Shown here piece after piece: positions 1-64,000 of a stretch of DNA of 64,000 nucleotides. Each line of letters opens with the position of its first letter. Position 1 is the first letter of the stretch. Under the pieces are notes generated by a model that made no database searches, was not told the DNA's origin, and saw nothing but the letters and a program-made list of their open reading frames with translations. The stretch lies in IMG/VR virus record IMGVR_UViG_3300048065_001187, positions 86,767 through 150,766 of that record, one strand, 5' to 3'. A program made the position numbers and the translations under genes. Source of the DNA: a virus.

Positions 1-2361
1 CAGATGATCTCACAAGCTAAGTCTTTTGCGACATCCTTGAACGACGAAGAAGTAGAGCCTGCTCACTTACTATTGGTTATATTAAATTCAGGAGATGCTT
101 TAGTTGATGATTTCCTTGCTAGCTTTGGGTTTACTGCTGATGAAGTCAAGGCATTTGTCACTACTTTTTGTGGCTTAAAAAAGAATGAAGACAATGACGA
201 GCAAGCTAAATTTTCAGAAGATTTTGCTATTGTTCTTTCTAAGGCTCATGAATTTTCTCAAGAAATCAATGATGACTATGTTGGTATAGAGCATTTCTTT
301 TTTATATTTTTAAATTCTTTTGATGGAGCATTGCATAGCTTTTTTAAAGCTTACGATGTTGATGTTCAAAATTTAGTTAAAACATTTATTCTTTTAATAA
401 AAAGTAGCGATCTCAATTTCCCTCAGACGGCAGTTAGTAATAAAACAACTCGCCCGCATGTTGCTCCTCAAAACAACAAAGAAAGTACATTAGAATCTTT
501 TTCAGTAAATTTAAACAGGCTTTCTACCGAAGGAAAGATAGGAAAAATTATAGGAAAAGATTATGAAATTGAAAGAGTGTGCGAAATTCTTTCAAGAAAA
601 ACCAAAAACAATGCTCTACTTATAGGGGATCCTGGCGTTGGTAAAACGGCTATAGTAGAAGGCTTAGCACACAAAATAGTATCAGGCAAAGTGCCTCCAT
701 ATCTTTTAGATAAAGAAGTTTATGCTGTAGACTTAGCCTCAATGATTGCGGGCACAAAGTATAGAGGTCAATTTGAGCAGAGAATTAAATCTCTTCTCTC
801 TGAGTGCAAAGACAAATCTAATGTTATTTTATTTATTGATGAAACGCATACCATTGTTGGGGCAGGAGGAGCAGAAGGGGCAATGGATGCGGCTAACATA
901 TTAAAACCTGCGCTTGCAAGAGGAGAAGTCACACTTATTGGAGCTACCACCTTCCCTGAGTTCAAAAAAAATATCGAAAAAGATGTTGCCTTGACTAGAA
1001 GATTTGAACCAATACATGTACAAGAGCCAAGTGTTGAAGAAACTTACTTGATATTAAAAGGATTAAAGAAGTCTTATGAAGAATTTCATGATGTAAAATA
1101 TCCAGTAAAAGTACTAAACCAAATCGTCCAGCTTTGCGATCTATATCTTCCTAATAAAAAATTCCCAGATAAAGCTATTGATGTACTAGATGAAGTTGGC
1201 GCTAAAGTAAAGATCAGAAACTTGACGCCTCCGAAAGAAATTCTTAATCTAGAAGATAAAATCTATGGAGCGATTGACGCTGATCCTAAGAATAGTGCAA
1301 TAGAAGAAGGGTTAATGAAGACATACGAAGACCTTTTGAATAATTGGAAGGCCGAACCTATTGAGCCTATCTCTTCTGATGATATTCTTTCTGTTATTTC
1401 TCAAAAAGCAAAAGTTCCTAAGGAAAATTTGGTGCATGAAAAAGATGATAGAACAAAGTCTATTCAAAAATCTCTTTCTAAATGCATAATCAATCAGCCA
1501 GACGCGGTTTCCTGCATGAGTAGATCTATACTTAGATCTAAAATAGGCTTAAAAGATAATAAAAAACCAATTGGTTCTTTCTTATTTTTAGGGGCCACGG
1601 GAGTTGGAAAAACTTGGAGTGCTAAGATGTTAGCTAAACATTACTTCGGCTCAGAAAAGAATATATTTCGTTTTGATATGTCAGAATATTCTGAAAAAGT
1701 ATCCTCATCTAAATTAATCGGTGCATCACCAGGATATGTTGGCTATGAAGAAGGCGGCCTGTTGATAGAGAACTTAAAAAAGAAGCCTCATTGTGTTCTT
1801 CTTTTTGATGAAATTGAAAAATCTCACCCAGAAGTTCAACAACTACTACTACAAGCTCTTGAAGAAGGAGAGATTGAAGATAACAGTGGTAATAAAGCCC
1901 ACTTTAAAGATACCATAATTATCTTAACAAGTAACATTGGGTCAGAGTTAACCACAAAATCTACCTTAGGCTTCGGACCTTCTGCAGAATCTAACACATC
2001 GAAGATACATGACGCCGCAAAGAAGATACTTAGCCCCGAATTAATAAATAGGCTAGATGAAATTGTAGTATTTAATCACTTGGAAGAAAAAGATTTACAT
2101 AAAATATTTAAAAATCAAATAAGAAATCTACAAACCAAGTTAAAATCAAAAAATATTAAAATAAATTATTCAGATGAAGTACTGGAGTTTATGTGTCACC
2201 AAGCTGCGTCCGAAAAAATGGGAGCAAGACCTCTAAAACGACTAATACAGCAGAATATAGAGGATCAAATTGTAGATTATTATTATAATAACGATATTAT
2301 TTCCAGTGCTTTGTTTAATTTTACAGTCGTAGGAGAAGAAATTAGATACAATATATCATAA
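1..2361 (+). CDS. clpC: ATP-dependent Clp protease ATP-binding subunit, ClpC/ClpA type (probably 5'-truncated by the window edge)
   Basis: Clp-N repeats (HLLL, EHFF). Two AAA+ modules: GDPGVGKT/FIDE and GATGVGKT/LLFDEIEK. GTKYRG and GYVG pore loops, LGF ClpP-docking loop, GARPLKR sensor 2. Frame is open from base 1. Confidence 0.93.
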   Translation, partial: QMISQAKSFATSLNDEEVEPAHLLLVILNSGDALVDDFLASFGFTADEVKAFVTTFCGLKKNEDNDEQAKFSEDFAIVLSKAHEFSQEINDDYVGIEHFFFIFLNSFDGALHSFFKAYDVDVQNLVKTFILLIKSSDLNFPQTAVSNKTTRPHVAPQNNKESTLESFSVNLNRLSTEGKIGKIIGKDYEIERVCEILSRKTKNNALLIGDPGVGKTAIVEGLAHKIVSGKVPPYLLDKEVYAVDLASMIAGTKYRGQFEQRIKSLLSECKDKSNVILFIDETHTIVGAGGAEGAMDAANILKPALARGEVTLIGATTFPEFKKNIEKDVALTRRFEPIHVQEPSVEETYLILKGLKKSYEEFHDVKYPVKVLNQIVQLCDLYLPNKKFPDKAIDVLDEVGAKVKIRNLTPPKEILNLEDKIYGAIDADPKNSAIEEGLMKTYEDLLNNWKAEPIEPISSDDILSVISQKAKVPKENLVHEKDDRTKSIQKSLSKCIINQPDAVSCMSRSILRSKIGLKDNKKPIGSFLFLGATGVGKTWSAKMLAKHYFGSEKNIFRFDMSEYSEKVSSSKLIGASPGYVGYEEGGLLIENLKKKPHCVLLFDEIEKSHPEVQQLLLQALEEGEIEDNSGNKAHFKDTIIILTSNIGSELTTKSTLGFGPSAESNTSKIHDAAKKILSPELINRLDEIVVFNHLEEKDLHKIFKNQIRNLQTKLKSKNIKINYSDEVLEFMCHQAASEKMGARPLKRLIQQNIEDQIVDYYYNNDIISSALFNFTVVGEEIRYNIS

Positions 2362-2388
2362 TTTATTGTTCAAGTGAGCCATATTATA

Positions 2389-2404
2389 GTGTATAATACT
2401 TATT
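2389..2404 (+). promoter_or_regulatory. GTGTA-type putative phage late promoter
   Basis: GTGTA at 2389-2393, 11 nt before the ATG. The motif recurs before about 11 genes. Confidence 0.55.
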
Positions 2405-5400
2405 ATGGCTGACAAAAAAATTTCTGAATTTCCTATATTTAGCGGCAAGCAAGACGACGATACATTTTACATTATAGCTAGTGGTGATGCCGAAAATAAT
2501 AAGGCACAAAATTATAAAATTAGTTTTACAGGGCTTGCAGACGAAGTATTTAAGACTTACCCAGAATACATAAGTGGGGCAACAGGAGCTTTTGCTGAGT
2601 CATTAACAATCAGCGGGCTCCCAGTTCTTACTGGGTTTGATATTGATGGAGGTAGCTCGATTATTGCTGGCACTACAGAAGAAATATCATTTGGAGGAAC
2701 AGATCCTAGTGATACTCGCGAAGTTTCTTTTCAGCAAGGTGGCGAAACCAAGCTAGCTATCAACGAAGATGGAGATGTTGAAATATCTCAATCTTTAAAC
2801 ATTACAGAGTCCGCTAATATTGCTGGAGGCTTAACGGTCCAGGAAGGTTCAACTACGATTTTAAATGGTCCAACCAAGATTAATGATACATTAACAGTTG
2901 ATGATGGAGTGTCAACGCTATTAGGGGGAGCTTTGACTGTCACTGATATAACCAGAATCGACGGTGCTACAACAATTAATAACACATTAACAGTTGAAGA
3001 CGGATCAAGCACAACTCTTGGCGGCACACTTACAGTCAAAGATGGAGCAACTTTAAGTAAAACATTAAGCGTTGCTGATGCTACCACTCTTAAGAGCACT
3101 TTGACGGTTGAGGACGGAAACAAAACAACCCTTGGCGGTGAGCTTACTGTTAAAGAAAAAGGTAGTTTTGCGAAGAATGTTAGTGTTGGCACAGATTTAT
3201 CTGTTGGCGGAGAATTGACGGTTGGCGGCACAACCTTAACGAATCTTTTAGCAGGGGTCAGCATTGATTCGCTGGAAGATATAGAAGATGTTACTCTCAC
3301 AAGCATAGCTGATGGTGATATTTTGAAATGGGATGGCTCTAAATGGGTAAATGTAGATGCTCTTGGAGATATTACCACGGCTCTTGCTGGGAAAGCTAAC
3401 TCAAGCCATGCATTATCTTCTCATTCGGATGTTAGCACAACAAGTGCTTCTAGTGGTCAAGTTTTAAAATGGAATGGCAGCGAATGGGCTCCTGCTGCTG
3501 ATGATGCTGGTTTATCTTCGGTAGAGTGGAGTCAAGTCAGCAACAAGCCTGCCACTTTTGATCCAGTAAGCCATACTCATGCGATATCTGACATTACGAA
3601 TCTAAGCACTCAATTGGATTCTAAAGCTAGCTCAAGCCATACTCATGCGATATCTGAGATTACGGATCTAAGCACTCAATTGGATTCTAAAGCTAGCTCA
3701 AGCCATACTCATGCGATATCTGAGATTACGGATCTAAGCACTCAATTGGCCGCTAAAGCTAACTCAAGCCATACTCATTCTTGGGGCGATATTTCAGGTG
3801 GAGATTTCAATTCTTTAAGCAATTTTAATACAACTATAAAATTTGATATCTCTGATTATCTTGCGGTTTCTGATTCGGGCGGAAACAATGTAAGAAAAAT
3901 TACCGTAGAAGATTTGATACAGCTCCACAATGCTGAAAAAACTAAAGAGCAGCTTGATGCCAGTGATACTGATGAGCAAACCCTACTTGATCCTACTGAA
4001 GCTATTGAAGTCGACCCTGATGAAGGAGGAGGGGTACAGGTAGAATTTGATGCTGTAGAAGGTCGATGTGTTTTAGCAAATGATCCACCCCTTACATTAA
4101 GTAATTTCAAACAATTAATCGATCCATTTGGTGGGTTAAAATTGAATCCTACATATGGCACACCTGATGGAAATGGTTGCAGATCCTATAGTTATACTAT
4201 CGCTGTTGATGATAGTGGTTCGGCGGCAACAGAATATACTTTACTTTTAGGTAAGCATGATGATATAGATATCAAAGGATCATCGACACCTGTTAGTGTT
4301 CGTGGCCATGCTTTGCATGGAAGAGATCCTAGTGATAATGATGGAGGATTTGGTACTGAAGGAAAAGTCTTTGATGCCAGTGCCACTGATACTTCATTTG
4401 TTACTAATCTTGTGTCTGCTGAGAATGATATCTACAAAGATAGACCTTTAGAAATCAATGGGCAAGTACGTACTATATCTTCTTACAATGGAACCACAAA
4501 AGTCGTAACATTAAGCAGTGCATTAACTAGTGCTCCATCAAATGATACTGCTTTTACGATAAAAAATACAATGAGTTATCATGGATTACTAGATCCTAAT
4601 GTTAACACCAACTTTATCTTTATGGGTTATAAGCCGCAAAATGATACCGGCCTTGGCACAGCCATTACTAGTTTTGATGACAATAGTTGGAAGCCTAGCG
4701 GTACTCAGACAAATGTGTATGTTGACAATGGATATGTTGAACGAGACACAATCAAGGCTAAAGAGTTTTTTGAATATAGCCCAACACCCGTAAAAAGAAG
4801 GTCGGATGACGGAGAGTTTGCTCCGTGGATGGTTGCTCAAGCACACAATAGCTCAACAGCTTACAAAAGATTAAGTTTAGTGACTAGTGGTGGAGTATGG
4901 TATCTAGCAACTAGATATGTTCCTGCGAATACATCTATTTCAAATACAATTTATTGGCAGGTAAGAGATGGAAATAGGCCTTGGGATTTTAATAGAATAG
5001 TAAAACATAATGGCAATTATTATATTGCAAAAAATCCAGGCGGTGCAGGAACTGATCATACAAATACTACTGATTGGCATCAATTGACTACAGATCAATT
5101 AAACAATCCAGTATTAGATGTGCCTTGTAACAATAGGGCTGAAGCTGTTTTTTATAATAGACATAACAGTGGTTTTGCTTTTAAATCCAGCCCAGACTCT
5201 AATGTTGTCGCTCAACCTTTTATTAGCTGGCAAGGTATTCGTACCTATATCAATGTTTTTCTTTCGAATGCCAGTAAAATAACGGTACTCGTACGAGACC
5301 CTAACTTACCAACTGATCATTATGCCGATTATAGTTATGTGGATCAAAAAAACGGCGGAGGGTCGTTGATGATCCATGGTGGTGTTTATATTGGAAATCC

Positions 5401-6718
5401 TCAATGTATTTTTTCTTTTTGTAGTCCAATTATTAAAAAACCAAGAAAATATAAAATAGATCTTTCTGCACAAACATCAACAGGCATACAAACACCGGGA
5501 TTTAGCCGTGGTAATATGCATATTTTTCTTTGGTTTACAGGACCAGGTCATTCACATACTACATTGTCGAATATATATTTTAAGATTTACGGCCAAAATG
5601 AGGGTGCAAGTGATGGACATGGTTCTTTTAATTTTATGCGTGTTGATACTGGTACATCAGGTGATATTTCTGGAGTGACTTATGATTTAACCGAGGCTGC
5701 AACTTCTGCATCTAATTATTTTACAGCTATTACTCTTTATGGCGGCACTACAGGCATGTGGAATTTGAACAACAGTAGTGCATACACTGCATACAGAACA
5801 CTTGGCCCTGACGGCACATTTTCATGGCAAAAAACCATGACCTTTGATACAGCTGCAGGAGCGGATGCAGGAACCACATCATCTTATGCCTTGGCGGAAC
5901 TAGAAGGCGCTTGCGGATTTAGTTCAGAAGTTCATGGCAATCAATATATTAGATTTAGATTTCTGGAGCTAACCAATGGGTGTGAAGGATTCAGGATTTT
6001 TCACTGGAACACTGCGAATTATTCGCACTTTACATCTAATGGTTTTAGATTTTCTCCGATAACCGCTAATTCAAGCACTCGATTGTTTGGAGACTTTGGT
6101 TCTTACGTATTTGCTGTTAATGCCAGCAATGGTACAACTCTATATCATGCCACCCCAGCGGCGGTTTTATCTAGTACAACTCAAGCATTAGATGAAATAG
6201 GAGATGGTAGCCAATATTTTATATGGCTTGCGGCAAATAAAACTTGGGCATATCTGCCAGTGATGGATGGACCTAATACTTCTGCAAATTATTATAATAA
6301 TAATATGGGTGAAATGTCGGGAACAAGTAAAGCTTATTGGCCATCTGCCCCTACACGCACAGGTACCAGTTATGCGGCATTTACAACAGATGTTACTTTA
6401 TATAAAGATTCAGCCACCACAACAAGCACTACCTTAACTACTTATTTCACGGGTGCGCCAATGTTAACTAACCAAACATTAATAAATATAGGCGCCAAGG
6501 CTTTTGCTATAGGCAACGACGGATTGTTCCTGGGTGATGCAGGAGGTGCTGCTGCTGGCAACATAACTAATGTGGTTAGCGGAACCTCAATAGTACCAAC
6601 CGTAAGCAGTAACTTTCTTGATAATTCAGCAATTGTAGCTCAATCTTTATCTGATAACATAGTGATTGCAACAACTAATGTAACCGCATTGTCAAGTAAA
6701 TCTTATACTGTATCTTAA
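2405..6718 (+). CDS. Long tail fibre protein
   Basis: N-terminal KISEFP motif, G/T-rich beta repeats (LGGxLTV), DILKWDGSKWVN and QVLKWNGSEWAP fibre motifs, tandem HxH repeats. Confidence 0.8.
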   Translation: MADKKISEFPIFSGKQDDDTFYIIASGDAENNKAQNYKISFTGLADEVFKTYPEYISGATGAFAESLTISGLPVLTGFDIDGGSSIIAGTTEEISFGGTDPSDTREVSFQQGGETKLAINEDGDVEISQSLNITESANIAGGLTVQEGSTTILNGPTKINDTLTVDDGVSTLLGGALTVTDITRIDGATTINNTLTVEDGSSTTLGGTLTVKDGATLSKTLSVADATTLKSTLTVEDGNKTTLGGELTVKEKGSFAKNVSVGTDLSVGGELTVGGTTLTNLLAGVSIDSLEDIEDVTLTSIADGDILKWDGSKWVNVDALGDITTALAGKANSSHALSSHSDVSTTSASSGQVLKWNGSEWAPAADDAGLSSVEWSQVSNKPATFDPVSHTHAISDITNLSTQLDSKASSSHTHAISEITDLSTQLDSKASSSHTHAISEITDLSTQLAAKANSSHTHSWGDISGGDFNSLSNFNTTIKFDISDYLAVSDSGGNNVRKITVEDLIQLHNAEKTKEQLDASDTDEQTLLDPTEAIEVDPDEGGGVQVEFDAVEGRCVLANDPPLTLSNFKQLIDPFGGLKLNPTYGTPDGNGCRSYSYTIAVDDSGSAATEYTLLLGKHDDIDIKGSSTPVSVRGHALHGRDPSDNDGGFGTEGKVFDASATDTSFVTNLVSAENDIYKDRPLEINGQVRTISSYNGTTKVVTLSSALTSAPSNDTAFTIKNTMSYHGLLDPNVNTNFIFMGYKPQNDTGLGTAITSFDDNSWKPSGTQTNVYVDNGYVERDTIKAKEFFEYSPTPVKRRSDDGEFAPWMVAQAHNSSTAYKRLSLVTSGGVWYLATRYVPANTSISNTIYWQVRDGNRPWDFNRIVKHNGNYYIAKNPGGAGTDHTNTTDWHQLTTDQLNNPVLDVPCNNRAEAVFYNRHNSGFAFKSSPDSNVVAQPFISWQGIRTYINVFLSNASKITVLVRDPNLPTDHYADYSYVDQKNGGGSLMIHGGVYIGNPQCIFSFCSPIIKKPRKYKIDLSAQTSTGIQTPGFSRGNMHIFLWFTGPGHSHTTLSNIYFKIYGQNEGASDGHGSFNFMRVDTGTSGDISGVTYDLTEAATSASNYFTAITLYGGTTGMWNLNNSSAYTAYRTLGPDGTFSWQKTMTFDTAAGADAGTTSSYALAELEGACGFSSEVHGNQYIRFRFLELTNGCEGFRIFHWNTANYSHFTSNGFRFSPITANSSTRLFGDFGSYVFAVNASNGTTLYHATPAAVLSSTTQALDEIGDGSQYFIWLAANKTWAYLPVMDGPNTSANYYNNNMGEMSGTSKAYWPSAPTRTGTSYAAFTTDVTLYKDSATTTSTTLTTYFTGAPMLTNQTLINIGAKAFAIGNDGLFLGDAGGAAAGNITNVVSGTSIVPTVSSNFLDNSAIVAQSLSDNIVIATTNVTALSSKSYTVS
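3569..3778 (+). repeat. 66-nt in-frame tandem repeat (3 full copies plus a partial; SHTHAISxITxLSTQLDSKASS)
   Basis: Copies start at 3569, 3635, 3701 and 3767 and are near-identical at DNA level. Confidence 0.95.
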
Positions 6719-6721
6719 TTT

Positions 6722-9619
6722 ATGCCTAATAATAGAAAAATTACAGATCTTCCTAGTATTGTACCTAGGTCAGATTTAAAGTTTGTAGTCGCCACCGATG
6801 CAAACAATTTTTCTGTTTCTCTGGGCGACATTAGCACAAATATTACTGAGCAGCTTCCCGCTGATTTGATCGGACAAGATGATCTTATTGCAAGTGGTAA
6901 TTTTTTACATAATTATATAGATGATATCAATGACGCATTGGTCGCGGCTGATAATCTTTTAAATTTAGATTTAGATTCTTTAAGCGGGGCATTAAATACC
7001 ACCGAGTCTGAACTGCAAGACAAGATTGATATTGTATCAGGCGACTTATTTACTACTGGTCAGTATTTGTATACTGCTATTGAGACGGTTAGTGGAGATT
7101 TGCTTGCTAGCGGTACATTGATCAATCAAGGTTTTGATTCCGTTTATCAAAATATTGCATCTACTGGGGCCAGCCTCTCTGGAAGTCTTTCTGCTACCGG
7201 AGAGGCATTGAAATCGCAACTCGATCTAGTTGTTGACGAACAGGGAAATCTAAATAATCAATTATTTGATTCGTTTAATTCTCAATTTGGTGGAACATAT
7301 ATATATTTTTCTGATTTAGAAAATAAACTTGGGCCAACAATAAAAACTTTTTACGAGACCCCTACTCAAGATATATTTTTATCAGGTGTTACAGTTGATT
7401 CCGCTCGTCGCTGCAAGGCTTATCTTCGTTGGGATGGCCCAGCAAACGAGTACATGGGGACAGGATACATCAATGGCCAACAGATACCTTTTCAAAATAT
7501 ACGTGAATTAGGCACACAAACTCGTCGCTTTGAAGGTTTTATAGATAATTTAGATTTGCGGGGCAAGACAGAAATTACTGGTGCAGTTAATAACATAACA
7601 GGCTATATCAGCTTAAGAGAATTAGGTACTGGTCCTAGTGCTACATCCGTAGAAATAAATGATATTTTTTCAGCCACACCAAAAGCTGGTACAGAGTTAG
7701 GAAATGATGCATTAAAAGAAGGTGATGTTATTGATATACAAGTAACATATCCTAGTGGGCTTTTTGATAGCCACGATACTTCTGTTAGTGGCATTCAGGT
7801 TATGAATGAAGGTATATCAGATGGTACAAGTTTCGTGGCATATACTCCTGCAGTCTTAGGAGATGGTTCGCGTTTGTATACAGTGCCAGTAACTATTTCT
7901 AACCGAGATGGGATTGATCAAAATGTTAGTGTCAGAGCATTAAATAATTTTGGCTCAACGGGAATCATAAATGCATCTTCCAATGTTATTCCTTTGGATC
8001 AAACATATCCTGTTATCACAGCCGCTGATCCTTTATCTTATAATGGAAGGTCTGATGGATTGAGGCAAGGAGAGTCTACCACATTTACTAATAATATTTC
8101 TGATTTTGATGAGTTTGCTGATACTGTTAGTTATACTCCGATATTAACTGATGGATGCTTAGTGGACATCAACAACCCTGACACTTTTGAGGCGACTAAA
8201 ACTGTATCTTATGTACAGGGAACATTTACTGACTCAGATAATGTTGAAATTTATGCGGTGCGTAGTTCTAATGGTGCAAATGACACTGAATATGTTTCCG
8301 TAAAAGTAGCGAACGGTATGAGCGTTGAATCCTCAGAAATTATCACTCCAGCTATATCCACAAATTCTCCAAATTTAATTGGTACTACTGATTTAAAAGG
8401 TGGAGACACTGTTAACGTTGAAGTAGAAATTGATGTTAAAGATGTTGCTGCTAACACTATACAGATAAAGGTATTAAATTCTGGTATTTCGGATGGTAGT
8501 CAAACTTCTTTTTCTAGTTATAGTTTTGTTTCGGTAGCTGGAAATGTCTATAAATATACGATCCCAGTAAAAGTAACAAGTAGTAACTCAAGAAACGGCA
8601 ATCAATCAGTTATTATTCAGGCAAGAAATAGCTTTGGAGTTTTAAGTGCTGAATACACATCCGACAATACTGCCTCAGTTGACAATGTCGGGCCATCTAT
8701 TTCATTCAACAGCATTACTTATCCAGCTAATCAGCAAGCAATTAAGTCTGGCGAATCGGTGACAGTTGCTCACAGTATTTCAAATTATGATTCTGTCGCT
8801 TATGATAGCCCAAATGGGCAATTAACTATTGCTAATACTTCTGCGTTCGAATCCAATAAAGTTTGTGATTACAACTTAGGAGGGTACAACATATCGAGTG
8901 CCAACTTTAGAGCGACTGCCACAAAAACCACAAATGGAATAGTAGAATCTAATACTGAGGTTGTCTTTATTGCTAATACACCAATGACCTTAACAATCAG
9001 CGGCTTAGCATCCAAGTTAATTAGCTCTAATAGCGGGCAAAATTACAACTTTTCTTTAAATTCTAATCAAAAATACAATGCTTTCCCAACACTCAGTGTT
9101 GACTCTAGCCAAACAACTCCATCCTCACTGACACATACAAGTCAAAGCACCAATGGAACCAATTCTTTTCGGATTAATGTTAATGACTCACACACCAAAG
9201 GAATATTTAATTGGCAGGTTTCTGCATTTAATTTAGCGGGCATTGAAACAACCACGGTTAGTCCATCAACATATAATATTGAAGGATTTAACTCAAGGGA
9301 TATATTTGCTAGCCCCCAATCTTTATCTGCTGGGCTTGCTTCTATCGGTACATCAGTTACTAATCCAAATAATGTTGATCTAGAAAATACTAGTGAGGGT
9401 GGCACTGGTCCAAATGGTGGCACAATTTATACATACAAATCTATAGCAAATGGAACGCAATTAGATTTTACTTTTGATTTTAATAATGAATTTACCGTTT
9501 GCGATTCTTCTGGCGTGACAGATAGCAATGGCGATCATATATTTAATCTAGACGCACTCTCGAGAGCTGCTAATACAGATGTTAATAACCCTGCAAAATA
9601 TATAGTTAGCGAGGATTGA
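6722..9619 (+). CDS. Virion structural protein (coiled-coil SG/TG region followed by beta-rich, Ig-like repeats)
   Basis: N-terminal RKITDLP motif like the upstream fibre. Duplicated module (LKxGDxxxxxV...VxNxGISDG...YTxPV...AxNxFG). Operon context. Confidence 0.65.
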   Translation: MPNNRKITDLPSIVPRSDLKFVVATDANNFSVSLGDISTNITEQLPADLIGQDDLIASGNFLHNYIDDINDALVAADNLLNLDLDSLSGALNTTESELQDKIDIVSGDLFTTGQYLYTAIETVSGDLLASGTLINQGFDSVYQNIASTGASLSGSLSATGEALKSQLDLVVDEQGNLNNQLFDSFNSQFGGTYIYFSDLENKLGPTIKTFYETPTQDIFLSGVTVDSARRCKAYLRWDGPANEYMGTGYINGQQIPFQNIRELGTQTRRFEGFIDNLDLRGKTEITGAVNNITGYISLRELGTGPSATSVEINDIFSATPKAGTELGNDALKEGDVIDIQVTYPSGLFDSHDTSVSGIQVMNEGISDGTSFVAYTPAVLGDGSRLYTVPVTISNRDGIDQNVSVRALNNFGSTGIINASSNVIPLDQTYPVITAADPLSYNGRSDGLRQGESTTFTNNISDFDEFADTVSYTPILTDGCLVDINNPDTFEATKTVSYVQGTFTDSDNVEIYAVRSSNGANDTEYVSVKVANGMSVESSEIITPAISTNSPNLIGTTDLKGGDTVNVEVEIDVKDVAANTIQIKVLNSGISDGSQTSFSSYSFVSVAGNVYKYTIPVKVTSSNSRNGNQSVIIQARNSFGVLSAEYTSDNTASVDNVGPSISFNSITYPANQQAIKSGESVTVAHSISNYDSVAYDSPNGQLTIANTSAFESNKVCDYNLGGYNISSANFRATATKTTNGIVESNTEVVFIANTPMTLTISGLASKLISSNSGQNYNFSLNSNQKYNAFPTLSVDSSQTTPSSLTHTSQSTNGTNSFRINVNDSHTKGIFNWQVSAFNLAGIETTTVSPSTYNIEGFNSRDIFASPQSLSAGLASIGTSVTNPNNVDLENTSEGGTGPNGGTIYTYKSIANGTQLDFTFDFNNEFTVCDSSGVTDSNGDHIFNLDALSRAANTDVNNPAKYIVSED

Positions 9620-9620
9620 T

Positions 9621-10916
9621 ATGGGTGCTTTTGAAGATTTCGTAAATGCTAACTTGGGGATTAGAAAGCCCTTAATTTTTGATTTTGCTCCTCCAACTGG
9701 TGCAGGAAAAAGCTTAAAAGCTGCCGGCGTTAGGGGGGCACATTTCTTAGATTTAAATAGTAATTTTCTTTACGAAAAAACTGGTGAAAATAATAATGTT
9801 GACTGGGTAAAGATTGCTAAGCTCGGTGATTCCAGGGGAGAGCCTGGCGGTACAGATACTAATATACAATTCGTTAGTGGCGATAAACTAGCAGGCTCAG
9901 AGCACTTAATATATAATTACGAAAATAATCAATTAAGCGGCACAAGCGGACACTTTGATTACTTTACTGCGGATGATGCGGTGTTCTCTAATGATGTGCA
10001 TGTTTCTGGGGACTTACATATCAGCGGTAAAACATATGTCAATGAAATCCTTGACTATACAGTTACCGGCACGATTAGTGGCCATAGCGGAATATATCAT
10101 TATCTGCAATCGGATTATATTACGGGTAATACTGGGCATTTTCTTGATGAAGTTATTGTTGGTGAAGCGGGCGAGGATGATGGAATCATATTGGATGGTG
10201 GTAATATTATTGCTGGTGGCAATTTTGAAATGTCTGGAGATCTTGTTGTCAGTGGCAGAAACGTTATTCAGGGTCTTGATGAAGTTAGTGGTTTCGCTAA
10301 GTCCGGCATTGATCGGCTGCAAGGAGGGCTAGGAGAAGTTAGTGGTTTCGCAGAATCAGGTATCAGTGGATTGCGAGATGGATTAAGTGGGGTCAGTGGT
10401 TTTGCGGAGTCTGGCATCAGTGGCTTGAATGATAATCTAGTTTTTGTAAGCGGGGAATCATTGGCAAATTTTGTTGCCCTAGGAGACGACATAGATGTCT
10501 TAGAGGACGATTTACTCATAGTAAGTGGTGAATCTCTTGCTAATACTATTGCACTTAGCGATGATATTACAATCGTTTCTGACGATGTTGTTACTATAAG
10601 TGGCCTTAGTACTGCAAATTTTGTGGCATTGAGCGATGATGTTTCTTTAATTAATTCCAGTTTACCTTTTTTGTTTTCTTTAGAAATTCCTCAGAATATA
10701 TCGTCGAGTGGTATTAAATTTCTGGATTTAGGCAATGGTACTAATTATATTATTCCCCCTCAAGTGCATGCAAACATGACATCTACTGGTTCGGTTTCAT
10801 ATATTTATGATTATTATATTCACGATATCACAACCACTGGATTTCATATTGATTTTAGCGATGTAATTTCAGAGAGTGGACATTCTATTGATCTTGCAAT
10901 CTTTAAAAAAGCATAA
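9621..10916 (+). CDS. Fibre-like structural protein with SG repeats and a C-terminal H-lectin/gp53-like beta domain
   Basis: PGGTDTNIQF motif, 18-aa VSGFAESGISGL repeats, about 25-aa VSGESLAN repeats, C-terminal PPQV...ITTTGF. Confidence 0.6.
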   Translation: MGAFEDFVNANLGIRKPLIFDFAPPTGAGKSLKAAGVRGAHFLDLNSNFLYEKTGENNNVDWVKIAKLGDSRGEPGGTDTNIQFVSGDKLAGSEHLIYNYENNQLSGTSGHFDYFTADDAVFSNDVHVSGDLHISGKTYVNEILDYTVTGTISGHSGIYHYLQSDYITGNTGHFLDEVIVGEAGEDDGIILDGGNIIAGGNFEMSGDLVVSGRNVIQGLDEVSGFAKSGIDRLQGGLGEVSGFAESGISGLRDGLSGVSGFAESGISGLNDNLVFVSGESLANFVALGDDIDVLEDDLLIVSGESLANTIALSDDITIVSDDVVTISGLSTANFVALSDDVSLINSSLPFLFSLEIPQNISSSGIKFLDLGNGTNYIIPPQVHANMTSTGSVSYIYDYYIHDITTTGFHIDFSDVISESGHSIDLAIFKKA

Positions 10917-10921
10917 ATATC

Positions 10922-11782
10922 ATGGATAGAATATTTAAATATAATAAAATTAATATAGGTGGCTCTTTACTTTATACAGATGCTGATGGAAATTTTTTGA
11001 TAGAAAATGATGCTGGAGAAATTATTTTTAATAGTAGCTCTAAAGTTTGGGAACCAAATAGGTTTTTAGATTTAGCTTGTTGGTATGATGCTTCGGATAT
11101 TGCTAGTATTACTGAATCATCTAATGTGGTTTCTCAAGTTAATGATAAATCAGGCAACGGATTTCATTTAAATGTAACAACTGCAGGCAAGAATGGGCCC
11201 AAAACAGGTATAGAAACACTAAATGGATTAAATGTTTTATCATGGGATTCAGTCGATCAGATTCTTGAAAACGATTCTTTTTCATTTGACCAAAACTCTG
11301 AACCATTATACCTGTCAGCTATTTTCAGATGCAATCAAGACAATGCTCAGGATTTTATTATTGCAGGAACAGAAAGCACAACGGCTGGACAAAGGATGGG
11401 TTTAAGAAGAATTTCGCCTGATGATTCATTGCAAATACTTGGCGGTAGTGGCGGGGGTGCAAACATTGCATTCGGTTCAGGTGCTGATACTGCTCCAGAA
11501 GGTCAAGATATTTTATTTATTATAAAATTCAACTCAACTAATTCTTACATTAGTATCAATGGAGAGATAAAAGCTCAAGGAAATATTGGTACGAACTCTT
11601 TTTCTTCATTAAATATTGGTGGCAATGAATTAGAGTCAAGCAACATGAAAGGTTATATCGCCGAATTAATTCTCTCACGAGGAGACTTTAAAACTGTAGA
11701 GACAGAAGGCTATCTTGCTCACAAATGGGGCTTAACTGCAAATTTACCGAATAATCATATATACAAATATAACAGGCCCTAA
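10922..11782 (+). CDS. LamG/concanavalin-like domain virion protein
   Basis: WYDASD...VNDKSGNGFHL, GYIAELI and EGYLAHKWGL motifs typical of phage LamG-like proteins. Confidence 0.7.
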   Translation: MDRIFKYNKINIGGSLLYTDADGNFLIENDAGEIIFNSSSKVWEPNRFLDLACWYDASDIASITESSNVVSQVNDKSGNGFHLNVTTAGKNGPKTGIETLNGLNVLSWDSVDQILENDSFSFDQNSEPLYLSAIFRCNQDNAQDFIIAGTESTTAGQRMGLRRISPDDSLQILGGSGGGANIAFGSGADTAPEGQDILFIIKFNSTNSYISINGEIKAQGNIGTNSFSSLNIGGNELESSNMKGYIAELILSRGDFKTVETEGYLAHKWGLTANLPNNHIYKYNRP

Positions 11783-11787
11783 ATTAA

Positions 11788-11805
11788 GTGTAACAGTATA
11801 AAGAG
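11788..11805 (+). promoter_or_regulatory. GTGTA-type putative late promoter
   Basis: GTGTAACAGTATA, GTGTA 13 nt before ATG 11806. Confidence 0.5.
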
Positions 11806-14628
11806 ATGAAAAATATCAAGAAAGTTAGCAAGTTGCCATTAGTAGTAGAGCCTAATACAATTTATTATAGTAGATTAACTCGTGAAATTATTTTAACTAC
11901 CAGCAGAGGAAAAGAAAAATTCCAAGCATTATACTTGCCAAAAGATGTTGATGCATTTAGTGTTGCTAAACATTATCCTTTGTATGCTACAGAAGCTTTA
12001 GCTAAAGCTAACTCTCCAACAGGTAGTGTTGTTGCTTATGGAGAAGCTGAATTAGGACCAGCTCCAGCAGGAATAACTTATCCAGTTTATATGCCAGCAG
12101 GATTATCTGTTAAATATTTAGGAGATTATGTCGATCCCGCTGGTGACGATGATGGAGATGGAGTTCTTAATTTCAGAGACCCTGATTTTGTTGGCCTTGA
12201 TGCATTGATTGATGCAGGATATAAAGGTATTGATCCATATACTACTCCGAATAATGTTACTTTAAACGTAAAAGACTACTTAGATAACCCAGATTCTGGT
12301 ACCTATAATGATACCGAGTCTGACATCGTAGTTTCTGTAGCTGTACGCGGTCTCATGATTGGCCCAAATGGAGAAAAGAAATTCTTTTTTGGCCCAGGTG
12401 CGGCTATTATACCTCCAGGCTATGTGCTTTTTCAAGATCAAGGAGCAACAGGCAGTCCTTTGCCTGCTCCAGTTCCAGCATATACAGGAGACCCATTTCT
12501 TACACAAGGATTGACACCCTCTTCGCTTTCTTCGGCTAATTATAATGGGACTGATCCATTCACTACTTCTAATAATGTAGATATAAACATTAAAGATTAC
12601 CTTTCCAATCCTAGCGGCGGTTCTTTAAATGACACTGGGTCTGAAGTTGTTGTTTCGGTTCAAAATTCAGGTATTATTGTTGGGCCAAACGGAGAAATAA
12701 AAGTTTTCTTGGGTGCGGGTGCTGCTGTAGTGCCAGACGGTTGGGTTCTTTTTGAAGACATTGGGTCAACGGATTCTCCTTTGCCAGAGCCCTCGCCAGC
12801 ATACACAGGCGACCCATTTTCTACTACAGGTGGAAATGTTGATATAACTGATTATATACAAAACCCAGATAAAGGCTCACATAATAGCACAGGTGGTCCA
12901 ATAGAAATCCATAGCTTGCAGTCAGGAGTGATTGTTTGTGATGATGGTTCAGTCACATTAGTTCCTCCTGGAATTATCACATTAAATGATTCCTGCACAT
13001 TTTTTAAGGATACAGGTAATACTGGATACCCTCTACCAGATTTAACTCCAGCATATACAGCTGACCCGATTACAGTAAACAGTCAAGATATCAATGTCAA
13101 AGATTATCTAAATGATCCAAATTCTGGCTATAAAAATACTACGGGTTTGCCAGTAGATATTAAGATCAACACAAAATCTATTGTTATCAAACCAGATGGT
13201 ACGGTTGTGACTTACAATCCACCAGCAGTTATCACCTTAGGGGTAGATGATATTTTAATTAGTGATAAAGAAGATAAACTATCTAAAGTTAGTGTTGAAG
13301 TTAACATAGAAGACTATCTTGACCAGCCAAGTTCTGGTTCAGCCAACACTACTGGCACAGACATCACAATAAACACAACAAGACCAGGTATTCTGGTTGG
13401 CCCTAATGGTGAAATTAAATACTTTTTGCCGGGCGACATTACTATACCAAAAGGTTGGGTAATATTTGAAGAGCTTTCAGGGAAAACCACACCTTTACCT
13501 TGGTCTGGTTACACAGGAGAAGATCCGTTTACGACTAGTCAGGGTGTTGATGTTAACATTAAAGATCATTTAGAAAATCCTGACGGGGGCTCAATTAATA
13601 ATACAAGTCAAGACATTGAAATTGATGTTACTGAAAAGTGCATACTTGTCTTGCCTGACGGTACAGTAACGGAAGTTGGCCCCGGAGTTATAACCATGAC
13701 ACCAGGCTCTGTTCTTTTCTCAGAAGAATCTAAGTTGGTTAAAAAAGCAGTTTCTGTAGGTCTGATAGACCCTCCTCTTCCACCGTCTGCGACACTAGCT
13801 ACTTCCAAACAATGGTTTGAGATTTCAAATGGAGACTTGATTTTGCGCACGGCGGTTTACGATTCGAGTGATCCTGCAGTAAGATTATGGGAAGGTAATG
13901 TTGAGGGCGATTATGTTCCTCTTGATGTGTCTGTGAGTTCTACCACTGACGATGCTCAATATTTTGAAATCACTACTGACGGTGATGTTACTCCACGATC
14001 TTCAAATACAACTCTTTCCGAAAGTCCTGCAGAAGTGACCGCAAGCAATGATACTCAACAAACCGCACCGGCTTCTCCCTCAAAAGGAACAGCGTATTAT
14101 GTTTATGGTGACGACGGAACCAATGGAGAAGGATATTATTATCCTGTTTATTTAGCTGATACAGGTTTATCTTCATACCATACTCATAGTATAGGTGGCG
14201 TAACTTACTATATGGAAGATTCAGATTCCAACCATGCGGAACCTTCAATACCTGCAAATAATACATTACCAATTGCCCCAAATACTTCACTTCCAGTTCC
14301 TCCTAAATTTAATGTGGGTGATACAACAACATATTATGCAGTAACTGTGTATATTACAGAAGCAATCAATAGTGAAGGTAAATATGGCATATCTTATAGT
14401 TCAGCAACTTCATCTACTGATAGTTACATATCGGAGTCACTGCTTGCAACTAATATTTCTGGTAATCCTATCACTGGAAGCTGGACACCTTTGTATTCTG
14501 TGGGAGATACCCTAACCTTAAATGGCAATTCAGTCACAATTAGCAGTTTAAAAACAAACTATTTATATGATGTGACAGATTCTTCAGGAAATACTATTTC
14601 AGATGTTCATGAAACATTACTTTCGTAA
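11806..14628 (+). CDS. Repeat-containing virion/adhesin protein
   Basis: About six repeats of (I/V)xD(Y/H)LxNPxxGxxNxT...GPNGE...PxGxVLF. Ca-binding-like DDDGDGVLNFRDPD motif. Confidence 0.6.
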   Translation: MKNIKKVSKLPLVVEPNTIYYSRLTREIILTTSRGKEKFQALYLPKDVDAFSVAKHYPLYATEALAKANSPTGSVVAYGEAELGPAPAGITYPVYMPAGLSVKYLGDYVDPAGDDDGDGVLNFRDPDFVGLDALIDAGYKGIDPYTTPNNVTLNVKDYLDNPDSGTYNDTESDIVVSVAVRGLMIGPNGEKKFFFGPGAAIIPPGYVLFQDQGATGSPLPAPVPAYTGDPFLTQGLTPSSLSSANYNGTDPFTTSNNVDINIKDYLSNPSGGSLNDTGSEVVVSVQNSGIIVGPNGEIKVFLGAGAAVVPDGWVLFEDIGSTDSPLPEPSPAYTGDPFSTTGGNVDITDYIQNPDKGSHNSTGGPIEIHSLQSGVIVCDDGSVTLVPPGIITLNDSCTFFKDTGNTGYPLPDLTPAYTADPITVNSQDINVKDYLNDPNSGYKNTTGLPVDIKINTKSIVIKPDGTVVTYNPPAVITLGVDDILISDKEDKLSKVSVEVNIEDYLDQPSSGSANTTGTDITINTTRPGILVGPNGEIKYFLPGDITIPKGWVIFEELSGKTTPLPWSGYTGEDPFTTSQGVDVNIKDHLENPDGGSINNTSQDIEIDVTEKCILVLPDGTVTEVGPGVITMTPGSVLFSEESKLVKKAVSVGLIDPPLPPSATLATSKQWFEISNGDLILRTAVYDSSDPAVRLWEGNVEGDYVPLDVSVSSTTDDAQYFEITTDGDVTPRSSNTTLSESPAEVTASNDTQQTAPASPSKGTAYYVYGDDGTNGEGYYYPVYLADTGLSSYHTHSIGGVTYYMEDSDSNHAEPSIPANNTLPIAPNTSLPVPPKFNVGDTTTYYAVTVYITEAINSEGKYGISYSSATSSTDSYISESLLATNISGNPITGSWTPLYSVGDTLTLNGNSVTISSLKTNYLYDVTDSSGNTISDVHETLLS

Positions 14629-14643
14629 AAAATATAAAAATTT

Positions 14644-14670
14644 GTGTATACTTTATAAAGAGGAAAAAAT
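14644..14670 (+). promoter_or_regulatory. GTGTA-type putative late promoter with GAGG RBS
   Basis: GTGTATACTTTATAAAGAGG before ATG 14671. Confidence 0.5.
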
Positions 14671-15795
14671 ATGGCAACTAAAAACTTAATACCAAGATCA
14701 GACGGAGAAGGAGGAATCGGAAAACCAGGTGTTGCTTGGGGATCTGGAGTATTCAAGACTGGATCATTCCAAGAACTTACCGTACAAGGAAATGCTGTTT
14801 CAACAGGTAGCTTTACAGAATTAAATGATTTGAGCACCGCTGTCACATGGGCAAATGTTCCTGACGCTAATATCACAGAGAGTTCCGTCACTCAACACTC
14901 CGGGGCACTATCGATTGAATCTTCTCAGGTTAGTGATTTATCTTCTCAGGGATTTCTAACACTTCAGGATTCAGGCTCACTCGATATCGGAGCAGATCAA
15001 ATTGATTTTAATAGTAGTCTTATACCTGACACAAATGCGGCATACGATTTAGGTTCTGCAGAGAAAAAGATTAGACATTTATATTTAAGCGATAATTCTT
15101 TAAAGCTTGGAGATGTAAGCATATCTATAGATGCACAAGGTGACGTATCTATTCCTGCTGGAATTAAAGTGGGAGCTGCCTCAATAAAAGCAGACCCTAA
15201 TAATCCAGAAGTTGTATCTTTTAATAAAGTACCTAAAGTTTTAGACAGCGAAGGCAACCCTGTTACAATCTTAACCGCCGACAAATTAGGCCTTGGAACT
15301 TCTGCAGTTCTAAGCGGTACATCTCAGGATATTCAATTCAAATTGTTGACTGATGAAAATCGATTTGTGGTAGGAACCACGGGAGAAGGCGGGCTAGCTT
15401 CTGGTTGGTATCGTTTCAATGATTTTAATGTTAAAGGTGCCACCGATGTCGGGGCTCATACTTTAAACCCAGTAGATACTAGAATTTATTCTGATAGTGA
15501 TTCTTTTGTTTATATGACACGGGATGCATATGGCAACAGAGTAGCGCATTTAGTTGGTGGTGACGAGCAAGTTTCTCCTGCTAATAATATTGCTCTGGGA
15601 TTAGCTATCAAGATTGACAGTTCCGACACTCCTGAAGATATTGAATTTACACATACTGATGGAGAGCAATACTCTTTAGTTAATGGAGATAGTGACAGCA
15701 AAGGCGTTAACGGATTACCAATTAGACAAGGCTTTCAAGCTGCATCGATAGGTGCATACGCTCAACCATTACTCATTGACGGAGGGTATTTCTAA
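14671..15795 (+). CDS. Tail fibre/adaptor protein
   Basis: NLIPRSDGEGGIG and LIPDTNAAYDLGSAEKKIRHLYLS fibre motifs. TAATG-coupled to the next gene. Confidence 0.65.
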   Translation: MATKNLIPRSDGEGGIGKPGVAWGSGVFKTGSFQELTVQGNAVSTGSFTELNDLSTAVTWANVPDANITESSVTQHSGALSIESSQVSDLSSQGFLTLQDSGSLDIGADQIDFNSSLIPDTNAAYDLGSAEKKIRHLYLSDNSLKLGDVSISIDAQGDVSIPAGIKVGAASIKADPNNPEVVSFNKVPKVLDSEGNPVTILTADKLGLGTSAVLSGTSQDIQFKLLTDENRFVVGTTGEGGLASGWYRFNDFNVKGATDVGAHTLNPVDTRIYSDSDSFVYMTRDAYGNRVAHLVGGDEQVSPANNIALGLAIKIDSSDTPEDIEFTHTDGEQYSLVNGDSDSKGVNGLPIRQGFQAASIGAYAQPLLIDGGYF

Positions 15796-18700
15796 TGGCA
15801 ACAGTATATTTAAAAAAAGTTAGCTCAAGTTCTAGATCCGAATGGGTATCTGGAACCTCTTATGTAGTAGGTGATAGAGTATGGATTGAAGATTCTTCAC
15901 TTGTCGTTAGTTACACCAACGTGTATGGTGACCAGAATAAAAATGCCATACGTACGTATGTATGTATAAAAGACACATCTTCAGCAACTTCTCCGTTAAG
16001 TAACACAACTGACTGGACAGAGGCGGGAACAAAAGAATATCCATATCATTCGGTAGGTGGAAATCTTACAGATTCCAGCATAAGTCCTGAGTCTTATCTT
16101 GAATCTACAAATGATAGAGCTCATAGTGATTTACATTATGGTTCGCTTTTCCATCATCTTAAGCGTGGAGAATCTGGATATTCATTGGGTAAATTAATTA
16201 TTCTCGCAGACGAAGAAAATCCTTTATTTATAGCGACCACAGCACTTACTTTTAATCAATTTGAAGTAGAGCCTGATCATTCAATCAAGAGAGTCAGGAT
16301 TCATATGAACGATGCAAGTATCGGATCGAATGTCGGCCATAATGATCCCGATAGTACTTTTGGCAGGGCAAAAAAATGCGATTTTTATTATTCAGGCAAC
16401 TTGCCCGCGAACAATTTTATAGGCGGGATATACAACAATCTGAATAAAATTGAATTTGATGAATGTTATTTTGGGGAAGCAACAAGGATCGGACTGTCAC
16501 CTATTAATAATCCTCAGATTAATATGGGTACGCGTAACTTTTTAGGACTTAATCGTTGCACTATTGATTTCCCTAATTTCAACACAGACTATATAACCTG
16601 GGATGCCCAGAATCACTCTAATGGGGTTTCTTCTTATATCAAAAATTCTACTATACGTTTTAAATCAGTTACTTCATCTTATAATATTTTGGTCTATACT
16701 TCCGTGATAGATATCGAAAATTCTATTTTTTATGCAAGTGAGCTACAACAAGATATATTCGGTTTCTCGAGTACGCAAGCTTATGCTGCAACTTCTGTGA
16801 AAAATTTTGTTGCTTACTTCAGGGATGAAGGAGCCTTTACATTTGATGAAAATGCAGGGGCATTTACTGGTACCGTTACTAAAATAGACCCTCTTTTTGT
16901 AGATGATTCAGGGGACTATCGCCTTCGTCCAAACTCTCCATTGATTGGGGGCTTTGAAACTTCAGCACGATCTAAACTAGAATCTCAATATCCTGATGGA
17001 AAGTGGTTTGATTCTAATGCGGCGGCTGGAGGCGATGGAAGTTGGGAAACCCCATATCATAGTTTATTTGATACTATTGATTCTTTTTCGGGAGTCAATA
17101 CGGCTACCGTATTAGTCAAGGAGGGCGACCACCCAATGTATCAAGGCTGGGATAACAGTATATCTGGTACACCAGCTCAAGTACACTCTAAAATTGAAAT
17201 TATTGGGATAAATAGTAATGTTCGATTTACCTCTGAAAATAATCTTAATAGCTATGTACAATTTTTTACTGGTGGCGGAACCTTTAATGATACAGAATTT
17301 TTCTATAAGAATATAGATTTTCATATAAACAATACCTCTAGTTATCTTAATCGAGGAGTGATATTCAATCCTAAAAGAAATAAATTATCACTACATCAAT
17401 GTAAAGTTAGCCAATCAAGCACGGGAGAAATAATGTCTGATTCAGTATTTTATCAAGCAGGAACCGATGCAGGCAATCCAGCAGAGATAGAATTGATTGG
17501 ACTCGAATACATAGCTGTCACTTGGAGGCCAAGCCATGTCGAAGGCTCTGCAATATTTAATACTGACTGTAAAGTTATAGCTAAAAATTGTACATTTTTA
17601 GAGCCAGAACGATCAATGCTACGAACAAATCATTCAGTGGTTAAAAGTATTTTTTTAGGCAAGCCACATAATCAATCGATTTTTGAAAATTGTATATTTA
17701 GAAGTGACATTGAGTATGGTACAGGAGGTTATGGTTCAAGGCAATTTTTTAGCCCTCAAGCTAATTTTTATAGCGGAATAAACTCAAACCTTGGTTTGTT
17801 TAAAAACTGTTCAATTTCTTCTAAATATGGCTCTTTTACTGATAATGCTAATTTTGATTTTAGATTATATAATCACCAAGAAAATTGCTCGTATGAAGAT
17901 CCTAAGTTTGTGAATGCAGCTCTTGGTTCAGAAGATATCAGATTGCAATCAAGTTCTCCATTGATTGGCGGAATTGCTGGCAATTCTTCCGAAGAAAAAT
18001 TGATAAAACAAGCTGAAGGGGAAAATAAAAGTTATATATTTTTTGATCCTAATGCTTCTGGTACAGGTGATGGCCTTTCCCTAGTAAATGCATGCACCGA
18101 TCTTCTTCGGGCTGTAGATTTATCAGATTCTGGCGGATATGTTTTTGTTGCGGATATGGATTTTTCTTTTAACGGCACTTTCACGGTACTTAAACCTATT
18201 ATATTTCAAGCCTTAAACCCTGGAAAAGCTACATGGAGACAAGTAGCCAGTAATGGTATTTTTTACCTTTATCCAGCTGCATCCCAGCAGAGTATTTGGA
18301 GGTCTGCGGTTGTAGATGAAGGCAACAGTTACACATCAGATACATTTAAAATTCATACTAGTAATTTACCAAACAGAGAGGGTAGTGTGCTAGGCTTTAA
18401 AATACTTGATTCATTCAATGATCCGGTTGAGATAATAAATCATACATATGTGGACAGTTGGCACTATATAACCCTTGAACGAGAGGCAGACTTAAGTGCT
18501 CACATGGTTGGTAATCAGTACATGCATATTCACAATGCATCTTCTTCGGATTATGGATTCAGGGACATGAATCTTATTGATTTCAACACTGATAACAATG
18601 CAAATGGTAGTGGAATTACGGTAATGACGCTTTCGTATGGCTTTGGACCTCTCCCGCTTGGAACTTTCATTTTTGAACGTAATAAATTATTACAAAATTC

Positions 18701-19163
18701 AAATTCAAGCATAGTTTCTAATTCAAAAACTGGGATCTGTTTAAGAAATGGTGGTGCTTTTACTCCGAAGTTCCTTGTGAAATCAAACAGTTTTTCACAA
18801 ACAAATTATCGAGACAATATCACAAACTATGTGAAGCCAATTTTCATTACTAGCACATACATTGCTTCTAATGGAATCGTTGAAAATAATTCTTTTTACT
18901 ACAACCACAATTTAGATGCTGCGGGTTATATCCATCTTGGCGGGACACAACCCGAATCTTTCAAAAATAATTTATTTGTTTACGTTAACTCTGAAAACCC
19001 AAATCAAACCAGCACCCAGAGTTATGACATAAATAATATTAATGGGAATTATTTTTATAACGCTCCCAACATTGCAGCAAACTCTTTAAATGTTATGCCT
19101 TTTATTGATCCTGAAGGTGGAGATTTTAGAATCAGGCCAAATTCTAATATTATAGGTGCTTAA
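15795..19163 (+). CDS. Putative tailspike/depolymerase: CBM5/12-like N-terminus plus three parallel beta-helix modules
   Basis: WVSGTSYVVGDRV...YVC motif, FDxNAxxxGDGx(S/L) module starts, and three (D)P-F(V/I)...D(Y/I/F)R(L/I)xxxSx(L/I)IG module ends. Confidence 0.65.
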   Translation: MATVYLKKVSSSSRSEWVSGTSYVVGDRVWIEDSSLVVSYTNVYGDQNKNAIRTYVCIKDTSSATSPLSNTTDWTEAGTKEYPYHSVGGNLTDSSISPESYLESTNDRAHSDLHYGSLFHHLKRGESGYSLGKLIILADEENPLFIATTALTFNQFEVEPDHSIKRVRIHMNDASIGSNVGHNDPDSTFGRAKKCDFYYSGNLPANNFIGGIYNNLNKIEFDECYFGEATRIGLSPINNPQINMGTRNFLGLNRCTIDFPNFNTDYITWDAQNHSNGVSSYIKNSTIRFKSVTSSYNILVYTSVIDIENSIFYASELQQDIFGFSSTQAYAATSVKNFVAYFRDEGAFTFDENAGAFTGTVTKIDPLFVDDSGDYRLRPNSPLIGGFETSARSKLESQYPDGKWFDSNAAAGGDGSWETPYHSLFDTIDSFSGVNTATVLVKEGDHPMYQGWDNSISGTPAQVHSKIEIIGINSNVRFTSENNLNSYVQFFTGGGTFNDTEFFYKNIDFHINNTSSYLNRGVIFNPKRNKLSLHQCKVSQSSTGEIMSDSVFYQAGTDAGNPAEIELIGLEYIAVTWRPSHVEGSAIFNTDCKVIAKNCTFLEPERSMLRTNHSVVKSIFLGKPHNQSIFENCIFRSDIEYGTGGYGSRQFFSPQANFYSGINSNLGLFKNCSISSKYGSFTDNANFDFRLYNHQENCSYEDPKFVNAALGSEDIRLQSSSPLIGGIAGNSSEEKLIKQAEGENKSYIFFDPNASGTGDGLSLVNACTDLLRAVDLSDSGGYVFVADMDFSFNGTFTVLKPIIFQALNPGKATWRQVASNGIFYLYPAASQQSIWRSAVVDEGNSYTSDTFKIHTSNLPNREGSVLGFKILDSFNDPVEIINHTYVDSWHYITLEREADLSAHMVGNQYMHIHNASSSDYGFRDMNLIDFNTDNNANGSGITVMTLSYGFGPLPLGTFIFERNKLLQNSNSSIVSNSKTGICLRNGGAFTPKFLVKSNSFSQTNYRDNITNYVKPIFITSTYIASNGIVENNSFYYNHNLDAAGYIHLGGTQPESFKNNLFVYVNSENPNQTSTQSYDINNINGNYFYNAPNIAANSLNVMPFIDPEGGDFRIRPNSNIIGA

Positions 19164-19187
19164 AGTTAAGTCTATTAATATTTTTTA

Positions 19188-19216
19188 TTGACAAACTATT
19201 TTTTTTGTGCTATATT
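19188..19216 (+). promoter_or_regulatory. sigma70-type promoter, leaderless spacing
   Basis: TTGACA-N17-TATATT with ATG 7 nt downstream (19224). Confidence 0.75.
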
Positions 19217-19223
19217 TTATAGC

Positions 19224-19763
19224 ATGTCAAATTTATTATACAAAACTAGAACTTATTTAGTTGGCCATATGCAATATCTTAGTGGTCGAGATTGGCGTAA
19301 AGAAGTCACAGATAAACTTAATCGCCTTGAAATAACCTGCTTCAATCCATACGAAAAACCATTCATAAAAGATGTCGAAGAAGATGAAGCTTCGCGTCAA
19401 GAAATGGAAACATGGATGAAAACTAAGCAGTATGATCGCGTAACTGAAAAAATGAAAACAGTACGATCTTACGATCTGAATCTCGTTGATCGTAGTGATT
19501 TTATTGTAGCTCATTTAGTTCCTGATGTTGCTAGCTGGGGGAGTGCCGAAGAAATCGTTACTGCTGTACGCATGAAAAAACCTATTTTTATCAGCATGGA
19601 AGGCGGTAAATCAAAAACACCTCTTTGGATGCTAGGAATGTTGCCCCATAAATTTATTTATAATAATCTTGACGAAGTCATAGAAATGTTGTATGCTATA
19701 GATAATGGCAGTAAACCAATTGATTCAGATAGATGGAGACTCTTAAGAAAGGAATATAGATAA
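19224..19763 (+). CDS. Nucleoside 2-deoxyribosyltransferase-like / nucleotide N-hydrolase
   Basis: YLVGHM, FNPY, DLNLVDRSD and GSAEEI (catalytic Glu) motifs. Start moved to the ATG because the track's TTG lies in the -35 box. Confidence 0.7.
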   Translation: MSNLLYKTRTYLVGHMQYLSGRDWRKEVTDKLNRLEITCFNPYEKPFIKDVEEDEASRQEMETWMKTKQYDRVTEKMKTVRSYDLNLVDRSDFIVAHLVPDVASWGSAEEIVTAVRMKKPIFISMEGGKSKTPLWMLGMLPHKFIYNNLDEVIEMLYAIDNGSKPIDSDRWRLLRKEYR

Positions 19764-19840
19764 TGGAAATGACTTTATTTTTAATTTTTGTGTTCGGATA
19801 TATACTTTGCAAAAAAGGTGGAGACCTAAGAAAGTTTTAA
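19763..19840 (+). CDS. 25-aa membrane micropeptide
   Basis: MEMTLFLIFVFGYILCKKGGDLRKF, TAATG-coupled to the upstream gene. Confidence 0.5.
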   Translation: MEMTLFLIFVFGYILCKKGGDLRKF

Positions 19841-19876
19841 TTTAAATTTTAGTAACTAACATTAACATATAATATT

Positions 19877-20128
19877 ATGTCAGATAAAAAAGAAAATACA
19901 GAGTGGAATGATCGCGAGATCGGTGCATTATGGGTAAACGTAAAGCAAGGCAGTAATGACAAGTACCTAACGGGGCAAGTCAATGGAGAAAAGGTCATCA
20001 TGTTTAAAAACAAGTACAAGGATGATAATCCTAAGGCTCCAGATTTCCGTATGTACAAGCAAAAAGATCAAGAAGGAGCTACCAAGTCTGCTCAAAAACA
20101 AGAAGAACCTGAAGTAGATCTTATCTAA
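19877..20128 (+). CDS. DUF736-like small protein
   Basis: EIGALW...YLTG...KAPDFR motif and acidic tail. Confidence 0.6.
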   Translation: MSDKKENTEWNDREIGALWVNVKQGSNDKYLTGQVNGEKVIMFKNKYKDDNPKAPDFRMYKQKDQEGATKSAQKQEEPEVDLI

Positions 20129-21249
20129 TGAACAATAAGTACGGATTAGTTTGTGTTTCTAAAATCCTACAAGAAGAAGATAAATCAAATTCTTTTGTAG
20201 GCATCACTAGAAAAGCTTATGCTGAGCTTGCGTCAGAAAAAGGCGATCAAGAAGCAAAGAAAAAACTGAAAGATGAAATCCTTCATAATCTAAACTTAAC
20301 TGTAAAGATTATAGATTTCTGCCGTACTAATAATATTGATCACTATAGATTAAATACTTCTATCTTTGGCATCATAGCAGATCCTTCCTTTGATTTATCT
20401 GTCAATGATTTACCTCAGCGTGAAGATGTTCTTGATGCAATCAAAGAGATAGGAAGAACTTCTATTACAAAAGGGGTATCTTTATCCATTCAGCCTGATA
20501 AATTTTGTAAGCTGATAGACGATGACGATGGTGTTGTAGAGAAATCAATCAAGGAGTTAAATTTCTACTCTTGGTTTCTTGATGAAATCGGAACGCAGGA
20601 GAATATTTCTGCTCCGATCCATCTGCATCTAAACTCTCAGCCTGAAAAACAAGATCATGATTCTTACTGTGATTTCACTGATAGGTTTTATGAGAATTTT
20701 AAGGAACTTGATTCAGGAGCTCAGCGGCGTTTAGTTTTAAAGAATGCTGACCATGGTGTTTGGAGTGCGTTTAATTTATTTAAATATTTGCATGTCTATT
20801 GTTTTGAAGAACACGATTTTGGATTTCCTTTGGCATACAATAATTTATTTGATTCCTTAAACCCATCTAAAATAGATAACTCAGTTGTCGATCAACAGAT
20901 AAATGTAGGAGCATTTCACGAAACATGGAGCGGTGTTGTTCCTGTTTTTACTTGGACTGAATCTAAAAGTGCAGATCAACCAAGGGCATTTGCCCCTGAG
21001 CTTTCTGCTCATATTCCTGACTTTGGTTATCAAATCAAATGGGAAGTAGATGTCACTGACAAGGACATAGCTATACTAAAATTATTCTCTGAAGAAGGTC
21101 CAAGCAGAATTTCTGAAGAGGCTCTTCGTAAGATTACTCGTGGAAGATATCAAAAAGTAACCAACAACTATAATGCACTATATGAAGCGGCGAGACAAGT
21201 CAACATTGTTGCTGAAAACAATGACGATCAAATAGTTGGCGGACAATAA
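20128..21249 (+). CDS. UvsE/UVDE-fold protein, predicted catalytically inactive paralogue
   Basis: Colinear with the UvsE at 42199 (GLxCxSxIL, TRK, ILHN, HYRL, ELNF, PVF, KWE), but the metal ligands are substituted. Confidence 0.8.
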   Translation: MNNKYGLVCVSKILQEEDKSNSFVGITRKAYAELASEKGDQEAKKKLKDEILHNLNLTVKIIDFCRTNNIDHYRLNTSIFGIIADPSFDLSVNDLPQREDVLDAIKEIGRTSITKGVSLSIQPDKFCKLIDDDDGVVEKSIKELNFYSWFLDEIGTQENISAPIHLHLNSQPEKQDHDSYCDFTDRFYENFKELDSGAQRRLVLKNADHGVWSAFNLFKYLHVYCFEEHDFGFPLAYNNLFDSLNPSKIDNSVVDQQINVGAFHETWSGVVPVFTWTESKSADQPRAFAPELSAHIPDFGYQIKWEVDVTDKDIAILKLFSEEGPSRISEEALRKITRGRYQKVTNNYNALYEAARQVNIVAENNDDQIVGGQ

Positions 21250-21262
21250 GTGTAATATATTT
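21250..21262 (+). promoter_or_regulatory. GTGTA-type motif upstream of tmRNA
   Basis: GTGTAATATAT about 50 nt before the mature tmRNA 5' end. Confidence 0.45.
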
Positions 21263-21301
21263 CGGTTTTTTGGTATAAAAAATAGTTCTTTAACATTTTA
21301 T

Positions 21302-21669
21302 GGGCGTGTACTGGATTCGATTTAAATTGGATTAGTATACTGCAAGTAGGAGTTGCATCTGGCTCCTTAAAAAGGTGCAAAAGTTTACATGGCAATAAAG
21401 CACGTGTTAAGACCTTTGGTTTTCGTAAGACTGCCAAGGTCGCAATGGCAGCATAAAGTCTGTCACCTCGTAACTTTTGACGCAGATAAAAAGATTGCGG
21501 GGTTATCAATCTGCAAAACAGATAAAAGTTTTCTTGTATAATAAACTGTAAATAATTGAAACAAGAAGTTGGATGTTAATATCATAACTTTAAAAAAAAT
21601 TAACTAAACTTGTAGATGTATATTCTTAAAGGTTTAAAGACGGGAGTTCGACTCTCCCCACGTCCACCA
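21302..21669 (+). ncRNA. ssrA: tmRNA (SsrA), tag (A)GNKARVKTFGFRKTAKVAMAA
   Basis: Acceptor stem GGGCGTG/CACGTCC with G3:U alanine identity pair, A discriminator and encoded CCA. 5' GGATTCGA motif. T-arm GGGAG-TTCGACT-CTCCC. Tag ORF 21391-21456 ends AMAA-stop. Confidence 0.96.
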
Positions 21670-21676
21670 TTTTACT

Positions 21677-22957
21677 ATGAATACAAACGAATTAAACAGA
21701 AGAGAATTTATTGCTAGAGCCGCCAAATCTTATTTGGGGGTAGGGCTAATGCCTTTGGTTGGGTCTTACATTCACGATAACGCATATGCCCTCACCCCGG
21801 GCACTCGCCCTGCAAAAGCACGGCATGTCATTTACTTGAATATGGCTGGAGCAATGTCGCATCTAGACACCCTTGACCCCAAGCCTCAAAGCCCCGATGT
21901 TCAAGGTCCAGTTGAAGCTATACAAACAAGTGTTGATGATTTATTTCTTTCTGAAAACTTACCTACAGTTGCTAGGCATATGCATAATGCCGCCATTGTT
22001 CGTTCAGTAACCAGTAATCAAGGTGCACATGAACAGGCTAGCTATCTTATGCATACAAGCTATCAAAAACGCGGCACAATTGTACATCCAACCTTTGGTA
22101 GCTGGGTTTCAAAACTTTCCGGCTCTATCAACAGAACTATTCCTGCGAATGTAAAGATCGGTGGGGGAGGAGGCGGAGCTGGCTTCTTAGAATCTCGCTA
22201 CGGAGCTTTACCTCTTAGAAATCCTAAAGCAGGGTTAGCTAACAGCTCAATGGCTGACTATTTAGACAGCACACAATTTAATGATAGAATAAAAGCTGCG
22301 GAACAATTAAATGCAGTATTTAGCGAGCAATATAATCAAAAACAAATTCGTGCTTATACTGATTTATATAAAGATGCAGTTAAATTAATGCAGAGTGAAG
22401 ATTTAAAGGCATTTGATATTTCTGCTGAGCCAGAAGCTGTGACTGAATTATACGGAGACAGTAACTTTGGTCAGGGATGCTTGCTTGCAAGAAGATTGAT
22501 TGAGAATAAAGTTCGGTATGTTGAAGTAACTCGCGGGGGATGGGATACACATGATAACAATTTTGATCGCGTGGCTGCTAATTGTGCAGATATTGATAAA
22601 GCATTAGGTGCATTACTTTTTGATTTAGAAATTCGTGGACTACTTAATGAAACCTTAGTTGTTCTTACATCTGAATTTGGGCGCACTCCTAAAATCAATC
22701 CAAGAGATGGTAGAGATCATTGGCCAAAAGCTTTCTCTGCTTTCTTTGCTGGTGGAGCAGTAAAAGGCGGCACAATATATGGTCAGAGCGATGATAAAGG
22801 TATGGAAGTTGCGGAAAACCCTGTAAAACCTGAGGATTTAAATGCAACAATAGCTTATGCATTAGGGTTATCGCTTAACGACATTCATTACTCTCCCTCT
22901 GGAAGACCTTTTCAAATTGCACACAAAGGTCAACCAATTCTAGATATATTAGCATAA
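21677..22957 (+). CDS. DUF1501 family protein with a Tat signal peptide
   Basis: LNRREF twin-arginine signal. VIYLNMAGAMSHLDTLDP, FGQGCLLARRL, GWDTH, SEFGRTP, GRDHW and GGAVKGG motifs. Confidence 0.9.
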   Translation: MNTNELNRREFIARAAKSYLGVGLMPLVGSYIHDNAYALTPGTRPAKARHVIYLNMAGAMSHLDTLDPKPQSPDVQGPVEAIQTSVDDLFLSENLPTVARHMHNAAIVRSVTSNQGAHEQASYLMHTSYQKRGTIVHPTFGSWVSKLSGSINRTIPANVKIGGGGGGAGFLESRYGALPLRNPKAGLANSSMADYLDSTQFNDRIKAAEQLNAVFSEQYNQKQIRAYTDLYKDAVKLMQSEDLKAFDISAEPEAVTELYGDSNFGQGCLLARRLIENKVRYVEVTRGGWDTHDNNFDRVAANCADIDKALGALLFDLEIRGLLNETLVVLTSEFGRTPKINPRDGRDHWPKAFSAFFAGGAVKGGTIYGQSDDKGMEVAENPVKPEDLNATIAYALGLSLNDIHYSPSGRPFQIAHKGQPILDILA

Positions 22958-22989
22958 AAAACCCCCTATTTCTAGGGGGCTTTACTTTT
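22956..22989. terminator. Intrinsic terminator, probably bidirectional
   Basis: A-run, then CCCCCTA-TTTC-TAGGGGG hairpin (22962-22979), then a T-rich tail, between convergent genes. Confidence 0.75.
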
Positions 22990-23026
22990 GGAAAGCTAGC
23001 TTTCGCTAACGGTATTAAATAATTAA

Positions 23027-23833
23027 TTATTCAGGGCGTTTACCTAAAGGTTTTCCGTCTTGACCAATTTCACCAGCTCTAATTTTAGTCGCCGATACCT
23101 CTTGAAGCTCTTTACTTAACTCAAGTTGCTCAATATTGTAGCCTACGCCCCTTCCATAAAACACATCTGTAATATTAGGAAGTTCAACTACTTTTATTTT
23201 ATTCCCAAATTCAGAACATGCTGCATGTATTTCTGCTTTTACTTTTTCAAAATCATAAGGATTCTTTTCGTCTATACCAGCAACATCTCTTAATGCTATA
23301 CAGCATTGCCCTGTTCTTTTGATTGATTCTGCTACCAAAGTTTTGTGTCCAATATGAAACGGTTGATATCTACCTATGAGTAGTGCTGTTGGTGCTTGAT
23401 TATCCCATGCTTCTGTCTCATTTAATTTATCCATAACTTTATCTGCCCAATCGTCTGCATTGCCATCAGTCAATCTAATATCGTAGTTCAGGGGACGTTC
23501 AAACATTTTATTAGTATCTTCGTATCTACCTTCCATGATTCTATCAACCCATATTGTGAAGTCAGCCCCAAAAGCTTGCCTTGTTTCTTGCGTCGGGCAA
23601 ACGAAGTCGGCAATTACATATCCTCCACCTAATTTAGCCCAATCGCAAAGCTTTCCCATTCTTGTGGCATGCTTTATTCTATCTTCTGAGGAAAACCCTA
23701 GCTCAGAATATATGTCCTGCCTAACAGCATCTGCATTAAACCATGCGGCGTTTAACTTGTGAACCAATATTTCGGCAAGTGTTGTTTTGCCGGAACCAGG
23801 TAGACCCATAATTAAAATTTTTCTCTTAGTCAT
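23027..23833 (-). CDS. cysC: Adenylylsulfate kinase-like domain fused to a HIGH-class nucleotidyltransferase domain
   Basis: GLPGSGKTT, NADAVR, LGFSSEDR and DFVCP (CysC-like). C-terminal GRYQPFHIGH, NPY and SATKIR. Confidence 0.75.
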   Translation of the reverse strand: MTKRKILIMGLPGSGKTTLAEILVHKLNAAWFNADAVRQDIYSELGFSSEDRIKHATRMGKLCDWAKLGGGYVIADFVCPTQETRQAFGADFTIWVDRIMEGRYEDTNKMFERPLNYDIRLTDGNADDWADKVMDKLNETEAWDNQAPTALLIGRYQPFHIGHKTLVAESIKRTGQCCIALRDVAGIDEKNPYDFEKVKAEIHAACSEFGNKIKVVELPNITDVFYGRGVGYNIEQLELSKELQEVSATKIRAGEIGQDGKPLGKRPE

Positions 23834-23874
23834 GATTTATATTACATCCAAATCATAAAAGTTAGAAAAAAAAC

Positions 23875-23903
23875 TTGACTTTAAAATGAATCTTTAGTAT
23901 ACT
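23875..23903 (+). promoter_or_regulatory. sigma70-type promoter
   Basis: TTGACT-N17-TATACT. Confidence 0.7.
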
Positions 23904-23917
23904 CTGTATATTCAATT

Positions 23918-24130
23918 ATGAAAATTATTCGAAAAAATGTTATTAAAGGCTCAGATACCGTTTATGTAGTAACTCGTAACGGTAGAAGAGTTGAGGATAC
24001 TAATTATAAAACAAAGCATGAAGCGGAATATCGAGCAGATTGCTTACATGAAATGGTTAAACAGTATGACCACACATCTGTTGGAAAAATTGATATTGTT
24101 TACACATCAAGGCCTCATAAAATTTATTAA
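23918..24130 (+). CDS. Hypothetical phage protein
   Basis: ORF follows the promoter and is TAATG-coupled to dut. Confidence 0.6.
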   Translation: MKIIRKNVIKGSDTVYVVTRNGRRVEDTNYKTKHEAEYRADCLHEMVKQYDHTSVGKIDIVYTSRPHKIY

Positions 24131-24558
24131 TGAAAGTAAAATTTAAAAAATTAGTACCGCATGCCCAGCCTCCTTCTCAGGCTAATTCTGGTGACGCTGG
24201 TTACGATCTAACGGCTACAGCAGTAAACTATCCTACTGTAAGCGAAGGTGTATTTACTGAAATTTGCACAGGATTATCTTTTGAGATACCAAAAGGTTAT
24301 GTAGGTCTTGTTTTTCCTAGGTCTAGCATCAGCAAGACTAAGCATTTTTTAAGAAATTCTGTTGGTGTTATTGATAGTGGGTATCGTGGCGAAGTAAAAC
24401 TTAGATTTTCTACAGACGAATCCAATACATCTTACAAGATAGGTGATAGGGTTGGTCAAATTGTATTTATTAAATTACCTAAAATAGAATTAATAGAATC
24501 TGATGCTTTATCTGATTCACAAAGAAGCAAAGGAGGCTTTGGTAGCAGTGGCTCTTAA
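24130..24558 (+). CDS. dut: dUTPase (trimeric)
   Basis: DAGYDL, PRSS, GVIDSGYRGE, RVGQ and GGFGSSG motifs. Confidence 0.95.
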   Translation: MKVKFKKLVPHAQPPSQANSGDAGYDLTATAVNYPTVSEGVFTEICTGLSFEIPKGYVGLVFPRSSISKTKHFLRNSVGVIDSGYRGEVKLRFSTDESNTSYKIGDRVGQIVFIKLPKIELIESDALSDSQRSKGGFGSSGS

Positions 24559-24766
24559 TTACAATATAATAAATTATTGCTTAAATAAGTTTTGTCCTTA
24601 TTTAATTATCTCTTTCTTATTATTTTATAATTCTGGACTCGACTTATGGAAAGGTGGTATCATTTTTTTGGCCTGTTGTTTTGCTGACAAGTTTTCTTTT
24701 CGTGCAGGTTACAGTCTAGCGTATTGTCAAGCTAAAGGTATAGATTTAAATAAAGATGCTGAATAA
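24548..24766 (+). CDS. Small membrane protein
   Basis: Two hydrophobic segments. Start uncertain (GTG 24548). Confidence 0.45.
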   Translation: MALNYNIINYCLNKFCPYLIISFLLFYNSGLDLWKGGIIFLACCFADKFSFRAGYSLAYCQAKGIDLNKDAE

Positions 24767-25016
24767 TTTATTAACTAAGATGCAATCGTTCTCTCGTAGG
24801 CTTAAAAGAGCTATGTCAGGGCAAAGATACTACCTTATTTATCGTTGTGCCGATGGAAAAACAAAAACATATCTGATAGGAGATATTGATTTATATAAAT
24901 CTTTTGGTAATAAAAATGAAAGCAGGGACAACGCTGGATTCAGAGCCTATTGTTTTGCTAGAAAGCAAATCAGATCCTTCAGGCATGACAGAATAGTTTC
25001 CCTTACGAAGAAATAA
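24756..25016 (+). CDS. Stand-alone WYL-like domain protein
   Basis: C-terminal AYCFARKQIRSFRHDRI matches the WYL RxFRxDRI signature. Confidence 0.6.
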   Translation: MLNNLLTKMQSFSRRLKRAMSGQRYYLIYRCADGKTKTYLIGDIDLYKSFGNKNESRDNAGFRAYCFARKQIRSFRHDRIVSLTKK

Positions 25017-25018
25017 TT

Positions 25019-25597
25019 TTGGATGCTTTTTTTAGTATTTGTTTCATTGTAGGTATATTTATATATCTATATGTTCAATATTTTAATACCCCGAAAGAAG
25101 ATAATTCATCCGAAATTGACACAATTTTAGAGCGAGAAAGGGATAAAGAAATATTTTATACCCAACAAATCAATAAATTAGGTGATGAAATAAATTTATT
25201 GAAAAACAAGTCAGCCGAACTTAATATCTTAAATACTAATCTTGAAAAATCATATAGCGAATTAGAAACAGACTATATAAAAAATAAAAACGACTTAGAA
25301 AATCAAATTTTTGAAATTTCTGAACAAAAAAAGAAAGTAACATCCCAAAAGAAAAGTAGTGAAGTACGACTTGGACATATTGCCGAAACTCTGGCACCTT
25401 TTCTCGATCAATTTGAATTTGATCCTGAAACTTGTGTCTTTCTAGGAAAACCTATTGACTATATATCTTTTGGAGACGATGAAATCACACTTATTGAAGT
25501 TAAAAGTGGCAAAAGCCAGCTTAATTCTAGGCAACGCCATATTAGAGATCAAGTAAAAGCTAAACTTGTATCTTGGAAAGAAGTAAGAATTAAATAA
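25019..25597 (+). CDS. Membrane-anchored Holliday junction resolvase-like PD-(D/E)XK endonuclease (Endonuc_Holl-like)
   Basis: N-terminal TM and coiled coil, then GHIAETLAPF, FLGKPIDY, IEVKSG and QRHIRD. Confidence 0.75.
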   Translation: MDAFFSICFIVGIFIYLYVQYFNTPKEDNSSEIDTILERERDKEIFYTQQINKLGDEINLLKNKSAELNILNTNLEKSYSELETDYIKNKNDLENQIFEISEQKKKVTSQKKSSEVRLGHIAETLAPFLDQFEFDPETCVFLGKPIDYISFGDDEITLIEVKSGKSQLNSRQRHIRDQVKAKLVSWKEVRIK

Positions 25598-25620
25598 TTT
25601 TTATTAACACAAACATAGTT

Positions 25621-26274
25621 ATGAATACTACTAAAATCATTGTGACTGCCCTTCTAGGGTTTTTTATTAACGCCGCTTCTGCTCAGCAGAATTCAGCTAA
25701 CATCGGATATACTTCTGATTATTTTTATAGAGGTGCCGCAGTTGCTGAAGAATCAGTTCAAAGTTCGATTGGTGCAAGCTACGAACTTTCTTCTGTTACC
25801 CTGTCAGCAGGAGCCTTTACTAATCAGGCTGTAGAAAACGGATCAGATGTTTATATTCTTACTGCAGGAGCTTCAACAAGCTTTGCGGATGATTTAGTCT
25901 CTCTTTACGGTGGACTGAATCATTTTGAGGATGTAGATGGAGTTTCTTTGTTTGAGTTTGCTCTTTCTGCTGGCTTAAGCACCCCTCTTTCTCCAACTGT
26001 GAATCTTTATCGTTCATTTGATGATGATTTATTTACTTGGGAAATTGGCATTAGCCATAAGTTTGACCTTGAAGTTGTCGGTCTTTGCCTCCATGCCTTG
26101 TATGGTGAATCTGAATTGACTGAAGCACTTGAGTCAGACTATTTCACTGCGGGAGCTAACTTATCCAAAGGTATAAGTGATAATGCAGAAGTCGTTTTGT
26201 CTGCCGATTATGTTGATTCTGATATCACTCAAGATGAGTGGGTTTTTGGTGGTGCAGTTTCAATCAAGTTCTAA
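25621..26274 (+). CDS. TorF/Gcw_chp (TIGR02001)-like outer-membrane beta-barrel protein
   Basis: Sec signal (AASA), TSDYFYRG N-terminal motif, alternating beta strands, C-terminal Phe. Confidence 0.75.
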   Translation: MNTTKIIVTALLGFFINAASAQQNSANIGYTSDYFYRGAAVAEESVQSSIGASYELSSVTLSAGAFTNQAVENGSDVYILTAGASTSFADDLVSLYGGLNHFEDVDGVSLFEFALSAGLSTPLSPTVNLYRSFDDDLFTWEIGISHKFDLEVVGLCLHALYGESELTEALESDYFTAGANLSKGISDNAEVVLSADYVDSDITQDEWVFGGAVSIKF

Positions 26275-26293
26275 TTTAACCCTAATATAAAAC

Positions 26294-26545
26294 ATGAAAA
26301 ATACTATTGATCTAATCAAGTCCTTCGCAGGAGGTATTACTAGCGTATTGCTTTCCATTATTGGATTGCTTGTTGTTGCCCAAGTCGTATTCGGTGCAGG
26401 TGCACCTATCGATATCATCAGCAATCTTCAGCAAGTCGTAACCGGCTTTGTTGGTGAAGGAGCAAGTCTTGCAGGTATCATTACATTACTTCTTCTTGTT
26501 GCCCTTTTCCAAAAAGGAAATTGCTGCGACTCTGGTAAAAAGTAA
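26294..26545 (+). CDS. Small two-TM membrane protein
   Basis: Two hydrophobic helices, follows the porin gene. Confidence 0.65.
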   Translation: MKNTIDLIKSFAGGITSVLLSIIGLLVVAQVVFGAGAPIDIISNLQQVVTGFVGEGASLAGIITLLLLVALFQKGNCCDSGKK

Positions 26546-26554
26546 TTTTTATCC

Positions 26555-26600
26555 TTGACTTATTAGAGGGAGGCGGCTATAATAGTCGTCTCCCTCTTTT
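26555..26600 (+). terminator. Terminator hairpin overlapping a sigma70 promoter
   Basis: 15-bp stem 26565-26579/26583-26597 (two G:U pairs) plus T tail. TTGACT(26555)-N17-TATAAT(26578) has its -10 box across the loop. Confidence 0.7.
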
Positions 26601-26616
26601 ATTATATACCATAAAT

Positions 26617-28164
26617 ATGAATTACAAAGTTTTATCTCTTTTCTCGAATGTAGGTTTTGGTGAATTTTACTTGAACGATTTACCGCTTGATGTAGTTGTC
26701 GCAAATGAACTAGAGCAAGATCGTGCAAACTTTTATAATGTCCTGCATCCATCCACAAAGATGATTAACGGCGACATTACAGATAGTTCTATTAGATCTG
26801 AGATAATTTCTGAATGCAAGAAACGCGGGCCAATTGACATTGTGATGGCTACACCTCCATGCCAAGGTATGAGTCTAGCAAATGCAACAAAAAGCCCTAA
26901 CGATGAGAGAAACACCTTAATAATTCATGCTATGGATTTATTTAAAGAGGTTGGGGCTAAGTATATGTTAATAGAAAATGTGCCCAATATGCCAAATACA
27001 TATATTTCGCACAAAGACTATGATGAACCTGTAAAAATTTTAGATTTCATTAATGATTCTATTCCTGAGGGTGCATATTGTGTTTCAAAAGTTTTGAATG
27101 GTAAAAATTTTGGGACTGCACAAGAGAGAAAGAGGTCTATTACTCTAATTTCCACAGAATACAAGTGGGATCATCCTAAACCTGATGACAATATTTTGTG
27201 CCTAGACGATGTTATTCGTGATGAAGTCAAATTTCCTAGCTTAGACGAAGATTCTTCGGATATTCCTTGGCATTTTTTATCCAAACAAAACCCTCGACAC
27301 ATTGATTGGATGAAATATGCACCTTCAGGCAAGAGTGCTTATTTTAATGAGAAAGATCACTACCCTTGTCACGAAGAAGAAAACAAGAAAGGAAGCGGGA
27401 CTACAATAATTGAATATGTCAAAAAAACGAATGGAGAAAATGGTTGGCACACTAATCCTCCTGTTTTAATTGATGAACACGGAGTCGTTACTGACGCACC
27501 TTTTACAGAAGAGACTATAGACGGCAAAGAACTTTTAGCCATTGAGATACCCGAAGGATACAAACTAAAAAGAGAAATTTATGGATTTACTACTGCTTAT
27601 AAAAGAATGGATTGGCATAAGCCTTCTACAACAGTGACAATGACCAATGGCTCCATCTCAAGCCAAAACAATGTTCATCCAGGCAAGGAAAATGGTGATG
27701 GAACTTATTCTGACGCAAGAGTATTCTCGATTAGAGAGCTGCTTGCAGTTTGCGGCTTGCCGATTAATTTACTTGACGAATTTTGCGAAAAAAAGAAACC
27801 AAACACAAAGTATAAATATTGCTCAGGTAGTTGGGGATACCAATACCATCCTACTTTTATCAGGAAAGTTCTTGGTGAAATGTTTTTACCTAAAATGTCT
27901 TTAGAAATTATGAAAACCCTACCTTTATTCCAAGAAAATAAAATTATGCCTGAATTAAAAGAAGAAACGCTTAAAGATTTTGCACCTGCAAACTCGGAAA
28001 CTATCATTAAAGCCCAAGGCAATAGCCATGTAGAACTGATGCAGAAAGTGAAGAACTGCCGTCAAGAAAATATATTATTAAGATCTGAAAATAAAGAACT
28101 GAAACTTAAACTAGAGCAATTTGAAATTGAAAAGGCTGAATTAAATAGTATATTTGATGATTGA
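26617..28164 (+). CDS. DNA cytosine-C5 methyltransferase
   Basis: SLFSNVG (motif I variant), TPPCQG (IV), ENV (VI), QERKR (VIII), RVFSIRE (IX), LGE (X). C-terminal coiled-coil extension. Confidence 0.9.
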   Translation: MNYKVLSLFSNVGFGEFYLNDLPLDVVVANELEQDRANFYNVLHPSTKMINGDITDSSIRSEIISECKKRGPIDIVMATPPCQGMSLANATKSPNDERNTLIIHAMDLFKEVGAKYMLIENVPNMPNTYISHKDYDEPVKILDFINDSIPEGAYCVSKVLNGKNFGTAQERKRSITLISTEYKWDHPKPDDNILCLDDVIRDEVKFPSLDEDSSDIPWHFLSKQNPRHIDWMKYAPSGKSAYFNEKDHYPCHEEENKKGSGTTIIEYVKKTNGENGWHTNPPVLIDEHGVVTDAPFTEETIDGKELLAIEIPEGYKLKREIYGFTTAYKRMDWHKPSTTVTMTNGSISSQNNVHPGKENGDGTYSDARVFSIRELLAVCGLPINLLDEFCEKKKPNTKYKYCSGSWGYQYHPTFIRKVLGEMFLPKMSLEIMKTLPLFQENKIMPELKEETLKDFAPANSETIIKAQGNSHVELMQKVKNCRQENILLRSENKELKLKLEQFEIEKAELNSIFDD

Positions 28165-29035
28165 AGATTTTATACAAAATGTAAAGCATTTAAACCACTC
28201 TAATCAGCGAGACGGGGAATCTTACTACCATGCCTACTTGTGCGACAGTCAAAAAGAGCACATTGAAACAATAAGAAGATGTTTGAATAAACAAAAAAAT
28301 CTTTTTATTCCAACCGTCAAAAAGACTGAGGGCAAATTTAATAATAATAAATTCCGACAAGTTTTTAGTCTTGCTAAGTATTTAGATGATGACAAATTAA
28401 CTAGCCTAAGAACATTTCTTAGTCTTGGGGGCGATAATCAATCTGTGCCTTATTTGTTTGCGTCTATATTATTTAATTGTCATACCGAAAAGACTATTGA
28501 TTTTATTGTTAAAGCTGTTGGCTCCAATAATAATTTGCAAAAGCGTCACCCAATTCAGTTTGCATACGATTTAGTTACAGGATGGATTCCAGAACATTTC
28601 TTAGCTAATTGTTTTGATTTAGAAAAATCTGGCTGCGATAGTGATTACAAATTAGCCAAAGGTTCATCGATAAATGGCTCTCAGGATTTTATTTTCAAGG
28701 GAGAGAAGATTGAATTATCAATGGATTATACGGGCACTATAAAATATAAAAATAAATTCCACCTAAGATATAATAAATGGAATAAAATCCAAAAAGATAA
28801 AAGCAACCTATTGATTATATGTACTAAATCTTGGAAGTATTATTTTTATTCAGCAGATACTTATTTAAATAATATAAGACATAAATACTTAGATAGAATT
28901 GAATCGTGGAGTGATCGCCAATCTGTTGCTGGCTATGAACTCACAGACTGGGAAAAGCTAGAACCTATAGCATTAAACCCTTCAAACCTGTCGAACTCTT
29001 TTAATAATATACTTTCCTTAAAAAATGAAAACTAA
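28157..29035 (+). CDS. Putative restriction endonuclease (PD-(D/E)XK-like)
   Basis: Overlaps the MTase stop. E...QDF...IELSMD resembles a PD-(D/E)xK variant. Confidence 0.45.
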   Translation: MIEDFIQNVKHLNHSNQRDGESYYHAYLCDSQKEHIETIRRCLNKQKNLFIPTVKKTEGKFNNNKFRQVFSLAKYLDDDKLTSLRTFLSLGGDNQSVPYLFASILFNCHTEKTIDFIVKAVGSNNNLQKRHPIQFAYDLVTGWIPEHFLANCFDLEKSGCDSDYKLAKGSSINGSQDFIFKGEKIELSMDYTGTIKYKNKFHLRYNKWNKIQKDKSNLLIICTKSWKYYFYSADTYLNNIRHKYLDRIESWSDRQSVAGYELTDWEKLEPIALNPSNLSNSFNNILSLKNEN

Positions 29036-29092
29036 AAAAATTTTCCAAAGGCAAAGTTGAATTATAGTGGACTATATATTATAATAAAATGT

Positions 29093-29299
29093 ATGGACGA
29101 CGATTTTGAAGAACCTAGCGGACCAAAAGATTACGATGAGCAGACTGATGCTTTTCGTTTTGATCTTGATGATTTAGTGGAAAGGTATCTTCATGAGTTT
29201 GATATTAATACAATAACAATGATAGGAGCATTACAAGAAAAAATTCAAGAGCTAGTAAATGATGGTGGCTTTGAAGCTGATTTAGATATAGATGAATAA
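29093..29299 (+). CDS. Acidic hypothetical protein
   Basis: ORF with ATG start, very acidic. Confidence 0.55.
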   Translation: MDDDFEEPSGPKDYDEQTDAFRFDLDDLVERYLHEFDINTITMIGALQEKIQELVNDGGFEADLDIDE

Positions 29300-29861
29300 T
29301 ATAATTGGAGTTACAGGTTTTGCTCGTTCCGGCAAAGACACTTTTTACAAAGAGAGCTCAAAACTTTTGTCGCGTGCAAATTGTTTTCGTTATGCATTTG
29401 CGGATGCTCTAAAAGAAGAGTCTGATGATTTCTTAAAAAAGAATGTAGGTATTTCTGCTTTTACAGAAGACTCTGAAGATAAAGAATTGATTCGTCCCTT
29501 TCTTGTTACATACGGAACAGAGCTAAGACGGAAGCTAAATCCTAACTGCTGGATATCCAAGGTTGAAGAGATGATTGAGAAAAATCATCAACCTTCAGAT
29601 AAAAATTTTATATTCGTTACTGATGTGCGTTTTGAAAATGAAGCTCAGTGGGTAAAATCCATTGGGGGTATAATAACTAAGGTTAGCAGGGAAGGAGTGA
29701 AGGCCGCCAATCAGGATGAACATATACAATCTGCATTGATTGAAAAATATGTTGACCTGCATATTATGTGGCCCACTTATAAGCCTGGGGATATTTCACA
29801 AAGTCATACTTTGCTAAAGCCAGTTCTTAAAAAAAATTTCCGCAACTATGTTGAGTACTAG
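29292..29861 (+). CDS. Deoxynucleoside monophosphate kinase
   Basis: GFARSGKDT, FADALK, YGTE and TDVRFENE motifs. Confidence 0.88.
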   Translation: MNNIIGVTGFARSGKDTFYKESSKLLSRANCFRYAFADALKEESDDFLKKNVGISAFTEDSEDKELIRPFLVTYGTELRRKLNPNCWISKVEEMIEKNHQPSDKNFIFVTDVRFENEAQWVKSIGGIITKVSREGVKAANQDEHIQSALIEKYVDLHIMWPTYKPGDISQSHTLLKPVLKKNFRNYVEY

Positions 29862-29871
29862 TGGACTATAT

Positions 29872-30042
29872 ATGAAATACAAATCACAGAAAAAGTATCA
29901 TAAAACAGACAAAGGAAAAGAAGCTTTATCAAAAGCACAAAAAAAATACGATGAAGAAAATGCTGAAAAGCGCCGAGAACAAAAACGTGAGTATATGCGC
30001 AGAAAAAGAGCCGAAAACCCAAACTATTGTAAGTGGAAATGA
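29872..30042 (+). CDS. Small basic protein
   Basis: MKYKSQKKY...REYMRRKR. Confidence 0.5.
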   Translation: MKYKSQKKYHKTDKGKEALSKAQKKYDEENAEKRREQKREYMRRKRAENPNYCKWK

Positions 30043-30179
30043 GTAAATCCAAAAAATGTGGTAATAAGTGTGGCGTTTCTGGAAGAAATGGCAAAGGAGA
30101 TTCTCCAAGAAACAATCATTCTAAAAAATTTAAATCGAATTACGAAAAAATCAATTGGTCTAAAAAAACAAAAAAGTAA
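30039..30179 (+). CDS. 46-aa basic phage protein (GKGDSPR motif)
   Basis: MSKSKK...GKGDSPRNN...NYEKINW. ATGA overlap with the upstream ORF. Below the ORF-track cutoff. Confidence 0.6.
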   Translation: MSKSKKCGNKCGVSGRNGKGDSPRNNHSKKFKSNYEKINWSKKTKK

Positions 30180-30224
30180 ATTTAATTCTTGATCGAATAT
30201 TATTCTTGTGGTATAGTGTCATCC

Positions 30225-30539
30225 ATGAAAGCCTTAAAAAAAGAACCTGAAATTTATGATTTTGCACATTACTGGAAAGTTCAATATAAAGAAAACAGAT
30301 TAAATGGAGAAAAATTTAATTTCAGAACAATTATTTATTGTAGATCAAAAGCTTTTGCTTTTAATATCCTAAAAAAGAAAACTAGTGAAGATAATCCTGG
30401 TGCCACTGTTTCTTGCGTTGAGATATCAAGAATAGGCTCCCATTCTCGTTTTAATAACAAAAAACTATCAGTCGATGATTGGTTTCATATTAGAAATGCA
30501 TCTTTCCCTAATGAGGTAAATATTTTATTTAAAAAATGA
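30225..30539 (+). CDS. Hypothetical protein
   Basis: TTGATC-N17-TATAGT promoter 7 nt upstream of the ATG. Confidence 0.55.
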   Translation: MKALKKEPEIYDFAHYWKVQYKENRLNGEKFNFRTIIYCRSKAFAFNILKKKTSEDNPGATVSCVEISRIGSHSRFNNKKLSVDDWFHIRNASFPNEVNILFKK

Positions 30540-31213
30540 GTGTTACCAAACAAGAAATAGATCGGTATGATGAATTACTTGCTAATTTCCAGCCTGATAT
30601 CAGATATATAATCAGAAGATTCAGAAGAAATTTCCATATACTTTCAGAAGAAGAAATTGCCTCGGAAGTCAATAAAAGACTCTCTATGTATAAGTCAAAA
30701 TATATCCAGAATGATAGAGCTTGTCTCACCAAAGAAGGTTTCAGTCGTTTTGTTTATGCTTGTGCGAGAAATGCTGTTTTTTGGACAATGAGAGGAACTA
30801 CCGGCAAAGATGAACGCTATAGAAAAACTTTTACTACTTGCAGCTTCATGAATCCTGATGAATCTGATGAATCTGGATCTGAATGGATTTTTAAAGTTAT
30901 GCTTTTAGCTAAAGAAGATAGTTTTCTACAGCAAATAGACGAACCTAATAACGTCGAGGTTATTTTAAAATGGATCAGGGATTATAGTGATTTCCTAAGC
31001 GACAAGGAAATGATTGTTTTTAACGACTATGTTTCAGGGAAGCCTCAAAGAGAAACTGCACTCACTATAAAAGAAACTAGACAATCAGTCGCAATTATAC
31101 AAAAAACTGTCGCAGAAAAGATTAGATCTCATATTAAAGTAAACATTAATCAAGATAATTCGGCGGCTAGAATTAAAAAAGGCTACGAATCAATAAATCA
31201 TTTGTTTGGATAG
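30536..31213 (+). CDS. Sigma70-family-like transcription factor
   Basis: Region-2-like FSRFVYACARNAV and region-4 HTH LSDKEMIVF...GKPQRETA...TRQSV. Confidence 0.65.
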   Translation: MSVTKQEIDRYDELLANFQPDIRYIIRRFRRNFHILSEEEIASEVNKRLSMYKSKYIQNDRACLTKEGFSRFVYACARNAVFWTMRGTTGKDERYRKTFTTCSFMNPDESDESGSEWIFKVMLLAKEDSFLQQIDEPNNVEVILKWIRDYSDFLSDKEMIVFNDYVSGKPQRETALTIKETRQSVAIIQKTVAEKIRSHIKVNINQDNSAARIKKGYESINHLFG

Positions 31214-31237
31214 ATAATAAATTGTGTATATACTTAT

Positions 31238-31468
31238 GTGAAGTTTTCTTTTGGTGAAGTTGTAATGTTAATCGGGCTAGCCCTACTAGCTATCATCGCA
31301 TACAATCAATATAATCAGCTCGAATACGCAAAAGATACAATACAGATTCAACATGAGGCTATTAATAAGCAACAAGAGCTGATCAACCATCAGATAAGAT
31401 ATATTGGAATAATGGAGTCTCAGGCTGTCAATTCACGCCAAAACCCTATCTATAGAGGCCCATCATGA
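31238..31468 (+). CDS. Small TM plus coiled-coil protein
   Basis: N-terminal TM. GTGTA 9 nt upstream. Confidence 0.55.
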   Translation: MKFSFGEVVMLIGLALLAIIAYNQYNQLEYAKDTIQIQHEAINKQQELINHQIRYIGIMESQAVNSRQNPIYRGPS

Positions 31469-31842
31469 CCTTAAGAGAGCTGATAGAGTCCAACAATTAC
31501 AAAAAAGTCTTCAATTACCTCTATCAAACTTATTTTAAAGGTAAAAAAAGCAGCATAGTAATAGAATTAGATTTAAAATTTTATAAATTATGGTCTGATC
31601 TGAAAAAGCTTAAAAAATCAAATCAAGATTTAATAAAAATTTACATAACTAAAACTCCAGGCGAAGACGGTTTTATAGATGTTTGTTTATTTGATGAAAT
31701 AAAAGATGAAATTTTACCTCTTGATTTTCTAGGCTCTCAAGATATAATAGATACAGAGGTTTATAAAGCATTGAATATTAATGATTACGAAACTTTGGCG
31801 CATATATTATATTATTTAAATAGTTTAGAAGATATTACATGA
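31465..31842 (+). CDS. Hypothetical protein
   Basis: ATGA-coupled ORF. Confidence 0.55.
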   Translation: MTLRELIESNNYKKVFNYLYQTYFKGKKSSIVIELDLKFYKLWSDLKKLKKSNQDLIKIYITKTPGEDGFIDVCLFDEIKDEILPLDFLGSQDIIDTEVYKALNINDYETLAHILYYLNSLEDIT

Positions 31843-32237
31843 AAAAAGTAGCAATTAGTGGTTATTTTGATCCAATTCACATTGGGCATTTAGAATATAT
31901 CAGGCTTGCGCGTGAGCTTGGAGATTATTTAATTGTAATTGTGAATAACGACAAACAAGCAGTCCTTAAGAAGGGCAAGTCTTTTATGTGTGAAGATGAT
32001 CGTCTGGCGATAGTCGCTCAAATCAAAGGGGTGGACGAAGCAGTTATGTCTATTGATGATGATGAAACTGTATGCAAGACACTTGATTTAATCAAGCCAG
32101 ACATCTTTGCTAACGGCGGAGATCGCAGTAATTCAGAAATTCCAGAATTTAAAATATGTAAAGAAAATGGCACTCAAGTCGTGGATGGATTAGGTAACAA
32201 GATCCGATCATCCTCAGAACTTACGGGCATCAAATGA
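31839..32237 (+). CDS. Cytidylyltransferase-family (HIGH) nucleotidyltransferase
   Basis: SGYFDPIHIGH, NGGDR and KIRSSS motifs. Confidence 0.88.
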   Translation: MKKVAISGYFDPIHIGHLEYIRLARELGDYLIVIVNNDKQAVLKKGKSFMCEDDRLAIVAQIKGVDEAVMSIDDDETVCKTLDLIKPDIFANGGDRSNSEIPEFKICKENGTQVVDGLGNKIRSSSELTGIK

Positions 32238-32743
32238 ATTTATACAATCTACCTACTCATGCTAAAAGTCCTCGAATCGTTAACGCAGTCATTGAAATTG
32301 AAGAGGGTTCAAAAAACAAATATGAATATGATGGAGATTTGGGGGTATTCATGTATGATAGATGTCTCAATTCTGCTATGGTTTATCCCGCAAGTTATGG
32401 TTTCATTCCTGGGACTTTATGCGAAGATGGCGATCCTTTAGATATAATGGTGATCAGCCCCGAACCTATCAAAAGAGCAACAGTTCTTGAGGCAAAAGTT
32501 CTTGGCGTTTTGGATATGGAGGACGAAGGAGAAAAAGATTACAAAGTTATAGCTGTGCCAAATTTTTATACCAGAAAATATAGCAATATCAAAGATGTAG
32601 AAGATAGTTTTCTTAAAATTGCAAAGAATTTTTTTGCTCACTATAAAGATTTGAGCATGAGTGGGGATCGAGTTAAAGTATTTGAGTGGCATCATAAACA
32701 ATATGCCTATGATATCATCGATAATAGGCTTACTAATAAATAA
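32234..32743 (+). CDS. ppa: Inorganic pyrophosphatase, family I
   Basis: KYEYD, YPASYGFIP, DGDPLD, DEGEKDYK and FFAHYK motifs. Confidence 0.95.
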   Translation: MNLYNLPTHAKSPRIVNAVIEIEEGSKNKYEYDGDLGVFMYDRCLNSAMVYPASYGFIPGTLCEDGDPLDIMVISPEPIKRATVLEAKVLGVLDMEDEGEKDYKVIAVPNFYTRKYSNIKDVEDSFLKIAKNFFAHYKDLSMSGDRVKVFEWHHKQYAYDIIDNRLTNK

Positions 32744-32744
32744 T

Positions 32745-32819
32745 ATGGAAACATTAATTGTAATTGGGGTACTAGCAATCCTTTACGGGGCCTGCGCTAA
32801 AGAAGCATATAAATGGTAA
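32745..32819 (+). CDS. 24-aa membrane micropeptide
   Basis: METLIVIGVLAILYGACAKEAYKW. Confidence 0.5.
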   Translation: METLIVIGVLAILYGACAKEAYKW

Positions 32820-32838
32820 ATAATGTGTAACTCTCTAT

Positions 32839-33033
32839 GTGAGAGGAGTCTTTGTATTACTAATTGTTATTTTATGTAGCAGTTGTATGGTCAAAAAAGC
32901 GCCACCCGAAGAAAAAGATTGGCTCAAAATTTACGAAAAAGAGCTACAAATCGCAAGAGAAAACAATGATATAGAGGCTTGGACTTATTTTTGGGGCGAA
33001 TATATAAAAGAGTTACAAAATAAGAATAAATGA
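32839..33033 (+). CDS. Small lipoprotein
   Basis: Hydrophobic signal with a CSSC lipobox-like end. GTGTA 9 nt upstream. Confidence 0.6.
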   Translation: MRGVFVLLIVILCSSCMVKKAPPEEKDWLKIYEKELQIARENNDIEAWTYFWGEYIKELQNKNK

Positions 33034-33821
33034 AAATAACTAAAGAATTTATCGATAAGCTATTAATTTTTGGCGCCGAACTTTCTAAAGAAGTTTGCCA
33101 AATACAAGAGCTCGGCTTCGAAACTTTACAAAAAGACGATAAAAGTCCATTAACAGAAGCCGACCTTCATTCAAACAAAAGAATTTGTGAATTTTTGGCG
33201 GCGAATACAGATACTTCAAATATCATATCCGAAGAAAATAAAGAGGTTCAATATGAAGACCGCGCCAAATGGGATTATTATTGGCTCATAGACCCCATAG
33301 ACGGCACAAAAGAGTTCGTAAAGGGAGGGGATGACTTCTGCATTAATATTGCCCTATGCAAGGGCTCAGAGCCTATATTTGGCTATGTAGCTTGTCCAAA
33401 GAAGCAAGACCAATACTTCGCTATAAAAGATCGGGGTGCTTTTAAAAACGGCGAACCAATTTACGCCAAATATTCTTACAATCCTCAAGGCGAACCAATC
33501 AAAGTAGTTGCAAGTAAATCCCATTTGAATAAAGAGACAGAGGAATTTATTAATAATTTAAAAAAGAATCACGAGGTTGAGACCTTAAACATAGGTAGTT
33601 CATTAAAATTTTGCTTAGTAGCAGAGGGCGAAGCCCACATATATCCTAGGTTTGGGCCTACTATGGAGTGGGATACTTGTGCGCCGCAAATCATTGCAGA
33701 AGAGAGTGGCGCAGATGTCTGTATTGCAGAAAATAGTCAGCCATTAGAATATAATAAAAAGAATTTACTTAACCCTTTTTTTATTGTTTCTTGTAAAATT
33801 TTAAAATATTTCTTGACTTGA
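33030..33821 (+). CDS. cysQ: 3'(2'),5'-bisphosphate nucleotidase CysQ
   Basis: SPLTEAD, ISEE, DPIDGTKEF, SKSH, GSSLK and EWDTCA motifs. Confidence 0.92.
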   Translation: MKITKEFIDKLLIFGAELSKEVCQIQELGFETLQKDDKSPLTEADLHSNKRICEFLAANTDTSNIISEENKEVQYEDRAKWDYYWLIDPIDGTKEFVKGGDDFCINIALCKGSEPIFGYVACPKKQDQYFAIKDRGAFKNGEPIYAKYSYNPQGEPIKVVASKSHLNKETEEFINNLKKNHEVETLNIGSSLKFCLVAEGEAHIYPRFGPTMEWDTCAPQIIAEESGADVCIAENSQPLEYNKKNLLNPFFIVSCKILKYFLT

Positions 33822-33850
33822 CTATTTATTTTTGCTATATTGTATAGCAA

Positions 33851-34099
33851 ATGATAATCAAAAAAGAATTAAAGAATGCAACCTTTGAGTATGATGAAGA
33901 GACTAAGTCGTTTACATTATCTAATAAAGATGCAACAATTCAATTAAATAAGGTTTATGCGTTTGCTTTTATGCGTTTCGTTGTTCGCATGGCACAAAGA
34001 AATTGGCTGCGCACAAAAAAAAGTATTGACAAAACAGTAGAAGATATAGTAGAATCAGAACACATTGATCATCCCGATCAAATGAAAATTTTTGAATAA
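33851..34099 (+). CDS. Hypothetical protein
   Basis: TTGACT-N17-TATATT promoter at 33813. Confidence 0.55.
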   Translation: MIIKKELKNATFEYDEETKSFTLSNKDATIQLNKVYAFAFMRFVVRMAQRNWLRTKKSIDKTVEDIVESEHIDHPDQMKIFE

Positions 34100-34249
34100 T
34101 TATGAATCAGTTAGAAGTAGTATTAGCTAGTGATCACGCCGAGTTTTTTTATACAGACTCCGATGAAGTTGTCCCTGAGGGTGAACCTGTAGGAGTAGAT
34201 TGGACACACAACAATGTGGTCGATCTTTATTTATTTAATAACATCTACC

Positions 34250-34510
34250 ATGAGTTCAAATATGAAGAAGGAGAATACTGACAACCCAAAACTATTCGAA
34301 TACAGAATTAAATATAATGCGGGGCAATATCATTCGATGCAAGATAGCTACCACTATTATAATGCAGAGAATGCCGAAGATGCTTTAAACTTTCATCTAG
34401 CTATGCTAGAAAAGCATAACCTACAGGTACAAACACTGTCTGTTGAGAAATATAATCCTTATGCAGACAAATGGGAAGATGAAAGTACTATTCTGAGTCA
34501 AGAGGCTTAA
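34250..34510 (+). CDS. Hypothetical protein (xAxNxEDA motif)
   Basis: YYNAENAEDA. Start uncertain. Confidence 0.5.
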   Translation: MSSNMKKENTDNPKLFEYRIKYNAGQYHSMQDSYHYYNAENAEDALNFHLAMLEKHNLQVQTLSVEKYNPYADKWEDESTILSQEA

Positions 34511-34658
34511 CTATATACTCACCGATATGCTGACTCAGTATTCTAATTTGCTTTAATAAAGCCGCTTTTTTCTCTTTACTTTTTAATTTTTTAGCCTTAT
34601 CATATAAATATATTATATACTCAGGGCTAACTTTTTGTTTTATCTCTCCTTTTTTCAT
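34488..34658 (-). CDS. Small basic hypothetical protein
   Basis: GTGTA motif 11 nt upstream of ATG 34658. Confidence 0.5.
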   Translation of the reverse strand: MKKGEIKQKVSPEYIIYLYDKAKKLKSKEKKAALLKQIRILSQHIGEYIVKPLDSE

Positions 34659-34681
34659 AATAAATATAATACACTCAAATA

Positions 34682-35113
34682 ATGAATAATAAAGAACGCT
34701 TAATTTGGTTTTTAGCCGCAATCCTCGGTGGATTTTTATACAATACGCAGAGCAATAAGCTCAATGATTTCGAAATGATGGAGACGCAATATAGACTCAA
34801 TTCTTCAATCAAATCAGACCAAATATTAGATTTAATGCATGAGGTAAGCAATGCGAGAGATGGGTATTATCAACAAGGTTTCGAAGACGGCAAAAGTCAT
34901 GCAATGATTTCAGCGGTTAAAGGAGAACATCTTTATGATTATTCTGACGGATATCATGCTGCATTATCACAATTCGATATGAATCAAAAACTCGGAAATA
35001 AAGATGATGAAATTCATAAATTATTTATGGACGCACTAGACCAAATATCTGACTTAGAAGATGGTTATAATGATTTACTTGATTCTGTAGGTTCGGTTAA
35101 GGATGGAGATTAA
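34682..35113 (+). CDS. Membrane-anchored protein with GxxxG (GFEDG) repeats
   Basis: N-terminal TM, YQQGFEDGK and YSDGYHA. Confidence 0.55.
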   Translation: MNNKERLIWFLAAILGGFLYNTQSNKLNDFEMMETQYRLNSSIKSDQILDLMHEVSNARDGYYQQGFEDGKSHAMISAVKGEHLYDYSDGYHAALSQFDMNQKLGNKDDEIHKLFMDALDQISDLEDGYNDLLDSVGSVKDGD

Positions 35114-35333
35114 ATCATCCCAAATTGTTTACTCTGAACATGGTTATGACGAATGTTTTGAATACAAAGATGGGGGCGGAAGAGTTCCCGATGGGAATGC
35201 GATTGGATATGAGTCCGATGATTCTTGTGCAAAACTTGTCCTTTTTGAAGATATTAAATATAGTAAATATAGCCACGATTATTGGGATAATATTGAGCTT
35301 GAACATGATATAGAAAGAGTAATAATACCATGA
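35103..35333 (+). CDS. Hypothetical protein
   Basis: Coupled ORF. Confidence 0.45.
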   Translation: MEIKSSQIVYSEHGYDECFEYKDGGGRVPDGNAIGYESDDSCAKLVLFEDIKYSKYSHDYWDNIELEHDIERVIIP

Positions 35334-35587
35334 TAAATTTTAGAAAAGGGTACGAGCCAAATAACCCAAAAGATGATTTAGTAAAAAAATTACAAAAAAT
35401 TTTAGATTTAGTTTATAACGAAGACTCAGAATATTACCCCGGATCATTTCACCCAGAGACAGATTTAGCGGAAGTTACCGATGCTATTTTTCAAATTTTA
35501 TTTAATCAAAATAACGAATCAGTTCATATTATAATTGATAAAAACCCAAATAATAGTCTTGATATGACCATTGACAAAATCGAATGA
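35330..35587 (+). CDS. Hypothetical protein
   Basis: ATGA-coupled ORF. Confidence 0.5.
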   Translation: MINFRKGYEPNNPKDDLVKKLQKILDLVYNEDSEYYPGSFHPETDLAEVTDAIFQILFNQNNESVHIIIDKNPNNSLDMTIDKIE

Positions 35588-36129
35588 CTAATCGCCAAAT
35601 AATAGATGATTCAAAAGACTACTACAAAAAAATAGAGTTAGTCCGCCGCCCACTTCTAAATTATGCGAGATCAAAAATATATGGCGCGCAGAATGCTGAA
35701 GATATTGTTCAAAATACAATACTAATACTTTGTCAAAAAATAAATGATTTCGACGCAAATAAAAGTTTTCATGGTTGGGCATTCAAAATATTAAAATTTC
35801 AAATGAATAATTATTTTAGAAAAGTAAAAAGAAATAAAGAAGATTGCGTTGAATACATCAGTGACATATGCACTGAAGAATCAAATTCTGCTTTAGATAA
35901 AATTATATCGAAAGAAAAATTTGATGAAAAAATGATTAAGATTCAATCATTAAAATACAGACTGCCCCCAAGGCAATCAAAACTCTTTCGCTATATTTCA
36001 GATGGACTCTCAAGATTGGAGGCGAGAAAAAGTTTAGGTATGACAGAAATTAATTTTAATACAACCTATAGCCGTACAATAAAAAATGCCATAAAAATCT
36101 TAAAAAACGAAAGTGCGCAAGTTAAATAA
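35584..36129 (+). CDS. ECF-type RNA polymerase sigma factor
   Basis: AEDIVQNT, FHGWAFKI (region 2) and LPPRQ...GLS..E...LGM (region 4). Confidence 0.82.
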   Translation: MTNRQIIDDSKDYYKKIELVRRPLLNYARSKIYGAQNAEDIVQNTILILCQKINDFDANKSFHGWAFKILKFQMNNYFRKVKRNKEDCVEYISDICTEESNSALDKIISKEKFDEKMIKIQSLKYRLPPRQSKLFRYISDGLSRLEARKSLGMTEINFNTTYSRTIKNAIKILKNESAQVK

Positions 36130-36685
36130 TACCGCTCGAAAAGAAAAGATCTTAAAGCTTAGATCAGAGGGAAAAAGCTACAAAGAAATAGAATCTATTC
36201 TTGGTTGTTCAAAATCTACAATTTCTTATCATTGCGGAAATGGTAATGAAAAAAAGCGGGTTAAAAACGACATAAAGAAAAGGAAGCCAATTTGCAAAAA
36301 AGTTTCTAGTTTTAAAACAAGATGCTCTCGTGCAAATTATAAATTATTTCGATCTAAAGTAAAAACATTTAAAAGGCGCTCGCAATCAAAAGGTAACAAA
36401 ACAAATACTATAGTGAATAGTATATCAAAAAACTATACCTGTCAGGATGTAATTGAAAAATTCGGAAATAATCCAGTCTGCTACTTGACAGGCAAACCTA
36501 TAGATTTAGAAAAGCCCGAAACTTACAATTTAGATCATATAATTCCTGCGTCAAGAGGGGGTACGAATGATTTAAATAACCTAGGTCTTTGCATCAAAGA
36601 AGCTAATCAAGCAAAGGGTGATCTATTGATCAACGAATTGCATGATTTGTGTGAGCAAATATTACTTTGGAAATCTAAAAGTTAA
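36113..36685 (+). CDS. HNH endonuclease with N-terminal HTH
   Basis: GKSYKEI..LGCSKSTIS HTH and CYLTG...LDHIIPASRGGTNDLNNL...NQAK. Confidence 0.85.
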   Translation: MRKLNNTARKEKILKLRSEGKSYKEIESILGCSKSTISYHCGNGNEKKRVKNDIKKRKPICKKVSSFKTRCSRANYKLFRSKVKTFKRRSQSKGNKTNTIVNSISKNYTCQDVIEKFGNNPVCYLTGKPIDLEKPETYNLDHIIPASRGGTNDLNNLGLCIKEANQAKGDLLINELHDLCEQILLWKSKS

Positions 36686-37308
36686 AATATTATATACTGA
36701 ACATATTCTTGGTTTGGATAGTTCTCTAATAATATAAACTTATTTGTTTGCGGTTCAAATATAAACCATCCTTGGCTCGTAAGCACTAAGTTAACGGCAT
36801 GAAGACCGCCTGTTGCAGGGATTCTCCCAAATTCATTAACTTGTCTTACTACTACAATGCCTACTGCAAGTTCGTTTTTTGTGCCACTTTTAAAACTAGC
36901 TAAACTAATTGTTGATTTGTAAAGCATTGCATAGTTCTCGCAATCAAGAGATTCGCCTCCCTCTCCTAGTGACATTAAACCATTTTCAAATAATAATTTA
37001 TTAAACCAATTATTGAATTTCCTAAAGAAAAAATAGTCAACTTGATCGTATTTACTATCCCAAAGTAATAATTTAATATTCGTTGGAACTTTCATTGGTA
37101 CAGAGTTAAACGCTCTTTGCGTAGTGAAATGATATGCAAAATCTTTTTTAAATATTTTACTCGCTTTAGGGTCTTCTATTTTTGGAATATTTTTTAATTC
37201 ACTTAAATCTACTTTGTTGCAAGCTACCATCGAAAGACTCATGATCGCTACTAAGCATAACGATAAAATCCAAGATAATCTACTATTCTTCTTTATTATA
37301 TCTTTCAT
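36682..37308 (-). CDS. Lipoprotein with a papain/transglutaminase-like Cys-His-Glu domain
   Basis: Signal ending MVAC, then DCENYA, HAVN and FEPQ motifs. Confidence 0.65.
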   Translation of the reverse strand: MKDIIKKNSRLSWILSLCLVAIMSLSMVACNKVDLSELKNIPKIEDPKASKIFKKDFAYHFTTQRAFNSVPMKVPTNIKLLLWDSKYDQVDYFFFRKFNNWFNKLLFENGLMSLGEGGESLDCENYAMLYKSTISLASFKSGTKNELAVGIVVVRQVNEFGRIPATGGLHAVNLVLTSQGWFIFEPQTNKFILLENYPNQEYVQYIIF

Positions 37309-37480
37309 TTTCTCTCTCCTCTAGTTCTCTTTTAATTTGTGTTATTTCAGCCGCCGACATTTTTAAATATTGTTTCTTTGCAAGTATATACGCAGTCCTT
37401 ACTCTCAAATGAGGGTGAGCCATAAAATCCTTGTCCTCCAAGTGTTTTATTATTAAATAATTAATAACTTTCTCATCCAT
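37283..37480 (-). CDS. Hypothetical protein
   Basis: GTGTA 9 nt upstream of ATG 37480. Confidence 0.5.
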   Translation of the reverse strand: MDEKVINYLIIKHLEDKDFMAHPHLRVRTAYILAKKQYLKMSAAEITQIKRELEERENERYNKEE

Positions 37481-37567
37481 ATATATGGGTACACACAAAA
37501 AAAGTATTGACATTCTTTTGGTTATTTGACAGACTACAATTTTATCAATCATAAATATATATACAAA

Positions 37568-37741
37568 ATGAATACTAAATATGTAAAATTAACTGATCTA
37601 TGGAATAACGGAGAATATGCCGAGCTTGGACATATTATAAATAAAGAGGAATGGAAGCCTAGCGAAGTCGCTAAATTTTGTTCTTATTTCGCTAAATATT
37701 GCGGTCTTAATCAATTAAATATTCTTTATAAGTTTCTTTAA
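37568..37741 (+). CDS. Hypothetical protein
   Basis: ATG start, TAATG-coupled to the next ORF. Confidence 0.5.
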   Translation: MNTKYVKLTDLWNNGEYAELGHIINKEEWKPSEVAKFCSYFAKYCGLNQLNILYKFL

Positions 37742-38109
37742 TGGATAAGTTTGAATTAGCTTGGGATACATATGATTTCCATACTGCGATTGCTTGCGAG
37801 CTAGAAGGCAAGCATAGGTTGCTAGTAGATTCTTACCATAGATTTTTAGAAAATAATCTAAATCCTAGCCAAGCAAAGAAAACATATATTCGTAATAAAT
37901 TAAATAAATCCTTCAATTCGATACTTAGCACTTATAAAAAGCAACTAGATTCTATTGATGATTTAATTAAATATTATAAGACCGATAAAGATATTAGTAA
38001 TGTAAGAGAGTTGAATCCACAACTTTTATTTGATCTCAAGAATACTACCTCTACTTTAGTAGAAGAGTTGAAAGTATTCAGAAGAGAGATAAATGAAGTT
38101 TTGCGTTGA
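37741..38109 (+). CDS. Hypothetical helical protein
   Basis: ORF track. Confidence 0.55.
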   Translation: MDKFELAWDTYDFHTAIACELEGKHRLLVDSYHRFLENNLNPSQAKKTYIRNKLNKSFNSILSTYKKQLDSIDDLIKYYKTDKDISNVRELNPQLLFDLKNTTSTLVEELKVFRREINEVLR

Positions 38110-38143
38110 CAATGATTATTTTATTATATAGAGTGCTGTTATT

Positions 38144-38371
38144 ATGAAAAGAGGAAGACCAAAAGGATATAGTCCATATGTTGAAATTAAATACGAAGAC
38201 CTCGCTGATTGGGTCGGGCGCAAGACAAAAGTGCCCGTCCCAAGAAAGTGGCTTCAAGCTCTGATGGGTGAAGAAATAGAAGAGGATGAAAATACTCTTG
38301 ACAATACTCCCAAAAATGAGCATACTGAAGAGATTGTGCCGAAGATTGAATATACATTAACAAAATTCTAA
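38144..38371 (+). CDS. Small protein with an AT-hook-like RGRPKG motif
   Basis: TTGACA-N17-TAGAGT promoter at 38106. Directly upstream of ruvB. Confidence 0.6.
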   Translation: MKRGRPKGYSPYVEIKYEDLADWVGRKTKVPVPRKWLQALMGEEIEEDENTLDNTPKNEHTEEIVPKIEYTLTKF

Positions 38372-38372
38372 T

Positions 38373-39299
38373 ATGAGTAATTATTTTTCAGATTTAGTTG
38401 GTCAAGATGCAGTTAAAAGAAAGCTGACATTTTACCTTAATGCTTTCCATAAAACATCGCAAGCTCCATTTCTCTTGATGGCGGGTGCTAAAGGTTTAGG
38501 CAAAACAGAGTTCGCTAAAAACTTTGCCAAGAATCTCCACAATCAAGATGGTGAGAAGAGAGCATTTCTTGAATTAAATTGTTCAACCATAAAAAACAAT
38601 GAGCAATTCTTTGAGCAAATATTTTTGCCCTTGATTTGTGATAATGAGATAACTATTCTTTTTGATGAGTGTCACGAATTACCACAAGATTTGACAATGG
38701 CTTTCTTGAGTATTTTTAATACTGAATCAAATAGTCGTAAGAATTTTGAATGGAATGGAATGAATTTTGAATTTAATTTCATGAAGCAAACTTTTATCTT
38801 TGCCACTACTGAAACTGATAAAATATTTCCACCACTCAAAGATCGTCTTACCATAGTTGATTTTGAACCTTATAGTAAAAAAGAACTTGCAGAAATAGTT
38901 AAGCTTTGTGCCCCCGATATTTTCATAACCGATGAATGCATTCAAGAAGTCGCGACTACTATTCGGAGCAATGCTCGTAGTGCAGTAAAGCGTGCAAAGG
39001 AAATAAATCTTTATTGCGGGGCGAATGATAGTAATACTTTTGATGTTGATGATTTCAAAGAATTATCTGATACTATTGGTATTCTTCCTTTTGGATTGAC
39101 AAATACAGAGAAACAAGTATTAGAAATATTAAATGAGTGCGGTTCTGTGTCCTTAACAAGTCTCTCTGCGAAGCTAGGTCTTAGCCCTACCGCTGTTCGC
39201 AGGGATCATGAACTTTATCTCCTTAACAAAAACCTTATTGAAATAGATGGTAAACGTAAAATAACTTTTAATGGTAGAAAAATTTGCTCACAATTATGA
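38373..39299 (+). CDS. ruvB: Holliday junction branch-migration ATPase, RuvB-like
   Basis: LVGQ, GAKGLGKT, FDECH, ATT, PLKDR and a C-terminal winged helix. Confidence 0.82.
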   Translation: MSNYFSDLVGQDAVKRKLTFYLNAFHKTSQAPFLLMAGAKGLGKTEFAKNFAKNLHNQDGEKRAFLELNCSTIKNNEQFFEQIFLPLICDNEITILFDECHELPQDLTMAFLSIFNTESNSRKNFEWNGMNFEFNFMKQTFIFATTETDKIFPPLKDRLTIVDFEPYSKKELAEIVKLCAPDIFITDECIQEVATTIRSNARSAVKRAKEINLYCGANDSNTFDVDDFKELSDTIGILPFGLTNTEKQVLEILNECGSVSLTSLSAKLGLSPTAVRRDHELYLLNKNLIEIDGKRKITFNGRKICSQL

Positions 39300-39469
39300 A
39301 TAAAGACGAAAGAGAAAAGCTACGACAAGAAGTTTATGAGCTTTGGTATAACGAAAAAGATGTGAATAAGAAAGAAACCTTGCAAAGAGTTTTAGATTTA
39401 ATTGATTTTACAAACCAATCCATGAAAAAACTCAGAGAAGTTTCTAGCATATTTTCATCAATGTTATGA
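39296..39469 (+). CDS. Hypothetical protein
   Basis: ATGA-coupled to ruvB. Confidence 0.45.
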   Translation: MNKDEREKLRQEVYELWYNEKDVNKKETLQRVLDLIDFTNQSMKKLREVSSIFSSML

Positions 39470-39624
39470 AAGAACAAGAAAAAATTTATTTAAAATGTGC
39501 AGAAGAGCTAAATGAATTAGCTACTAGATTATTGCAACAAGTCAATAAAAATAAAGACTATACTCAGCAAATAAAGCAAGAATTAGAAGATGTAGAAAAA
39601 CAAATAAAATTGCTAAAAAAAATT

Positions 39625-40461
39625 TTAGAGTAAAGCGATATCAAAGTCAGCATTAACTGATCCATTATTACCATTAGCACTAATAACATTAAATATTATA
39701 TCTGATTTCGGCTCTAATTTTAATGGAAATGGGTAATCTTCTTGAATCGAATAATCTGTTCCTGCTGATGTTCTAGCAAGCACTCTAAATACTTTGTCTT
39801 TTTCTCTCACGTGTATGTCTATTGTGAATCCGATTGCCGATGAACTACCTGTGTTTTGTGCAGTAATTGTGTGCTTCAGTAAGTAACCTGTGCAGTCAGC
39901 AGGAATTGTGTATAAAGCCATTAATGTTTGATTGTTACCTGCTAAAATTTTAGCATACGTATTTACTGACCCTTTGATAGATATATCTCCAACCAAGTCA
40001 TCTACACCATTATTATATGCTCTAAAAACTCTTGACCATTTGCCCGAAAGAGCCAAAGGGGTAGTTCCTGTCAAAGTAATTTCTTCTTCTTTTTCTTCAA
40101 AATTCTCATTTAAACCTATGACAACAATTTTTTCGGTATCCGCGTTTTCTGATGAAACTATCGTTAAAGATTCCCCTGCATCGTTTGGAAATATATATTT
40201 CCCATTAGCTACTGATACTTCTGATGATTGATCGCAAATTGTATATGGTTGATCTTGGCTTACAGAGCCTGAGATTCGTTTAACACTTCCAAATTTATGT
40301 ACAAAGTTTTTCGCATTACTTAAAATGTAGCTTGACGTAATACTAGACTCTGATTGAGGAATCCAATTTGAGTCACTTTCATCCCACACATAATTAAAAT
40401 TTATATTTGTATTTCTTTCGTGTGCAAACGGATTTGTATTTGGATATTTTTGATTTGACAT
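39625..40461 (-). CDS. Beta-rich phage protein, probably structural
   Basis: VHKFG, VIGLNENF and EEITLTGTT motifs. GTGTA motif upstream. Confidence 0.55.
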   Translation of the reverse strand: MSNQKYPNTNPFAHERNTNINFNYVWDESDSNWIPQSESSITSSYILSNAKNFVHKFGSVKRISGSVSQDQPYTICDQSSEVSVANGKYIFPNDAGESLTIVSSENADTEKIVVIGLNENFEEKEEEITLTGTTPLALSGKWSRVFRAYNNGVDDLVGDISIKGSVNTYAKILAGNNQTLMALYTIPADCTGYLLKHTITAQNTGSSSAIGFTIDIHVREKDKVFRVLARTSAGTDYSIQEDYPFPLKLEPKSDIIFNVISANGNNGSVNADFDIALL

Positions 40462-40572
40462 ATTGCTTAATATATATTACACTTCTTTTTTTATGTTTAA
40501 ATATTTCAAATATTACAATTGGGGGTTGACATTAATCATTTTATTAGTTATTATGATATTTTTATGGGTTAA

Positions 40573-40722
40573 ATGAAATATGAAATAGATATATCAGAAG
40601 AAGATTTGGCAAATTGCTATACAAATCAATGGGTACTAGAATGGTGCAAGAAATATCACCCCGAAGCATTTGAAAAAGCAAAAGAGTTTATAAAAAAATA
40701 CATGGAAGAAGATGAAGAATAA
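40573..40722 (+). CDS. Small hypothetical protein
   Basis: MKYEIDISEE...WCKKYHPEAF. TTGACA-N17-TATTAT at 40526. Confidence 0.5.
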   Translation: MKYEIDISEEDLANCYTNQWVLEWCKKYHPEAFEKAKEFIKKYMEEDEE

Positions 40723-41065
40723 ATGGTGGATATTATTATTGTTTACATTTGGTTGTCAATCGAGTAAGGTTGAAGAAGAAATTGATTTACCTCCACCTCC
40801 GCCATTACCTACGCATTTTCTCATTCCAAATGCTCCACCAAATTTTATACCCGATATAAGAGAAATCCAAATAAACTCTGTACCTCATCCATTTCGTATT
40901 TCGGGGACATATGTCGTTTGGGTTAATAAAAAAAAGTTGAACTTAAATAAGCACCAAGTCGATCAATTAGTAAAGCATTTAGATTTGTCAATGGAAATAC
41001 CAAAGAATACAGCCCAAATACATAGCGGAGAAGGATGGTTATTTCCTTTTGATATAGATGAGTGA
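40712..41065 (+). CDS. Proline-rich lipoprotein
   Basis: LLFTFGC lipobox and PPPPPLP. Confidence 0.6.
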   Translation: MKNKWWILLLFTFGCQSSKVEEEIDLPPPPPLPTHFLIPNAPPNFIPDIREIQINSVPHPFRISGTYVVWVNKKKLNLNKHQVDQLVKHLDLSMEIPKNTAQIHSGEGWLFPFDIDE

Positions 41066-41468
41066 AAAAGATTTACCCGATAATGTCGCACCAAATCCTC
41101 ACTCATTACCTTATGCAAGTAATTTAGGCGCTCCTGTCATTCGCCCCGATCATAGTCTTGGTGGATGGAAATTAGGTGCAGTACATACTGCAAATAAACA
41201 CTACGAAGAGCGATTTAATAAATTAAAACAAGAGTTTGAGGGGTTAGCGGAAGATTACAAGTGGAATCAAATAATATTTAACGCAGAGATGCGCTTCAAA
41301 CCTGTTATTGGTAAGGAATATTTTTTATATAAAAAGAGTGATGGAAGTTTTTACTTGACTTTATTTGCCCCTCATGAGAAGATAGGTGGAAATGAAGGAT
41401 ACCAAGGTAAATTTAGACTTAATTATGATAATAGATGGGAGCAAATAAAATGTGGAACTACCGAATAA
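41058..41468 (+). CDS. DUF2452-like protein
   Basis: LPYASNLGAP...A..RFKPVIGKEYFLY motif. Confidence 0.65.
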   Translation: MSEKDLPDNVAPNPHSLPYASNLGAPVIRPDHSLGGWKLGAVHTANKHYEERFNKLKQEFEGLAEDYKWNQIIFNAEMRFKPVIGKEYFLYKKSDGSFYLTLFAPHEKIGGNEGYQGKFRLNYDNRWEQIKCGTTE

Positions 41469-41731
41469 TACAAACTAAACCTAAAGAATATGGGTTATAT
41501 GAAGTTATCTATAATGAAGATGGAGATATTTCTGCTTATACAGAAAACCCCGAAGTTATAGCGGAAAGCCCCGAAGATTTACTTTTGAGTCTTAGGCTTA
41601 TGCTAGATGATGCGCAAAAATCTTACAATAATATCTTAAAATCAGATGAAATAGAATTTGCCCCTCTTTACGATGAAAGTGAGATGAGTGAAGCAATGAC
41701 TATTGAAGAATTTAAAAACATAAACTCATAA
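41450..41731 (+). CDS. Phage hypothetical protein (WNYRI...EVIY)
   Basis: Recurrent phage-type motif. Confidence 0.6.
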   Translation: MWNYRIIQTKPKEYGLYEVIYNEDGDISAYTENPEVIAESPEDLLLSLRLMLDDAQKSYNNILKSDEIEFAPLYDESEMSEAMTIEEFKNINS

Positions 41732-41907
41732 GTAAAAACATTGTATCTACTACAATATCTCTTTCTAAAAAAAATAAAGATAAAGATACTATAATATACA
41801 AACTTCTTTCAAAATCAGCGTCCACTACTTATGAGGATAGCATATTACTGCAATCGCTGAAACAATAGATAGCCACAGAAATACATCCCACAATTCCATT
41901 ATCAAGC

Positions 41908-42141
41908 TCATTTGTTTAATTTTTCGTAAATCTTGTGGATGTCTTGCCTTCTGTCTTCTAATAGTTTTGATGTTTGATCCCATCTTTCTGCATCTCTAGC
42001 GCCATTTTTTGCTAAACTTACCTCTATTTCTCTTAATTTTGTAGAAACTTTTTCTATTTTAATACTTTCTCGTTTTAAATAAAAAGCTATAATGGATACC
42101 ATCGCTCCAATCCCTAATATAATAATTTTTTCTATCTCCAT
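41908..42141 (-). CDS. Single-TM coiled-coil protein (holin/XhlA-like architecture)
   Basis: N-terminal TM then coiled coil. GTGTA 9 nt upstream. Confidence 0.5.
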   Translation of the reverse strand: MEIEKIIILGIGAMVSIIAFYLKRESIKIEKVSTKLREIEVSLAKNGARDAERWDQTSKLLEDRRQDIHKIYEKLNK

Positions 42142-42163
42142 AATAATAAATACACATAAAGGC

Positions 42164-42192
42164 TTGACAAGAGTTTCTTTATAGGCTAAAGT
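42164..42192 (+). promoter_or_regulatory. sigma70-type promoter, leaderless spacing
   Basis: TTGACA-N17-TAAAGT, ATG 6 nt downstream. Confidence 0.7.
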
Positions 42193-42198
42193 ACAATC

Positions 42199-43206
42199 AT
42201 GACACAAATACTAGGACTAACTTGCATAAGTGAAATACTAAAAGAAAAGGATAAAGCAAAATATTCTTTTCGCACAATGACTCGCAAACGCTTTAATGAT
42301 TTGTGTAACCAAGAAGGTAGAGATGAAGCAGTCAATCAATTATCTGAAAGAATTTTGCACAATGTTATTGTTACTCAATATATTGTCAATCATTGTCATT
42401 CCTCAAATCTTAGGCATTATCGTCTTAGTTCTGCTCTTTTTCCTCTCCTTACCGACCAAACTTTGGATATTTCTCTTGAAGATTTACCGCACAAAGCAAG
42501 AATAGAACAAGAGCTAAAGTTAGTAGGTTTAATTGCGGAAAAGTTTGATATATCAATTGGTTCTCACCCCGATCAATTTAATGTTCTTGCATCTCCCGAT
42601 AGAGACAAAGTTAATCGTACAATAAACGAACTTAATTTTCAAGCAAGCGTTCTTGATATGATTGGTTTACCTCAAGATCATACTGCACCAATGAATATTC
42701 ATATTAACTATTCGCCAAAAGAAGATGAAACATTGGAAGTTGTTGCTACTAGATTTTTTCGCAACCTTTCTATGTGTGATAAAGGTGTTTACAAGCGTCT
42801 TACTATTGAAAACGAAGACAAAGGTTTCTTTAATGTAGATAACTGCATGGCATTTAGTGATTACTTGTTTAAAACATTTGGTGCAATGATCCCTGTTTGT
42901 TTTGACAACTTACATCATATGTGCAACCCATCAGAAGAGTCTTGTATTAAGTGGCAAGCCGAGCGTTGTGCATATACTTGGGTTAGTCAAGGGGATGGTG
43001 ACAGCAATTTCATTGCTCCTGTCTTTCATTGGTCAGAAGGCAATCCACAAAAACCTCGCTCTCATGCAGATTATTTTTCTTTTATGAATGCTCCACCATA
43101 CATTGCTATTGAACCTAACAAACCTGTGAAGTGGGAATGTGAAGTTAAGCAAAAAGACAAAGCAATTCAAGTCTTGCGAAATAATCTAGCAGAAAAAAGC
43201 GCGTGA
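42199..43206 (+). CDS. uvsE: UV-damage endonuclease UvsE
   Basis: HPDQF, NIH, LTIENED, FDNLHH, FHWSE, RSHAD and EVKQKD catalytic motifs are intact. Confidence 0.92.
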   Translation: MTQILGLTCISEILKEKDKAKYSFRTMTRKRFNDLCNQEGRDEAVNQLSERILHNVIVTQYIVNHCHSSNLRHYRLSSALFPLLTDQTLDISLEDLPHKARIEQELKLVGLIAEKFDISIGSHPDQFNVLASPDRDKVNRTINELNFQASVLDMIGLPQDHTAPMNIHINYSPKEDETLEVVATRFFRNLSMCDKGVYKRLTIENEDKGFFNVDNCMAFSDYLFKTFGAMIPVCFDNLHHMCNPSEESCIKWQAERCAYTWVSQGDGDSNFIAPVFHWSEGNPQKPRSHADYFSFMNAPPYIAIEPNKPVKWECEVKQKDKAIQVLRNNLAEKSA

Positions 43207-43280
43207 TCAATTATTTAATTAATATTTTATTTATTTTGGCAATCGTAGCATTTAGTTGTTTATTAATGCTTGACTCTTGA
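43203..43280 (+). CDS. 25-aa membrane micropeptide
   Basis: MINYLINILFILAIVAFSCLLMLDS, GTGA-coupled. Confidence 0.4.
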   Translation: MINYLINILFILAIVAFSCLLMLDS

Positions 43281-43304
43281 TTAACAATTTGCTAAGGTGT
43301 TGCT

Positions 43305-43784
43305 ATGGTAAAAATAATAGATGGCAATCTTCTTAATTTTCCAAATGGCATTGACTTTATAGCTCATTCATGCAACACTCATAATGTTATGGGGGCAGGA
43401 ATTGCTAGGGAAATAAAATATCGCTACCCTAATGCTTACTCTGCTGATTGTCATGCAATGATGGATGGTGATAATGTTTTGGGCGGTTTTAGTTTTTCGG
43501 TGACTGATGCTACTCAAAGCAAAGGTATCTACAATATGTATACCCAAGATAAAATCGGGGGCAAAAGAGCAGTTAATTATGAAGCATTTTATGTTGCATT
43601 GAATAAAGTAGCGGGTCATATCGAATGGCAATCCAAGCATGAAGAAGTAGAAAAGACTTTAGGCTTGCCTTGGGGTATTTCTTGTGGACTCGCAGGGGGA
43701 AGTTGGAATGTAATTTTTTCAATGATAAATGATATTTTGATTGACAGAAAGTTTAAAACATATATCGTTAAGTATGATGAATGA
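43305..43784 (+). CDS. Macrodomain (ADP-ribose binding/hydrolase) protein
   Basis: GNLL, AHSCN...MGAGIA and ISCGLAGG motifs. TTGACT-N17-TAAGGT promoter. Confidence 0.85.
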   Translation: MVKIIDGNLLNFPNGIDFIAHSCNTHNVMGAGIAREIKYRYPNAYSADCHAMMDGDNVLGGFSFSVTDATQSKGIYNMYTQDKIGGKRAVNYEAFYVALNKVAGHIEWQSKHEEVEKTLGLPWGISCGLAGGSWNVIFSMINDILIDRKFKTYIVKYDE

Positions 43785-44565
43785 ATTGGATTCTAGGTTT
43801 CTTGCTCCTTTTGGAGATGTCCTTCCTTGTTTACATCAGCATATAGTATCAAATTATCATCCATCGTTGCTTGATGATGTTTGGGATGATCAAGTGAGAG
43901 AGCTTGAATTATATATGAATGAATATGGAAACAAGAAGATTGCGCCTGCAAATTTTCACTTTGCACAAGATATAATTCTCTTATCTTTACTATGTTTGCA
44001 TACTAATTATCAATTTTTATCTAAAAATGATTTTAAAAAATGGATAAATTCTCGATATTACTTAAAAAGTTTTGATTTTCAACCTCAAAGTTACGCATAT
44101 ATTGAATTTTATATTCATCACGATAATAAAATGTTTTTCTACATAGGTAAAGGAACAGAAAAAAGGGTTAAACAACATACAGCGAATGGCGGTCAAAATT
44201 TATTTCATAAACAGCAAAGAGTTAAAGTATTCTCTATTGAGGTTTTAGCCTTTTTGGATTTCCCAAAATTACCATTTTTTTACGAAAATCTTTTTTATAA
44301 TCATTTTGCTTATTTATGCGAAGAGTTGCAATCAAATTTTGATTTTACTTTTGATCTTGAGTTTAAAGGTCGTCACTATTCTGATTATAATTACTCTGAT
44401 GACATGGTTGATTTGTTTTGTGCAAATTCAGCTTACTTGAAGTCTAAATTAGAAAAAACTGCTTCGGTTTTAGGAGAGATTCATAAGCAATATTTTTCAT
44501 ATGAATTTAGTAAAATCTCAAATGATATTAAAAAAGTCTTGACAGAAAATTTAAAACGTATATAG
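43774..44565 (+). CDS. GIY-YIG-like (LEM-3 type) nuclease domain protein
   Basis: YAY...FFYIGKGTEKRVKQH...YE motif. Confidence 0.55.
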   Translation: MMNELDSRFLAPFGDVLPCLHQHIVSNYHPSLLDDVWDDQVRELELYMNEYGNKKIAPANFHFAQDIILLSLLCLHTNYQFLSKNDFKKWINSRYYLKSFDFQPQSYAYIEFYIHHDNKMFFYIGKGTEKRVKQHTANGGQNLFHKQQRVKVFSIEVLAFLDFPKLPFFYENLFYNHFAYLCEELQSNFDFTFDLEFKGRHYSDYNYSDDMVDLFCANSAYLKSKLEKTASVLGEIHKQYFSYEFSKISNDIKKVLTENLKRI

Positions 44566-44574
44566 TTAGATACC

Positions 44575-45480
44575 ATGACTGATGTAAATACAAACGAACT
44601 TATCAGAAGTTCATATGTTAATTCAATTGGTGACCTTACTTTAAATCAGGATCATCAAACTATACAACAACGACTCAATGAAGCTAGCGAAAAAGACCAT
44701 CTCAAACAAGAGAGAGAGGAGAATGAGAGGATTAAAGCGGATTTGTTCAAAAGAATGGCAGACCTGAAAAGCAAAGAAGAATCATTGACTAAATTAGAGA
44801 ATTCATTAAAAACCAGGGAAATTGCGCTAAATTCCAATCAGCAATCTCTTCAGCAGAAAATAAATGAACACAAAAAGGAAAAGAAAAAATATGAACAAGA
44901 TACGAAAAAACAAATAGATCATAGAAATAAAATATCAGAAAACCTTAATGAAAGATCGAGATCGCTCAATCAAAAAGAAGAAAACCTTAAAGAAAAATCG
45001 CGAGTGCTTGATAATAGAGAAAAGAGATTAGAAACTAGAGAAGTTATCGCAAACCAAAATTCATTAGGAGTTCAAGTGCTTGAGCACAAGTTAACTGAAA
45101 TCGAAAGTAGGCTTACAGAAGGTTTTTTGGAGATAGATGAAAAAATTGATTCAATTACTTTACCTCAAAAGAAAAAGCTAACCAAAGAAAAAAGTAATCA
45201 CAATCAAATAGACTTTTTGAGTGATAAGCAAAGTATATCTTTACCCGAAGATTATGTATTCTCTTTGCAGGATGGTGAAGAGCTTGGTAAGTGCGAAAAT
45301 CTTCAAGATTTCATTAGCGGAATTGGTCGCGCAAAAATCACAGGCAACATTGATGACTTTCTTGCAGATTTCAATTTCTATTTCCACGATGAAGGCGAAC
45401 CTTTCTTTGAGGTCAATATCGCAGAACTCCACGAAAATACCCAAAAAGACCTAATTGAAACTTTTTTAAAAAATACTTGA
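44575..45480 (+). CDS. Long coiled-coil protein
   Basis: Heptad-rich E/K/Q region with an acidic C-terminal domain. Confidence 0.65.
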   Translation: MTDVNTNELIRSSYVNSIGDLTLNQDHQTIQQRLNEASEKDHLKQEREENERIKADLFKRMADLKSKEESLTKLENSLKTREIALNSNQQSLQQKINEHKKEKKKYEQDTKKQIDHRNKISENLNERSRSLNQKEENLKEKSRVLDNREKRLETREVIANQNSLGVQVLEHKLTEIESRLTEGFLEIDEKIDSITLPQKKKLTKEKSNHNQIDFLSDKQSISLPEDYVFSLQDGEELGKCENLQDFISGIGRAKITGNIDDFLADFNFYFHDEGEPFFEVNIAELHENTQKDLIETFLKNT

Positions 45481-45517
45481 CTTATAAAAATTAACCATTT
45501 ATACTGATAATCATATT

Positions 45518-48217
45518 ATGAATAAAGACAAATTCCACTACATCTCCGATCAACTAGCTGATCTCGTATTAAAAAATAACTCATGTGCTTTCTTAACTCC
45601 TCAATTAATTAAAGAAGGTGTTTTCTCTTTTGATAAAAGAGGCGGTAAAGATTTCTACGGCACTCTTTTTGGAAGCACAATAAGGCTTTCTCTTAAAAAA
45701 GGATACCAAGGGGCTTCTGAAGGTAACAATGATATAGGTGTTCTAGCTTGCAGGGAATTGTTTGTTAATGCCGATGAAGCTTTACTTGAGCTTGATTATG
45801 CCTTATCTGATGAACAGGATTATAACAAGGTTCTTAAAGGCGGTAAATCTAAATATCAAATCTCTAGTATGATTGATGCTCAAAATAAATTTCCTGTTTC
45901 GGAAACTTTATCAAATGTTCATCAAAAGAGAATTAATGCAGTCCTCGTAGAAGGTAGCAATGAAAATTTAAGGGGTTTATGCGTTCAAGATTCAGGTATC
46001 GGTCAATGCGGAGATTCCTTTGAAGGTAACTTTACCTATAGCAATCGTCATTCTACAAAAGGTGGAATCAATTTTCTCACAGGTTTGTATGGCATGGGTT
46101 CTACTGCTATTACTCAATTTCAATCGCATGAAACATTAAGGTATAGAATGGCATTTTCTAGGCGTCATCATAAATTCGTAGAACCTTATGAATTAGAACA
46201 TAATTTCGGCAAACATATTCATTTTGCATTTAATCTTATATTGATTCCCGATTTATTTGAAGATGGGGGGGTTTTATCAGAACTTGATTGTCCTACATTA
46301 GATCGAGGATATAATTTTTATTCTCTTGAAATTGAGGTTGATGATGGTGTTTTCAAGCATCCAATTTGCAGTGAAAACTATAAATTTTCTCCATCTTACT
46401 CAGTTAAACCTGCTAAGAAAAATTGCAAGGGTTTAGAGCATGGAACTTTGGTTATGGTATCTGATGTTGATTTGCATACTAATTCTTCTCAAGTCTGCAA
46501 TGTTCAAGCAAAGCATACTTTCTATTCTACAGGAAGAGGAGTTAATTCTTTAGCTTCGGTTTTAAATTCAACGCACCCTAATTACTTAAACACTATAGGG
46601 CTTGATGATTATATGCAAAAAGCTACTCGCGCCAAATCTGCAAGCGACAATGGGGGCGGTAGTTCTCGTAAAATCCAAGGTCTTGAACAGATTGTATCCA
46701 AGGATGGATATGAGACTATTGATTTTGGTGAATTTAATATGAATTTATTTGGTTCAGTAGAGCCAATAAAAGTTCTTGGTTATTTCGATAATCGACCTGT
46801 TGAGGGTAATTACAAGCAAGATACCGCTATGAATGGTTGCAGTTTTAAACTTGGAGACTTTTATGCTTGTTTTGATTCTTTAACTAAAATTAGAACCAAG
46901 TACAAAATTCAAAAACCTTTGTGCGATTCAATCAAATTTATCTTTGATTTTAATAATTGTAGTGAAAAAACTAAGAGGAAATTGACACAATCCTCTCGCA
47001 ACAATCTTAATTTAGATAAATCCGAAAGGGATGAACTTACTGAAAGAGGTATCGACCAAATTCATAATCACTCTCGCATGAAAGAGCTTTTTGCAGAGTA
47101 TCCATCTGCAAGTAATGATAAGCTAGACTCTTTCAAGGAAGAGGATTTCGACCTACTTAGTCCTTTGTTTCTCGGCAATTGCAAGACAGAAGCACCGAAA
47201 CCTAAACCTAATTTAAACGCAACTTATGATCGTGAGTTAAAGTATATTCAGATCAAACCAACCACTTTACGGAGAAAACTTTTCAATAACGAAAAAGTAT
47301 CATTCAAGTGCATTGGCTCTGATTCCTCATCCTTTAACTTGAGTTTTATCCACAACGTTTATGGTTCGGTAGCAGACAAGCATCGTTTTGATATTGATAT
47401 TTCCATGTCGCTAGATCAAGGTAAAACATGGAACAATGCCGTTTCAAATACTCCAATCTGCGATAAGGATGGAGAGCTAGAGATAAAAGGTATTACTTCC
47501 CCGAATCAGAACGATCTTGATTGTGCCGATAAAACTTTCCTAATGAAAGTTAGCATTAAACCAAGAAATCAAGATAAATGGGTAAGTTCGGATTTTGTTT
47601 CAGCGCCGATAGATGTTCGTTGCATTTTTAACGAACCTCAAAACATTAATCATAGCGATCAACCTAGAAACAGGACTAAGTTCAGTTTTTCAAGCTCTGG
47701 CGGTACTGCACCTGCTTTGTGTCCTTTAGATGTAAGGATCATTAAGGATGCAAAGCAGTTTTATGACGCGGAAGGTAATCTCGAATATATGATTTCTTAT
47801 TCTGATGTAGATGATCAGACCAAAATTAGCCCTATGAAGGAAAACGATTTTGTCGGATTTTCTAATAGTCACGACAAGCAAACTATTGTACTGAATGGCA
47901 TTCATCAAGAGCTTTCTAGCAGGTTTCCTGATGACATTGAAAGGGATTTTGCCACAAACTATTTAGCCTCTAAGCTTAAAAGTGTGTGTGCTGAAATCAT
48001 TTCTAATCAAAACGAAGTGACTGATCTGTCTGCTATCAATAGTTCGTTTCCTGCTGAGATAGGAATGGCATTTCTATTGATAGATAAATCCATCAAGCAA
48101 GCAGTTCAAGCGCGTAGAGAGGTTGCCAACAAGAAGAACAAGCGCAAGGCTAAATCCAAGAAGCTTGCTCCCAAGAAGAAGCCTCTAGCAAAGAAGAAAT
48201 CCAAGCAATCTGCGTAA
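45518..48217 (+). CDS. GHKL (MORC/Hsp90-like) ATPase with a Lys-rich tail
   Basis: RELFVNADEA, DSGIG, GLYGMG and HGT GHKL motifs. C-terminal KKLAPKKKPLAKKK. Confidence 0.7.
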   Translation: MNKDKFHYISDQLADLVLKNNSCAFLTPQLIKEGVFSFDKRGGKDFYGTLFGSTIRLSLKKGYQGASEGNNDIGVLACRELFVNADEALLELDYALSDEQDYNKVLKGGKSKYQISSMIDAQNKFPVSETLSNVHQKRINAVLVEGSNENLRGLCVQDSGIGQCGDSFEGNFTYSNRHSTKGGINFLTGLYGMGSTAITQFQSHETLRYRMAFSRRHHKFVEPYELEHNFGKHIHFAFNLILIPDLFEDGGVLSELDCPTLDRGYNFYSLEIEVDDGVFKHPICSENYKFSPSYSVKPAKKNCKGLEHGTLVMVSDVDLHTNSSQVCNVQAKHTFYSTGRGVNSLASVLNSTHPNYLNTIGLDDYMQKATRAKSASDNGGGSSRKIQGLEQIVSKDGYETIDFGEFNMNLFGSVEPIKVLGYFDNRPVEGNYKQDTAMNGCSFKLGDFYACFDSLTKIRTKYKIQKPLCDSIKFIFDFNNCSEKTKRKLTQSSRNNLNLDKSERDELTERGIDQIHNHSRMKELFAEYPSASNDKLDSFKEEDFDLLSPLFLGNCKTEAPKPKPNLNATYDRELKYIQIKPTTLRRKLFNNEKVSFKCIGSDSSSFNLSFIHNVYGSVADKHRFDIDISMSLDQGKTWNNAVSNTPICDKDGELEIKGITSPNQNDLDCADKTFLMKVSIKPRNQDKWVSSDFVSAPIDVRCIFNEPQNINHSDQPRNRTKFSFSSSGGTAPALCPLDVRIIKDAKQFYDAEGNLEYMISYSDVDDQTKISPMKENDFVGFSNSHDKQTIVLNGIHQELSSRFPDDIERDFATNYLASKLKSVCAEIISNQNEVTDLSAINSSFPAEIGMAFLLIDKSIKQAVQARREVANKKNKRKAKSKKLAPKKKPLAKKKSKQSA

Positions 48218-48259
48218 TAGTTCTTGACACAAATCCTAAATTCTGCATACTGAAATACT

Positions 48260-48487
48260 ATGAATAGATTTGAATTAGAAGATGCAATGAGTGACCTTCA
48301 CCAAGTAGGTCAAGATATAGAAACAATCATATATGCCATTGGAGACTCTCCTATCAAGCATACTGAAGATCAATTATTGAATATGTTGATCGGTATGAAA
48401 CAGATGCATGAAACTCGTTATCAAAAAATGTGGAATATATTTGAGTGTTTAGTTAAAAAAGGAATCATATCAAACAAGGAGAAATAA
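48260..48487 (+). CDS. Phage hypothetical protein (RFELE motif)
   Basis: TTGACA-N16-CATACT promoter. Confidence 0.6.
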   Translation: MNRFELEDAMSDLHQVGQDIETIIYAIGDSPIKHTEDQLLNMLIGMKQMHETRYQKMWNIFECLVKKGIISNKEK

Positions 48488-48491
48488 AATA

Positions 48492-48830
48492 ATGTTATTA
48501 GAACTAGATAAAGAAGTAGAATTAAAAATCGTTGACCTTGCACTATCTCACATCAAGAAAGTCGAGGCTAACCCCGATGTAGTGACTGATGGAGATAATT
48601 TCGATTATTGGAATAGTTGTCCATTGAGTGATGGTACATTTGTTGATTATAATATTCATGAGTCAAACTTAGGTACGTCTTCGGATGAAGAGGATTATGT
48701 CAACGAATGGCATTGCTCTGCGTATCATGTTGATTCACCAAATGAAGAAAGGGATTACCATCAAGTTAATACTGACATTGAAAAATATATTTTCACATAC
48801 ATAGATGGAAAGATAACATATATAGATTAA
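48492..48830 (+). CDS. Hypothetical protein
   Basis: ORF track. Confidence 0.55.
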   Translation: MLLELDKEVELKIVDLALSHIKKVEANPDVVTDGDNFDYWNSCPLSDGTFVDYNIHESNLGTSSDEEDYVNEWHCSAYHVDSPNEERDYHQVNTDIEKYIFTYIDGKITYID

Positions 48831-48831
48831 T

Positions 48832-49062
48832 ATGAAATATTTAATTCCGATTTTATTTTTGGCGGGTTGTGCAAGCGAGAAACCTTTGCAGACATTGCAT
48901 AATTACCCTATACTTGATCCTCATAATTGCCCACTACCAACAGATCAATATGATAACCCCGATTTAAAAGCACAGGCTAAAGCCCTTAATATTAGATATG
49001 TTGATTACTTACATCAAATTAATGCTAGAAAAACTGAAACGACTTTTGTCTTGGACAAGTGA
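48832..49062 (+). CDS. Small lipoprotein
   Basis: FLAGC lipobox. Confidence 0.65.
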   Translation: MKYLIPILFLAGCASEKPLQTLHNYPILDPHNCPLPTDQYDNPDLKAQAKALNIRYVDYLHQINARKTETTFVLDK

Positions 49063-49161
49063 ACGATTTGTTGGCTTTTTTACTTATAATGATTATCTTG
49101 TCATTGAGCTTTTGGTTATTTTTTTCTTGACGGCAATGCTACTTTCAGCTAGTGTTTCATT

Positions 49162-49368
49162 ATGAGCAAATACAATCCAAAGAAAAAGAATACTTACCTG
49201 TTTAGCGTTCCTGCTACTTATGTCTACGAAGTAGATGCTGATAGCGAGGAAGAGGCTAGAGAATTACTAGAAGAAGAAGGGGGTATGGATATTGAGGGCG
49301 AACTTTGCGACATAACTCGCAAGGATTACCAAAATGCTATTCTTGAAGAAACATGGGAGAGTGAATAA
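49162..49368 (+). CDS. Small acidic protein (VxAxSEEEA family)
   Basis: YEVDADSEEEA. TTGACG-N17-TAGTGT promoter. Confidence 0.6.
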   Translation: MSKYNPKKKNTYLFSVPATYVYEVDADSEEEARELLEEEGGMDIEGELCDITRKDYQNAILEETWESE

Positions 49369-49964
49369 TGAGCGGAGAAGGATTGTCAGTAAGTTTTAGA
49401 AGAACATCAATGACTGAAAAGTCAAACGCAGAACTTCTAAGAGAGTTTCAAAGCATCGTATATGCAAGTCTTGTTACTAGGCACATGAAATGGTACGGCA
49501 AAGATCATAGCGTTGACATATTAGAACATGGTGACGATAATCGCCAAAAATGGGAGCAAGAAAGTGTTGCCATAAAAGATAGTTTTAAATTTGAAATTAG
49601 TGTCTACGAATCTTGGTATGAAGATGCCGATTTATATGAGTCACATGAAAGAGAAGATAGTTTTGTTTCTCTTGCTAGAAAGTTTGCGGTAGATAATTGC
49701 TTGATGTATTTTTCCGAAGGTTTTCCTGCTGAATGGATAGAGACAGAAACTACTGATGGAGAAAAATGTTGGAATCATTACAATGTAAAACCCGATGATA
49801 AAAACATTGACAAGATATGCGAGATATGGCATGATTATGGTATGAGCATGGTTAAAGCAGAACAACATGGTCAAACTGATAACATGAAAAGTTTTTATTG
49901 GAAAAATGCAAGAAATCAAATAAAAGGATTAATGGGGAATAATCACATAAACCAATGTATGTAA
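49368..49964 (+). CDS. Hypothetical protein
   Basis: TAATG-coupled. Confidence 0.6.
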   Translation: MSGEGLSVSFRRTSMTEKSNAELLREFQSIVYASLVTRHMKWYGKDHSVDILEHGDDNRQKWEQESVAIKDSFKFEISVYESWYEDADLYESHEREDSFVSLARKFAVDNCLMYFSEGFPAEWIETETTDGEKCWNHYNVKPDDKNIDKICEIWHDYGMSMVKAEQHGQTDNMKSFYWKNARNQIKGLMGNNHINQCM

Positions 49965-50088
49965 TTCATTCCTGTTGTTATAGCGGTAACGATAACCCCA
50001 AGCATTAATTTTAAAATTTTAAAACATTGATAATCATTTAACATAGCAAACAAATAACGAATCAATAATACAACTAGATCATAATAAA

Positions 50089-50271
50089 ATGAATATTGAA
50101 ATAAATAATCAAAAATTACAAAATTATATTTTACTTGACAAAAACCTAAAGCCTAGTTATGCTAAAATTCAATCTGCGTATTTGACAGATAAAGAAGCAC
50201 AAACTAAAAATTTAGCTTTTAAAATGAATCGAACAAACAAGCAATATATATTAGAGAAGGATTGGAAATGA
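50089..50271 (+). CDS. Hypothetical protein
   Basis: ORF track. Confidence 0.45.
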   Translation: MNIEINNQKLQNYILLDKNLKPSYAKIQSAYLTDKEAQTKNLAFKMNRTNKQYILEKDWK

Positions 50272-50540
50272 AAGTAGATAGTTGGTTAACAATTAGACAA
50301 GAAGATGATGAAGATGTTTTGTCTGCACCTATTATGTGGTTAGACGATATGTCCGAAGATGACCTTTTTCCTTCTGATGATTTAAATATTGATTGGGTAG
50401 AAGAAATGGACAAAGAAGGTGCTCCAATTATAGATGGCGATCATTTAGGCAGAGATATTTGCATAGAAGTAACTTGCCCATCGAAAAAACTTGACAAGCG
50501 TAGGGCGGTAGGTTATAATATAGACTTCGGTTGGAACTAA
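50268..50540 (+). CDS. Acidic hypothetical protein
   Basis: ATGA-coupled. Confidence 0.5.
   Translation: MKVDSWLTIRQEDDEDVLSAPIMWLDDMSEDDLFPSDDLNIDWVEEMDKEGAPIIDGDHLGRDICIEVTCPSKKLDKRRAVGYNIDFGWN
50491..50519 (+). promoter_or_regulatory. Perfect consensus sigma70 promoter inside coding sequence
   Basis: TTGACA-N17-TATAAT. Confidence 0.85.
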
Positions 50541-50542
50541 TT

Positions 50543-50824
50543 ATGAAAATATCAATTACAACAAATAATAAAGTATTTAGCGTTGAAGATGAATACGGAT
50601 TTGATTCCGTAGGCATACATGAGGCAGTAGAGATGTTCAAAGGTTTACTTGTTTGTGCGGGATTTCATCCTAGCAATGTGGATGATGCGTTCAATACGGA
50701 ATATACATGGTTCACAGAAGAAGAAAGAAATGATAATATGCAAGGTCATACAAAAAAAGAAGTTGAAGAGTGGCAAAATAATTTATTCAAACAAGACGAT
50801 AAAGACAACGACTATGTTTTTTAA
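50543..50824 (+). CDS. Hypothetical protein
   Basis: ATG after the promoter. Confidence 0.55.
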   Translation: MKISITTNNKVFSVEDEYGFDSVGIHEAVEMFKGLLVCAGFHPSNVDDAFNTEYTWFTEEERNDNMQGHTKKEVEEWQNNLFKQDDKDNDYVF

Positions 50825-50826
50825 TT

Positions 50827-51090
50827 ATGAAAAATTTTAGATTCTTAGATAAAATGATAGACCGATTTTTATTATTTTTATTAGTTTGCGCGATTTTAAT
50901 TTTCTTTTTTTCTTGCAGTTCTAAGGCATCTATGTACCATATATATTTAGAGCATGATCCAAGAGAGCCATTGTACAGCACTTCTTCGCTAAAAGATGCT
51001 CATGAATACTATGAATACTACAAACCATTTCATTCAGATATGTACATACAAACGACTGAACAAGAAAATAATTTAGTAATTTTAAAATGA
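50827..51090 (+). CDS. Putative lipoprotein/membrane protein
   Basis: Hydrophobic stretch ending FFFSC. Confidence 0.5.
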   Translation: MKNFRFLDKMIDRFLLFLLVCAILIFFFSCSSKASMYHIYLEHDPREPLYSTSSLKDAHEYYEYYKPFHSDMYIQTTEQENNLVILK

Positions 51091-51287
51091 TACAAATAGA
51101 AGATGCAAACAATGAGAGTTATCACATTAACCCCAAAAATGTGGTATATGTTAAAGAACGAACTGACCCAATGAAGGGGGAGAAATGGTGGAAGATTACT
51201 TTTGTTAATGGCGAGCAATTACACACTCGCAACGAAGCAGGAGTGACATCTATAATTAACTCTATCAAAGTAAAAGTCAGGGTATAA
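51087..51287 (+). CDS. Small protein, FlbD-like motif
   Basis: YHINPKNVVYVKE...ITFVNG. Confidence 0.45.
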   Translation: MIQIEDANNESYHINPKNVVYVKERTDPMKGEKWWKITFVNGEQLHTRNEAGVTSIINSIKVKVRV

Positions 51288-51367
51288 TGGATTTTTTGCT
51301 TGCCATAGTTTTAGGTGTTGTGTTATTATGTATCTCAATTAATAACTTATGGAATAACAATGATTGA
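51287..51367 (+). CDS. 26-aa membrane micropeptide
   Basis: MDFLLAIVLGVVLLCISINNLWNNND, TAATG-coupled. Confidence 0.5.
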   Translation: MDFLLAIVLGVVLLCISINNLWNNND

Positions 51368-51650
51368 AAAAGAAATAATATTAAAAGAAACTACCGAGGG
51401 AGATTTGTTTTTTACGATACCCGATGAAATGCTTGAAAGATTAGGATGGAAAGAAGGGGATGATCTAAAATTTGAAGACAGAAATGGTTCAGTTTTAATT
51501 CGTAAAGTCAAATATGAAAGTGTTGAACTTGAATTTGATGACGAAGAATTACTCAAATATATGAAGTTTGCACACGAAAAAGGAATCACATTTAATGAAC
51601 TTTGCGAGGAAGCAATCAAGACAAAGTTAGATGAAACTGATTCTAAGTAA
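51360..51650 (+). CDS. AbrB/MazE/SpoVT-like DNA-binding protein with an RHH-like C-terminus
   Basis: FTIPDEMLERLGWKEGDDL and AHEKGITFNEL. Confidence 0.7.
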   Translation: MIEKEIILKETTEGDLFFTIPDEMLERLGWKEGDDLKFEDRNGSVLIRKVKYESVELEFDDEELLKYMKFAHEKGITFNELCEEAIKTKLDETDSK

Positions 51651-51814
51651 AATATTATATTTTATCGGTGACTGCATAAGTAAGTTATTTTATTATAGAT
51701 TCTTTAAATGTTTATCGGGGTTTCTTTATCCTGTTTATAGTTGGGTGATGATTTTGAGTTCTGATCTTGACGCAAATGGAAAAATATGGAAGATAGTAAA
51801 GAAAAGGAAATTAC

Positions 51815-52057
51815 ATGAACGAACAAATTACAGAAGAGATTAACTATCGTAGAGGTTACGATAAAGGTTGGGCAGATGCACAAGAATATCTCGCTAAAAA
51901 GTTTGAAAAAATACTAGCAAAAAATTCACATCAATCTTATGACAAGGGTTATGAAGATGGTGCAAATCAAAAAGATAATAAACCTTGCGTGTGTGGATTT
52001 TGGGGCGCAAATAAATATGTAGCGGAATGGCATAAAGATTGCGAAAATGGCAAATAA
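51815..52057 (+). CDS. GYxxG-repeat hypothetical protein
   Basis: RGYDKGWADA and YDKGYEDG. Confidence 0.55.
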   Translation: MNEQITEEINYRRGYDKGWADAQEYLAKKFEKILAKNSHQSYDKGYEDGANQKDNKPCVCGFWGANKYVAEWHKDCENGK

Positions 52058-52202
52058 AAATGACAAAATCAAATTGGGAGTGCAGAAAGAAAATTGAAAA
52101 ATAAATTAAAACTAATATACGAATTTTTTGGTTGCATTGTAGTGTTTAGTCTGATAATGTGTTTTCAATTAATCTATATATTAACAGGAAGAGAATAAAA
52201 AC

Positions 52203-52406
52203 ATGAAAGAAATAATTTTAAAAGTTTTAAATGAAGTTGCGTGCGGAAATACAGGTACTTGTCAAATAAATTTACAATCAGAATCTGCACAAGAAATGAT
52301 TGCTAGTAAGCTAGAGCCTGAATTACAAAGATATATGCAGGAAATAGTTGAGTGTGCAGTTATGGGTGGATCAGATCAATGTTGCGGGGGTGGATACCAT
52401 GACTGA
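52203..52406 (+). CDS. Hypothetical protein (QINLQSESA motif)
   Basis: ORF track. Confidence 0.55.
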   Translation: MKEIILKVLNEVACGNTGTCQINLQSESAQEMIASKLEPELQRYMQEIVECAVMGGSDQCCGGGYHD

Positions 52407-52620
52407 TGGGCAAATCCAAAACTTAATTAGTGCAAATAAAATTCTTGTTCAAGATGTTCTTACTAATAAATCTTTTACACAAGGGGATAGAGAGCAAGTT
52501 AGGGATAAAATGTATTTACTTACATTGCAGTTAGCTTTTTGGGTTGATAAAAACAATAAACAGCGTTTTTTTTACGATTTAAAAGATCATATTCGTTGGA
52601 TGTTGAAAAACTTTTCGTAA
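52399..52620 (+). CDS. Hypothetical protein
   Basis: ATG start overlaps the upstream ORF end. Confidence 0.5.
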   Translation: MTDGQIQNLISANKILVQDVLTNKSFTQGDREQVRDKMYLLTLQLAFWVDKNNKQRFFYDLKDHIRWMLKNFS

Positions 52621-52662
52621 AAAAGAGTTGACAATGCCCCGAACTTTTACTAGATTGAGGGT

Positions 52663-52947
52663 ATGAGCAAAATTACATCACAAGAAATATTAACGCAAGA
52701 AGCGTTCCGAATTAAAGATTTAAAAGAATCTATTGCTGAATCTTACCCCGAAGCATTATTTGCTGATGGACATGATCATGCAATCTTGGGTTACTCTCAA
52801 GATGGTAGAGTGATCTACTCTTATAATAAAATAATAGAGGGATTAATGGATAGCATGACCCATGAAGAGGCAGTAGAATATTTTGATTTTAACATTGGTT
52901 GCGCCTATGTTGGCGAGTATACCCCAATCTATATGTACGAGGAATAG
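52663..52947 (+). CDS. Phage hypothetical protein (ADGxDxAIxG...EAVEYFDFNIxxAYVGExTP)
   Basis: Recurrent phage-type motif. TTGACA-N17-TAGATT promoter. Confidence 0.7.
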   Translation: MSKITSQEILTQEAFRIKDLKESIAESYPEALFADGHDHAILGYSQDGRVIYSYNKIIEGLMDSMTHEEAVEYFDFNIGCAYVGEYTPIYMYEE

Positions 52948-52950
52948 ATA

Positions 52951-53160
52951 ATGAAAACATACGAAGTAGAATTAATGGCAACAACTTATAGAACCTATGA
53001 AGTTGAAGCAGAATCTCCCGAACAAGCCCAAGATATTGTCTTTAGTGAATTAGATGAAGACCACATGATTAGTACCGCATGGAAAGAAGAGGCGAAATTA
53101 TCTTATTGCGAAGAGATAAAAGAAGATTCCGAGCTTGACAAACTAAACCAAGACCTATAA
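52951..53160 (+). CDS. Small acidic protein (VEAESxExA family)
   Basis: YEVEAESPEQA. Confidence 0.6.
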   Translation: MKTYEVELMATTYRTYEVEAESPEQAQDIVFSELDEDHMISTAWKEEAKLSYCEEIKEDSELDKLNQDL

Positions 53161-53169
53161 GGTAAAGAT

Positions 53170-53457
53170 ATGAATAGAAATACAGAAATATTGCAACTAA
53201 GAGAATTACATGAAGTGGAAAGCTCACTTAACACTACAATAGGTCAGATTTATGAATATCCACCTGCTAAAAAAATTGCTGAAAAATTATTTGATTTAAA
53301 TGATGAGTTGAATGCTTTATTAAATAAAAGATCAGATATTTTAAATATGAATTTACGATTTGGATCAGTTGGCGTGGATACATCTCATTTAAACAATGAC
53401 GATTTTGGCGCTTTTATTCGGGGCGAAATAAATGAACATGGAGATAAATTAACATGA
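53170..53457 (+). CDS. Hypothetical protein
   Basis: TTGACA-N17-TAAGGT, 6 nt upstream. Confidence 0.55.
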   Translation: MNRNTEILQLRELHEVESSLNTTIGQIYEYPPAKKIAEKLFDLNDELNALLNKRSDILNMNLRFGSVGVDTSHLNNDDFGAFIRGEINEHGDKLT

Positions 53458-53648
53458 AAGTAATTCGCACAATAATTAATTGGTTTTATCGCAAGAAAAA
53501 TGTTCGCTCCTCGAAAAAGCAAATGGATAAAATAATGAGCGAAGTTAATGCTGATTTCATGGATTACGATGGCATGGGTAACTACGGAAGATTTCCGCCC
53601 GAAAAATAAATACTTGACAATAATAAATAAACGATATAAGGTATGAGC

Positions 53649-54065
53649 ATGAAAAAAATTATAGGAGACGATTATCCAACTTACGAAGAATCTGTAAATC
53701 TTACTCTTGCAGAAAAACAAAAGGCTGAGGCTTTGACTTATCTCACAGAAGTAGAGAGCGAAATCAATAAGCAAAACATTGAAAGATTAATGAAAGAAAA
53801 TCTTGAGCTTAGACATCGCTTGTCTTGTATTACTGATGACATTGAAATTATTGATAGGCACATTAAAAATAATTGCAATAAAAGATTTAAAAGACCAAGC
53901 TTGAATAAAGATGGTAGTACCTATGCAGATAAAGCATGGCACAATGTTACAAATATAGAAATTGCTTGTGATTTAAATGATGACGAGCCATTATATTGGG
54001 GGAGTAAAATCAAAGGAGAACTCACCCAAGACCAAATCATGGAAATGGAACAACAAATACGATGA
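53649..54065 (+). CDS. Hypothetical coiled-coil protein
   Basis: TTGACA-N17-TAAGGT, 6 nt upstream of ATG 53649 (53643 is an alternative start). Confidence 0.55.
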   Translation: MKKIIGDDYPTYEESVNLTLAEKQKAEALTYLTEVESEINKQNIERLMKENLELRHRLSCITDDIEIIDRHIKNNCNKRFKRPSLNKDGSTYADKAWHNVTNIEIACDLNDDEPLYWGSKIKGELTQDQIMEMEQQIR

Positions 54066-54250
54066 ACATCGACTATTCTTTATTAGAAAAACAAAGAGAT
54101 CATTTGCTCGCAATTTTGTGGCATGACTTCAAACCTCCACAAGAAAGAGAAGAAGAGCCTGTCCCACTAGATAGAGAATTAGGTTGGGGCATTGTACATT
54201 TACTAGACGATTTACTAGATCAAGACTATTACAAAAATAAAAAAACATGA
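54062..54250 (+). CDS. Hypothetical protein
   Basis: ATGA-coupled. Confidence 0.5.
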   Translation: MNIDYSLLEKQRDHLLAILWHDFKPPQEREEEPVPLDRELGWGIVHLLDDLLDQDYYKNKKT

Positions 54251-54471
54251 GTAAGAAAAGAGAATATTGCGTTGGGATTAAAATAATCAATTGTTTTTAT
54301 GTCGAGGCAGAAAATAGAACTGAAGCAGAAGAAATTGTCAGGAGTTATGATCCTTACAAAACTCTTGACGATTGTGATTTTAATATTGAATATGCTGATC
54401 CTACAAATGGGCAAGTAGCATGGCAAATAAGAGCAGACGAAGTAGATTGGAATAAACTTAATAATGAATAA
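54247..54471 (+). CDS. Small protein (VEAENxxEA family)
   Basis: FYVEAENRTEA. Confidence 0.55.
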   Translation: MSKKREYCVGIKIINCFYVEAENRTEAEEIVRSYDPYKTLDDCDFNIEYADPTNGQVAWQIRADEVDWNKLNNE

Positions 54472-54673
54472 AAAAACTTTAGCATCACTCAAAAAAGAAG
54501 AAGAACTAAACCAAGAGATTGTAGATTCTTGGAAACATATTAAAGACCTTGAGGCAGAACTAGAATTTCTTTATGTAAGAGAACCGCATGAAGTAGAATA
54601 TATTGAGCGTTTAAAAAATGTGCTTGACAATTTATATCAAAAAGTAGAGAATGAAAAACATGAGATTAAATAA
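54464..54673 (+). CDS. Hypothetical protein
   Basis: ORF track. Confidence 0.5.
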   Translation: MNKKTLASLKKEEELNQEIVDSWKHIKDLEAELEFLYVREPHEVEYIERLKNVLDNLYQKVENEKHEIK

Positions 54674-54863
54674 ATATCAAAAAGCTAGATTACTTGAACA
54701 TGAATGGGATGTTGTTGAAAACGACAATGGGCAAAACTGCTCATGGATTAGCGTAGAACCCGAAGATGGTGAAATTTTTCATATCGTAACTGAACTTTTT
54801 GGCTTGACAGGAGAGGGCAAAGATATTAAGTTATTGGTAGTAGGCACAAGAGAGGAATTTTAA
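54660..54863 (+). CDS. Hypothetical protein
   Basis: TTGACA-N17-GAGAAT, 7 nt upstream. Confidence 0.5.
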   Translation: MRLNKYQKARLLEHEWDVVENDNGQNCSWISVEPEDGEIFHIVTELFGLTGEGKDIKLLVVGTREEF

Positions 54864-54865
54864 TT

Positions 54866-55063
54866 ATGAGAACAACAAAAGAACAACAACGAGACGAAGA
54901 ACCATCAATAGACGATATGCGTTATGACATTGCAGAACGAGAAGCAATGAATATGAATGTTAGTGAAATAATTGATCTTTTACTCGATGGGTGCATTGGA
55001 TTAAATGAAATGCCAAGCATTGAAATAAAAGATGAATGGAATCAAATTTTTAACTCAAAATAA
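54866..55063 (+). CDS. Hypothetical protein
   Basis: ORF track. Confidence 0.5.
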   Translation: MRTTKEQQRDEEPSIDDMRYDIAEREAMNMNVSEIIDLLLDGCIGLNEMPSIEIKDEWNQIFNSK

Positions 55064-55070
55064 TATAAAT

Positions 55071-55274
55071 ATGAATATAAATCCCGAACATCAAGCTAAA
55101 GAAGAACAAATCAGAAACCTAGAGCAAGAACTTACTGAAACTCAAGAAGAAGTAATGCAATATCAAAACCTCGGAGATAATCATACTGCTAATGTATATG
55201 TCCGAAGGTGTGCGGAGATAAAAAAATCTATTGATACTTTAAAAATGGAAATTTCAGATAACAATGAATCTTGA
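55071..55274 (+). CDS. Hypothetical coiled-coil protein
   Basis: ATG start. Confidence 0.5.
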   Translation: MNINPEHQAKEEQIRNLEQELTETQEEVMQYQNLGDNHTANVYVRRCAEIKKSIDTLKMEISDNNES

Positions 55275-55478
55275 ACAAGCATTTGACATCGTAATGAATG
55301 AAGCAGAAGTTTCTGCTCTTGGAGAAAAGAGTGATGAACACTTAAAAGTTCTACTCGCAACAGAAGTAATGCAAGCGTTTTACGAAGAGCATGGGCATCA
55401 CTTTGCCAACTTTTCCCTTGACAAAGCAGAGCAAGTTTCATAGATTACAATCATTAATCACAAACACAAGGAATAAAA

Positions 55479-56099
55479 ATGAATTACTTCACAAATACAA
55501 ATATCCGTTGGAAAACATGGTCGCCCGAAAATGTTATCTTTAAAAGCAATCAATTAGTCAAGAAGGTTTTACCCTCTGAACATATTTTATCATGGAAGAG
55601 TAAAGGTGATCGTGACCAAAAAATGTGTGAACGCACAGGTCACAAGGTAACTCAACCAAGCCCTTATGCAAATGCAAAACCATATACATATTATACCAAA
55701 GAAAACTACAAAGGTGTTATGGTTCAATTAAAAGATGTAAAGGATGACTTTCCATCTGCTAATATTGACTTTATTGATTGGACAGAACGAAAAGATAGTG
55801 TTGACAACCTAAAAGGTCATCTCGATGTATTGGTTTATCTTAATTCTTTTCATAGTAATTTTACATGGGATAAATGTGCCACAACAGGTAATTGGATCAA
55901 GACAAGCACAGGCAAAACTGCTCCATTACGAGAAGGTTATCGTATGTGTTATGGTGGACAGGGTGATGCTAATGCTATGGATTTTGATGAATTCCATGAG
56001 GTGATTCAAATAACAGAAATGATCAGAGATTTTCTTGTTGATGTTGTCGTTCCCTCAAAGAATGGTGAATTAGTTGAAGAAGATTTATTAGTAGCATAA
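55479..56099 (+). CDS. Hypothetical early protein
   Basis: TTGACA-N17-TAGATT promoter (55418) and AAGGA RBS. Confidence 0.65.
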   Translation: MNYFTNTNIRWKTWSPENVIFKSNQLVKKVLPSEHILSWKSKGDRDQKMCERTGHKVTQPSPYANAKPYTYYTKENYKGVMVQLKDVKDDFPSANIDFIDWTERKDSVDNLKGHLDVLVYLNSFHSNFTWDKCATTGNWIKTSTGKTAPLREGYRMCYGGQGDANAMDFDEFHEVIQITEMIRDFLVDVVVPSKNGELVEEDLLVA

Positions 56100-56213
56100 T
56101 GCCAATTTATTATAGCGATGATGTATTATTATATGTTGGTGATCCAAAAGGTTTTCAAGATTACATAAAACAAGCAGAATTAAAAAAACTAGAAGAAGAC
56201 ACAACAAATTCTA

Positions 56214-56312
56214 ATGATGACTAATTTGCCCGAAATAGTACAAACAACAAGTTTACTCTTGGGTTTAGTTGCAGTAGTTGTTTTTCTTTTAATATTAGCA
56301 AGTCATGAATAG
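56214..56312 (+). CDS. 32-aa membrane micropeptide
   Basis: MMTNLPEIVQTTSLLLGLVAVVVFLLILASHE. Confidence 0.45.
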   Translation: MMTNLPEIVQTTSLLLGLVAVVVFLLILASHE

Positions 56313-56487
56313 AATCGTAATGGATGATTATGACGCAGGGTTTATGGATGCGGTAAAATTATTAGAGAAAAAATTAGACGTAATGATTGAAAAATACGAA
56401 GATATTTTAAAAAAATATGACTACATAGAAGAAGCAAGGGATGTACAATTACTTCTTGATGTAAAGAGAAAACTTTTTGACGAATAG
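56305..56487 (+). CDS. Hypothetical protein
   Basis: ORF track. Confidence 0.5.
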   Translation: MNRIVMDDYDAGFMDAVKLLEKKLDVMIEKYEDILKKYDYIEEARDVQLLLDVKRKLFDE

Positions 56488-56524
56488 TATTGACAGGGTT
56501 TGAGTTTTTGCTTAGTGTGTTGAG

Positions 56525-56740
56525 ATGAATTACTCGATAATAGAAGGGTGTATTAGGCAAAGTATGGATTTACCAATAAATAAATCAGAGATAATAGTAA
56601 AACAGAGAGGCAAATTATGGGTGATTAAATCCCATCATGCAGAAAATATTAATTTATTAACTCGCAGAAAAACTCTTGACAGGGTTGATCTTTTATGTTT
56701 AACTGATCTTGGTTTTAAAATTAAATACGAAAATAAATAA
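56525..56740 (+). CDS. Hypothetical protein
   Basis: TTGACA-N17-TAGTGT, 6 nt upstream. Confidence 0.5.
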   Translation: MNYSIIEGCIRQSMDLPINKSEIIVKQRGKLWVIKSHHAENINLLTRRKTLDRVDLLCLTDLGFKIKYENK

Positions 56741-56752
56741 GGAGAAAATATT

Positions 56753-57181
56753 ATGGGATTAGATATGTATGCTTATGCTCGTCCACCTCGCAAGAGAAAT
56801 AGTGACGAAGATGTCTCAATTTGCGATTGGAGAAAACATAATCGCTTGCAAGGTTGGATGGAAGACTTGTGGGAAGCTAAGGGTAGACCAAATTGGAAAC
56901 CATCTGAAGAAGAGAATGACTTTAGTGGTGATTTTAATTCTGTTGAGTTGCAATTAACTAGGGCAGACCTTTATGATTTGCAAGATGATATTGTAAATTT
57001 TAATTTGCCCGAATCAAATGGATTCTTTTGGGGTAGTGATTCTTATTTTTGGCATAATGAAGATGGTGAACCATATCCCGATAACGAATATTATTACAAA
57101 GAACAAGATTTAAATTTTGTGGCAGAAGCACATAAAATGCTTGACAAGGGTTATCGAGTATTTTATACTTGTTGGTACTAA
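56753..57181 (+). CDS. Phage protein of the MGLDMY...WRKHNxLxGW family
   Basis: MGLDMYAY, WRKHNRLQGWM, LPESNGFFWG and FYTCWY. AGGAG RBS. Confidence 0.75.
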   Translation: MGLDMYAYARPPRKRNSDEDVSICDWRKHNRLQGWMEDLWEAKGRPNWKPSEEENDFSGDFNSVELQLTRADLYDLQDDIVNFNLPESNGFFWGSDSYFWHNEDGEPYPDNEYYYKEQDLNFVAEAHKMLDKGYRVFYTCWY

Positions 57182-57495
57182 TGAAATATTTTACCTTAAC
57201 AATCTTACTTTTTGCAGGATGCAATCATTCTTCTAATCTTCAGCCCGAAGATACAAAAGTTTCTCGTTCAGTAGATATGCAAGAAGAAATAAATTATTTA
57301 CTATCCTTAGATGAAGCGTACAAAATGGAAGAAAAAATGTATTTAGAGGAAATAAGAAAAGCTCAACTAAATGATGATGAAATCGCATTTCAATTTTTCA
57401 TTAGAGAATACGCTAAAGTAAAAAGGTTAGATTTACCTGAATGGATCAAAAAAGAACCAAACTATGTTGAGGGTGGAGTAAATATAAAATATTAA
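57181..57495 (+). CDS. Lipoprotein, paralogue of 32839..33033
   Basis: LFAGC lipobox and shared YxxE(L/I)xxAxxNxDxxAxx(Y/F)FxxEYxK motif. Confidence 0.6.
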   Translation: MKYFTLTILLFAGCNHSSNLQPEDTKVSRSVDMQEEINYLLSLDEAYKMEEKMYLEEIRKAQLNDDEIAFQFFIREYAKVKRLDLPEWIKKEPNYVEGGVNIKY

Positions 57496-57629
57496 TTTTG
57501 GGTTCACCTCTTTCTGATCCTATTCCTACGGAACTACCCTGTCTGATCAACTAAAAAAGACTAGAAAGTAATTCGATTACTACTATATCGGAGTTAGTCA
57601 TGGATACTCTCCATGCAAATATTTAAACT

Positions 57630-57890
57630 ATGAAAATAAAATTAGGATTAAGAGGAAGTTCAGATGCGGTAAATCATATTTTAATAAAAATAGATGATCT
57701 TACTTTAATGACTACTGAAAATTTATTTCTTGCGGGGGAAGAGTATAGAAATAAAACAGGAAAAAATATTGTGGAATTATTAGATTGTTTATCCAAAGAT
57801 CATGAAATATTAATTAAAGAAAATATAGCAAAGGAAGCAGAAAGAGAATTAGGGTTAAAAAACGGAGAATTACAAAAATATTCAAAATAG
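57630..57890 (+). CDS. Hypothetical protein
   Basis: ORF track. Confidence 0.5.
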   Translation: MKIKLGLRGSSDAVNHILIKIDDLTLMTTENLFLAGEEYRNKTGKNIVELLDCLSKDHEILIKENIAKEAERELGLKNGELQKYSK

Positions 57891-57928
57891 TATTGACACA
57901 CAATCAAAACTAATCTAATTTACAAACC

Positions 57929-58162
57929 ATGAATACCGCACAAGCATTTATAGATAGTATTAACCAATCAATCGCCAATGCCGAGAAGATAGCAAACTCG
58001 ATCCCCAAGAAGGGTCTTAATGTTTATCTCGACAAATCAACTATGGTCATGCAAACATTCAATGATCCTAGTGCGTTTGCTCATGCCAAGAAAGTTACTG
58101 CAAGAGCAGGGCAATCAAGTTGTCTTCGCAATGTATTAGATGCAGGGGGAAGATTGCAATAA
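57929..58162 (+). CDS. Hypothetical protein
   Basis: TTGACA-N17-TAATTT, 7 nt upstream. Confidence 0.55.
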   Translation: MNTAQAFIDSINQSIANAEKIANSIPKKGLNVYLDKSTMVMQTFNDPSAFAHAKKVTARAGQSSCLRNVLDAGGRLQ

Positions 58163-58272
58163 AGCATGATAAAAGATGCAGAACAATAGTTTTGACACTC
58201 AAATACAAAGTTTTTACCCAAAACACATCAAAATGCTTGACATATCATGCAAATTAACCTAGTTTCAAAAAT

Positions 58273-58536
58273 ATGAAACAACCAATATACGATGGCACAA
58301 ATGAAGATGAGTGCGAATATTACGACAATGTAATCATGGAATTACCAACATACGAAGAATATATAAAAGATATGTCATTAGTAGATCAAATAAAATTCTA
58401 TTTTGATGTTGACATTGATAACTATTTAGGTGATCCTTGGGAAATACTCGCAGAATGTGCAGTTGATCCACATTGGCTAAGTGAGTTTAAAGTTAATTTT
58501 AAAGAATATCTACAAGAAAGGGAATACATACAATGA
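58273..58536 (+). CDS. Acidic hypothetical protein
   Basis: TTGACA-N17-TAGTTT, 7 nt upstream. Confidence 0.55.
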   Translation: MKQPIYDGTNEDECEYYDNVIMELPTYEEYIKDMSLVDQIKFYFDVDIDNYLGDPWEILAECAVDPHWLSEFKVNFKEYLQEREYIQ

Positions 58537-58763
58537 AAGAATTAAAAGAAAAATTAAATAAAGTTATCTCCAAACAAGTTGAGATGGTAAACAAACATGG
58601 CTCAAATACTCTCTCTACTTGTGATCATTACAATTGGGATAAAGACATTTGGAATCATAGATATTCTATTGTTGACAAGCTAATTGATCTAGGTTTTAAT
58701 GTCGATACTCAAATGAATTGGGAAGTATTAGATATAACAATTACAAAGGAATTAAAACTATGA
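58533..58763 (+). CDS. Hypothetical protein
   Basis: ATGA-coupled. Confidence 0.5.
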   Translation: MKELKEKLNKVISKQVEMVNKHGSNTLSTCDHYNWDKDIWNHRYSIVDKLIDLGFNVDTQMNWEVLDITITKELKL

Positions 58764-58960
58764 AAGTAACAAATATTAGATATTTTAAAACAAACAAGGG
58801 GGTTGGTTATCAATGCAAAACTAACATTAAAGATGTAGAAATATGCAATGATGGCGCAGGTGGAGCAACTTATGTAGATGGAGATTTAAAAAAATTAATT
58901 AAAGAATATACTGAATGGGATTTAGAAGATTTAATTGATCAATACGAAAATAATTCTTGA
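58760..58960 (+). CDS. Phage hypothetical protein (NDGxGGAT motif)
   Basis: ATGA-coupled, with NDGAGGATY. Confidence 0.55.
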   Translation: MKVTNIRYFKTNKGVGYQCKTNIKDVEICNDGAGGATYVDGDLKKLIKEYTEWDLEDLIDQYENNS

Positions 58961-58991
58961 CACAATAATAAAAAGGAGATAAGGTACGAGT

Positions 58992-59165
58992 ATGAATATA
59001 AATCACATATACGAAGATAGTGCAATTGCAGATAAATTTTATTACGATAATTTCACAGGGACTTATTTCCTGCATGATGAGGAATGGGAAGAACCAATGG
59101 AATTTACTGAAGACGAATTAATTAACGAAGGAATTTATTTAAATGAATACTGCCAAAGAATATAA
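58992..59165 (+). CDS. 57-aa acidic protein (below track cutoff)
   Basis: MNINHIYEDS...EEWEEPMEFTEDEL. TTGACA-N17-TAAGGT, 6 nt upstream. Confidence 0.6.
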   Translation: MNINHIYEDSAIADKFYYDNFTGTYFLHDEEWEEPMEFTEDELINEGIYLNEYCQRI

Positions 59166-59361
59166 TATAGAAATAGGCTTGACTCCAAGCGACATTCAAG
59201 CTATTCTCGATGGAGAAATGTCAACGCTTCACTTTTTACCAACTGATGATACTGATTACAAAGATAAGATTAGCGTTCATCTTAAACCAATTAGTGAAGA
59301 TGCAACTTTATCAGAGCAAATGAATTTAGTTGTTGACACATGGAGTAAAAAAGAGTTATAG
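59143..59361 (+). CDS. Hypothetical protein
   Basis: ORF track. Confidence 0.5.
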   Translation: MNTAKEYNIEIGLTPSDIQAILDGEMSTLHFLPTDDTDYKDKISVHLKPISEDATLSEQMNLVVDTWSKKEL

Positions 59362-59382
59362 TATCGACATATTAATAACTAT

Positions 59383-59634
59383 ATGTTTACAAAAGGGAAA
59401 AATATCGACATGAATTACATAACAGAAAAAATCAGTTTTAATGTTCCACAAAATGGTGGAGATCAATATCGCTTGTATGAGTGTGTTGATCAAGTCGCAG
59501 ATTTAATTGATATGCATTTCGGTACTGCAATAGAAGATACAACTAACATTCACAATTTAATTGAAGAAGAAATTAAAGCAAGTAAACTTAGAGAAGTAAA
59601 ATATAATAGATTAGAAAATATAAATGGTGGGTAG
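59383..59634 (+). CDS. Hypothetical protein
   Basis: Promoter at 59333. Confidence 0.5.
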   Translation: MFTKGKNIDMNYITEKISFNVPQNGGDQYRLYECVDQVADLIDMHFGTAIEDTTNIHNLIEEEIKASKLREVKYNRLENINGG

Positions 59635-59637
59635 TAG

Positions 59638-59835
59638 ATGATTAAACAATTAGAAAACGCAGAAACTTTTAAAGAAATCTTTGATCTTTATGTGCAAGAG
59701 CTAGAGAAAACAGGAGAAAAAGTAACTTACAATAAATTTATAGTTAAAAATTCTCTTGACAATCTTGCCAACTTCTTAGATAATAGTCCACTTAGCGTAT
59801 CAACATGGGGAAAACTAGATAGAGAAAAAAGTTAA
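59638..59835 (+). CDS. Hypothetical protein
   Basis: ORF track. Confidence 0.45.
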   Translation: MIKQLENAETFKEIFDLYVQELEKTGEKVTYNKFIVKNSLDNLANFLDNSPLSVSTWGKLDREKS

Positions 59836-59907
59836 AAAAAGTGTTGACACAACTTAAACATCTGTCATACTGAAACCATATTTAATTAATCACACAAGGA
59901 AAACACA

Positions 59908-62211
59908 ATGATCATCACACAAAACAAATCCAAAGAAGTAGTAAGTTCACACGATTTCGAGCAAGTCAATTGCACAATTGATGCCGAAGATATGCGTTAT
60001 GTTGCTTCTCTTCTTCGTAACAACTATTCTAATACTCGTCTTGCAGTCGTTCGTGAGATTAGTGCCAATGCACTAGACGCCAATGCTGAAGCAGGAGTAA
60101 CTCGCCCAATCGAAATTAAGTTGCCAACTTCAATGAATCCAACATTTGCAGTTCGTGACTTCGGGGGTGGACTAAGTCAAGAAGATGTTTTCGGTCTTTA
60201 CTCTAAGTATGGCAAGTCAACCAAGCGCACATCCAACAATTATATTGGTGCTTTCGGTATCGGTAAATTTGCTCCACTTTCTTATGGTGACAACTTTACT
60301 TGCGTTTCTTTTCATAACGGACTAAAAACTTCTTACAATGTATTTGTCGATGAGAATGACGATACTAAGATCACAAAGTTGTTTGAAGAACCAAGCGATG
60401 AACCAACAGGTTTATCTATTGAAGTTGCAGTTTCAGAAGATGATCGTAAAGAGTTTAGAAATGTTGTGCAAAATTTCTTTCGTTTCTTTTCTGACTCTGA
60501 TATGCCAAAATTTCTCGGAGTTGAAGAAGACTTTATACAAACTCCTAAAAAAGTTTTATCAAGTAAAACTGATGAATGGTTCTTTGCGGAAGACGAGAAT
60601 CGTGGATATGGTTATAATTATTACTCTCATGTTCTTATGGGCAGAGTTGCTTACCCTATTGATCCAAATGCAATAAATGTAGAAAATTTTGTATCCAATG
60701 AAAGTTCTCGCAGAATAGTTCAACAACTTTTACAACAAAGTAATTTCTACTTTCGTGTTCCTCTTGGTTCAGTAAGATTGCATCATAGTCGTGAGTCGCT
60801 AGAATACAACAAAGCAACTCAAAAAGAAATTTGTGCGATTCTTTACAAAGTTAGTCAAGATATTCAAACTATTGCAAAAGAAAAACTTGCCGATAGTGAA
60901 GATTTATACGATGCAAAGAAAAACTACGCTCAAGTTGTTAATACTCTACCTTATCAAGTAAGAGGGGTATTCGAGAATAGTTTCGAGTGGAATGGTATCA
61001 GTATTACAGATTCCACATTTCAAAGAGATTATCAATTACAAGATGATCTAATTATTACTGATTACGAGAAAATTGAAGATAAAGATTCTCGCAATGGTTT
61101 CAAGGTAAAAGCCACTAAAACAAATCGCATTTATTGTCAAGACAATTATCTTGTGATGATTCAAGATGTTGATTCATCTCATGGTAACAATCTTAGAGTT
61201 CGCACATTGATGAATGGTTTACCTGACCTCAAAGGTGTTTATATTGTCCATGCAACATCCGAATGTGGTAAATCAGAAGTTTACGATAATTGGCAATTCG
61301 ATCTTGTTGACGCAAAACACAAGAGATATTCTTCTCAAGTAGAGAAGGAAAAGATTGTGCGCAACAAAGTTTCGGGTACAAGTCGTGCTTCTATTCCATT
61401 GTTCAAGATGAAGACTGACAAACCAAGTTATGCTTATCGCAATGCAGATTATTGGCAAAATGTCAATGAACCAATCAATTCACTTGAGCTAGACGAAGTT
61501 GAAGGTTCTGTCAATGGTAAAATCATTTATGTTCCAATCAAGAACTACAAAGTTGATAGTGAATCTTATGATCTTGACAGAGTTTACAAAATATGTAAAG
61601 GTATCCGCAAAAATGCTGAAGATAATTCAGACGAAAAAAATCTTCAATTATTCGGTGTTCGTGCAGGTGATGTAAAGAAATTGGATAAAAGCACATGGGT
61701 ATCATTCTTTGATTTTTATCTTGACTATTGCAAAAACATCATTCGCAAAAACAAGAAAGAATGTCAATCAGCATACAAGACAATTGAATTCCAAAAATCT
61801 TCTGATAATAACTTTAGTGAATATCGTTGGACTTATGGTCAATTGTTTACTAATGATTCGTTTGATATTTCTACGCTTGATGATAATCATTTATTTGCTC
61901 GTTGTGCAGAGAATTGGAATCTTCTCATGGAAGAGTCTACAACTGATCGTAAATTTAATGTTGCAATCAATGTAGTTAGTCTAGGTGATCAAGCATGGTT
62001 AGATGATGTATTGGATACAAAAGTTGATACTGAATCAGTTATGCAAGAGTTTAAATTACTTGATAAAAATTATCCTTTACTTAAAGTTGTCGGAAATCAG
62101 GTTAATTCTTGGGTAAATCTAAAGCAAGATAATGACAAGAATGTGACTAACCAAATTATTTTAGAATATATTTCCTTGTGTGATATGAAAGGGGGAGAGG
62201 GGAATGTGTGA
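59908..62211 (+). CDS. rIIA: rIIA-like protein (GHKL ATPase)
   Basis: YSN..AVVREISANALDA, RDFGGG, YGKSTK, IGAFGIG and SRESLEY. Adjacent rIIB. Confidence 0.88.
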   Translation: MIITQNKSKEVVSSHDFEQVNCTIDAEDMRYVASLLRNNYSNTRLAVVREISANALDANAEAGVTRPIEIKLPTSMNPTFAVRDFGGGLSQEDVFGLYSKYGKSTKRTSNNYIGAFGIGKFAPLSYGDNFTCVSFHNGLKTSYNVFVDENDDTKITKLFEEPSDEPTGLSIEVAVSEDDRKEFRNVVQNFFRFFSDSDMPKFLGVEEDFIQTPKKVLSSKTDEWFFAEDENRGYGYNYYSHVLMGRVAYPIDPNAINVENFVSNESSRRIVQQLLQQSNFYFRVPLGSVRLHHSRESLEYNKATQKEICAILYKVSQDIQTIAKEKLADSEDLYDAKKNYAQVVNTLPYQVRGVFENSFEWNGISITDSTFQRDYQLQDDLIITDYEKIEDKDSRNGFKVKATKTNRIYCQDNYLVMIQDVDSSHGNNLRVRTLMNGLPDLKGVYIVHATSECGKSEVYDNWQFDLVDAKHKRYSSQVEKEKIVRNKVSGTSRASIPLFKMKTDKPSYAYRNADYWQNVNEPINSLELDEVEGSVNGKIIYVPIKNYKVDSESYDLDRVYKICKGIRKNAEDNSDEKNLQLFGVRAGDVKKLDKSTWVSFFDFYLDYCKNIIRKNKKECQSAYKTIEFQKSSDNNFSEYRWTYGQLFTNDSFDISTLDDNHLFARCAENWNLLMEESTTDRKFNVAINVVSLGDQAWLDDVLDTKVDTESVMQEFKLLDKNYPLLKVVGNQVNSWVNLKQDNDKNVTNQIILEYISLCDMKGGEGNV

Positions 62212-62234
62212 TCCCCTCTCTCTCACATTTTTTT
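62191..62234 (+). terminator. Intrinsic terminator overlapping the rIIA stop
   Basis: GGGGGAGAGGGGA/TCCCCTCTCTCTC hairpin followed by a T-run. Confidence 0.65.
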
Positions 62235-62243
62235 AAAAAAGTA

Positions 62244-62272
62244 TTGACAGGTTATAGAAAACAGATTATAGT
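62244..62272 (+). promoter_or_regulatory. sigma70-type promoter for rIIB
   Basis: TTGACA-N17-TATAGT. Confidence 0.75.
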
Positions 62273-62305
62273 GACCATATTATTAATTACGAAATAAAAA
62301 ACAAA

Positions 62306-63412
62306 ATGAATCAAGTACCATATCAATTAACTGAAAATTCACTCACAATCTTTTGGGAAGGTAAACCTTATACCTTACGCAAAGATCATGTTAACTTCCA
62401 ACTTGCCAAGCAAGCTATTCTTGATGCTAGATACGATGATCTAGGTGATTTGCTCGATATTGCCAAAGCGGTTGAGAACTTTATCGAAGGTGACATTGAA
62501 GTCAAGGACGAAGTTGTTTACTACAAAGGTCATCGTTTGCACGGCGTCGTTGTAGATAAATTACTCGAAATGCTTCGTGCAGGAATGAAAGATTCTACTC
62601 CTCTCACCAATTTCATTACTCGCTTGCAGTCTAATCCAAGCGCAAATTCAGTAAATGAATTGTATGCTTTTATGAGTTATAAGTCTCTTGCCAATACTTC
62701 TGAAGGTAAAGTTTTGGGCTACAAAGGTGTACAATCTGATTATTGGAGTACAACAGGTAATGCCGATACAATTGTATTGCAAGGCGAAACCAATGATCGT
62801 CATCAAATTCTTAATGAAGTTGGCTCGACTATCGAAGTTGCTCGTAGATGCGTTGATGACAATAAGGATAATCATTGTTCTTTTGGTCTTCATGTTGGTT
62901 CATACGATTATGCTAATAATTGGGCAGGAGAGAATGGTAAATTGCTTGTTGTTGAGTTTGATCCTGCTGATGCAGTATCTGTACCAACTGATTGTGATTT
63001 TCAGAAACTTAGGGTATCTAAGTACAAGGTTATCTCTGATATTACCGATACTCGTAAAGAGTTAAATAAGCCTGTCTATGAGCCTAATAAGCCCATTTAT
63101 GGTTCAGATGATGATTTTGTAGATGAAGGCGTTTGGGATGATGATGATGATGAGGATTTTGATTATGTCGATCAAGAAAATGAAGATCACGATATGGATC
63201 AGACAGATAAAGACTTACATAATTCAATATCTAATTATATTACTAATAAGCACAACGATGGCTTGCATCCAACCTTAAAACATATCGCAGACCTTAGAGT
63301 TTGTAAAAATGAAAGCTTGACTTGCAAAGAAATTGCAAATATAGTTGAAGAATTAGGGTTTGAAGTTGAAGATAATGATGAAAGTCCCTTTTATTTATTA
63401 CGAGTATTTTAA
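62306..63412 (+). CDS. rIIB: rIIB-like protein
   Basis: NPS...ELY.F, GYKGV, CSFGLHVG, DPADAVSVP and KLRV motifs. Confidence 0.88.
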   Translation: MNQVPYQLTENSLTIFWEGKPYTLRKDHVNFQLAKQAILDARYDDLGDLLDIAKAVENFIEGDIEVKDEVVYYKGHRLHGVVVDKLLEMLRAGMKDSTPLTNFITRLQSNPSANSVNELYAFMSYKSLANTSEGKVLGYKGVQSDYWSTTGNADTIVLQGETNDRHQILNEVGSTIEVARRCVDDNKDNHCSFGLHVGSYDYANNWAGENGKLLVVEFDPADAVSVPTDCDFQKLRVSKYKVISDITDTRKELNKPVYEPNKPIYGSDDDFVDEGVWDDDDDEDFDYVDQENEDHDMDQTDKDLHNSISNYITNKHNDGLHPTLKHIADLRVCKNESLTCKEIANIVEELGFEVEDNDESPFYLLRVF

Positions 63413-63414
63413 TT

Positions 63415-63648
63415 ATGGAATATAATATTGAAAAAAGAATTATTGATGTAGCACTAGAACTTAAATCTACAAGTGAAGTTGTTGGTGAAGAAATGAGAAA
63501 GTTTCAAGAAACTAATCCAACGCAAGAAGAGATGGAGAAAAGAATGCCCGAAATCATGAAACCTAATCAAGATATTGCCACAAAGTTATTTTCTTTACTA
63601 GATGAATATGAGTTTATCAATGGTTCATCCGATAAGGTAAATGGATAA
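63415..63648 (+). CDS. Hypothetical protein
   Basis: ORF track. Confidence 0.5.
   Translation: MEYNIEKRIIDVALELKSTSEVVGEEMRKFQETNPTQEEMEKRMPEIMKPNQDIATKLFSLLDEYEFINGSSDKVNG

Positions 63649-64000: not shown

What the first reader, a model, noticed from the sequence alone, without database searches (positions are those of the whole stretch)
20128..21249. Catalytically dead UvsE paralogue kept alongside an intact UvsE
Seen by aligning to 42199-43206: HPDQF>QPDKF, IENED>LKNAD, FDNLHH>YNNLFD, FHWSE>FTWTE, RSHAD>RAFAP and CEVKQKD>VDVTDKD. Only the xIH/xLH His remains. The ORF is otherwise intact, keeps the barrel scaffold residues and has a ~50-aa C-terminal extension. Known: these His/Asp/Glu residues are the trinuclear metal ligands of UVDE, and the Q-aromatic pair is the lesion-probing finger. 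Inference: systematic ligand loss with no frameshift suggests a repurposed pseudoenzyme. It could be a lesion or modified-base shield, a nucleotide-signal sponge, or a dominant-negative partner. It is TAATG-coupled to a DUF736-like gene and sits directly before tmRNA.
Basis: partly seen in the sequence, partly recalled or inferred. Interest (0 to 1): 0.75.

Follow-up and report, generated by a model that had tools for sequence, protein, structure and literature searches.

The report
Conserved dead UV-endonuclease paralogue in marine phages
An uncultured marine phage keeps, beside a normal UV-damage endonuclease, a second full-length copy that has lost the metal-binding residues needed to cut DNA yet is strongly conserved in about ninety related phage lineages, so it is a repurposed "pseudo-nuclease" whose new job is still unknown.

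Summary
ORF 20128-21249 (373 aa) has a UvdE TIM-barrel fold. It keeps only 1 of the 8 metal ligands that are invariant in 94 canonical representatives, and one more is a Glu-to-Asp change. An intact copy lies at 42199-43206.

This is not decay:
- dN/dS is about 0.03 in the two unsaturated pairs.
- The frame is open in all 18 viral loci examined.
- About 92 ligand-deficient proteins (38-87% identity) form one clade with support 1.0, and ligands were lost stepwise within it.
- All five related phage records that are at least 90% complete carry both copies.

New points:
- The dead copy almost always follows a small DUF736-like gene with an acidic-hydrophobic C-terminal tip (16 of 18 dead loci, 0 of 16 intact-type loci).
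- In one related contig a ligand-intact UvdE occupies the same slot. It has the same small partner gene, the same C-terminal extension ending in a [FY]Nx[LI]Y motif, and the same acidity. These features therefore predate the loss of catalysis.
- tmRNA adjacency is lineage synteny only.

Function is unresolved. My best reading is a non-cleaving binding or docking subunit working with the small protein. A new enzyme activity is not excluded. The scan flagged this family before in three other genomes. No paper describing it was found.

The parts
20128..21249 (+). Ligand-deficient UvdE-fold paralogue (373 aa): barrel residues 1-320, C-terminal extension 321-373
   Evidence: ORF. Pfam UvdE 6.9e-19. 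AF2 pLDDT 91.3. Foldseek best matches are SacUVDE 4gle (E 1.3e-17, TM 0.84) and TthUVDE 2j6v.
20491..20505 (+). QPDKF (res 122-126). It replaces H-P-x-Q-[FY]: first metal His becomes Gln, finger Gln becomes Lys, aromatic kept.
20737..20751 (+). LKNAD (res 204-208). The bridging Glu (Tth E175) becomes Lys205. The following canonical Lys (ENEDK) is also lost (His209).
20836..20853 (+). YNNLFD (res 237-242). Tth D200 becomes Asn238 and H203 becomes Phe241. Asp242 is invariant in the dead clade.
20947..20997 (+). FTWTE and RAFAP (res 274-290). The H231-equivalent becomes Thr275 and the H244-equivalent becomes Phe288.
21046..21066 (+). VDVTDKD (res 307-313). The E269-equivalent becomes Asp308. The canonical invariant Lys (E-x-K) becomes Thr310.
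21148..21186 (+). Conserved C-terminal motif Y341 ... Y-N-A-L-Y-E (348-353) in a low-confidence helix
   Evidence: Invariant or near-invariant across dead subclades. The same [FY]Nx[LIV]Y(G) end occurs on ligand-intact relatives P0100, P0114, L072 and L073.
19877..20128 (+). 83-aa DUF736-like gene overlapping the paralogue's start (TAATG): beta core, acidic linker, E-x-D-L-I tip
   Evidence: It lies directly upstream of 16 of 18 dead loci and 0 of 16 intact-type loci.
19188..19763 (+). Nucleoside 2-deoxyribosyltransferase-like gene, conserved upstream neighbour
   Evidence: Pfam PF15891 2e-8. It lies within 0.1-2.4 kb upstream of the UvdE-like gene in clade A, clade B, P0058, P0099 and P0100 contexts.
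42199..43206 (+). Intact UvdE paralogue (335 aa) with all eight ligands and the Q-F finger
21302..21669 (+). Phage tmRNA gene, a neighbour by synteny and not shown to be functionally linked
   Evidence: Rfam RF00023, 121 bits. Its position relative to the gene varies among subclades.

Best explanation
The ORF encodes a catalytically inactive member of the UvdE (UV damage endonuclease) TIM-barrel family. It is retained by selection for a binding role, not a cutting role.

Shown:
- It descends from a phage UvdE sub-lineage that already carried a C-terminal extension ending in a [FY]Nx[LI]Y motif.
- That sub-lineage was already paired with a small DUF736-like protein that has an acidic-hydrophobic C-terminal tip. 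One related contig still has this state with all ligands intact.
- In phages that also carry a second, canonical UvdE, this copy lost ligands of all three metal sites stepwise. It kept the barrel, many polar cleft residues, the C-terminal motif and tight coupling to the small gene.

Inferred:
- It can no longer incise DNA.
- It acts as a non-cleaving subunit that, together with the small protein, binds DNA structures or docks to the same partner the ancestral active enzyme used.
- Incision is left to the canonical copy.

The confidence given is for the whole statement. For 'selected, inactive paralogue' alone I would say about 0.9.
For: Fold and homology.

Ligand loss: 7 of 8 columns that are invariant in 94 canonical representatives are changed. 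By recalled site assignment each of the three metal sites keeps at most one ligand. Mn or Co is required for UVDE activity (PMC3553973).

Selection:
- dN/dS is 0.032 and 0.030 in the two unsaturated pairs. All other pairs show dN 0.07-0.29 with saturated dS.
- Amino-acid divergence is similar to the intact copy across the same genome pairs.
- 98 clusters were found.
- The replaced residues are themselves fixed within subclades.

Phylogeny: the dead clade of 94 tips has support 1.0 and is nested among canonical phage UvdEs. Intermediates are present.

Co-retention: both copies occur in 9 records and in 5 of 5 records that are at least 90% complete.

Partner gene: 16 of 18 against 0 of 16 loci, with gaps of 29 nt or less.

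Ancestral state: P0100/L038 has intact ligands, the same slot, the same small gene and the same tail.
Against: - No biochemical data exist.
- Many polar residues on the catalytic face stay invariant (D124, N206, N239, D242, E278, E306, D308, D313). The dead clade has its own conserved His/Glu positions in insertions (H177, H222, E227). A different chemistry or a single-metal site is therefore not excluded.
- Basal members such as P0058 (H-E-D-D-H-R-H-D) may retain partial activity.
- Canonical DNA-contact features are eroded: the finger is not conserved between subclades, and K209 and K310 are lost. DNA binding in the old mode is therefore doubtful.
- Physical interaction with the small protein was not tested.
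- The small-protein family is much larger (707 clusters), so it is not an exclusive partner.
Confidence: 0.55

Rival explanations
1. A pure protein-interaction regulator or competitor. The dead barrel no longer binds DNA. It uses its retained C-terminal [FY]NALY motif and surface to occupy the docking partner of UvdE-type enzymes, or to hold the small protein. It thereby modulates, possibly dominant-negatively, the canonical UvdE or a host factor.
For: - Loss of conserved basic residues that the ligand-intact relative P0100 keeps.
- The finger is not conserved.
- The C-terminal motif is conserved and is shared with active relatives, where it sits at the end of low-complexity linkers.
- Dead-clade-specific surface motifs: FKYxHVYxxE and NxGAFHETW.
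Against: - No partner has been identified.
- No phage clamp was found by PF02916 or PF00712.
- R74, R201 and K312, and most cleft polar residues, are retained.
Confidence: 0.2
2. A neofunctionalised enzyme. The barrel now catalyses a different reaction, metal-independent or single-metal, on a nucleotide, a sugar-phosphate or modified DNA. It would be functionally linked to the neighbouring nucleotide-metabolism genes.
For: - Invariant acidic and polar residues remain on the catalytic face, and new conserved His/Glu positions appear.
- The neighbourhood is conserved: Nuc_deoxyribosyltransferase-like, NUDIX, dUTPase, dCMP deaminase, IMPDH-like and SNase genes.
- Sugar epimerases/isomerases share the fold.
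Against: - Residues filling the old metal pocket differ between subclades (Q/K/N/F/T against Y/Q/Y/A/L). That is not expected for one conserved catalytic centre.
- Most invariant polar residues are inherited second-shell residues also present in canonical UvdE.
- The neighbourhood is equally explained by lineage synteny.
Confidence: 0.15
3. A still-active nuclease with a reduced or alternative metal site, for example using H167, D242, E278 and D308.
For: - The Glu-to-Asp change keeps a carboxylate.
- Most of clade A keeps two His.
- Basal members keep more ligands.
Against: - The bridging Glu is Lys or Gln in all major subclades.
- Clade B keeps no His at all.
- The eight ligands are invariant in every canonical representative, which implies that all are needed.
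Confidence: 0.07
4. A decaying pseudogene or chance ORF.
For: Loss of catalytic residues alone would fit.
Against: - dN/dS is about 0.03.
- Frames are intact in 18 of 18 viral loci and in about 90 clusters down to 38% identity.
- The AF2 model is confident.
Confidence: 0.02

Closest known systems
UV damage endonuclease UVDE/UvsE/Uve1 (Pfam PF03851; structures TthUVDE 2j6v, SacUVDE 3tc3/4gle)
   Same: Homologous TIM barrel (Foldseek E 1e-17, TM 0.84-0.85). It shares scaffold and second-shell residues (N54, R74, R201, N206, W267, E278, D313). It derives from phage UvdE by duplication.
   Different: - It lacks 7 of 8 trinuclear metal ligands and the finger Gln.
- It lacks the conserved Lys after ENxD and the Lys of E-x-K.
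- It has helix insertions (218-227) and a 50-aa C-terminal extension.
- It is paired with a small DUF736-like gene.
Ligand-intact, C-terminally extended phage UvdE in the same syntenic slot (P0100, locus L038:5792-6919)
   Same: - Same neighbours: Ndt-like gene, small DUF736-like gene overlapping the start, IMPDH-like gene downstream.
- Same extension, ending in Y-N-A-I-Y.
- Similar FKW/YxHxY helix.
- Same strong acidity (net -22).
   Different: It keeps all eight ligands, the Q-Y finger, and K199, K209 and K310. It is presumably an active nuclease.
Pseudoenzymes/pseudonucleases in general (catalytically dead paralogues kept for binding or regulation)
   Same: Catalytic residues are lost under strong purifying selection, an active paralogue co-exists, and interaction motifs are retained.
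   Different: No partner or activity has been demonstrated here. No described UvdE-family pseudoenzyme was found in the paper library.
Hub-docking proteins with a folded core, a variable linker and an acidic-hydrophobic C-terminal tip (bacterial SSB tail; T4 gp43/gp55/gp33 clamp-binding ends, PMC2988020)
   Same: The small upstream protein has this architecture. Active relatives of the extended UvdE also carry a short hydrophobic motif at the end of a variable linker.
   Different: - The small protein's core is a 4-stranded beta meander with no OB or SSB match (best Z 3.8).
- No clamp gene was found in the phage.
- The analogy is architectural only.

Membership tests
UvdE / UVDE (PF03851) | Sequence match to the family profile above the curated cut-off | tested here: met
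   68.6 bits against a 24-bit cut-off, but only profile positions 2-191. PHROG 8420 'endonuclease' 7e-16.
UvdE / UVDE (PF03851) | UVDE-type TIM-barrel fold | tested here: met
   AF2 pLDDT 91.3. Foldseek ranks 1-9 are all UVDE chains, E 1e-17 to 1e-13, target TM 0.80-0.85.
UvdE / UVDE (PF03851) | Eight ligands of the trinuclear metal centre (Tth H101, H143, E175, D200, H203, H231, H244, E269) | tested here: not met
   Q122, H167, K205, N238, F241, T275, F288, D308. Only H167 is kept. The columns are invariant in 94 canonical representatives.
UvdE / UVDE (PF03851) | Probing finger Gln-Tyr/Phe after the first His | tested here: not met
   K125-F126 here and S-T in clade B, against Q-[FY] in most canonical proteins. 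The role of the finger is described in PMC3553973.
UvdE / UVDE (PF03851) | Mn/Co-dependent incision 5' of UV lesions | not testable with these tools
   Needs a nicking assay.
Pseudoenzyme (selected, inactive paralogue) | Purifying selection despite loss of catalytic residues | tested here: met
   dN/dS 0.032 (window vs L003) and 0.030 (L004 vs L006). Other pairs are dS-saturated with low dN. The rate is like the intact copy.
Pseudoenzyme (selected, inactive paralogue) | Loss conserved across a clade, with an active paralogue retained | tested here: met
   Clade of 94 tips, support 1.0. Both copies in 5 of 5 records that are at least 90% complete.
Pseudoenzyme (selected, inactive paralogue) | Demonstrated absence of the ancestral activity | not testable with these tools
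   Needs biochemistry.
DUF736 (PF05284), for the upstream small protein | Profile match above the cut-off | tested here: inconclusive
   The window protein scores 17.2 bits against 22.1. The clade-B orthologue scores 22.4 against 22.1. The nearest Atlas cluster is 27% DUF736, score 0.94. JGI names relatives as DUF736 family.
SSB / OB-fold ssDNA-binding protein, for the upstream small protein | OB fold | tested here: inconclusive
   AF2 core pLDDT above 90, a 4-strand meander. No Foldseek hit at E <= 0.001. Best VIA Z is 3.8, to propeller blades.

The most novel reading that the evidence does not exclude
The pseudo-UvdE and the DUF736-like acidic-tailed protein form a dedicated non-catalytic module. 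It arose when an accessory-assisted repair nuclease lost its active site after a second UvdE took over incision. It now works as a lesion or structure sensor, or as a hub-docking competitor. It would recruit, time or restrain repair (or host factors) on phage DNA through its retained C-terminal [FY]NALY motif and the partner's SSB-tail-like tip.
Probability: 0.2. Interest if true: 0.7.

Novelty: new variant of a known kind. Interest (0 to 1): 0.55.

Why it matters
UvdE is treated as a single-protein, one-step alternative excision repair enzyme. No non-catalytic family member or accessory factor was found in the paper library searched.

Here a large clade of ocean phages keeps an inactivated copy under strong selection beside an active one. 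A ligand-intact orthologue survives in the same genomic slot, which gives a natural before-and-after pair for experiments.

It also matters for annotation. Pipelines name these proteins 'UV DNA damage repair endonuclease', which overstates the UV-repair capacity inferred for marine viromes.

The consistent pairing with a DUF736-like protein gives a first functional handle on that uncharacterised family.

Tried and rejected
No result exists.
- Fold of the small protein: no meaningful PDB match.
- Fused forms of the small protein: one 232-aa hit only, probably a gene-calling artefact.
- PHROGs: nothing for the small protein or the Ndt-like protein.
- Phage-encoded sliding clamp as docking partner: no PF02916 or PF00712 match in the 150-kb genome. 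The PF02916 control rang nowhere, so that search is uninformative.
- Net charge as evidence against DNA binding: the dead clade is acidic (median net -16 against -1). The ligand-intact P0100 is equally acidic (net -22), so I withdrew this argument.
- tmRNA linkage: it lies directly downstream in clade A and L027. In clade B it is upstream, and in the P0099/P0053 contexts it is 2 kb away. I treat it as synteny.
- Cultured phages: no relative of the dead copy in 50,697 phage records except one distant hit in an uncultured 642-kb phage. Canonical hits are below 28% identity, mostly in large phages of 180-500 kb.
- Literature: no paper on inactive UvdE paralogues was found.

Full report
**1. What is there**

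The window is the last 64 kb of a 150,766-bp IMG/VR viral record that CheckV rates complete.

ORF 20128-21249 (+) encodes 373 aa. ORF 42199-43206 (+) encodes 335 aa. They share 32% identity (E 1e-54), and both exceed the Pfam UvdE cut-off. The first matches only the N-terminal two-thirds of the profile.

An AlphaFold2 model built on a 104-sequence alignment is confident (pLDDT 91.3). It shows a TIM barrel over residues 1-320 and a low-confidence helix over 330-364. Its nine best Foldseek matches are all UVDE chains: SacUVDE 4gle/3tc3 and TthUVDE 2j6v (E 1e-17 to 1e-13, target TM 0.80-0.85).

**2. The ligand loss is real and specific**

HMMER alignment to the TthUVDE chain (numbering offset 21) places H101, Q104/Y105, E175, D200 and H203 in the HPxQ[FY], ENxD and DxLHH motifs. 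This fits the Q104/Y105 'probing finger' numbering in PMC3553973 and the PDB entry titled UVDE E175A.

I aligned 191 proteins from an exhaustive HMMER search and a word-indexed search. All 94 canonical representatives read H-H-E-D-H-H-H-E at the eight ligand columns. The ORF reads Q122-H167-K205-N238-F241-T275-F288-D308. The finger Gln is Lys125, and its aromatic partner Phe126 is kept.

By recalled analogy with endonuclease IV and TthUVDE, each of the three metal sites keeps at most one ligand. UVDE needs Mn or Co for activity (PMC3553973). The copy at 42199 has all eight ligands and the finger.

**3. It is selected, not decaying**

- Nine IMG/VR relatives (69-97% identity) have intact frames.
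- The two pairs with unsaturated dS give dN/dS of 0.032 and 0.030. All other pairs have saturated dS with dN of 0.07-0.29.
- Between the same genome pairs the dead copy is about as conserved as the intact copy: 69-89% against 71-90% identity.
- The word-indexed search found 98 clusters down to 38% identity, all from marine or aquatic metagenomes. Sources call them 'UV DNA damage repair endonuclease' or leave them unnamed.

**4. Evolutionary history**

In a FastTree LG tree, 94 ligand-deficient proteins form one clade with support 1.0. The clade is nested among canonical phage UvdEs. The window's intact copy lies in a nearby canonical group.

Ligand loss is graded within the clade:
- A basal form reads H-E-D-D-H-R-H-D.
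- Others read H-H-K-D-H-N-P-E.
- Clade A, which includes the window, reads Q-H-K-N-[FY]-T-[H/F/L/Y]-D.
- Clade B reads Y-K-Q-[YHS]-A-L-[SP]-D.

The substitute residues are fixed within subclades but differ between them. Two separate ligand-deficient singletons (P0121, P0124) suggest the loss happened more than once.

**5. Both copies are kept together**

Nine viral records carry one canonical and one deficient copy. These include all five records that are at least 90% complete. Records with only the deficient copy are 33-81% complete.

**6. The informative neighbour is the small gene**

The 83-aa ORF 19877-20128 overlaps the start of the dead copy (TAATG).

Orthologues have three parts:
- a conserved core of about 60 aa (W10, E14, G16, A17, W19, G33, P55, D56 and Y60 are invariant);
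- a linker of variable length, rich in acidic and Ser residues;
- a conserved acidic-hydrophobic tip (E-x-D-L-I, I-P-D-S-L-V, V-P-Q-F).

In a survey of IMG/VR with a dead-clade profile, 16 of 18 deficient loci have this gene 29 nt or less upstream. None of 16 canonical loci does.

It is marginally DUF736-like: 17.2 bits here, 22.4 bits for a clade-B orthologue, against a cut-off of 22.1. Its model is a 4-stranded beta meander with no convincing PDB match. The family is large, at 707 clusters.

A nucleoside 2-deoxyribosyltransferase-like gene is also a conserved upstream neighbour. The wider context is nucleotide and DNA metabolism: NUDIX, dUTPase, dCMP deaminase, an IMPDH-like gene, SNase and a Holliday-junction endonuclease.

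**7. A ligand-intact orthologue in the same slot**

P0100 (L038:5792-6919, 375 aa) has all eight ligands, the finger, and the basic residues K199, K209 and K310.

It nevertheless sits after an Ndt-like gene, a NUDIX gene and a homologous small gene that abuts its start (2 nt apart) and ends E-E-I-P-E-V-F-Q. It carries the same FKWxHxY helix and a C-terminal extension ending Y-N-A-I-Y-G-V. It is as acidic as the dead clade, with a net charge of -22.

Other intact relatives (P0114, L072, L073) end in [FY]-N-x-[IVL]-Y-G after Pro/Lys/Glu-rich linkers.

So the extension, its terminal motif, the pairing with the small protein and the acidity all predate inactivation. In the dead clade the motif (Y341, N349, L351, Y352) is invariant or nearly so.

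**8. What changed with inactivation**

Besides the ligands, the dead clade lost basic residues that are conserved in canonical proteins:
- Arg/Lys at position 24;
- Lys/Arg at 199;
- the Lys after ENxD at 209 (78% K/R in canonical proteins);
- the invariant Lys of E-x-K at 310 (T in clade A).

It kept R74, R201 and K312. Many polar residues on the catalytic face remain invariant. The clade also has its own conserved positions in insertions: H177 and F218-E227.

**9. Interpretation**

That this is a selected pseudo-nuclease is well supported; I put it at about 0.9.

How it works is inferred. It most likely acts by binding, together with the small protein, and through the docking motif inherited from its active ancestor. 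The canonical copy would perform the incision.

I cannot say whether it still binds DNA:
- The finger and several basic residues are gone.
- Parts of the purine-pocket region (the I/L and S/A positions equivalent to Sac L65/S67) persist.

A new enzymatic activity remains possible. The differing pocket residues between subclades argue against one conserved catalytic centre.

The tmRNA adjacency is synteny.

**10. Prior notes and literature**

The scan had already flagged this family in three other genomes, and this same stretch once more. I treated those notes as leads only. No paper describing inactive UvdE paralogues was found.

Noticed in passing
window 21302-21669 (+): The phage encodes a tmRNA (RF00023, 121 bits). 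A tmRNA lies within about 5 kb of the UvdE-like gene in nearly every related contig scanned with Rfam, but its position and side vary.
   Followed up: partly
window 19188-19763 (+): Nucleoside 2-deoxyribosyltransferase-like gene, by eye roughly 80% identical between phages whose dead UvdE copies are only 38% identical. A strong sigma70-like site (TTGACA-17-TATATT with TG, 11 of 12) at 19188-19216 suggests the real start is the internal ATG (MSNLLYK...), as in orthologues.
   Followed up: partly
window 21677-22957 (+): DUF1501 protein (2.5e-111) with what looks by eye like a twin-arginine signal at its N-terminus, placed right after the tmRNA. This is unusual cargo for a phage and may relate to the sulfated-glycan genes noted elsewhere in this genome.
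   Followed up: no
window 23027-23833 (-): 268-aa fusion of an APS-kinase-like P-loop domain with a cytidylyltransferase-like (HIGH) domain.
   Followed up: no
window 43305-43784 (+): The gene directly after the intact UvdE has a weak Macro-domain match (E 0.0019, below the cut-off). A DUF2452 protein lies about 0.7 kb upstream at 41058-41468.
   Followed up: no
L038:5792-6919, L072:3061-4155, L073:3061-4161: Ligand-intact phage UvdEs carry a C-terminal [FY]Nx[ILV]YG peptide after a low-complexity linker. It looks like a short docking motif. Its partner is unknown.
   Followed up: partly
proteins P0121 and P0124: Two further UvdE-family representatives outside the main dead clade also lack most ligands. 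This suggests independent inactivation events.
   Followed up: no

What the first reader, a model, noticed from the sequence alone, without database searches (positions are those of the whole stretch)
23027..33821. Candidate complete phage PAPS (activated sulfate) cycle built on a miniature bifunctional PAPS synthase
Seen: a 268-aa fusion of an APS-kinase-like domain and a HIGH nucleotidyltransferase (GRYQPFHIGH...SATKIR), a second HIGH NTase coupled to a family-I PPase, and CysQ. Known: Sat-type ATP sulfurylase is a HIGH-superfamily enzyme, and animal PAPS synthase has the same kinase-sulfurylase order. PPase pulls the unfavourable APS synthesis, and CysQ removes the PAP left by sulfotransferases. 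Inference: the ~125-aa domain is a minimal ATP sulfurylase, and the phage makes PAPS for sulfation of virion glycans, host surface or DNA rather than for assimilation. No cysH is in the window, and the fusion has a late-type ATGTA motif.
Basis: partly seen in the sequence, partly recalled or inferred. Interest (0 to 1): 0.72.

Follow-up and report, generated by a model that had tools for sequence, protein, structure and literature searches.

The report
Phage mini PAPS synthase and cycle
A 150-kb uncultured marine phage with seven sulfotransferase genes also encodes a small two-domain enzyme that probably makes their sulfate donor (PAPS) from sulfate and ATP on its own, using a tiny NMN-adenylyltransferase-like domain in place of any known ATP sulfurylase; no enzyme assay exists.

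Summary
They are the 268-aa kinase-HIGH fusion (23027-23833, minus strand), a 132-aa TagD/RfaE-II-type nucleotidyltransferase overlapping a family-I pyrophosphatase, and a CysQ that passes NCBI's equivalog cut-off.

The refutation test fails: the phage has seven Sulfotransfer_2 genes in a ~30-kb glycan cluster upstream of the window. It has no CysH, Sat or CysD-type match.

The N-domain is a trimmed APS kinase by sequence, fold and ligand-binding residues. The C-domain is not Sat-like in sequence; it is nearest to NadM/archaeal NMNAT and lacks their middle segment.

Four lines of context suggest it supplies APS:
- Fusion-bearing phages nearly always carry sulfotransferases.
- In relatives the fusion sits directly beside PPase or CysQ.
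- A Rhizobium protein fuses sulfotransferase, kinase and this domain.
- Among 77 cellular genomes, all 12 with the kinase alone have CysD or Sat. Only 32 of 65 with the fused or split pair do, and several SAR11 and soil genomes have sulfotransferases with no known sulfurylase.

The reading is supported, about 0.6 for the sulfurylase step. The small second nucleotidyltransferase is probably a glycan-precursor enzyme. This scan reached the same reading earlier on other phage DNA.

The parts
23408..23833 (-). N-terminal domain of the fusion (residues 1-142): trimmed APS kinase
   Evidence: Pfam APS_kinase E 2e-12, covering profile positions 5-91 of 152. PDB APS kinases match at E 7e-6 and above, aligning D35, R38, F47-S48 and D51-R52 to the D-x-x-R and LGFS-x-x-DR motifs, and FVCP to the FISP/FVSP motif. 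Foldseek's top 40-plus hits are all APS kinases (E 1e-8). VIA-align gives Z 18.3, rmsd 2.0, 127 residues to M. tuberculosis CysC.
23030..23407 (-). C-terminal domain of the fusion (residues 143-268): minimal HIGH nucleotidyltransferase, proposed ATP sulfurylase
   Evidence: Conserved or invariant across the family: GR(Y/F)QPFHxGH, R182, NP192, PNI, Y226-G-R228-(D/G)-V-G-Y232, S247-A-T-x-x-R252. The profile hits NadM/archaeal NMNAT structures (2qjt E 1.6e-5, 2qjo, 1f9a) and no ATP sulfurylase even at E<=10. Fold: PPAT Z 9.7, NMNAT 9.6 and 9.5, T. thermophilus ATP sulfurylase 8.0, all within the tie range. The functional assignment comes from context.
31839..32237 (+). 132-aa TagD/ECT/RfaE-domain-II-type nucleotidyltransferase; probably a glycan-precursor enzyme, not shown to belong to the PAPS cycle
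   Evidence: CTP_transf_like 60.9 bits; TIGR02199 rfaE_dom_II 77 bits (cut-off 181.5); TIGR00125 59 bits (cut-off 27.7). PDB matches: phosphoethanolamine cytidylyltransferase E 4e-16, Thermoplasma LPS-core protein 3glv E 1e-14, TagD E 3e-10. It is adjacent to PPase only in the 6 closest relatives' loci.
32234..32743 (+). Family-I inorganic pyrophosphatase
   Evidence: PF00719 162.8 bits, full length. Present in 14 of 18 records of the close phage clade that carries the fusion. Directly next to the fusion in L019, L015, L026, L036 and L035, and within about 1 kb in L045.
33030..33821 (+). CysQ, 3'(2'),5'-bisphosphate nucleotidase (PAP phosphatase)
   Evidence: TIGR01331 229.7 bits against a cut-off of 228.8; Inositol_P 168.7 bits. 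In relative L039 its homologue starts 2 bp after the fusion's stop, on the same strand. Among fusion-bearing phages it is found only in those with five or more Sulfotransfer_2 matches: 7 of 11 against 0 of 18, Fisher p 0.0002.
21677..22957 (+). DUF1501 protein with twin-arginine signal (alkaline-phosphatase/sulfatase superfamily), convergent neighbour of the fusion; its link to the cycle is unproven
   Evidence: PF07394 373 bits. The N-terminus has RREFI. It keeps the same convergent position next to the fusion in 9 relatives' loci.

Best explanation
The 268-aa protein is a self-sufficient, miniature PAPS synthase. Inferred: its C-terminal 125-aa HIGH domain adenylylates sulfate (ATP + sulfate -> APS + PPi). 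Well supported: its N-terminal trimmed APS kinase phosphorylates the 3'-OH of APS to give PAPS. Inferred from gene adjacency in relatives: the phage's family-I pyrophosphatase removes PPi and so pulls the unfavourable first step. PAPS feeds the seven phage Sulfotransfer_2 enzymes of the glycan cluster upstream of the window. CysQ hydrolyses the PAP they release, which would otherwise inhibit them. There is no CysH, so the purpose is sulfation, not sulfur assimilation. The likely reason for carrying the whole set is a host that cannot make APS or PAPS. The nearest cellular homologues are alphaproteobacterial, including SAR11, where many genomes show no known ATP sulfurylase. The small TagD-like nucleotidyltransferase next to PPase more likely makes a nucleotide-activated sugar or alcohol for the same glycans.
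For: (1) The kinase half is APS-kinase-like in sequence, ligand-contact residues and fold. Human PAPSS1 (1x6v) aligns over both domains in the same order: 252 residues, Z 17.7.
(2) Sulfotransferase demand. There are 7 Sulfotransfer_2 ORFs in the same genome, within a confirmed glycan cluster. Of 28 IMG/VR records with the fusion, 21 have them, and 17 of 18 in the close clade, with up to 11 matches each. None of 14 control bacterial genomes has one.
(3) Cultured phages. Sulfotransfer_2 homologues occur only in phiRSL1, DLP_6, one uncultured phage and Synechococcus phage ACG-2014f. phiRSL1 and DLP_6 are also among the few phages with the kinase or fusion. In phiRSL1 the kinase lies six genes upstream of the sulfotransferase gene, same strand. 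In Casjensviridae phage Bhz60 a Sulfotransfer_4 protein lies two genes upstream of the fusion.
(4) Rosetta stone. Rhizobium sp. BK376 has a 555-aa Sulfotransfer_2 + kinase + HIGH-domain protein, seen on 4 contigs including an independent assembly. Bradyrhizobium Pha-3 has two TPR-Sulfotransfer_3 genes immediately upstream of the fusion.
(5) Shifting adjacency in relatives: fusion->CysQ (L039), PPase->fusion (L019), fusion->HAD-like->PPase with overlapping stops and starts (L015).
(6) Complementarity. All 12 cellular genomes with the kinase alone have CysD or Sat and lack this HIGH domain anywhere. Only 32 of 65 with the fused or split pair have CysD or Sat. Fisher p is 0.0008, or 0.013 without SAR11/SAR86.
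(7) Several genomes have the pair and Sulfotransfer_3 but no Sat, CysD, CysH or canonical CysC. Examples are two 5-Mb soil MAGs (G001, G003) and a 1.2-Mb Pelagibacter MAG (G022) whose kinase and HIGH domain are two adjacent genes.
(8) The HIGH domain keeps HxGH and SxTxxR. It has an invariant G-R-(D/G) loop after a strand, as Sat does (GRDHAG). About 25 residues of the middle of archaeal NMNAT are missing.
Against: No sequence-level kinship with Sat beyond the HIGH motif: PF01747 finds nothing in the genome, and hhalign probability is 8-10%. The nearest sequences and folds are NMNAT and PPAT. The domain is far smaller than any known sulfurylase catalytic domain and lacks the Q-x-R-N-P motif. 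Half of the cellular genomes with the fusion also have CysD or Sat, so it is not simply a replacement. Many of the genomes are MAGs or single-cell assemblies, so absences are soft. The genomes are phylogenetically related, so the Fisher tests overstate independence. In Casjensviridae the gene is coupled to a NADAR gene, which hints at NAD/ADP-ribose chemistry. PPase could equally serve the many nucleotide-sugar steps of the glycan cluster. There is no biochemical evidence.
Confidence: 0.6

Rival explanations
1. Only the kinase half serves sulfation. It converts host-made APS into PAPS, while the fused HIGH domain adenylylates something else: NMN (NAD salvage or repair), or another phospho-compound.
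For: The best sequence and fold matches of the C-domain are NadM/archaeal NMNAT and PPAT. A NADAR gene is translationally coupled to the fusion in Casjensviridae. Kinase-only forms exist and work with host CysDN/Sat. Half of fusion-bearing cellular genomes have their own ATP sulfurylase.
Against: It gives no reason for a near-universal fusion or adjacency of the two domains, including split adjacent genes in SAR11 and SAR86. The phage has no NAMPT and no NADAR. The middle segment of archaeal NMNAT, which by my recollection holds the nicotinamide-binding D-I-x-x-N-x-x-W helix, is not matched and about 25 residues are missing. It does not explain sulfotransferase-bearing genomes with the pair and no known sulfurylase. 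It does not explain PPase placed next to the fusion.
Confidence: 0.2
2. The two domains act in series on a non-sulfate substrate. They would adenylylate a phospho-compound and then phosphorylate the 3'-OH, as in PPAT + dephospho-CoA kinase, giving a CoA-like or other 3'-phospho-ADP compound. CysQ would then clear its PAP-like breakdown product.
For: PPAT is the top structural match of the C-domain (Z 9.7). Some database records name homologues phosphopantetheine adenylyltransferase. The kinase matches only the first 60% of the APS-kinase profile and scores below NCBIfam equivalog cut-offs.
Against: The tight and repeated link is to PAPS-type sulfotransferases, including a covalent fusion. The kinase keeps the residues that align with the phosphosulfate and adenine contacts of solved APS kinases. 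Sequence identity to APS kinases is 25-30%, against 13-16% to gluconate and other kinases of similar fold score.
Confidence: 0.06
3. The HIGH domain is catalytically inert and serves as an oligomerisation or nucleotide-sensing module for the kinase, by analogy with the inactive APS-kinase-like regulatory domain of fungal ATP sulfurylase.
For: It is very small, and Foldseek finds no match at E<=0.001. Domain recruitment for regulation is known in this pathway (general knowledge).
Against: Both catalytic signatures of the superfamily (HxGH, SxTxxR) and several further residues are conserved or invariant across sequences down to 35% identity. That is not expected of a scaffold. It would also not explain the complementarity with CysD/Sat.
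Confidence: 0.05

Closest known systems
Metazoan bifunctional PAPS synthase (PAPSS1/2; PDB 1x6v, 1xjq)
   Same: Same domain order, with the APS kinase N-terminal and a HIGH-superfamily adenylyltransferase C-terminal. Both domains of the model align to 1x6v (252 residues, Z 17.7). Same proposed overall reaction and same consumers (sulfotransferases).
   Different: 268 aa against about 620 aa. The kinase lacks part of the lid region: only profile positions 5-91 of 152 match, plus a short C-terminal stretch. The second domain is not a Sat homologue in sequence: no PF01747 hit, no PUA-like domain, no QxRNP motif.
Sat-type ATP sulfurylase (PF01747; e.g. T. thermophilus 1v47, yeast 1j70)
   Same: HIGH-superfamily Rossmann-like fold (Z 8.0, 119 residues aligned to 1v47). 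Same order of HxxH, then a G-R-D loop after a strand, then S-x-T-x-x-R.
   Different: The distances between motifs are 63 and 15 residues here, against about 85 and 60 in Sat. Profile-profile probability is only 8-10% and covers the HIGH region alone. Membership is not met.
NadM/archaeal NMN adenylyltransferase (PDB 2qjt, 2qjo, 1f9a, 1ej2)
   Same: Nearly identical GRFQPFHxGH motif, NPF motif and SxTxxR. These are the best sequence hits (E 1.6e-5 to 1e-3) and tied-best fold hits (Z 9.5-9.6).
   Different: About 125 aa against 165-180 aa. The middle of the NMNAT chain (residues ~49-109 of 1f9a) is matched by only ~37 profile positions. The family-specific invariant Y-G-R-(D/G)-V-G-Y loop replaces the V-Y-S-G-N region. 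TIGR01527 scores 20.7 against a cut-off of 181. The genomic context is sulfation, not NAD.
CysDN/NodPQ plus CysC, and CysQ, of bacterial sulfate activation
   Same: Same pathway logic: sulfate activation, APS phosphorylation, PPi removal, PAP removal. NodPQ is likewise a dedicated PAPS source for a sulfotransferase (NodH) beside the housekeeping CysDN (general knowledge).
   Different: No GTPase-coupled CysD/CysN type enzyme is present. All of it is carried by a phage and serves phage-encoded sulfotransferases.

Membership tests
APS kinase (CysC; PF01583 / TIGR00455) | Walker A P-loop GxxGxGK(S/T) | tested here: met
   GLPGSGKT at residues 9-17; K16 is invariant in 56 family members.
APS kinase (CysC; PF01583 / TIGR00455) | APS-contact motifs D-G-D-x-x-R, LGFS-x-x-DR and F-I-S-P | tested here: met
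   N-A-D35-A-V-R38, L-G-F47-S-S-E-D-R52 and F-V-C-P80 align to these motifs in 2yvu, 2gks and 4bzq. R38 is invariant; D35, F47, R52 and P80 are at least 90% conserved. The first Asp of DGD is Asn here and varies in the family.
APS kinase (CysC; PF01583 / TIGR00455) | Full-length match over curated family thresholds | tested here: inconclusive
   Pfam gathering score is passed (47.7 against 21.1), but only profile positions 5-91 of 152 match. TIGR00455 scores 43.1 against 138.7, below the equivalog cut-off.
APS kinase (CysC; PF01583 / TIGR00455) | APS kinase fold | tested here: met
   All top Foldseek hits are APS kinases (E 1e-8). VIA Z is 18.3, 18.2 and 17.7 for CysC, APE1195 and Aquifex Sat-APSK, against 16.2 for gluconate kinase.
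APS kinase (CysC; PF01583 / TIGR00455) | Phosphorylates APS to PAPS | not testable with these tools
   Needs an enzyme assay.
Sat-type ATP sulfurylase (PF01747) | Match to the family profile | tested here: not met
   No PF01747 match at E<=1 in the whole phage genome. The PDB profile search lists no sulfurylase at E<=10. hhalign against three Sat sequences gives probability 8-10% over the HIGH region only.
Sat-type ATP sulfurylase (PF01747) | Q-x-R-N-P-x-H-x-x-H active-site motif | tested here: not met
   The sequence has G-R-Y-Q-P-F-H-I-G-H. The HxxH part is kept; the Q-x-R-N part is not.
Sat-type ATP sulfurylase (PF01747) | G-R-D-H-A-G loop and S-G-T-x-x-R motif | tested here: inconclusive
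   An invariant Y-G-R-(D/G)-V-G-Y loop and S-A-T-x-x-R occur in the same order (against Sat). Structural equivalence of the two loops could not be checked residue by residue.
Sat-type ATP sulfurylase (PF01747) | Forms APS from ATP and sulfate | not testable with these tools
   Supported only by genomic context.
NadM/archaeal NMN adenylyltransferase | GRFQPFHxGH, NPF and SxTxxR motifs | tested here: met
   All three align to 2qjt, 2qjo and 1f9a.
NadM/archaeal NMN adenylyltransferase | Family thresholds, and the middle segment that binds the nicotinamide (D-I-x-x-N-x-x-W helix, recalled from memory) | tested here: not met
   TIGR01527 scores 20.7 against 181.2, and NF002243 scores 22.6 against 127. 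The alignment to 1f9a breaks into two pieces with about 25 residues missing between them.
CysQ 3'(2'),5'-bisphosphate nucleotidase (TIGR01331) | Equivalog-level profile score | tested here: met
   229.7 bits against a cut-off of 228.8. The next family (HisN) scores 96.7.
Family-I inorganic pyrophosphatase (PF00719) | Full-length profile match | tested here: met
   162.8 bits over positions 1-148 of 153. NF002317 scores 154 against a cut-off of 200, so it is below the equivalog threshold.
Glycerol-3-P / ethanolamine-P cytidylyltransferase and RfaE-II group (small NTase 31839-32237) | Domain-level profile and HxGH | tested here: met
   TIGR00125 scores 59 against 27.7. PDB 3elb matches at E 4e-16, 3glv at 1e-14 and 1coz at 3e-10. 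No equivalog cut-off is reached, so the substrate is open.

The most novel reading that the evidence does not exclude
The 125-aa NMNAT-like domain is a third, so far unrecognised class of ATP sulfurylase, alongside Sat and CysDN. Together with the trimmed kinase it is the PAPS source in many Alphaproteobacteria. These include SAR11 cells long held to lack sulfate activation, and the phages that infect such hosts and sulfate their own glycans.
Probability: 0.6. Interest if true: 0.82.

Novelty: new variant of a known kind. Interest (0 to 1): 0.72.

Why it matters
If the small domain activates sulfate, a textbook step of sulfur metabolism has an unrecognised, very compact catalyst. Genome surveys that score sulfate activation by Sat/CysDN would then miss it, including for SAR11, one of the most abundant organisms in the sea. 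It would also show that large marine phages bring a complete donor-supply and by-product-removal circuit for sulfating glycans. That points to sulfated phage or host-surface glycans as a widespread and unstudied feature of infection in the ocean. A 268-aa one-chain PAPS synthase would also be useful for enzymatic sulfation, where PAPS supply is the usual bottleneck.

Tried and rejected
- Sulfotransfer_1 and Sulfotransfer_3 profiles found nothing in the phage. Only Sulfotransfer_2 did.
- NAD-salvage reading: no NADAR and no NAMPT/NAPRTase in the phage. This was my leading idea until.
- Sat kinship by profile-profile comparison covered only the HIGH motif, probability 8-10%.
- Fold searches with the C-domain alone could not separate PPAT, NMNAT and ATP sulfurylase: Z 9.7 to 8.0, and Foldseek found nothing at E<=0.001.
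- ESM Atlas gave only generic viral 'cytidyltransferase' clusters.
- A control set of related phages without the fusion could not be built. The tail-sheath query found just two near-identical contigs, so P(sulfotransferase | no fusion) in this clade is unknown.
- Megablast of 20 kb against cultured phages found no match.
- The context of a DUF4118-fused homologue (P0121) came from a 2-kb contig and was uninformative. The recurrent DUF4118 fusions remain unexplained.
- SAR11 neighbourhoods of the pair are variable and show no adjacent sulfotransferase.
- Full-text searches on phage APS kinase, PAPS and sulfotransferase, SAR11 sulfotransferases, phiRSL1 and pelagimyophages found no description of this enzyme.

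Full report
**Where the window lies.** The window is bases 86,767-150,766 of a 150,766-bp IMG/VR virus record that CheckV rates 100% complete. It carries a tail sheath, rIIA/rIIB and a Lon-like protease by PHROG matches. It has no tRNA genes and about 35% G+C.

**The observation.**
- ORF 23027-23833 on the minus strand encodes 268 residues. Residues 6-87 match Pfam APS_kinase (E 2e-12), and a CTP_transf_like match begins at residue 152.
- ORF 31839-32237 is a 132-aa HIGH enzyme of the TagD / phosphoethanolamine cytidylyltransferase / RfaE-domain-II group.
- That ORF overlaps by four bases a full-length family-I pyrophosphatase at 32234-32743.
- ORF 33030-33821 passes NCBI's CysQ equivalog threshold: 229.7 against 228.8 bits.
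- An ATGTA sits 14 nt before the fusion's start codon. I did not test whether it marks late genes.

**The kinase half.**
- phmmer against the PDB returns APS kinases first.
- The alignments put D35, R38, F47-S48, D51-R52 and P80 on the D-x-x-R, LGFS-x-x-DR and F-I-S-P motifs. These residues are invariant or at least 90% conserved in a 56-member family alignment reaching 33% identity.
- By my recollection of the P. chrysogenum and human structures, these are the residues that hold the adenine and the phosphosulfate.
- The AlphaFold model (pLDDT 92.7) matches APS kinases ahead of everything else. Foldseek gives E 1e-8, and VIA-align gives Z 18.3 at rmsd 2.0 over 127 residues.
- The domain is trimmed. 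Only the first 60% of the Pfam profile and a short C-terminal stretch match, and NCBIfam equivalog thresholds are not reached.

**The C-terminal half.**
- Across the family it keeps GR(Y/F)QPFHxGH, R182, NP, PNI, an invariant Y-G-R-(D/G)-V-G-Y loop, and S-A-T-x-x-R.
- A profile of the domain finds NadM and archaeal NMN adenylyltransferases in the PDB (E 1.6e-5 to 1e-3). It finds no ATP sulfurylase even at E<=10.
- I took three Sat sequences from genomes found here. They show QTRNPxHRAH, GRDHAG and SGTKxR in that order.
- Profile-profile comparison with them aligns only the HIGH region, at 8-10% probability.
- The domain modelled alone (pLDDT 88.5) is a generic small HIGH fold. It scores PPAT Z 9.7, NMNAT 9.6 and 9.5, NadR 8.7 and T. 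thermophilus ATP sulfurylase 8.0, which the tool treats as near-ties. Foldseek finds nothing at E<=0.001.
- So the domain is not a member of the Sat family. It is not a normal NMNAT either, because about 25 residues of the NMNAT middle segment are absent.

**What changed my reading.**
- Until I favoured an NAD-related role. The C-domain looks like NadM, and in Casjensviridae phages the gene overlaps a NADAR gene.
- Pfam Sulfotransfer_2 finds seven ORFs over the curated cut-off between genome positions 46 and 72 kb.
- Neighbouring ORFs are a NodZ-like fucosyltransferase, a GDP-mannose-dehydratase-family enzyme, a pyruvyl transferase, UDP-galactopyranose mutase, epimerases and a sulfatase.
- The phage has no Sulfotransfer_1 or _3, no Sat, no PAPS_reduct family member, no NADAR and no NAMPT.

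**Co-occurrence in phages.**
- Of 28 IMG/VR records that carry the fusion, 21 have Sulfotransfer_2 matches. That is 11 of the 13 rated at least 90% complete, and 17 of the 18 whose fusion is at least 71% identical to this one. Some have up to 11 matches. None of 14 control bacterial genomes has one.
- In 50,697 cultured-phage records, Sulfotransfer_2 relatives occur only in phiRSL1, DLP_6, one uncultured phage and Synechococcus phage ACG-2014f.
- phiRSL1 and DLP_6 are also among the 15 records that hold the kinase or the fusion. The control Synechococcus genome matches both the ATP-sulfurylase and APS_kinase profiles.
- In phiRSL1 the kinase-only gene lies six genes upstream of the sulfotransferase gene on the same strand. 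A TET-associated glycosyltransferase and nucleotide-sugar pyrophosphorylases lie between them, and a dUMP hydroxymethylase lies just beyond.
- In Stenotrophomonas phage Bhz60, the gene two places upstream of the fusion passes the Sulfotransfer_4 cut-off.

**PPase and CysQ.**
- PPase is present in 14 of the 18 close-clade records.
- CysQ is present in 6 of 28 records, all of them with five or more Sulfotransfer_2 matches. Counting this genome, that is 7 of 11 against 0 of 18, p 0.0002.
- Gene order shifts among relatives in a telling way:
  - In L039, CysQ starts 2 bp after the fusion.
  - In L019, PPase lies just upstream of the fusion.
  - In L015, and by tblastn in L026 and L036, the fusion, a 127-aa HAD-like protein and PPase overlap end to start.
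- The pairing of PPase with the small TagD-like enzyme holds only in the six closest relatives. I therefore count PPase, but not the small enzyme, as linked to the fusion.

**Cellular relatives.**
- The family is mainly alphaproteobacterial: Xanthobacteraceae, Hyphomicrobiaceae, Bradyrhizobium, Acetobacteraceae and Pelagibacteraceae. It also occurs in SAR86 and a few others.
- In some SAR11 and SAR86 genomes the two domains are separate adjacent genes.
- TPR-Sulfotransfer_3 genes are immediate neighbours in Bradyrhizobium Pha-3, and that gene cluster recurs in 7 loci.
- Rhizobium sp. BK376 encodes a 555-aa protein with Sulfotransfer_2, the kinase and the HIGH domain in one chain. It is seen on four contigs, including an independent read-run assembly.

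**The complementarity test.**
- I searched 79 genomes for Sat and CysD. Two were left unclassified because the match is cut off at a contig end.
- All 12 genomes that have the compact kinase without the HIGH domain possess CysD or Sat.
- A profile of the HIGH domain finds no copy elsewhere in those 12, while positive controls score above 177 bits.
- Of 65 genomes with the fused or split pair, 32 have CysD or Sat and 33 do not. Fisher p is 0.0008, or 0.013 when SAR11 and SAR86 are left out.
- Several genomes combine the pair with Sulfotransfer_3 genes and have no Sat, CysD, CysH or canonical CysC. Examples are two 5-Mb soil MAGs and a 1.2-Mb Pelagibacter MAG assembled largely in one 1.1-Mb contig.
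- These absences are soft because the genomes are MAGs and single-cell assemblies, and the genomes are related to one another. Even so, the pattern is what a sulfate-activating role for the HIGH domain predicts.

**Mechanism proposed.**
- Shown: the gene content, the family assignments for CysQ and PPase, the APS-kinase character of the N-domain, the presence of consumers (sulfotransferases), and the absence of CysH.
- Inferred: the C-domain makes APS. PPase pulls that step. The kinase, fused to it, takes APS on to PAPS. CysQ removes PAP. The host, perhaps SAR11-like, cannot supply APS or PAPS.
- I put about 0.9 on the module being a PAPS-supply unit, and about 0.6 on the C-domain being the sulfurylase.

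**Novelty.**
- Full-text searches found no description of this enzyme or of a phage PAPS circuit.
- The pelagimyophage survey mentions glycosyltransferases and rfaE but no sulfation genes.
- Earlier follow-up agents of this scan reached the same reading for homologous fusions on other phage DNA. Those are unchecked AI notes, not independent evidence.
- This report adds several things: the kinase-only against fused contrast with its control, the CysQ-to-sulfotransferase-number relation, the shifting adjacency, and the Rhizobium triple fusion.

Noticed in passing
window 21677-22957 (+): A DUF1501 protein (373 bits) with a twin-arginine signal, of the alkaline-phosphatase/sulfatase superfamily, lies convergent to the fusion. 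It keeps that position in 9 relatives' loci. A phage-encoded exported enzyme of this kind is unusual, and its substrate is unknown.
   Followed up: partly
window 22962-22979: A G+C-rich hairpin (CCCCCTA ... TAGGGGG) is flanked by an A-run and a T-rich stretch, between the convergent DUF1501 and fusion genes. It looks like a bidirectional intrinsic terminator.
   Followed up: no
L015:10801-11184 (relative); also L026, L036: In some relatives a 127-aa HAD-like phosphatase sits between the fusion and PPase with overlapping stops and starts. It gives weak matches to PNKP-type HAD phosphatase domains, below cut-offs. It might be an alternative PAP 3'-phosphatase in phages without CysQ.
   Followed up: partly
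L093 (Ralstonia phage phiRSL1) 6998-14453: A kinase-only homologue is followed on the same strand by a TET-associated glycosyltransferase, two nucleotide-sugar pyrophosphorylase-like genes, a Sulfotransfer_2 and a dUMP hydroxymethylase. This suggests a sulfated, glycosylated 5-hydroxymethyl-pyrimidine DNA modification.
   Followed up: no
L002 (Stenotrophomonas phage Bhz60) 4972-7385; L001 (Xylella phage Bacata): Casjensviridae carry the gene string Sulfotransfer_4-like, NADAR, fusion, DNA methyltransferase. What is sulfated in these 56-kb siphophages, and why NADAR is coupled to it, is unexplained.
   Followed up: partly
proteins P0121, P0178, P0189, P0200, P0203, P0216: Several metagenomic homologues fuse the compact kinase, with or without the HIGH domain, to a DUF4118 membrane domain at either end. 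Others fuse the kinase to an HMGL-like domain (P0273-P0277). The meaning is unknown.
   Followed up: partly
genome positions 68801-70186 (L181:6801-8186), upstream of the window: A classical sulfatase (PF00884, 171 bits) is encoded inside the phage's sulfotransferase-rich glycan cluster. The phage thus carries both sulfate-adding and sulfate-removing enzymes.
   Followed up: no
window 20128-21249 and 42199-43206: Two ORFs look UvdE-related. The first gets a Pfam UvdE match (E 7e-19). The second gets only a PHROG 'endonuclease' match.
   Followed up: no
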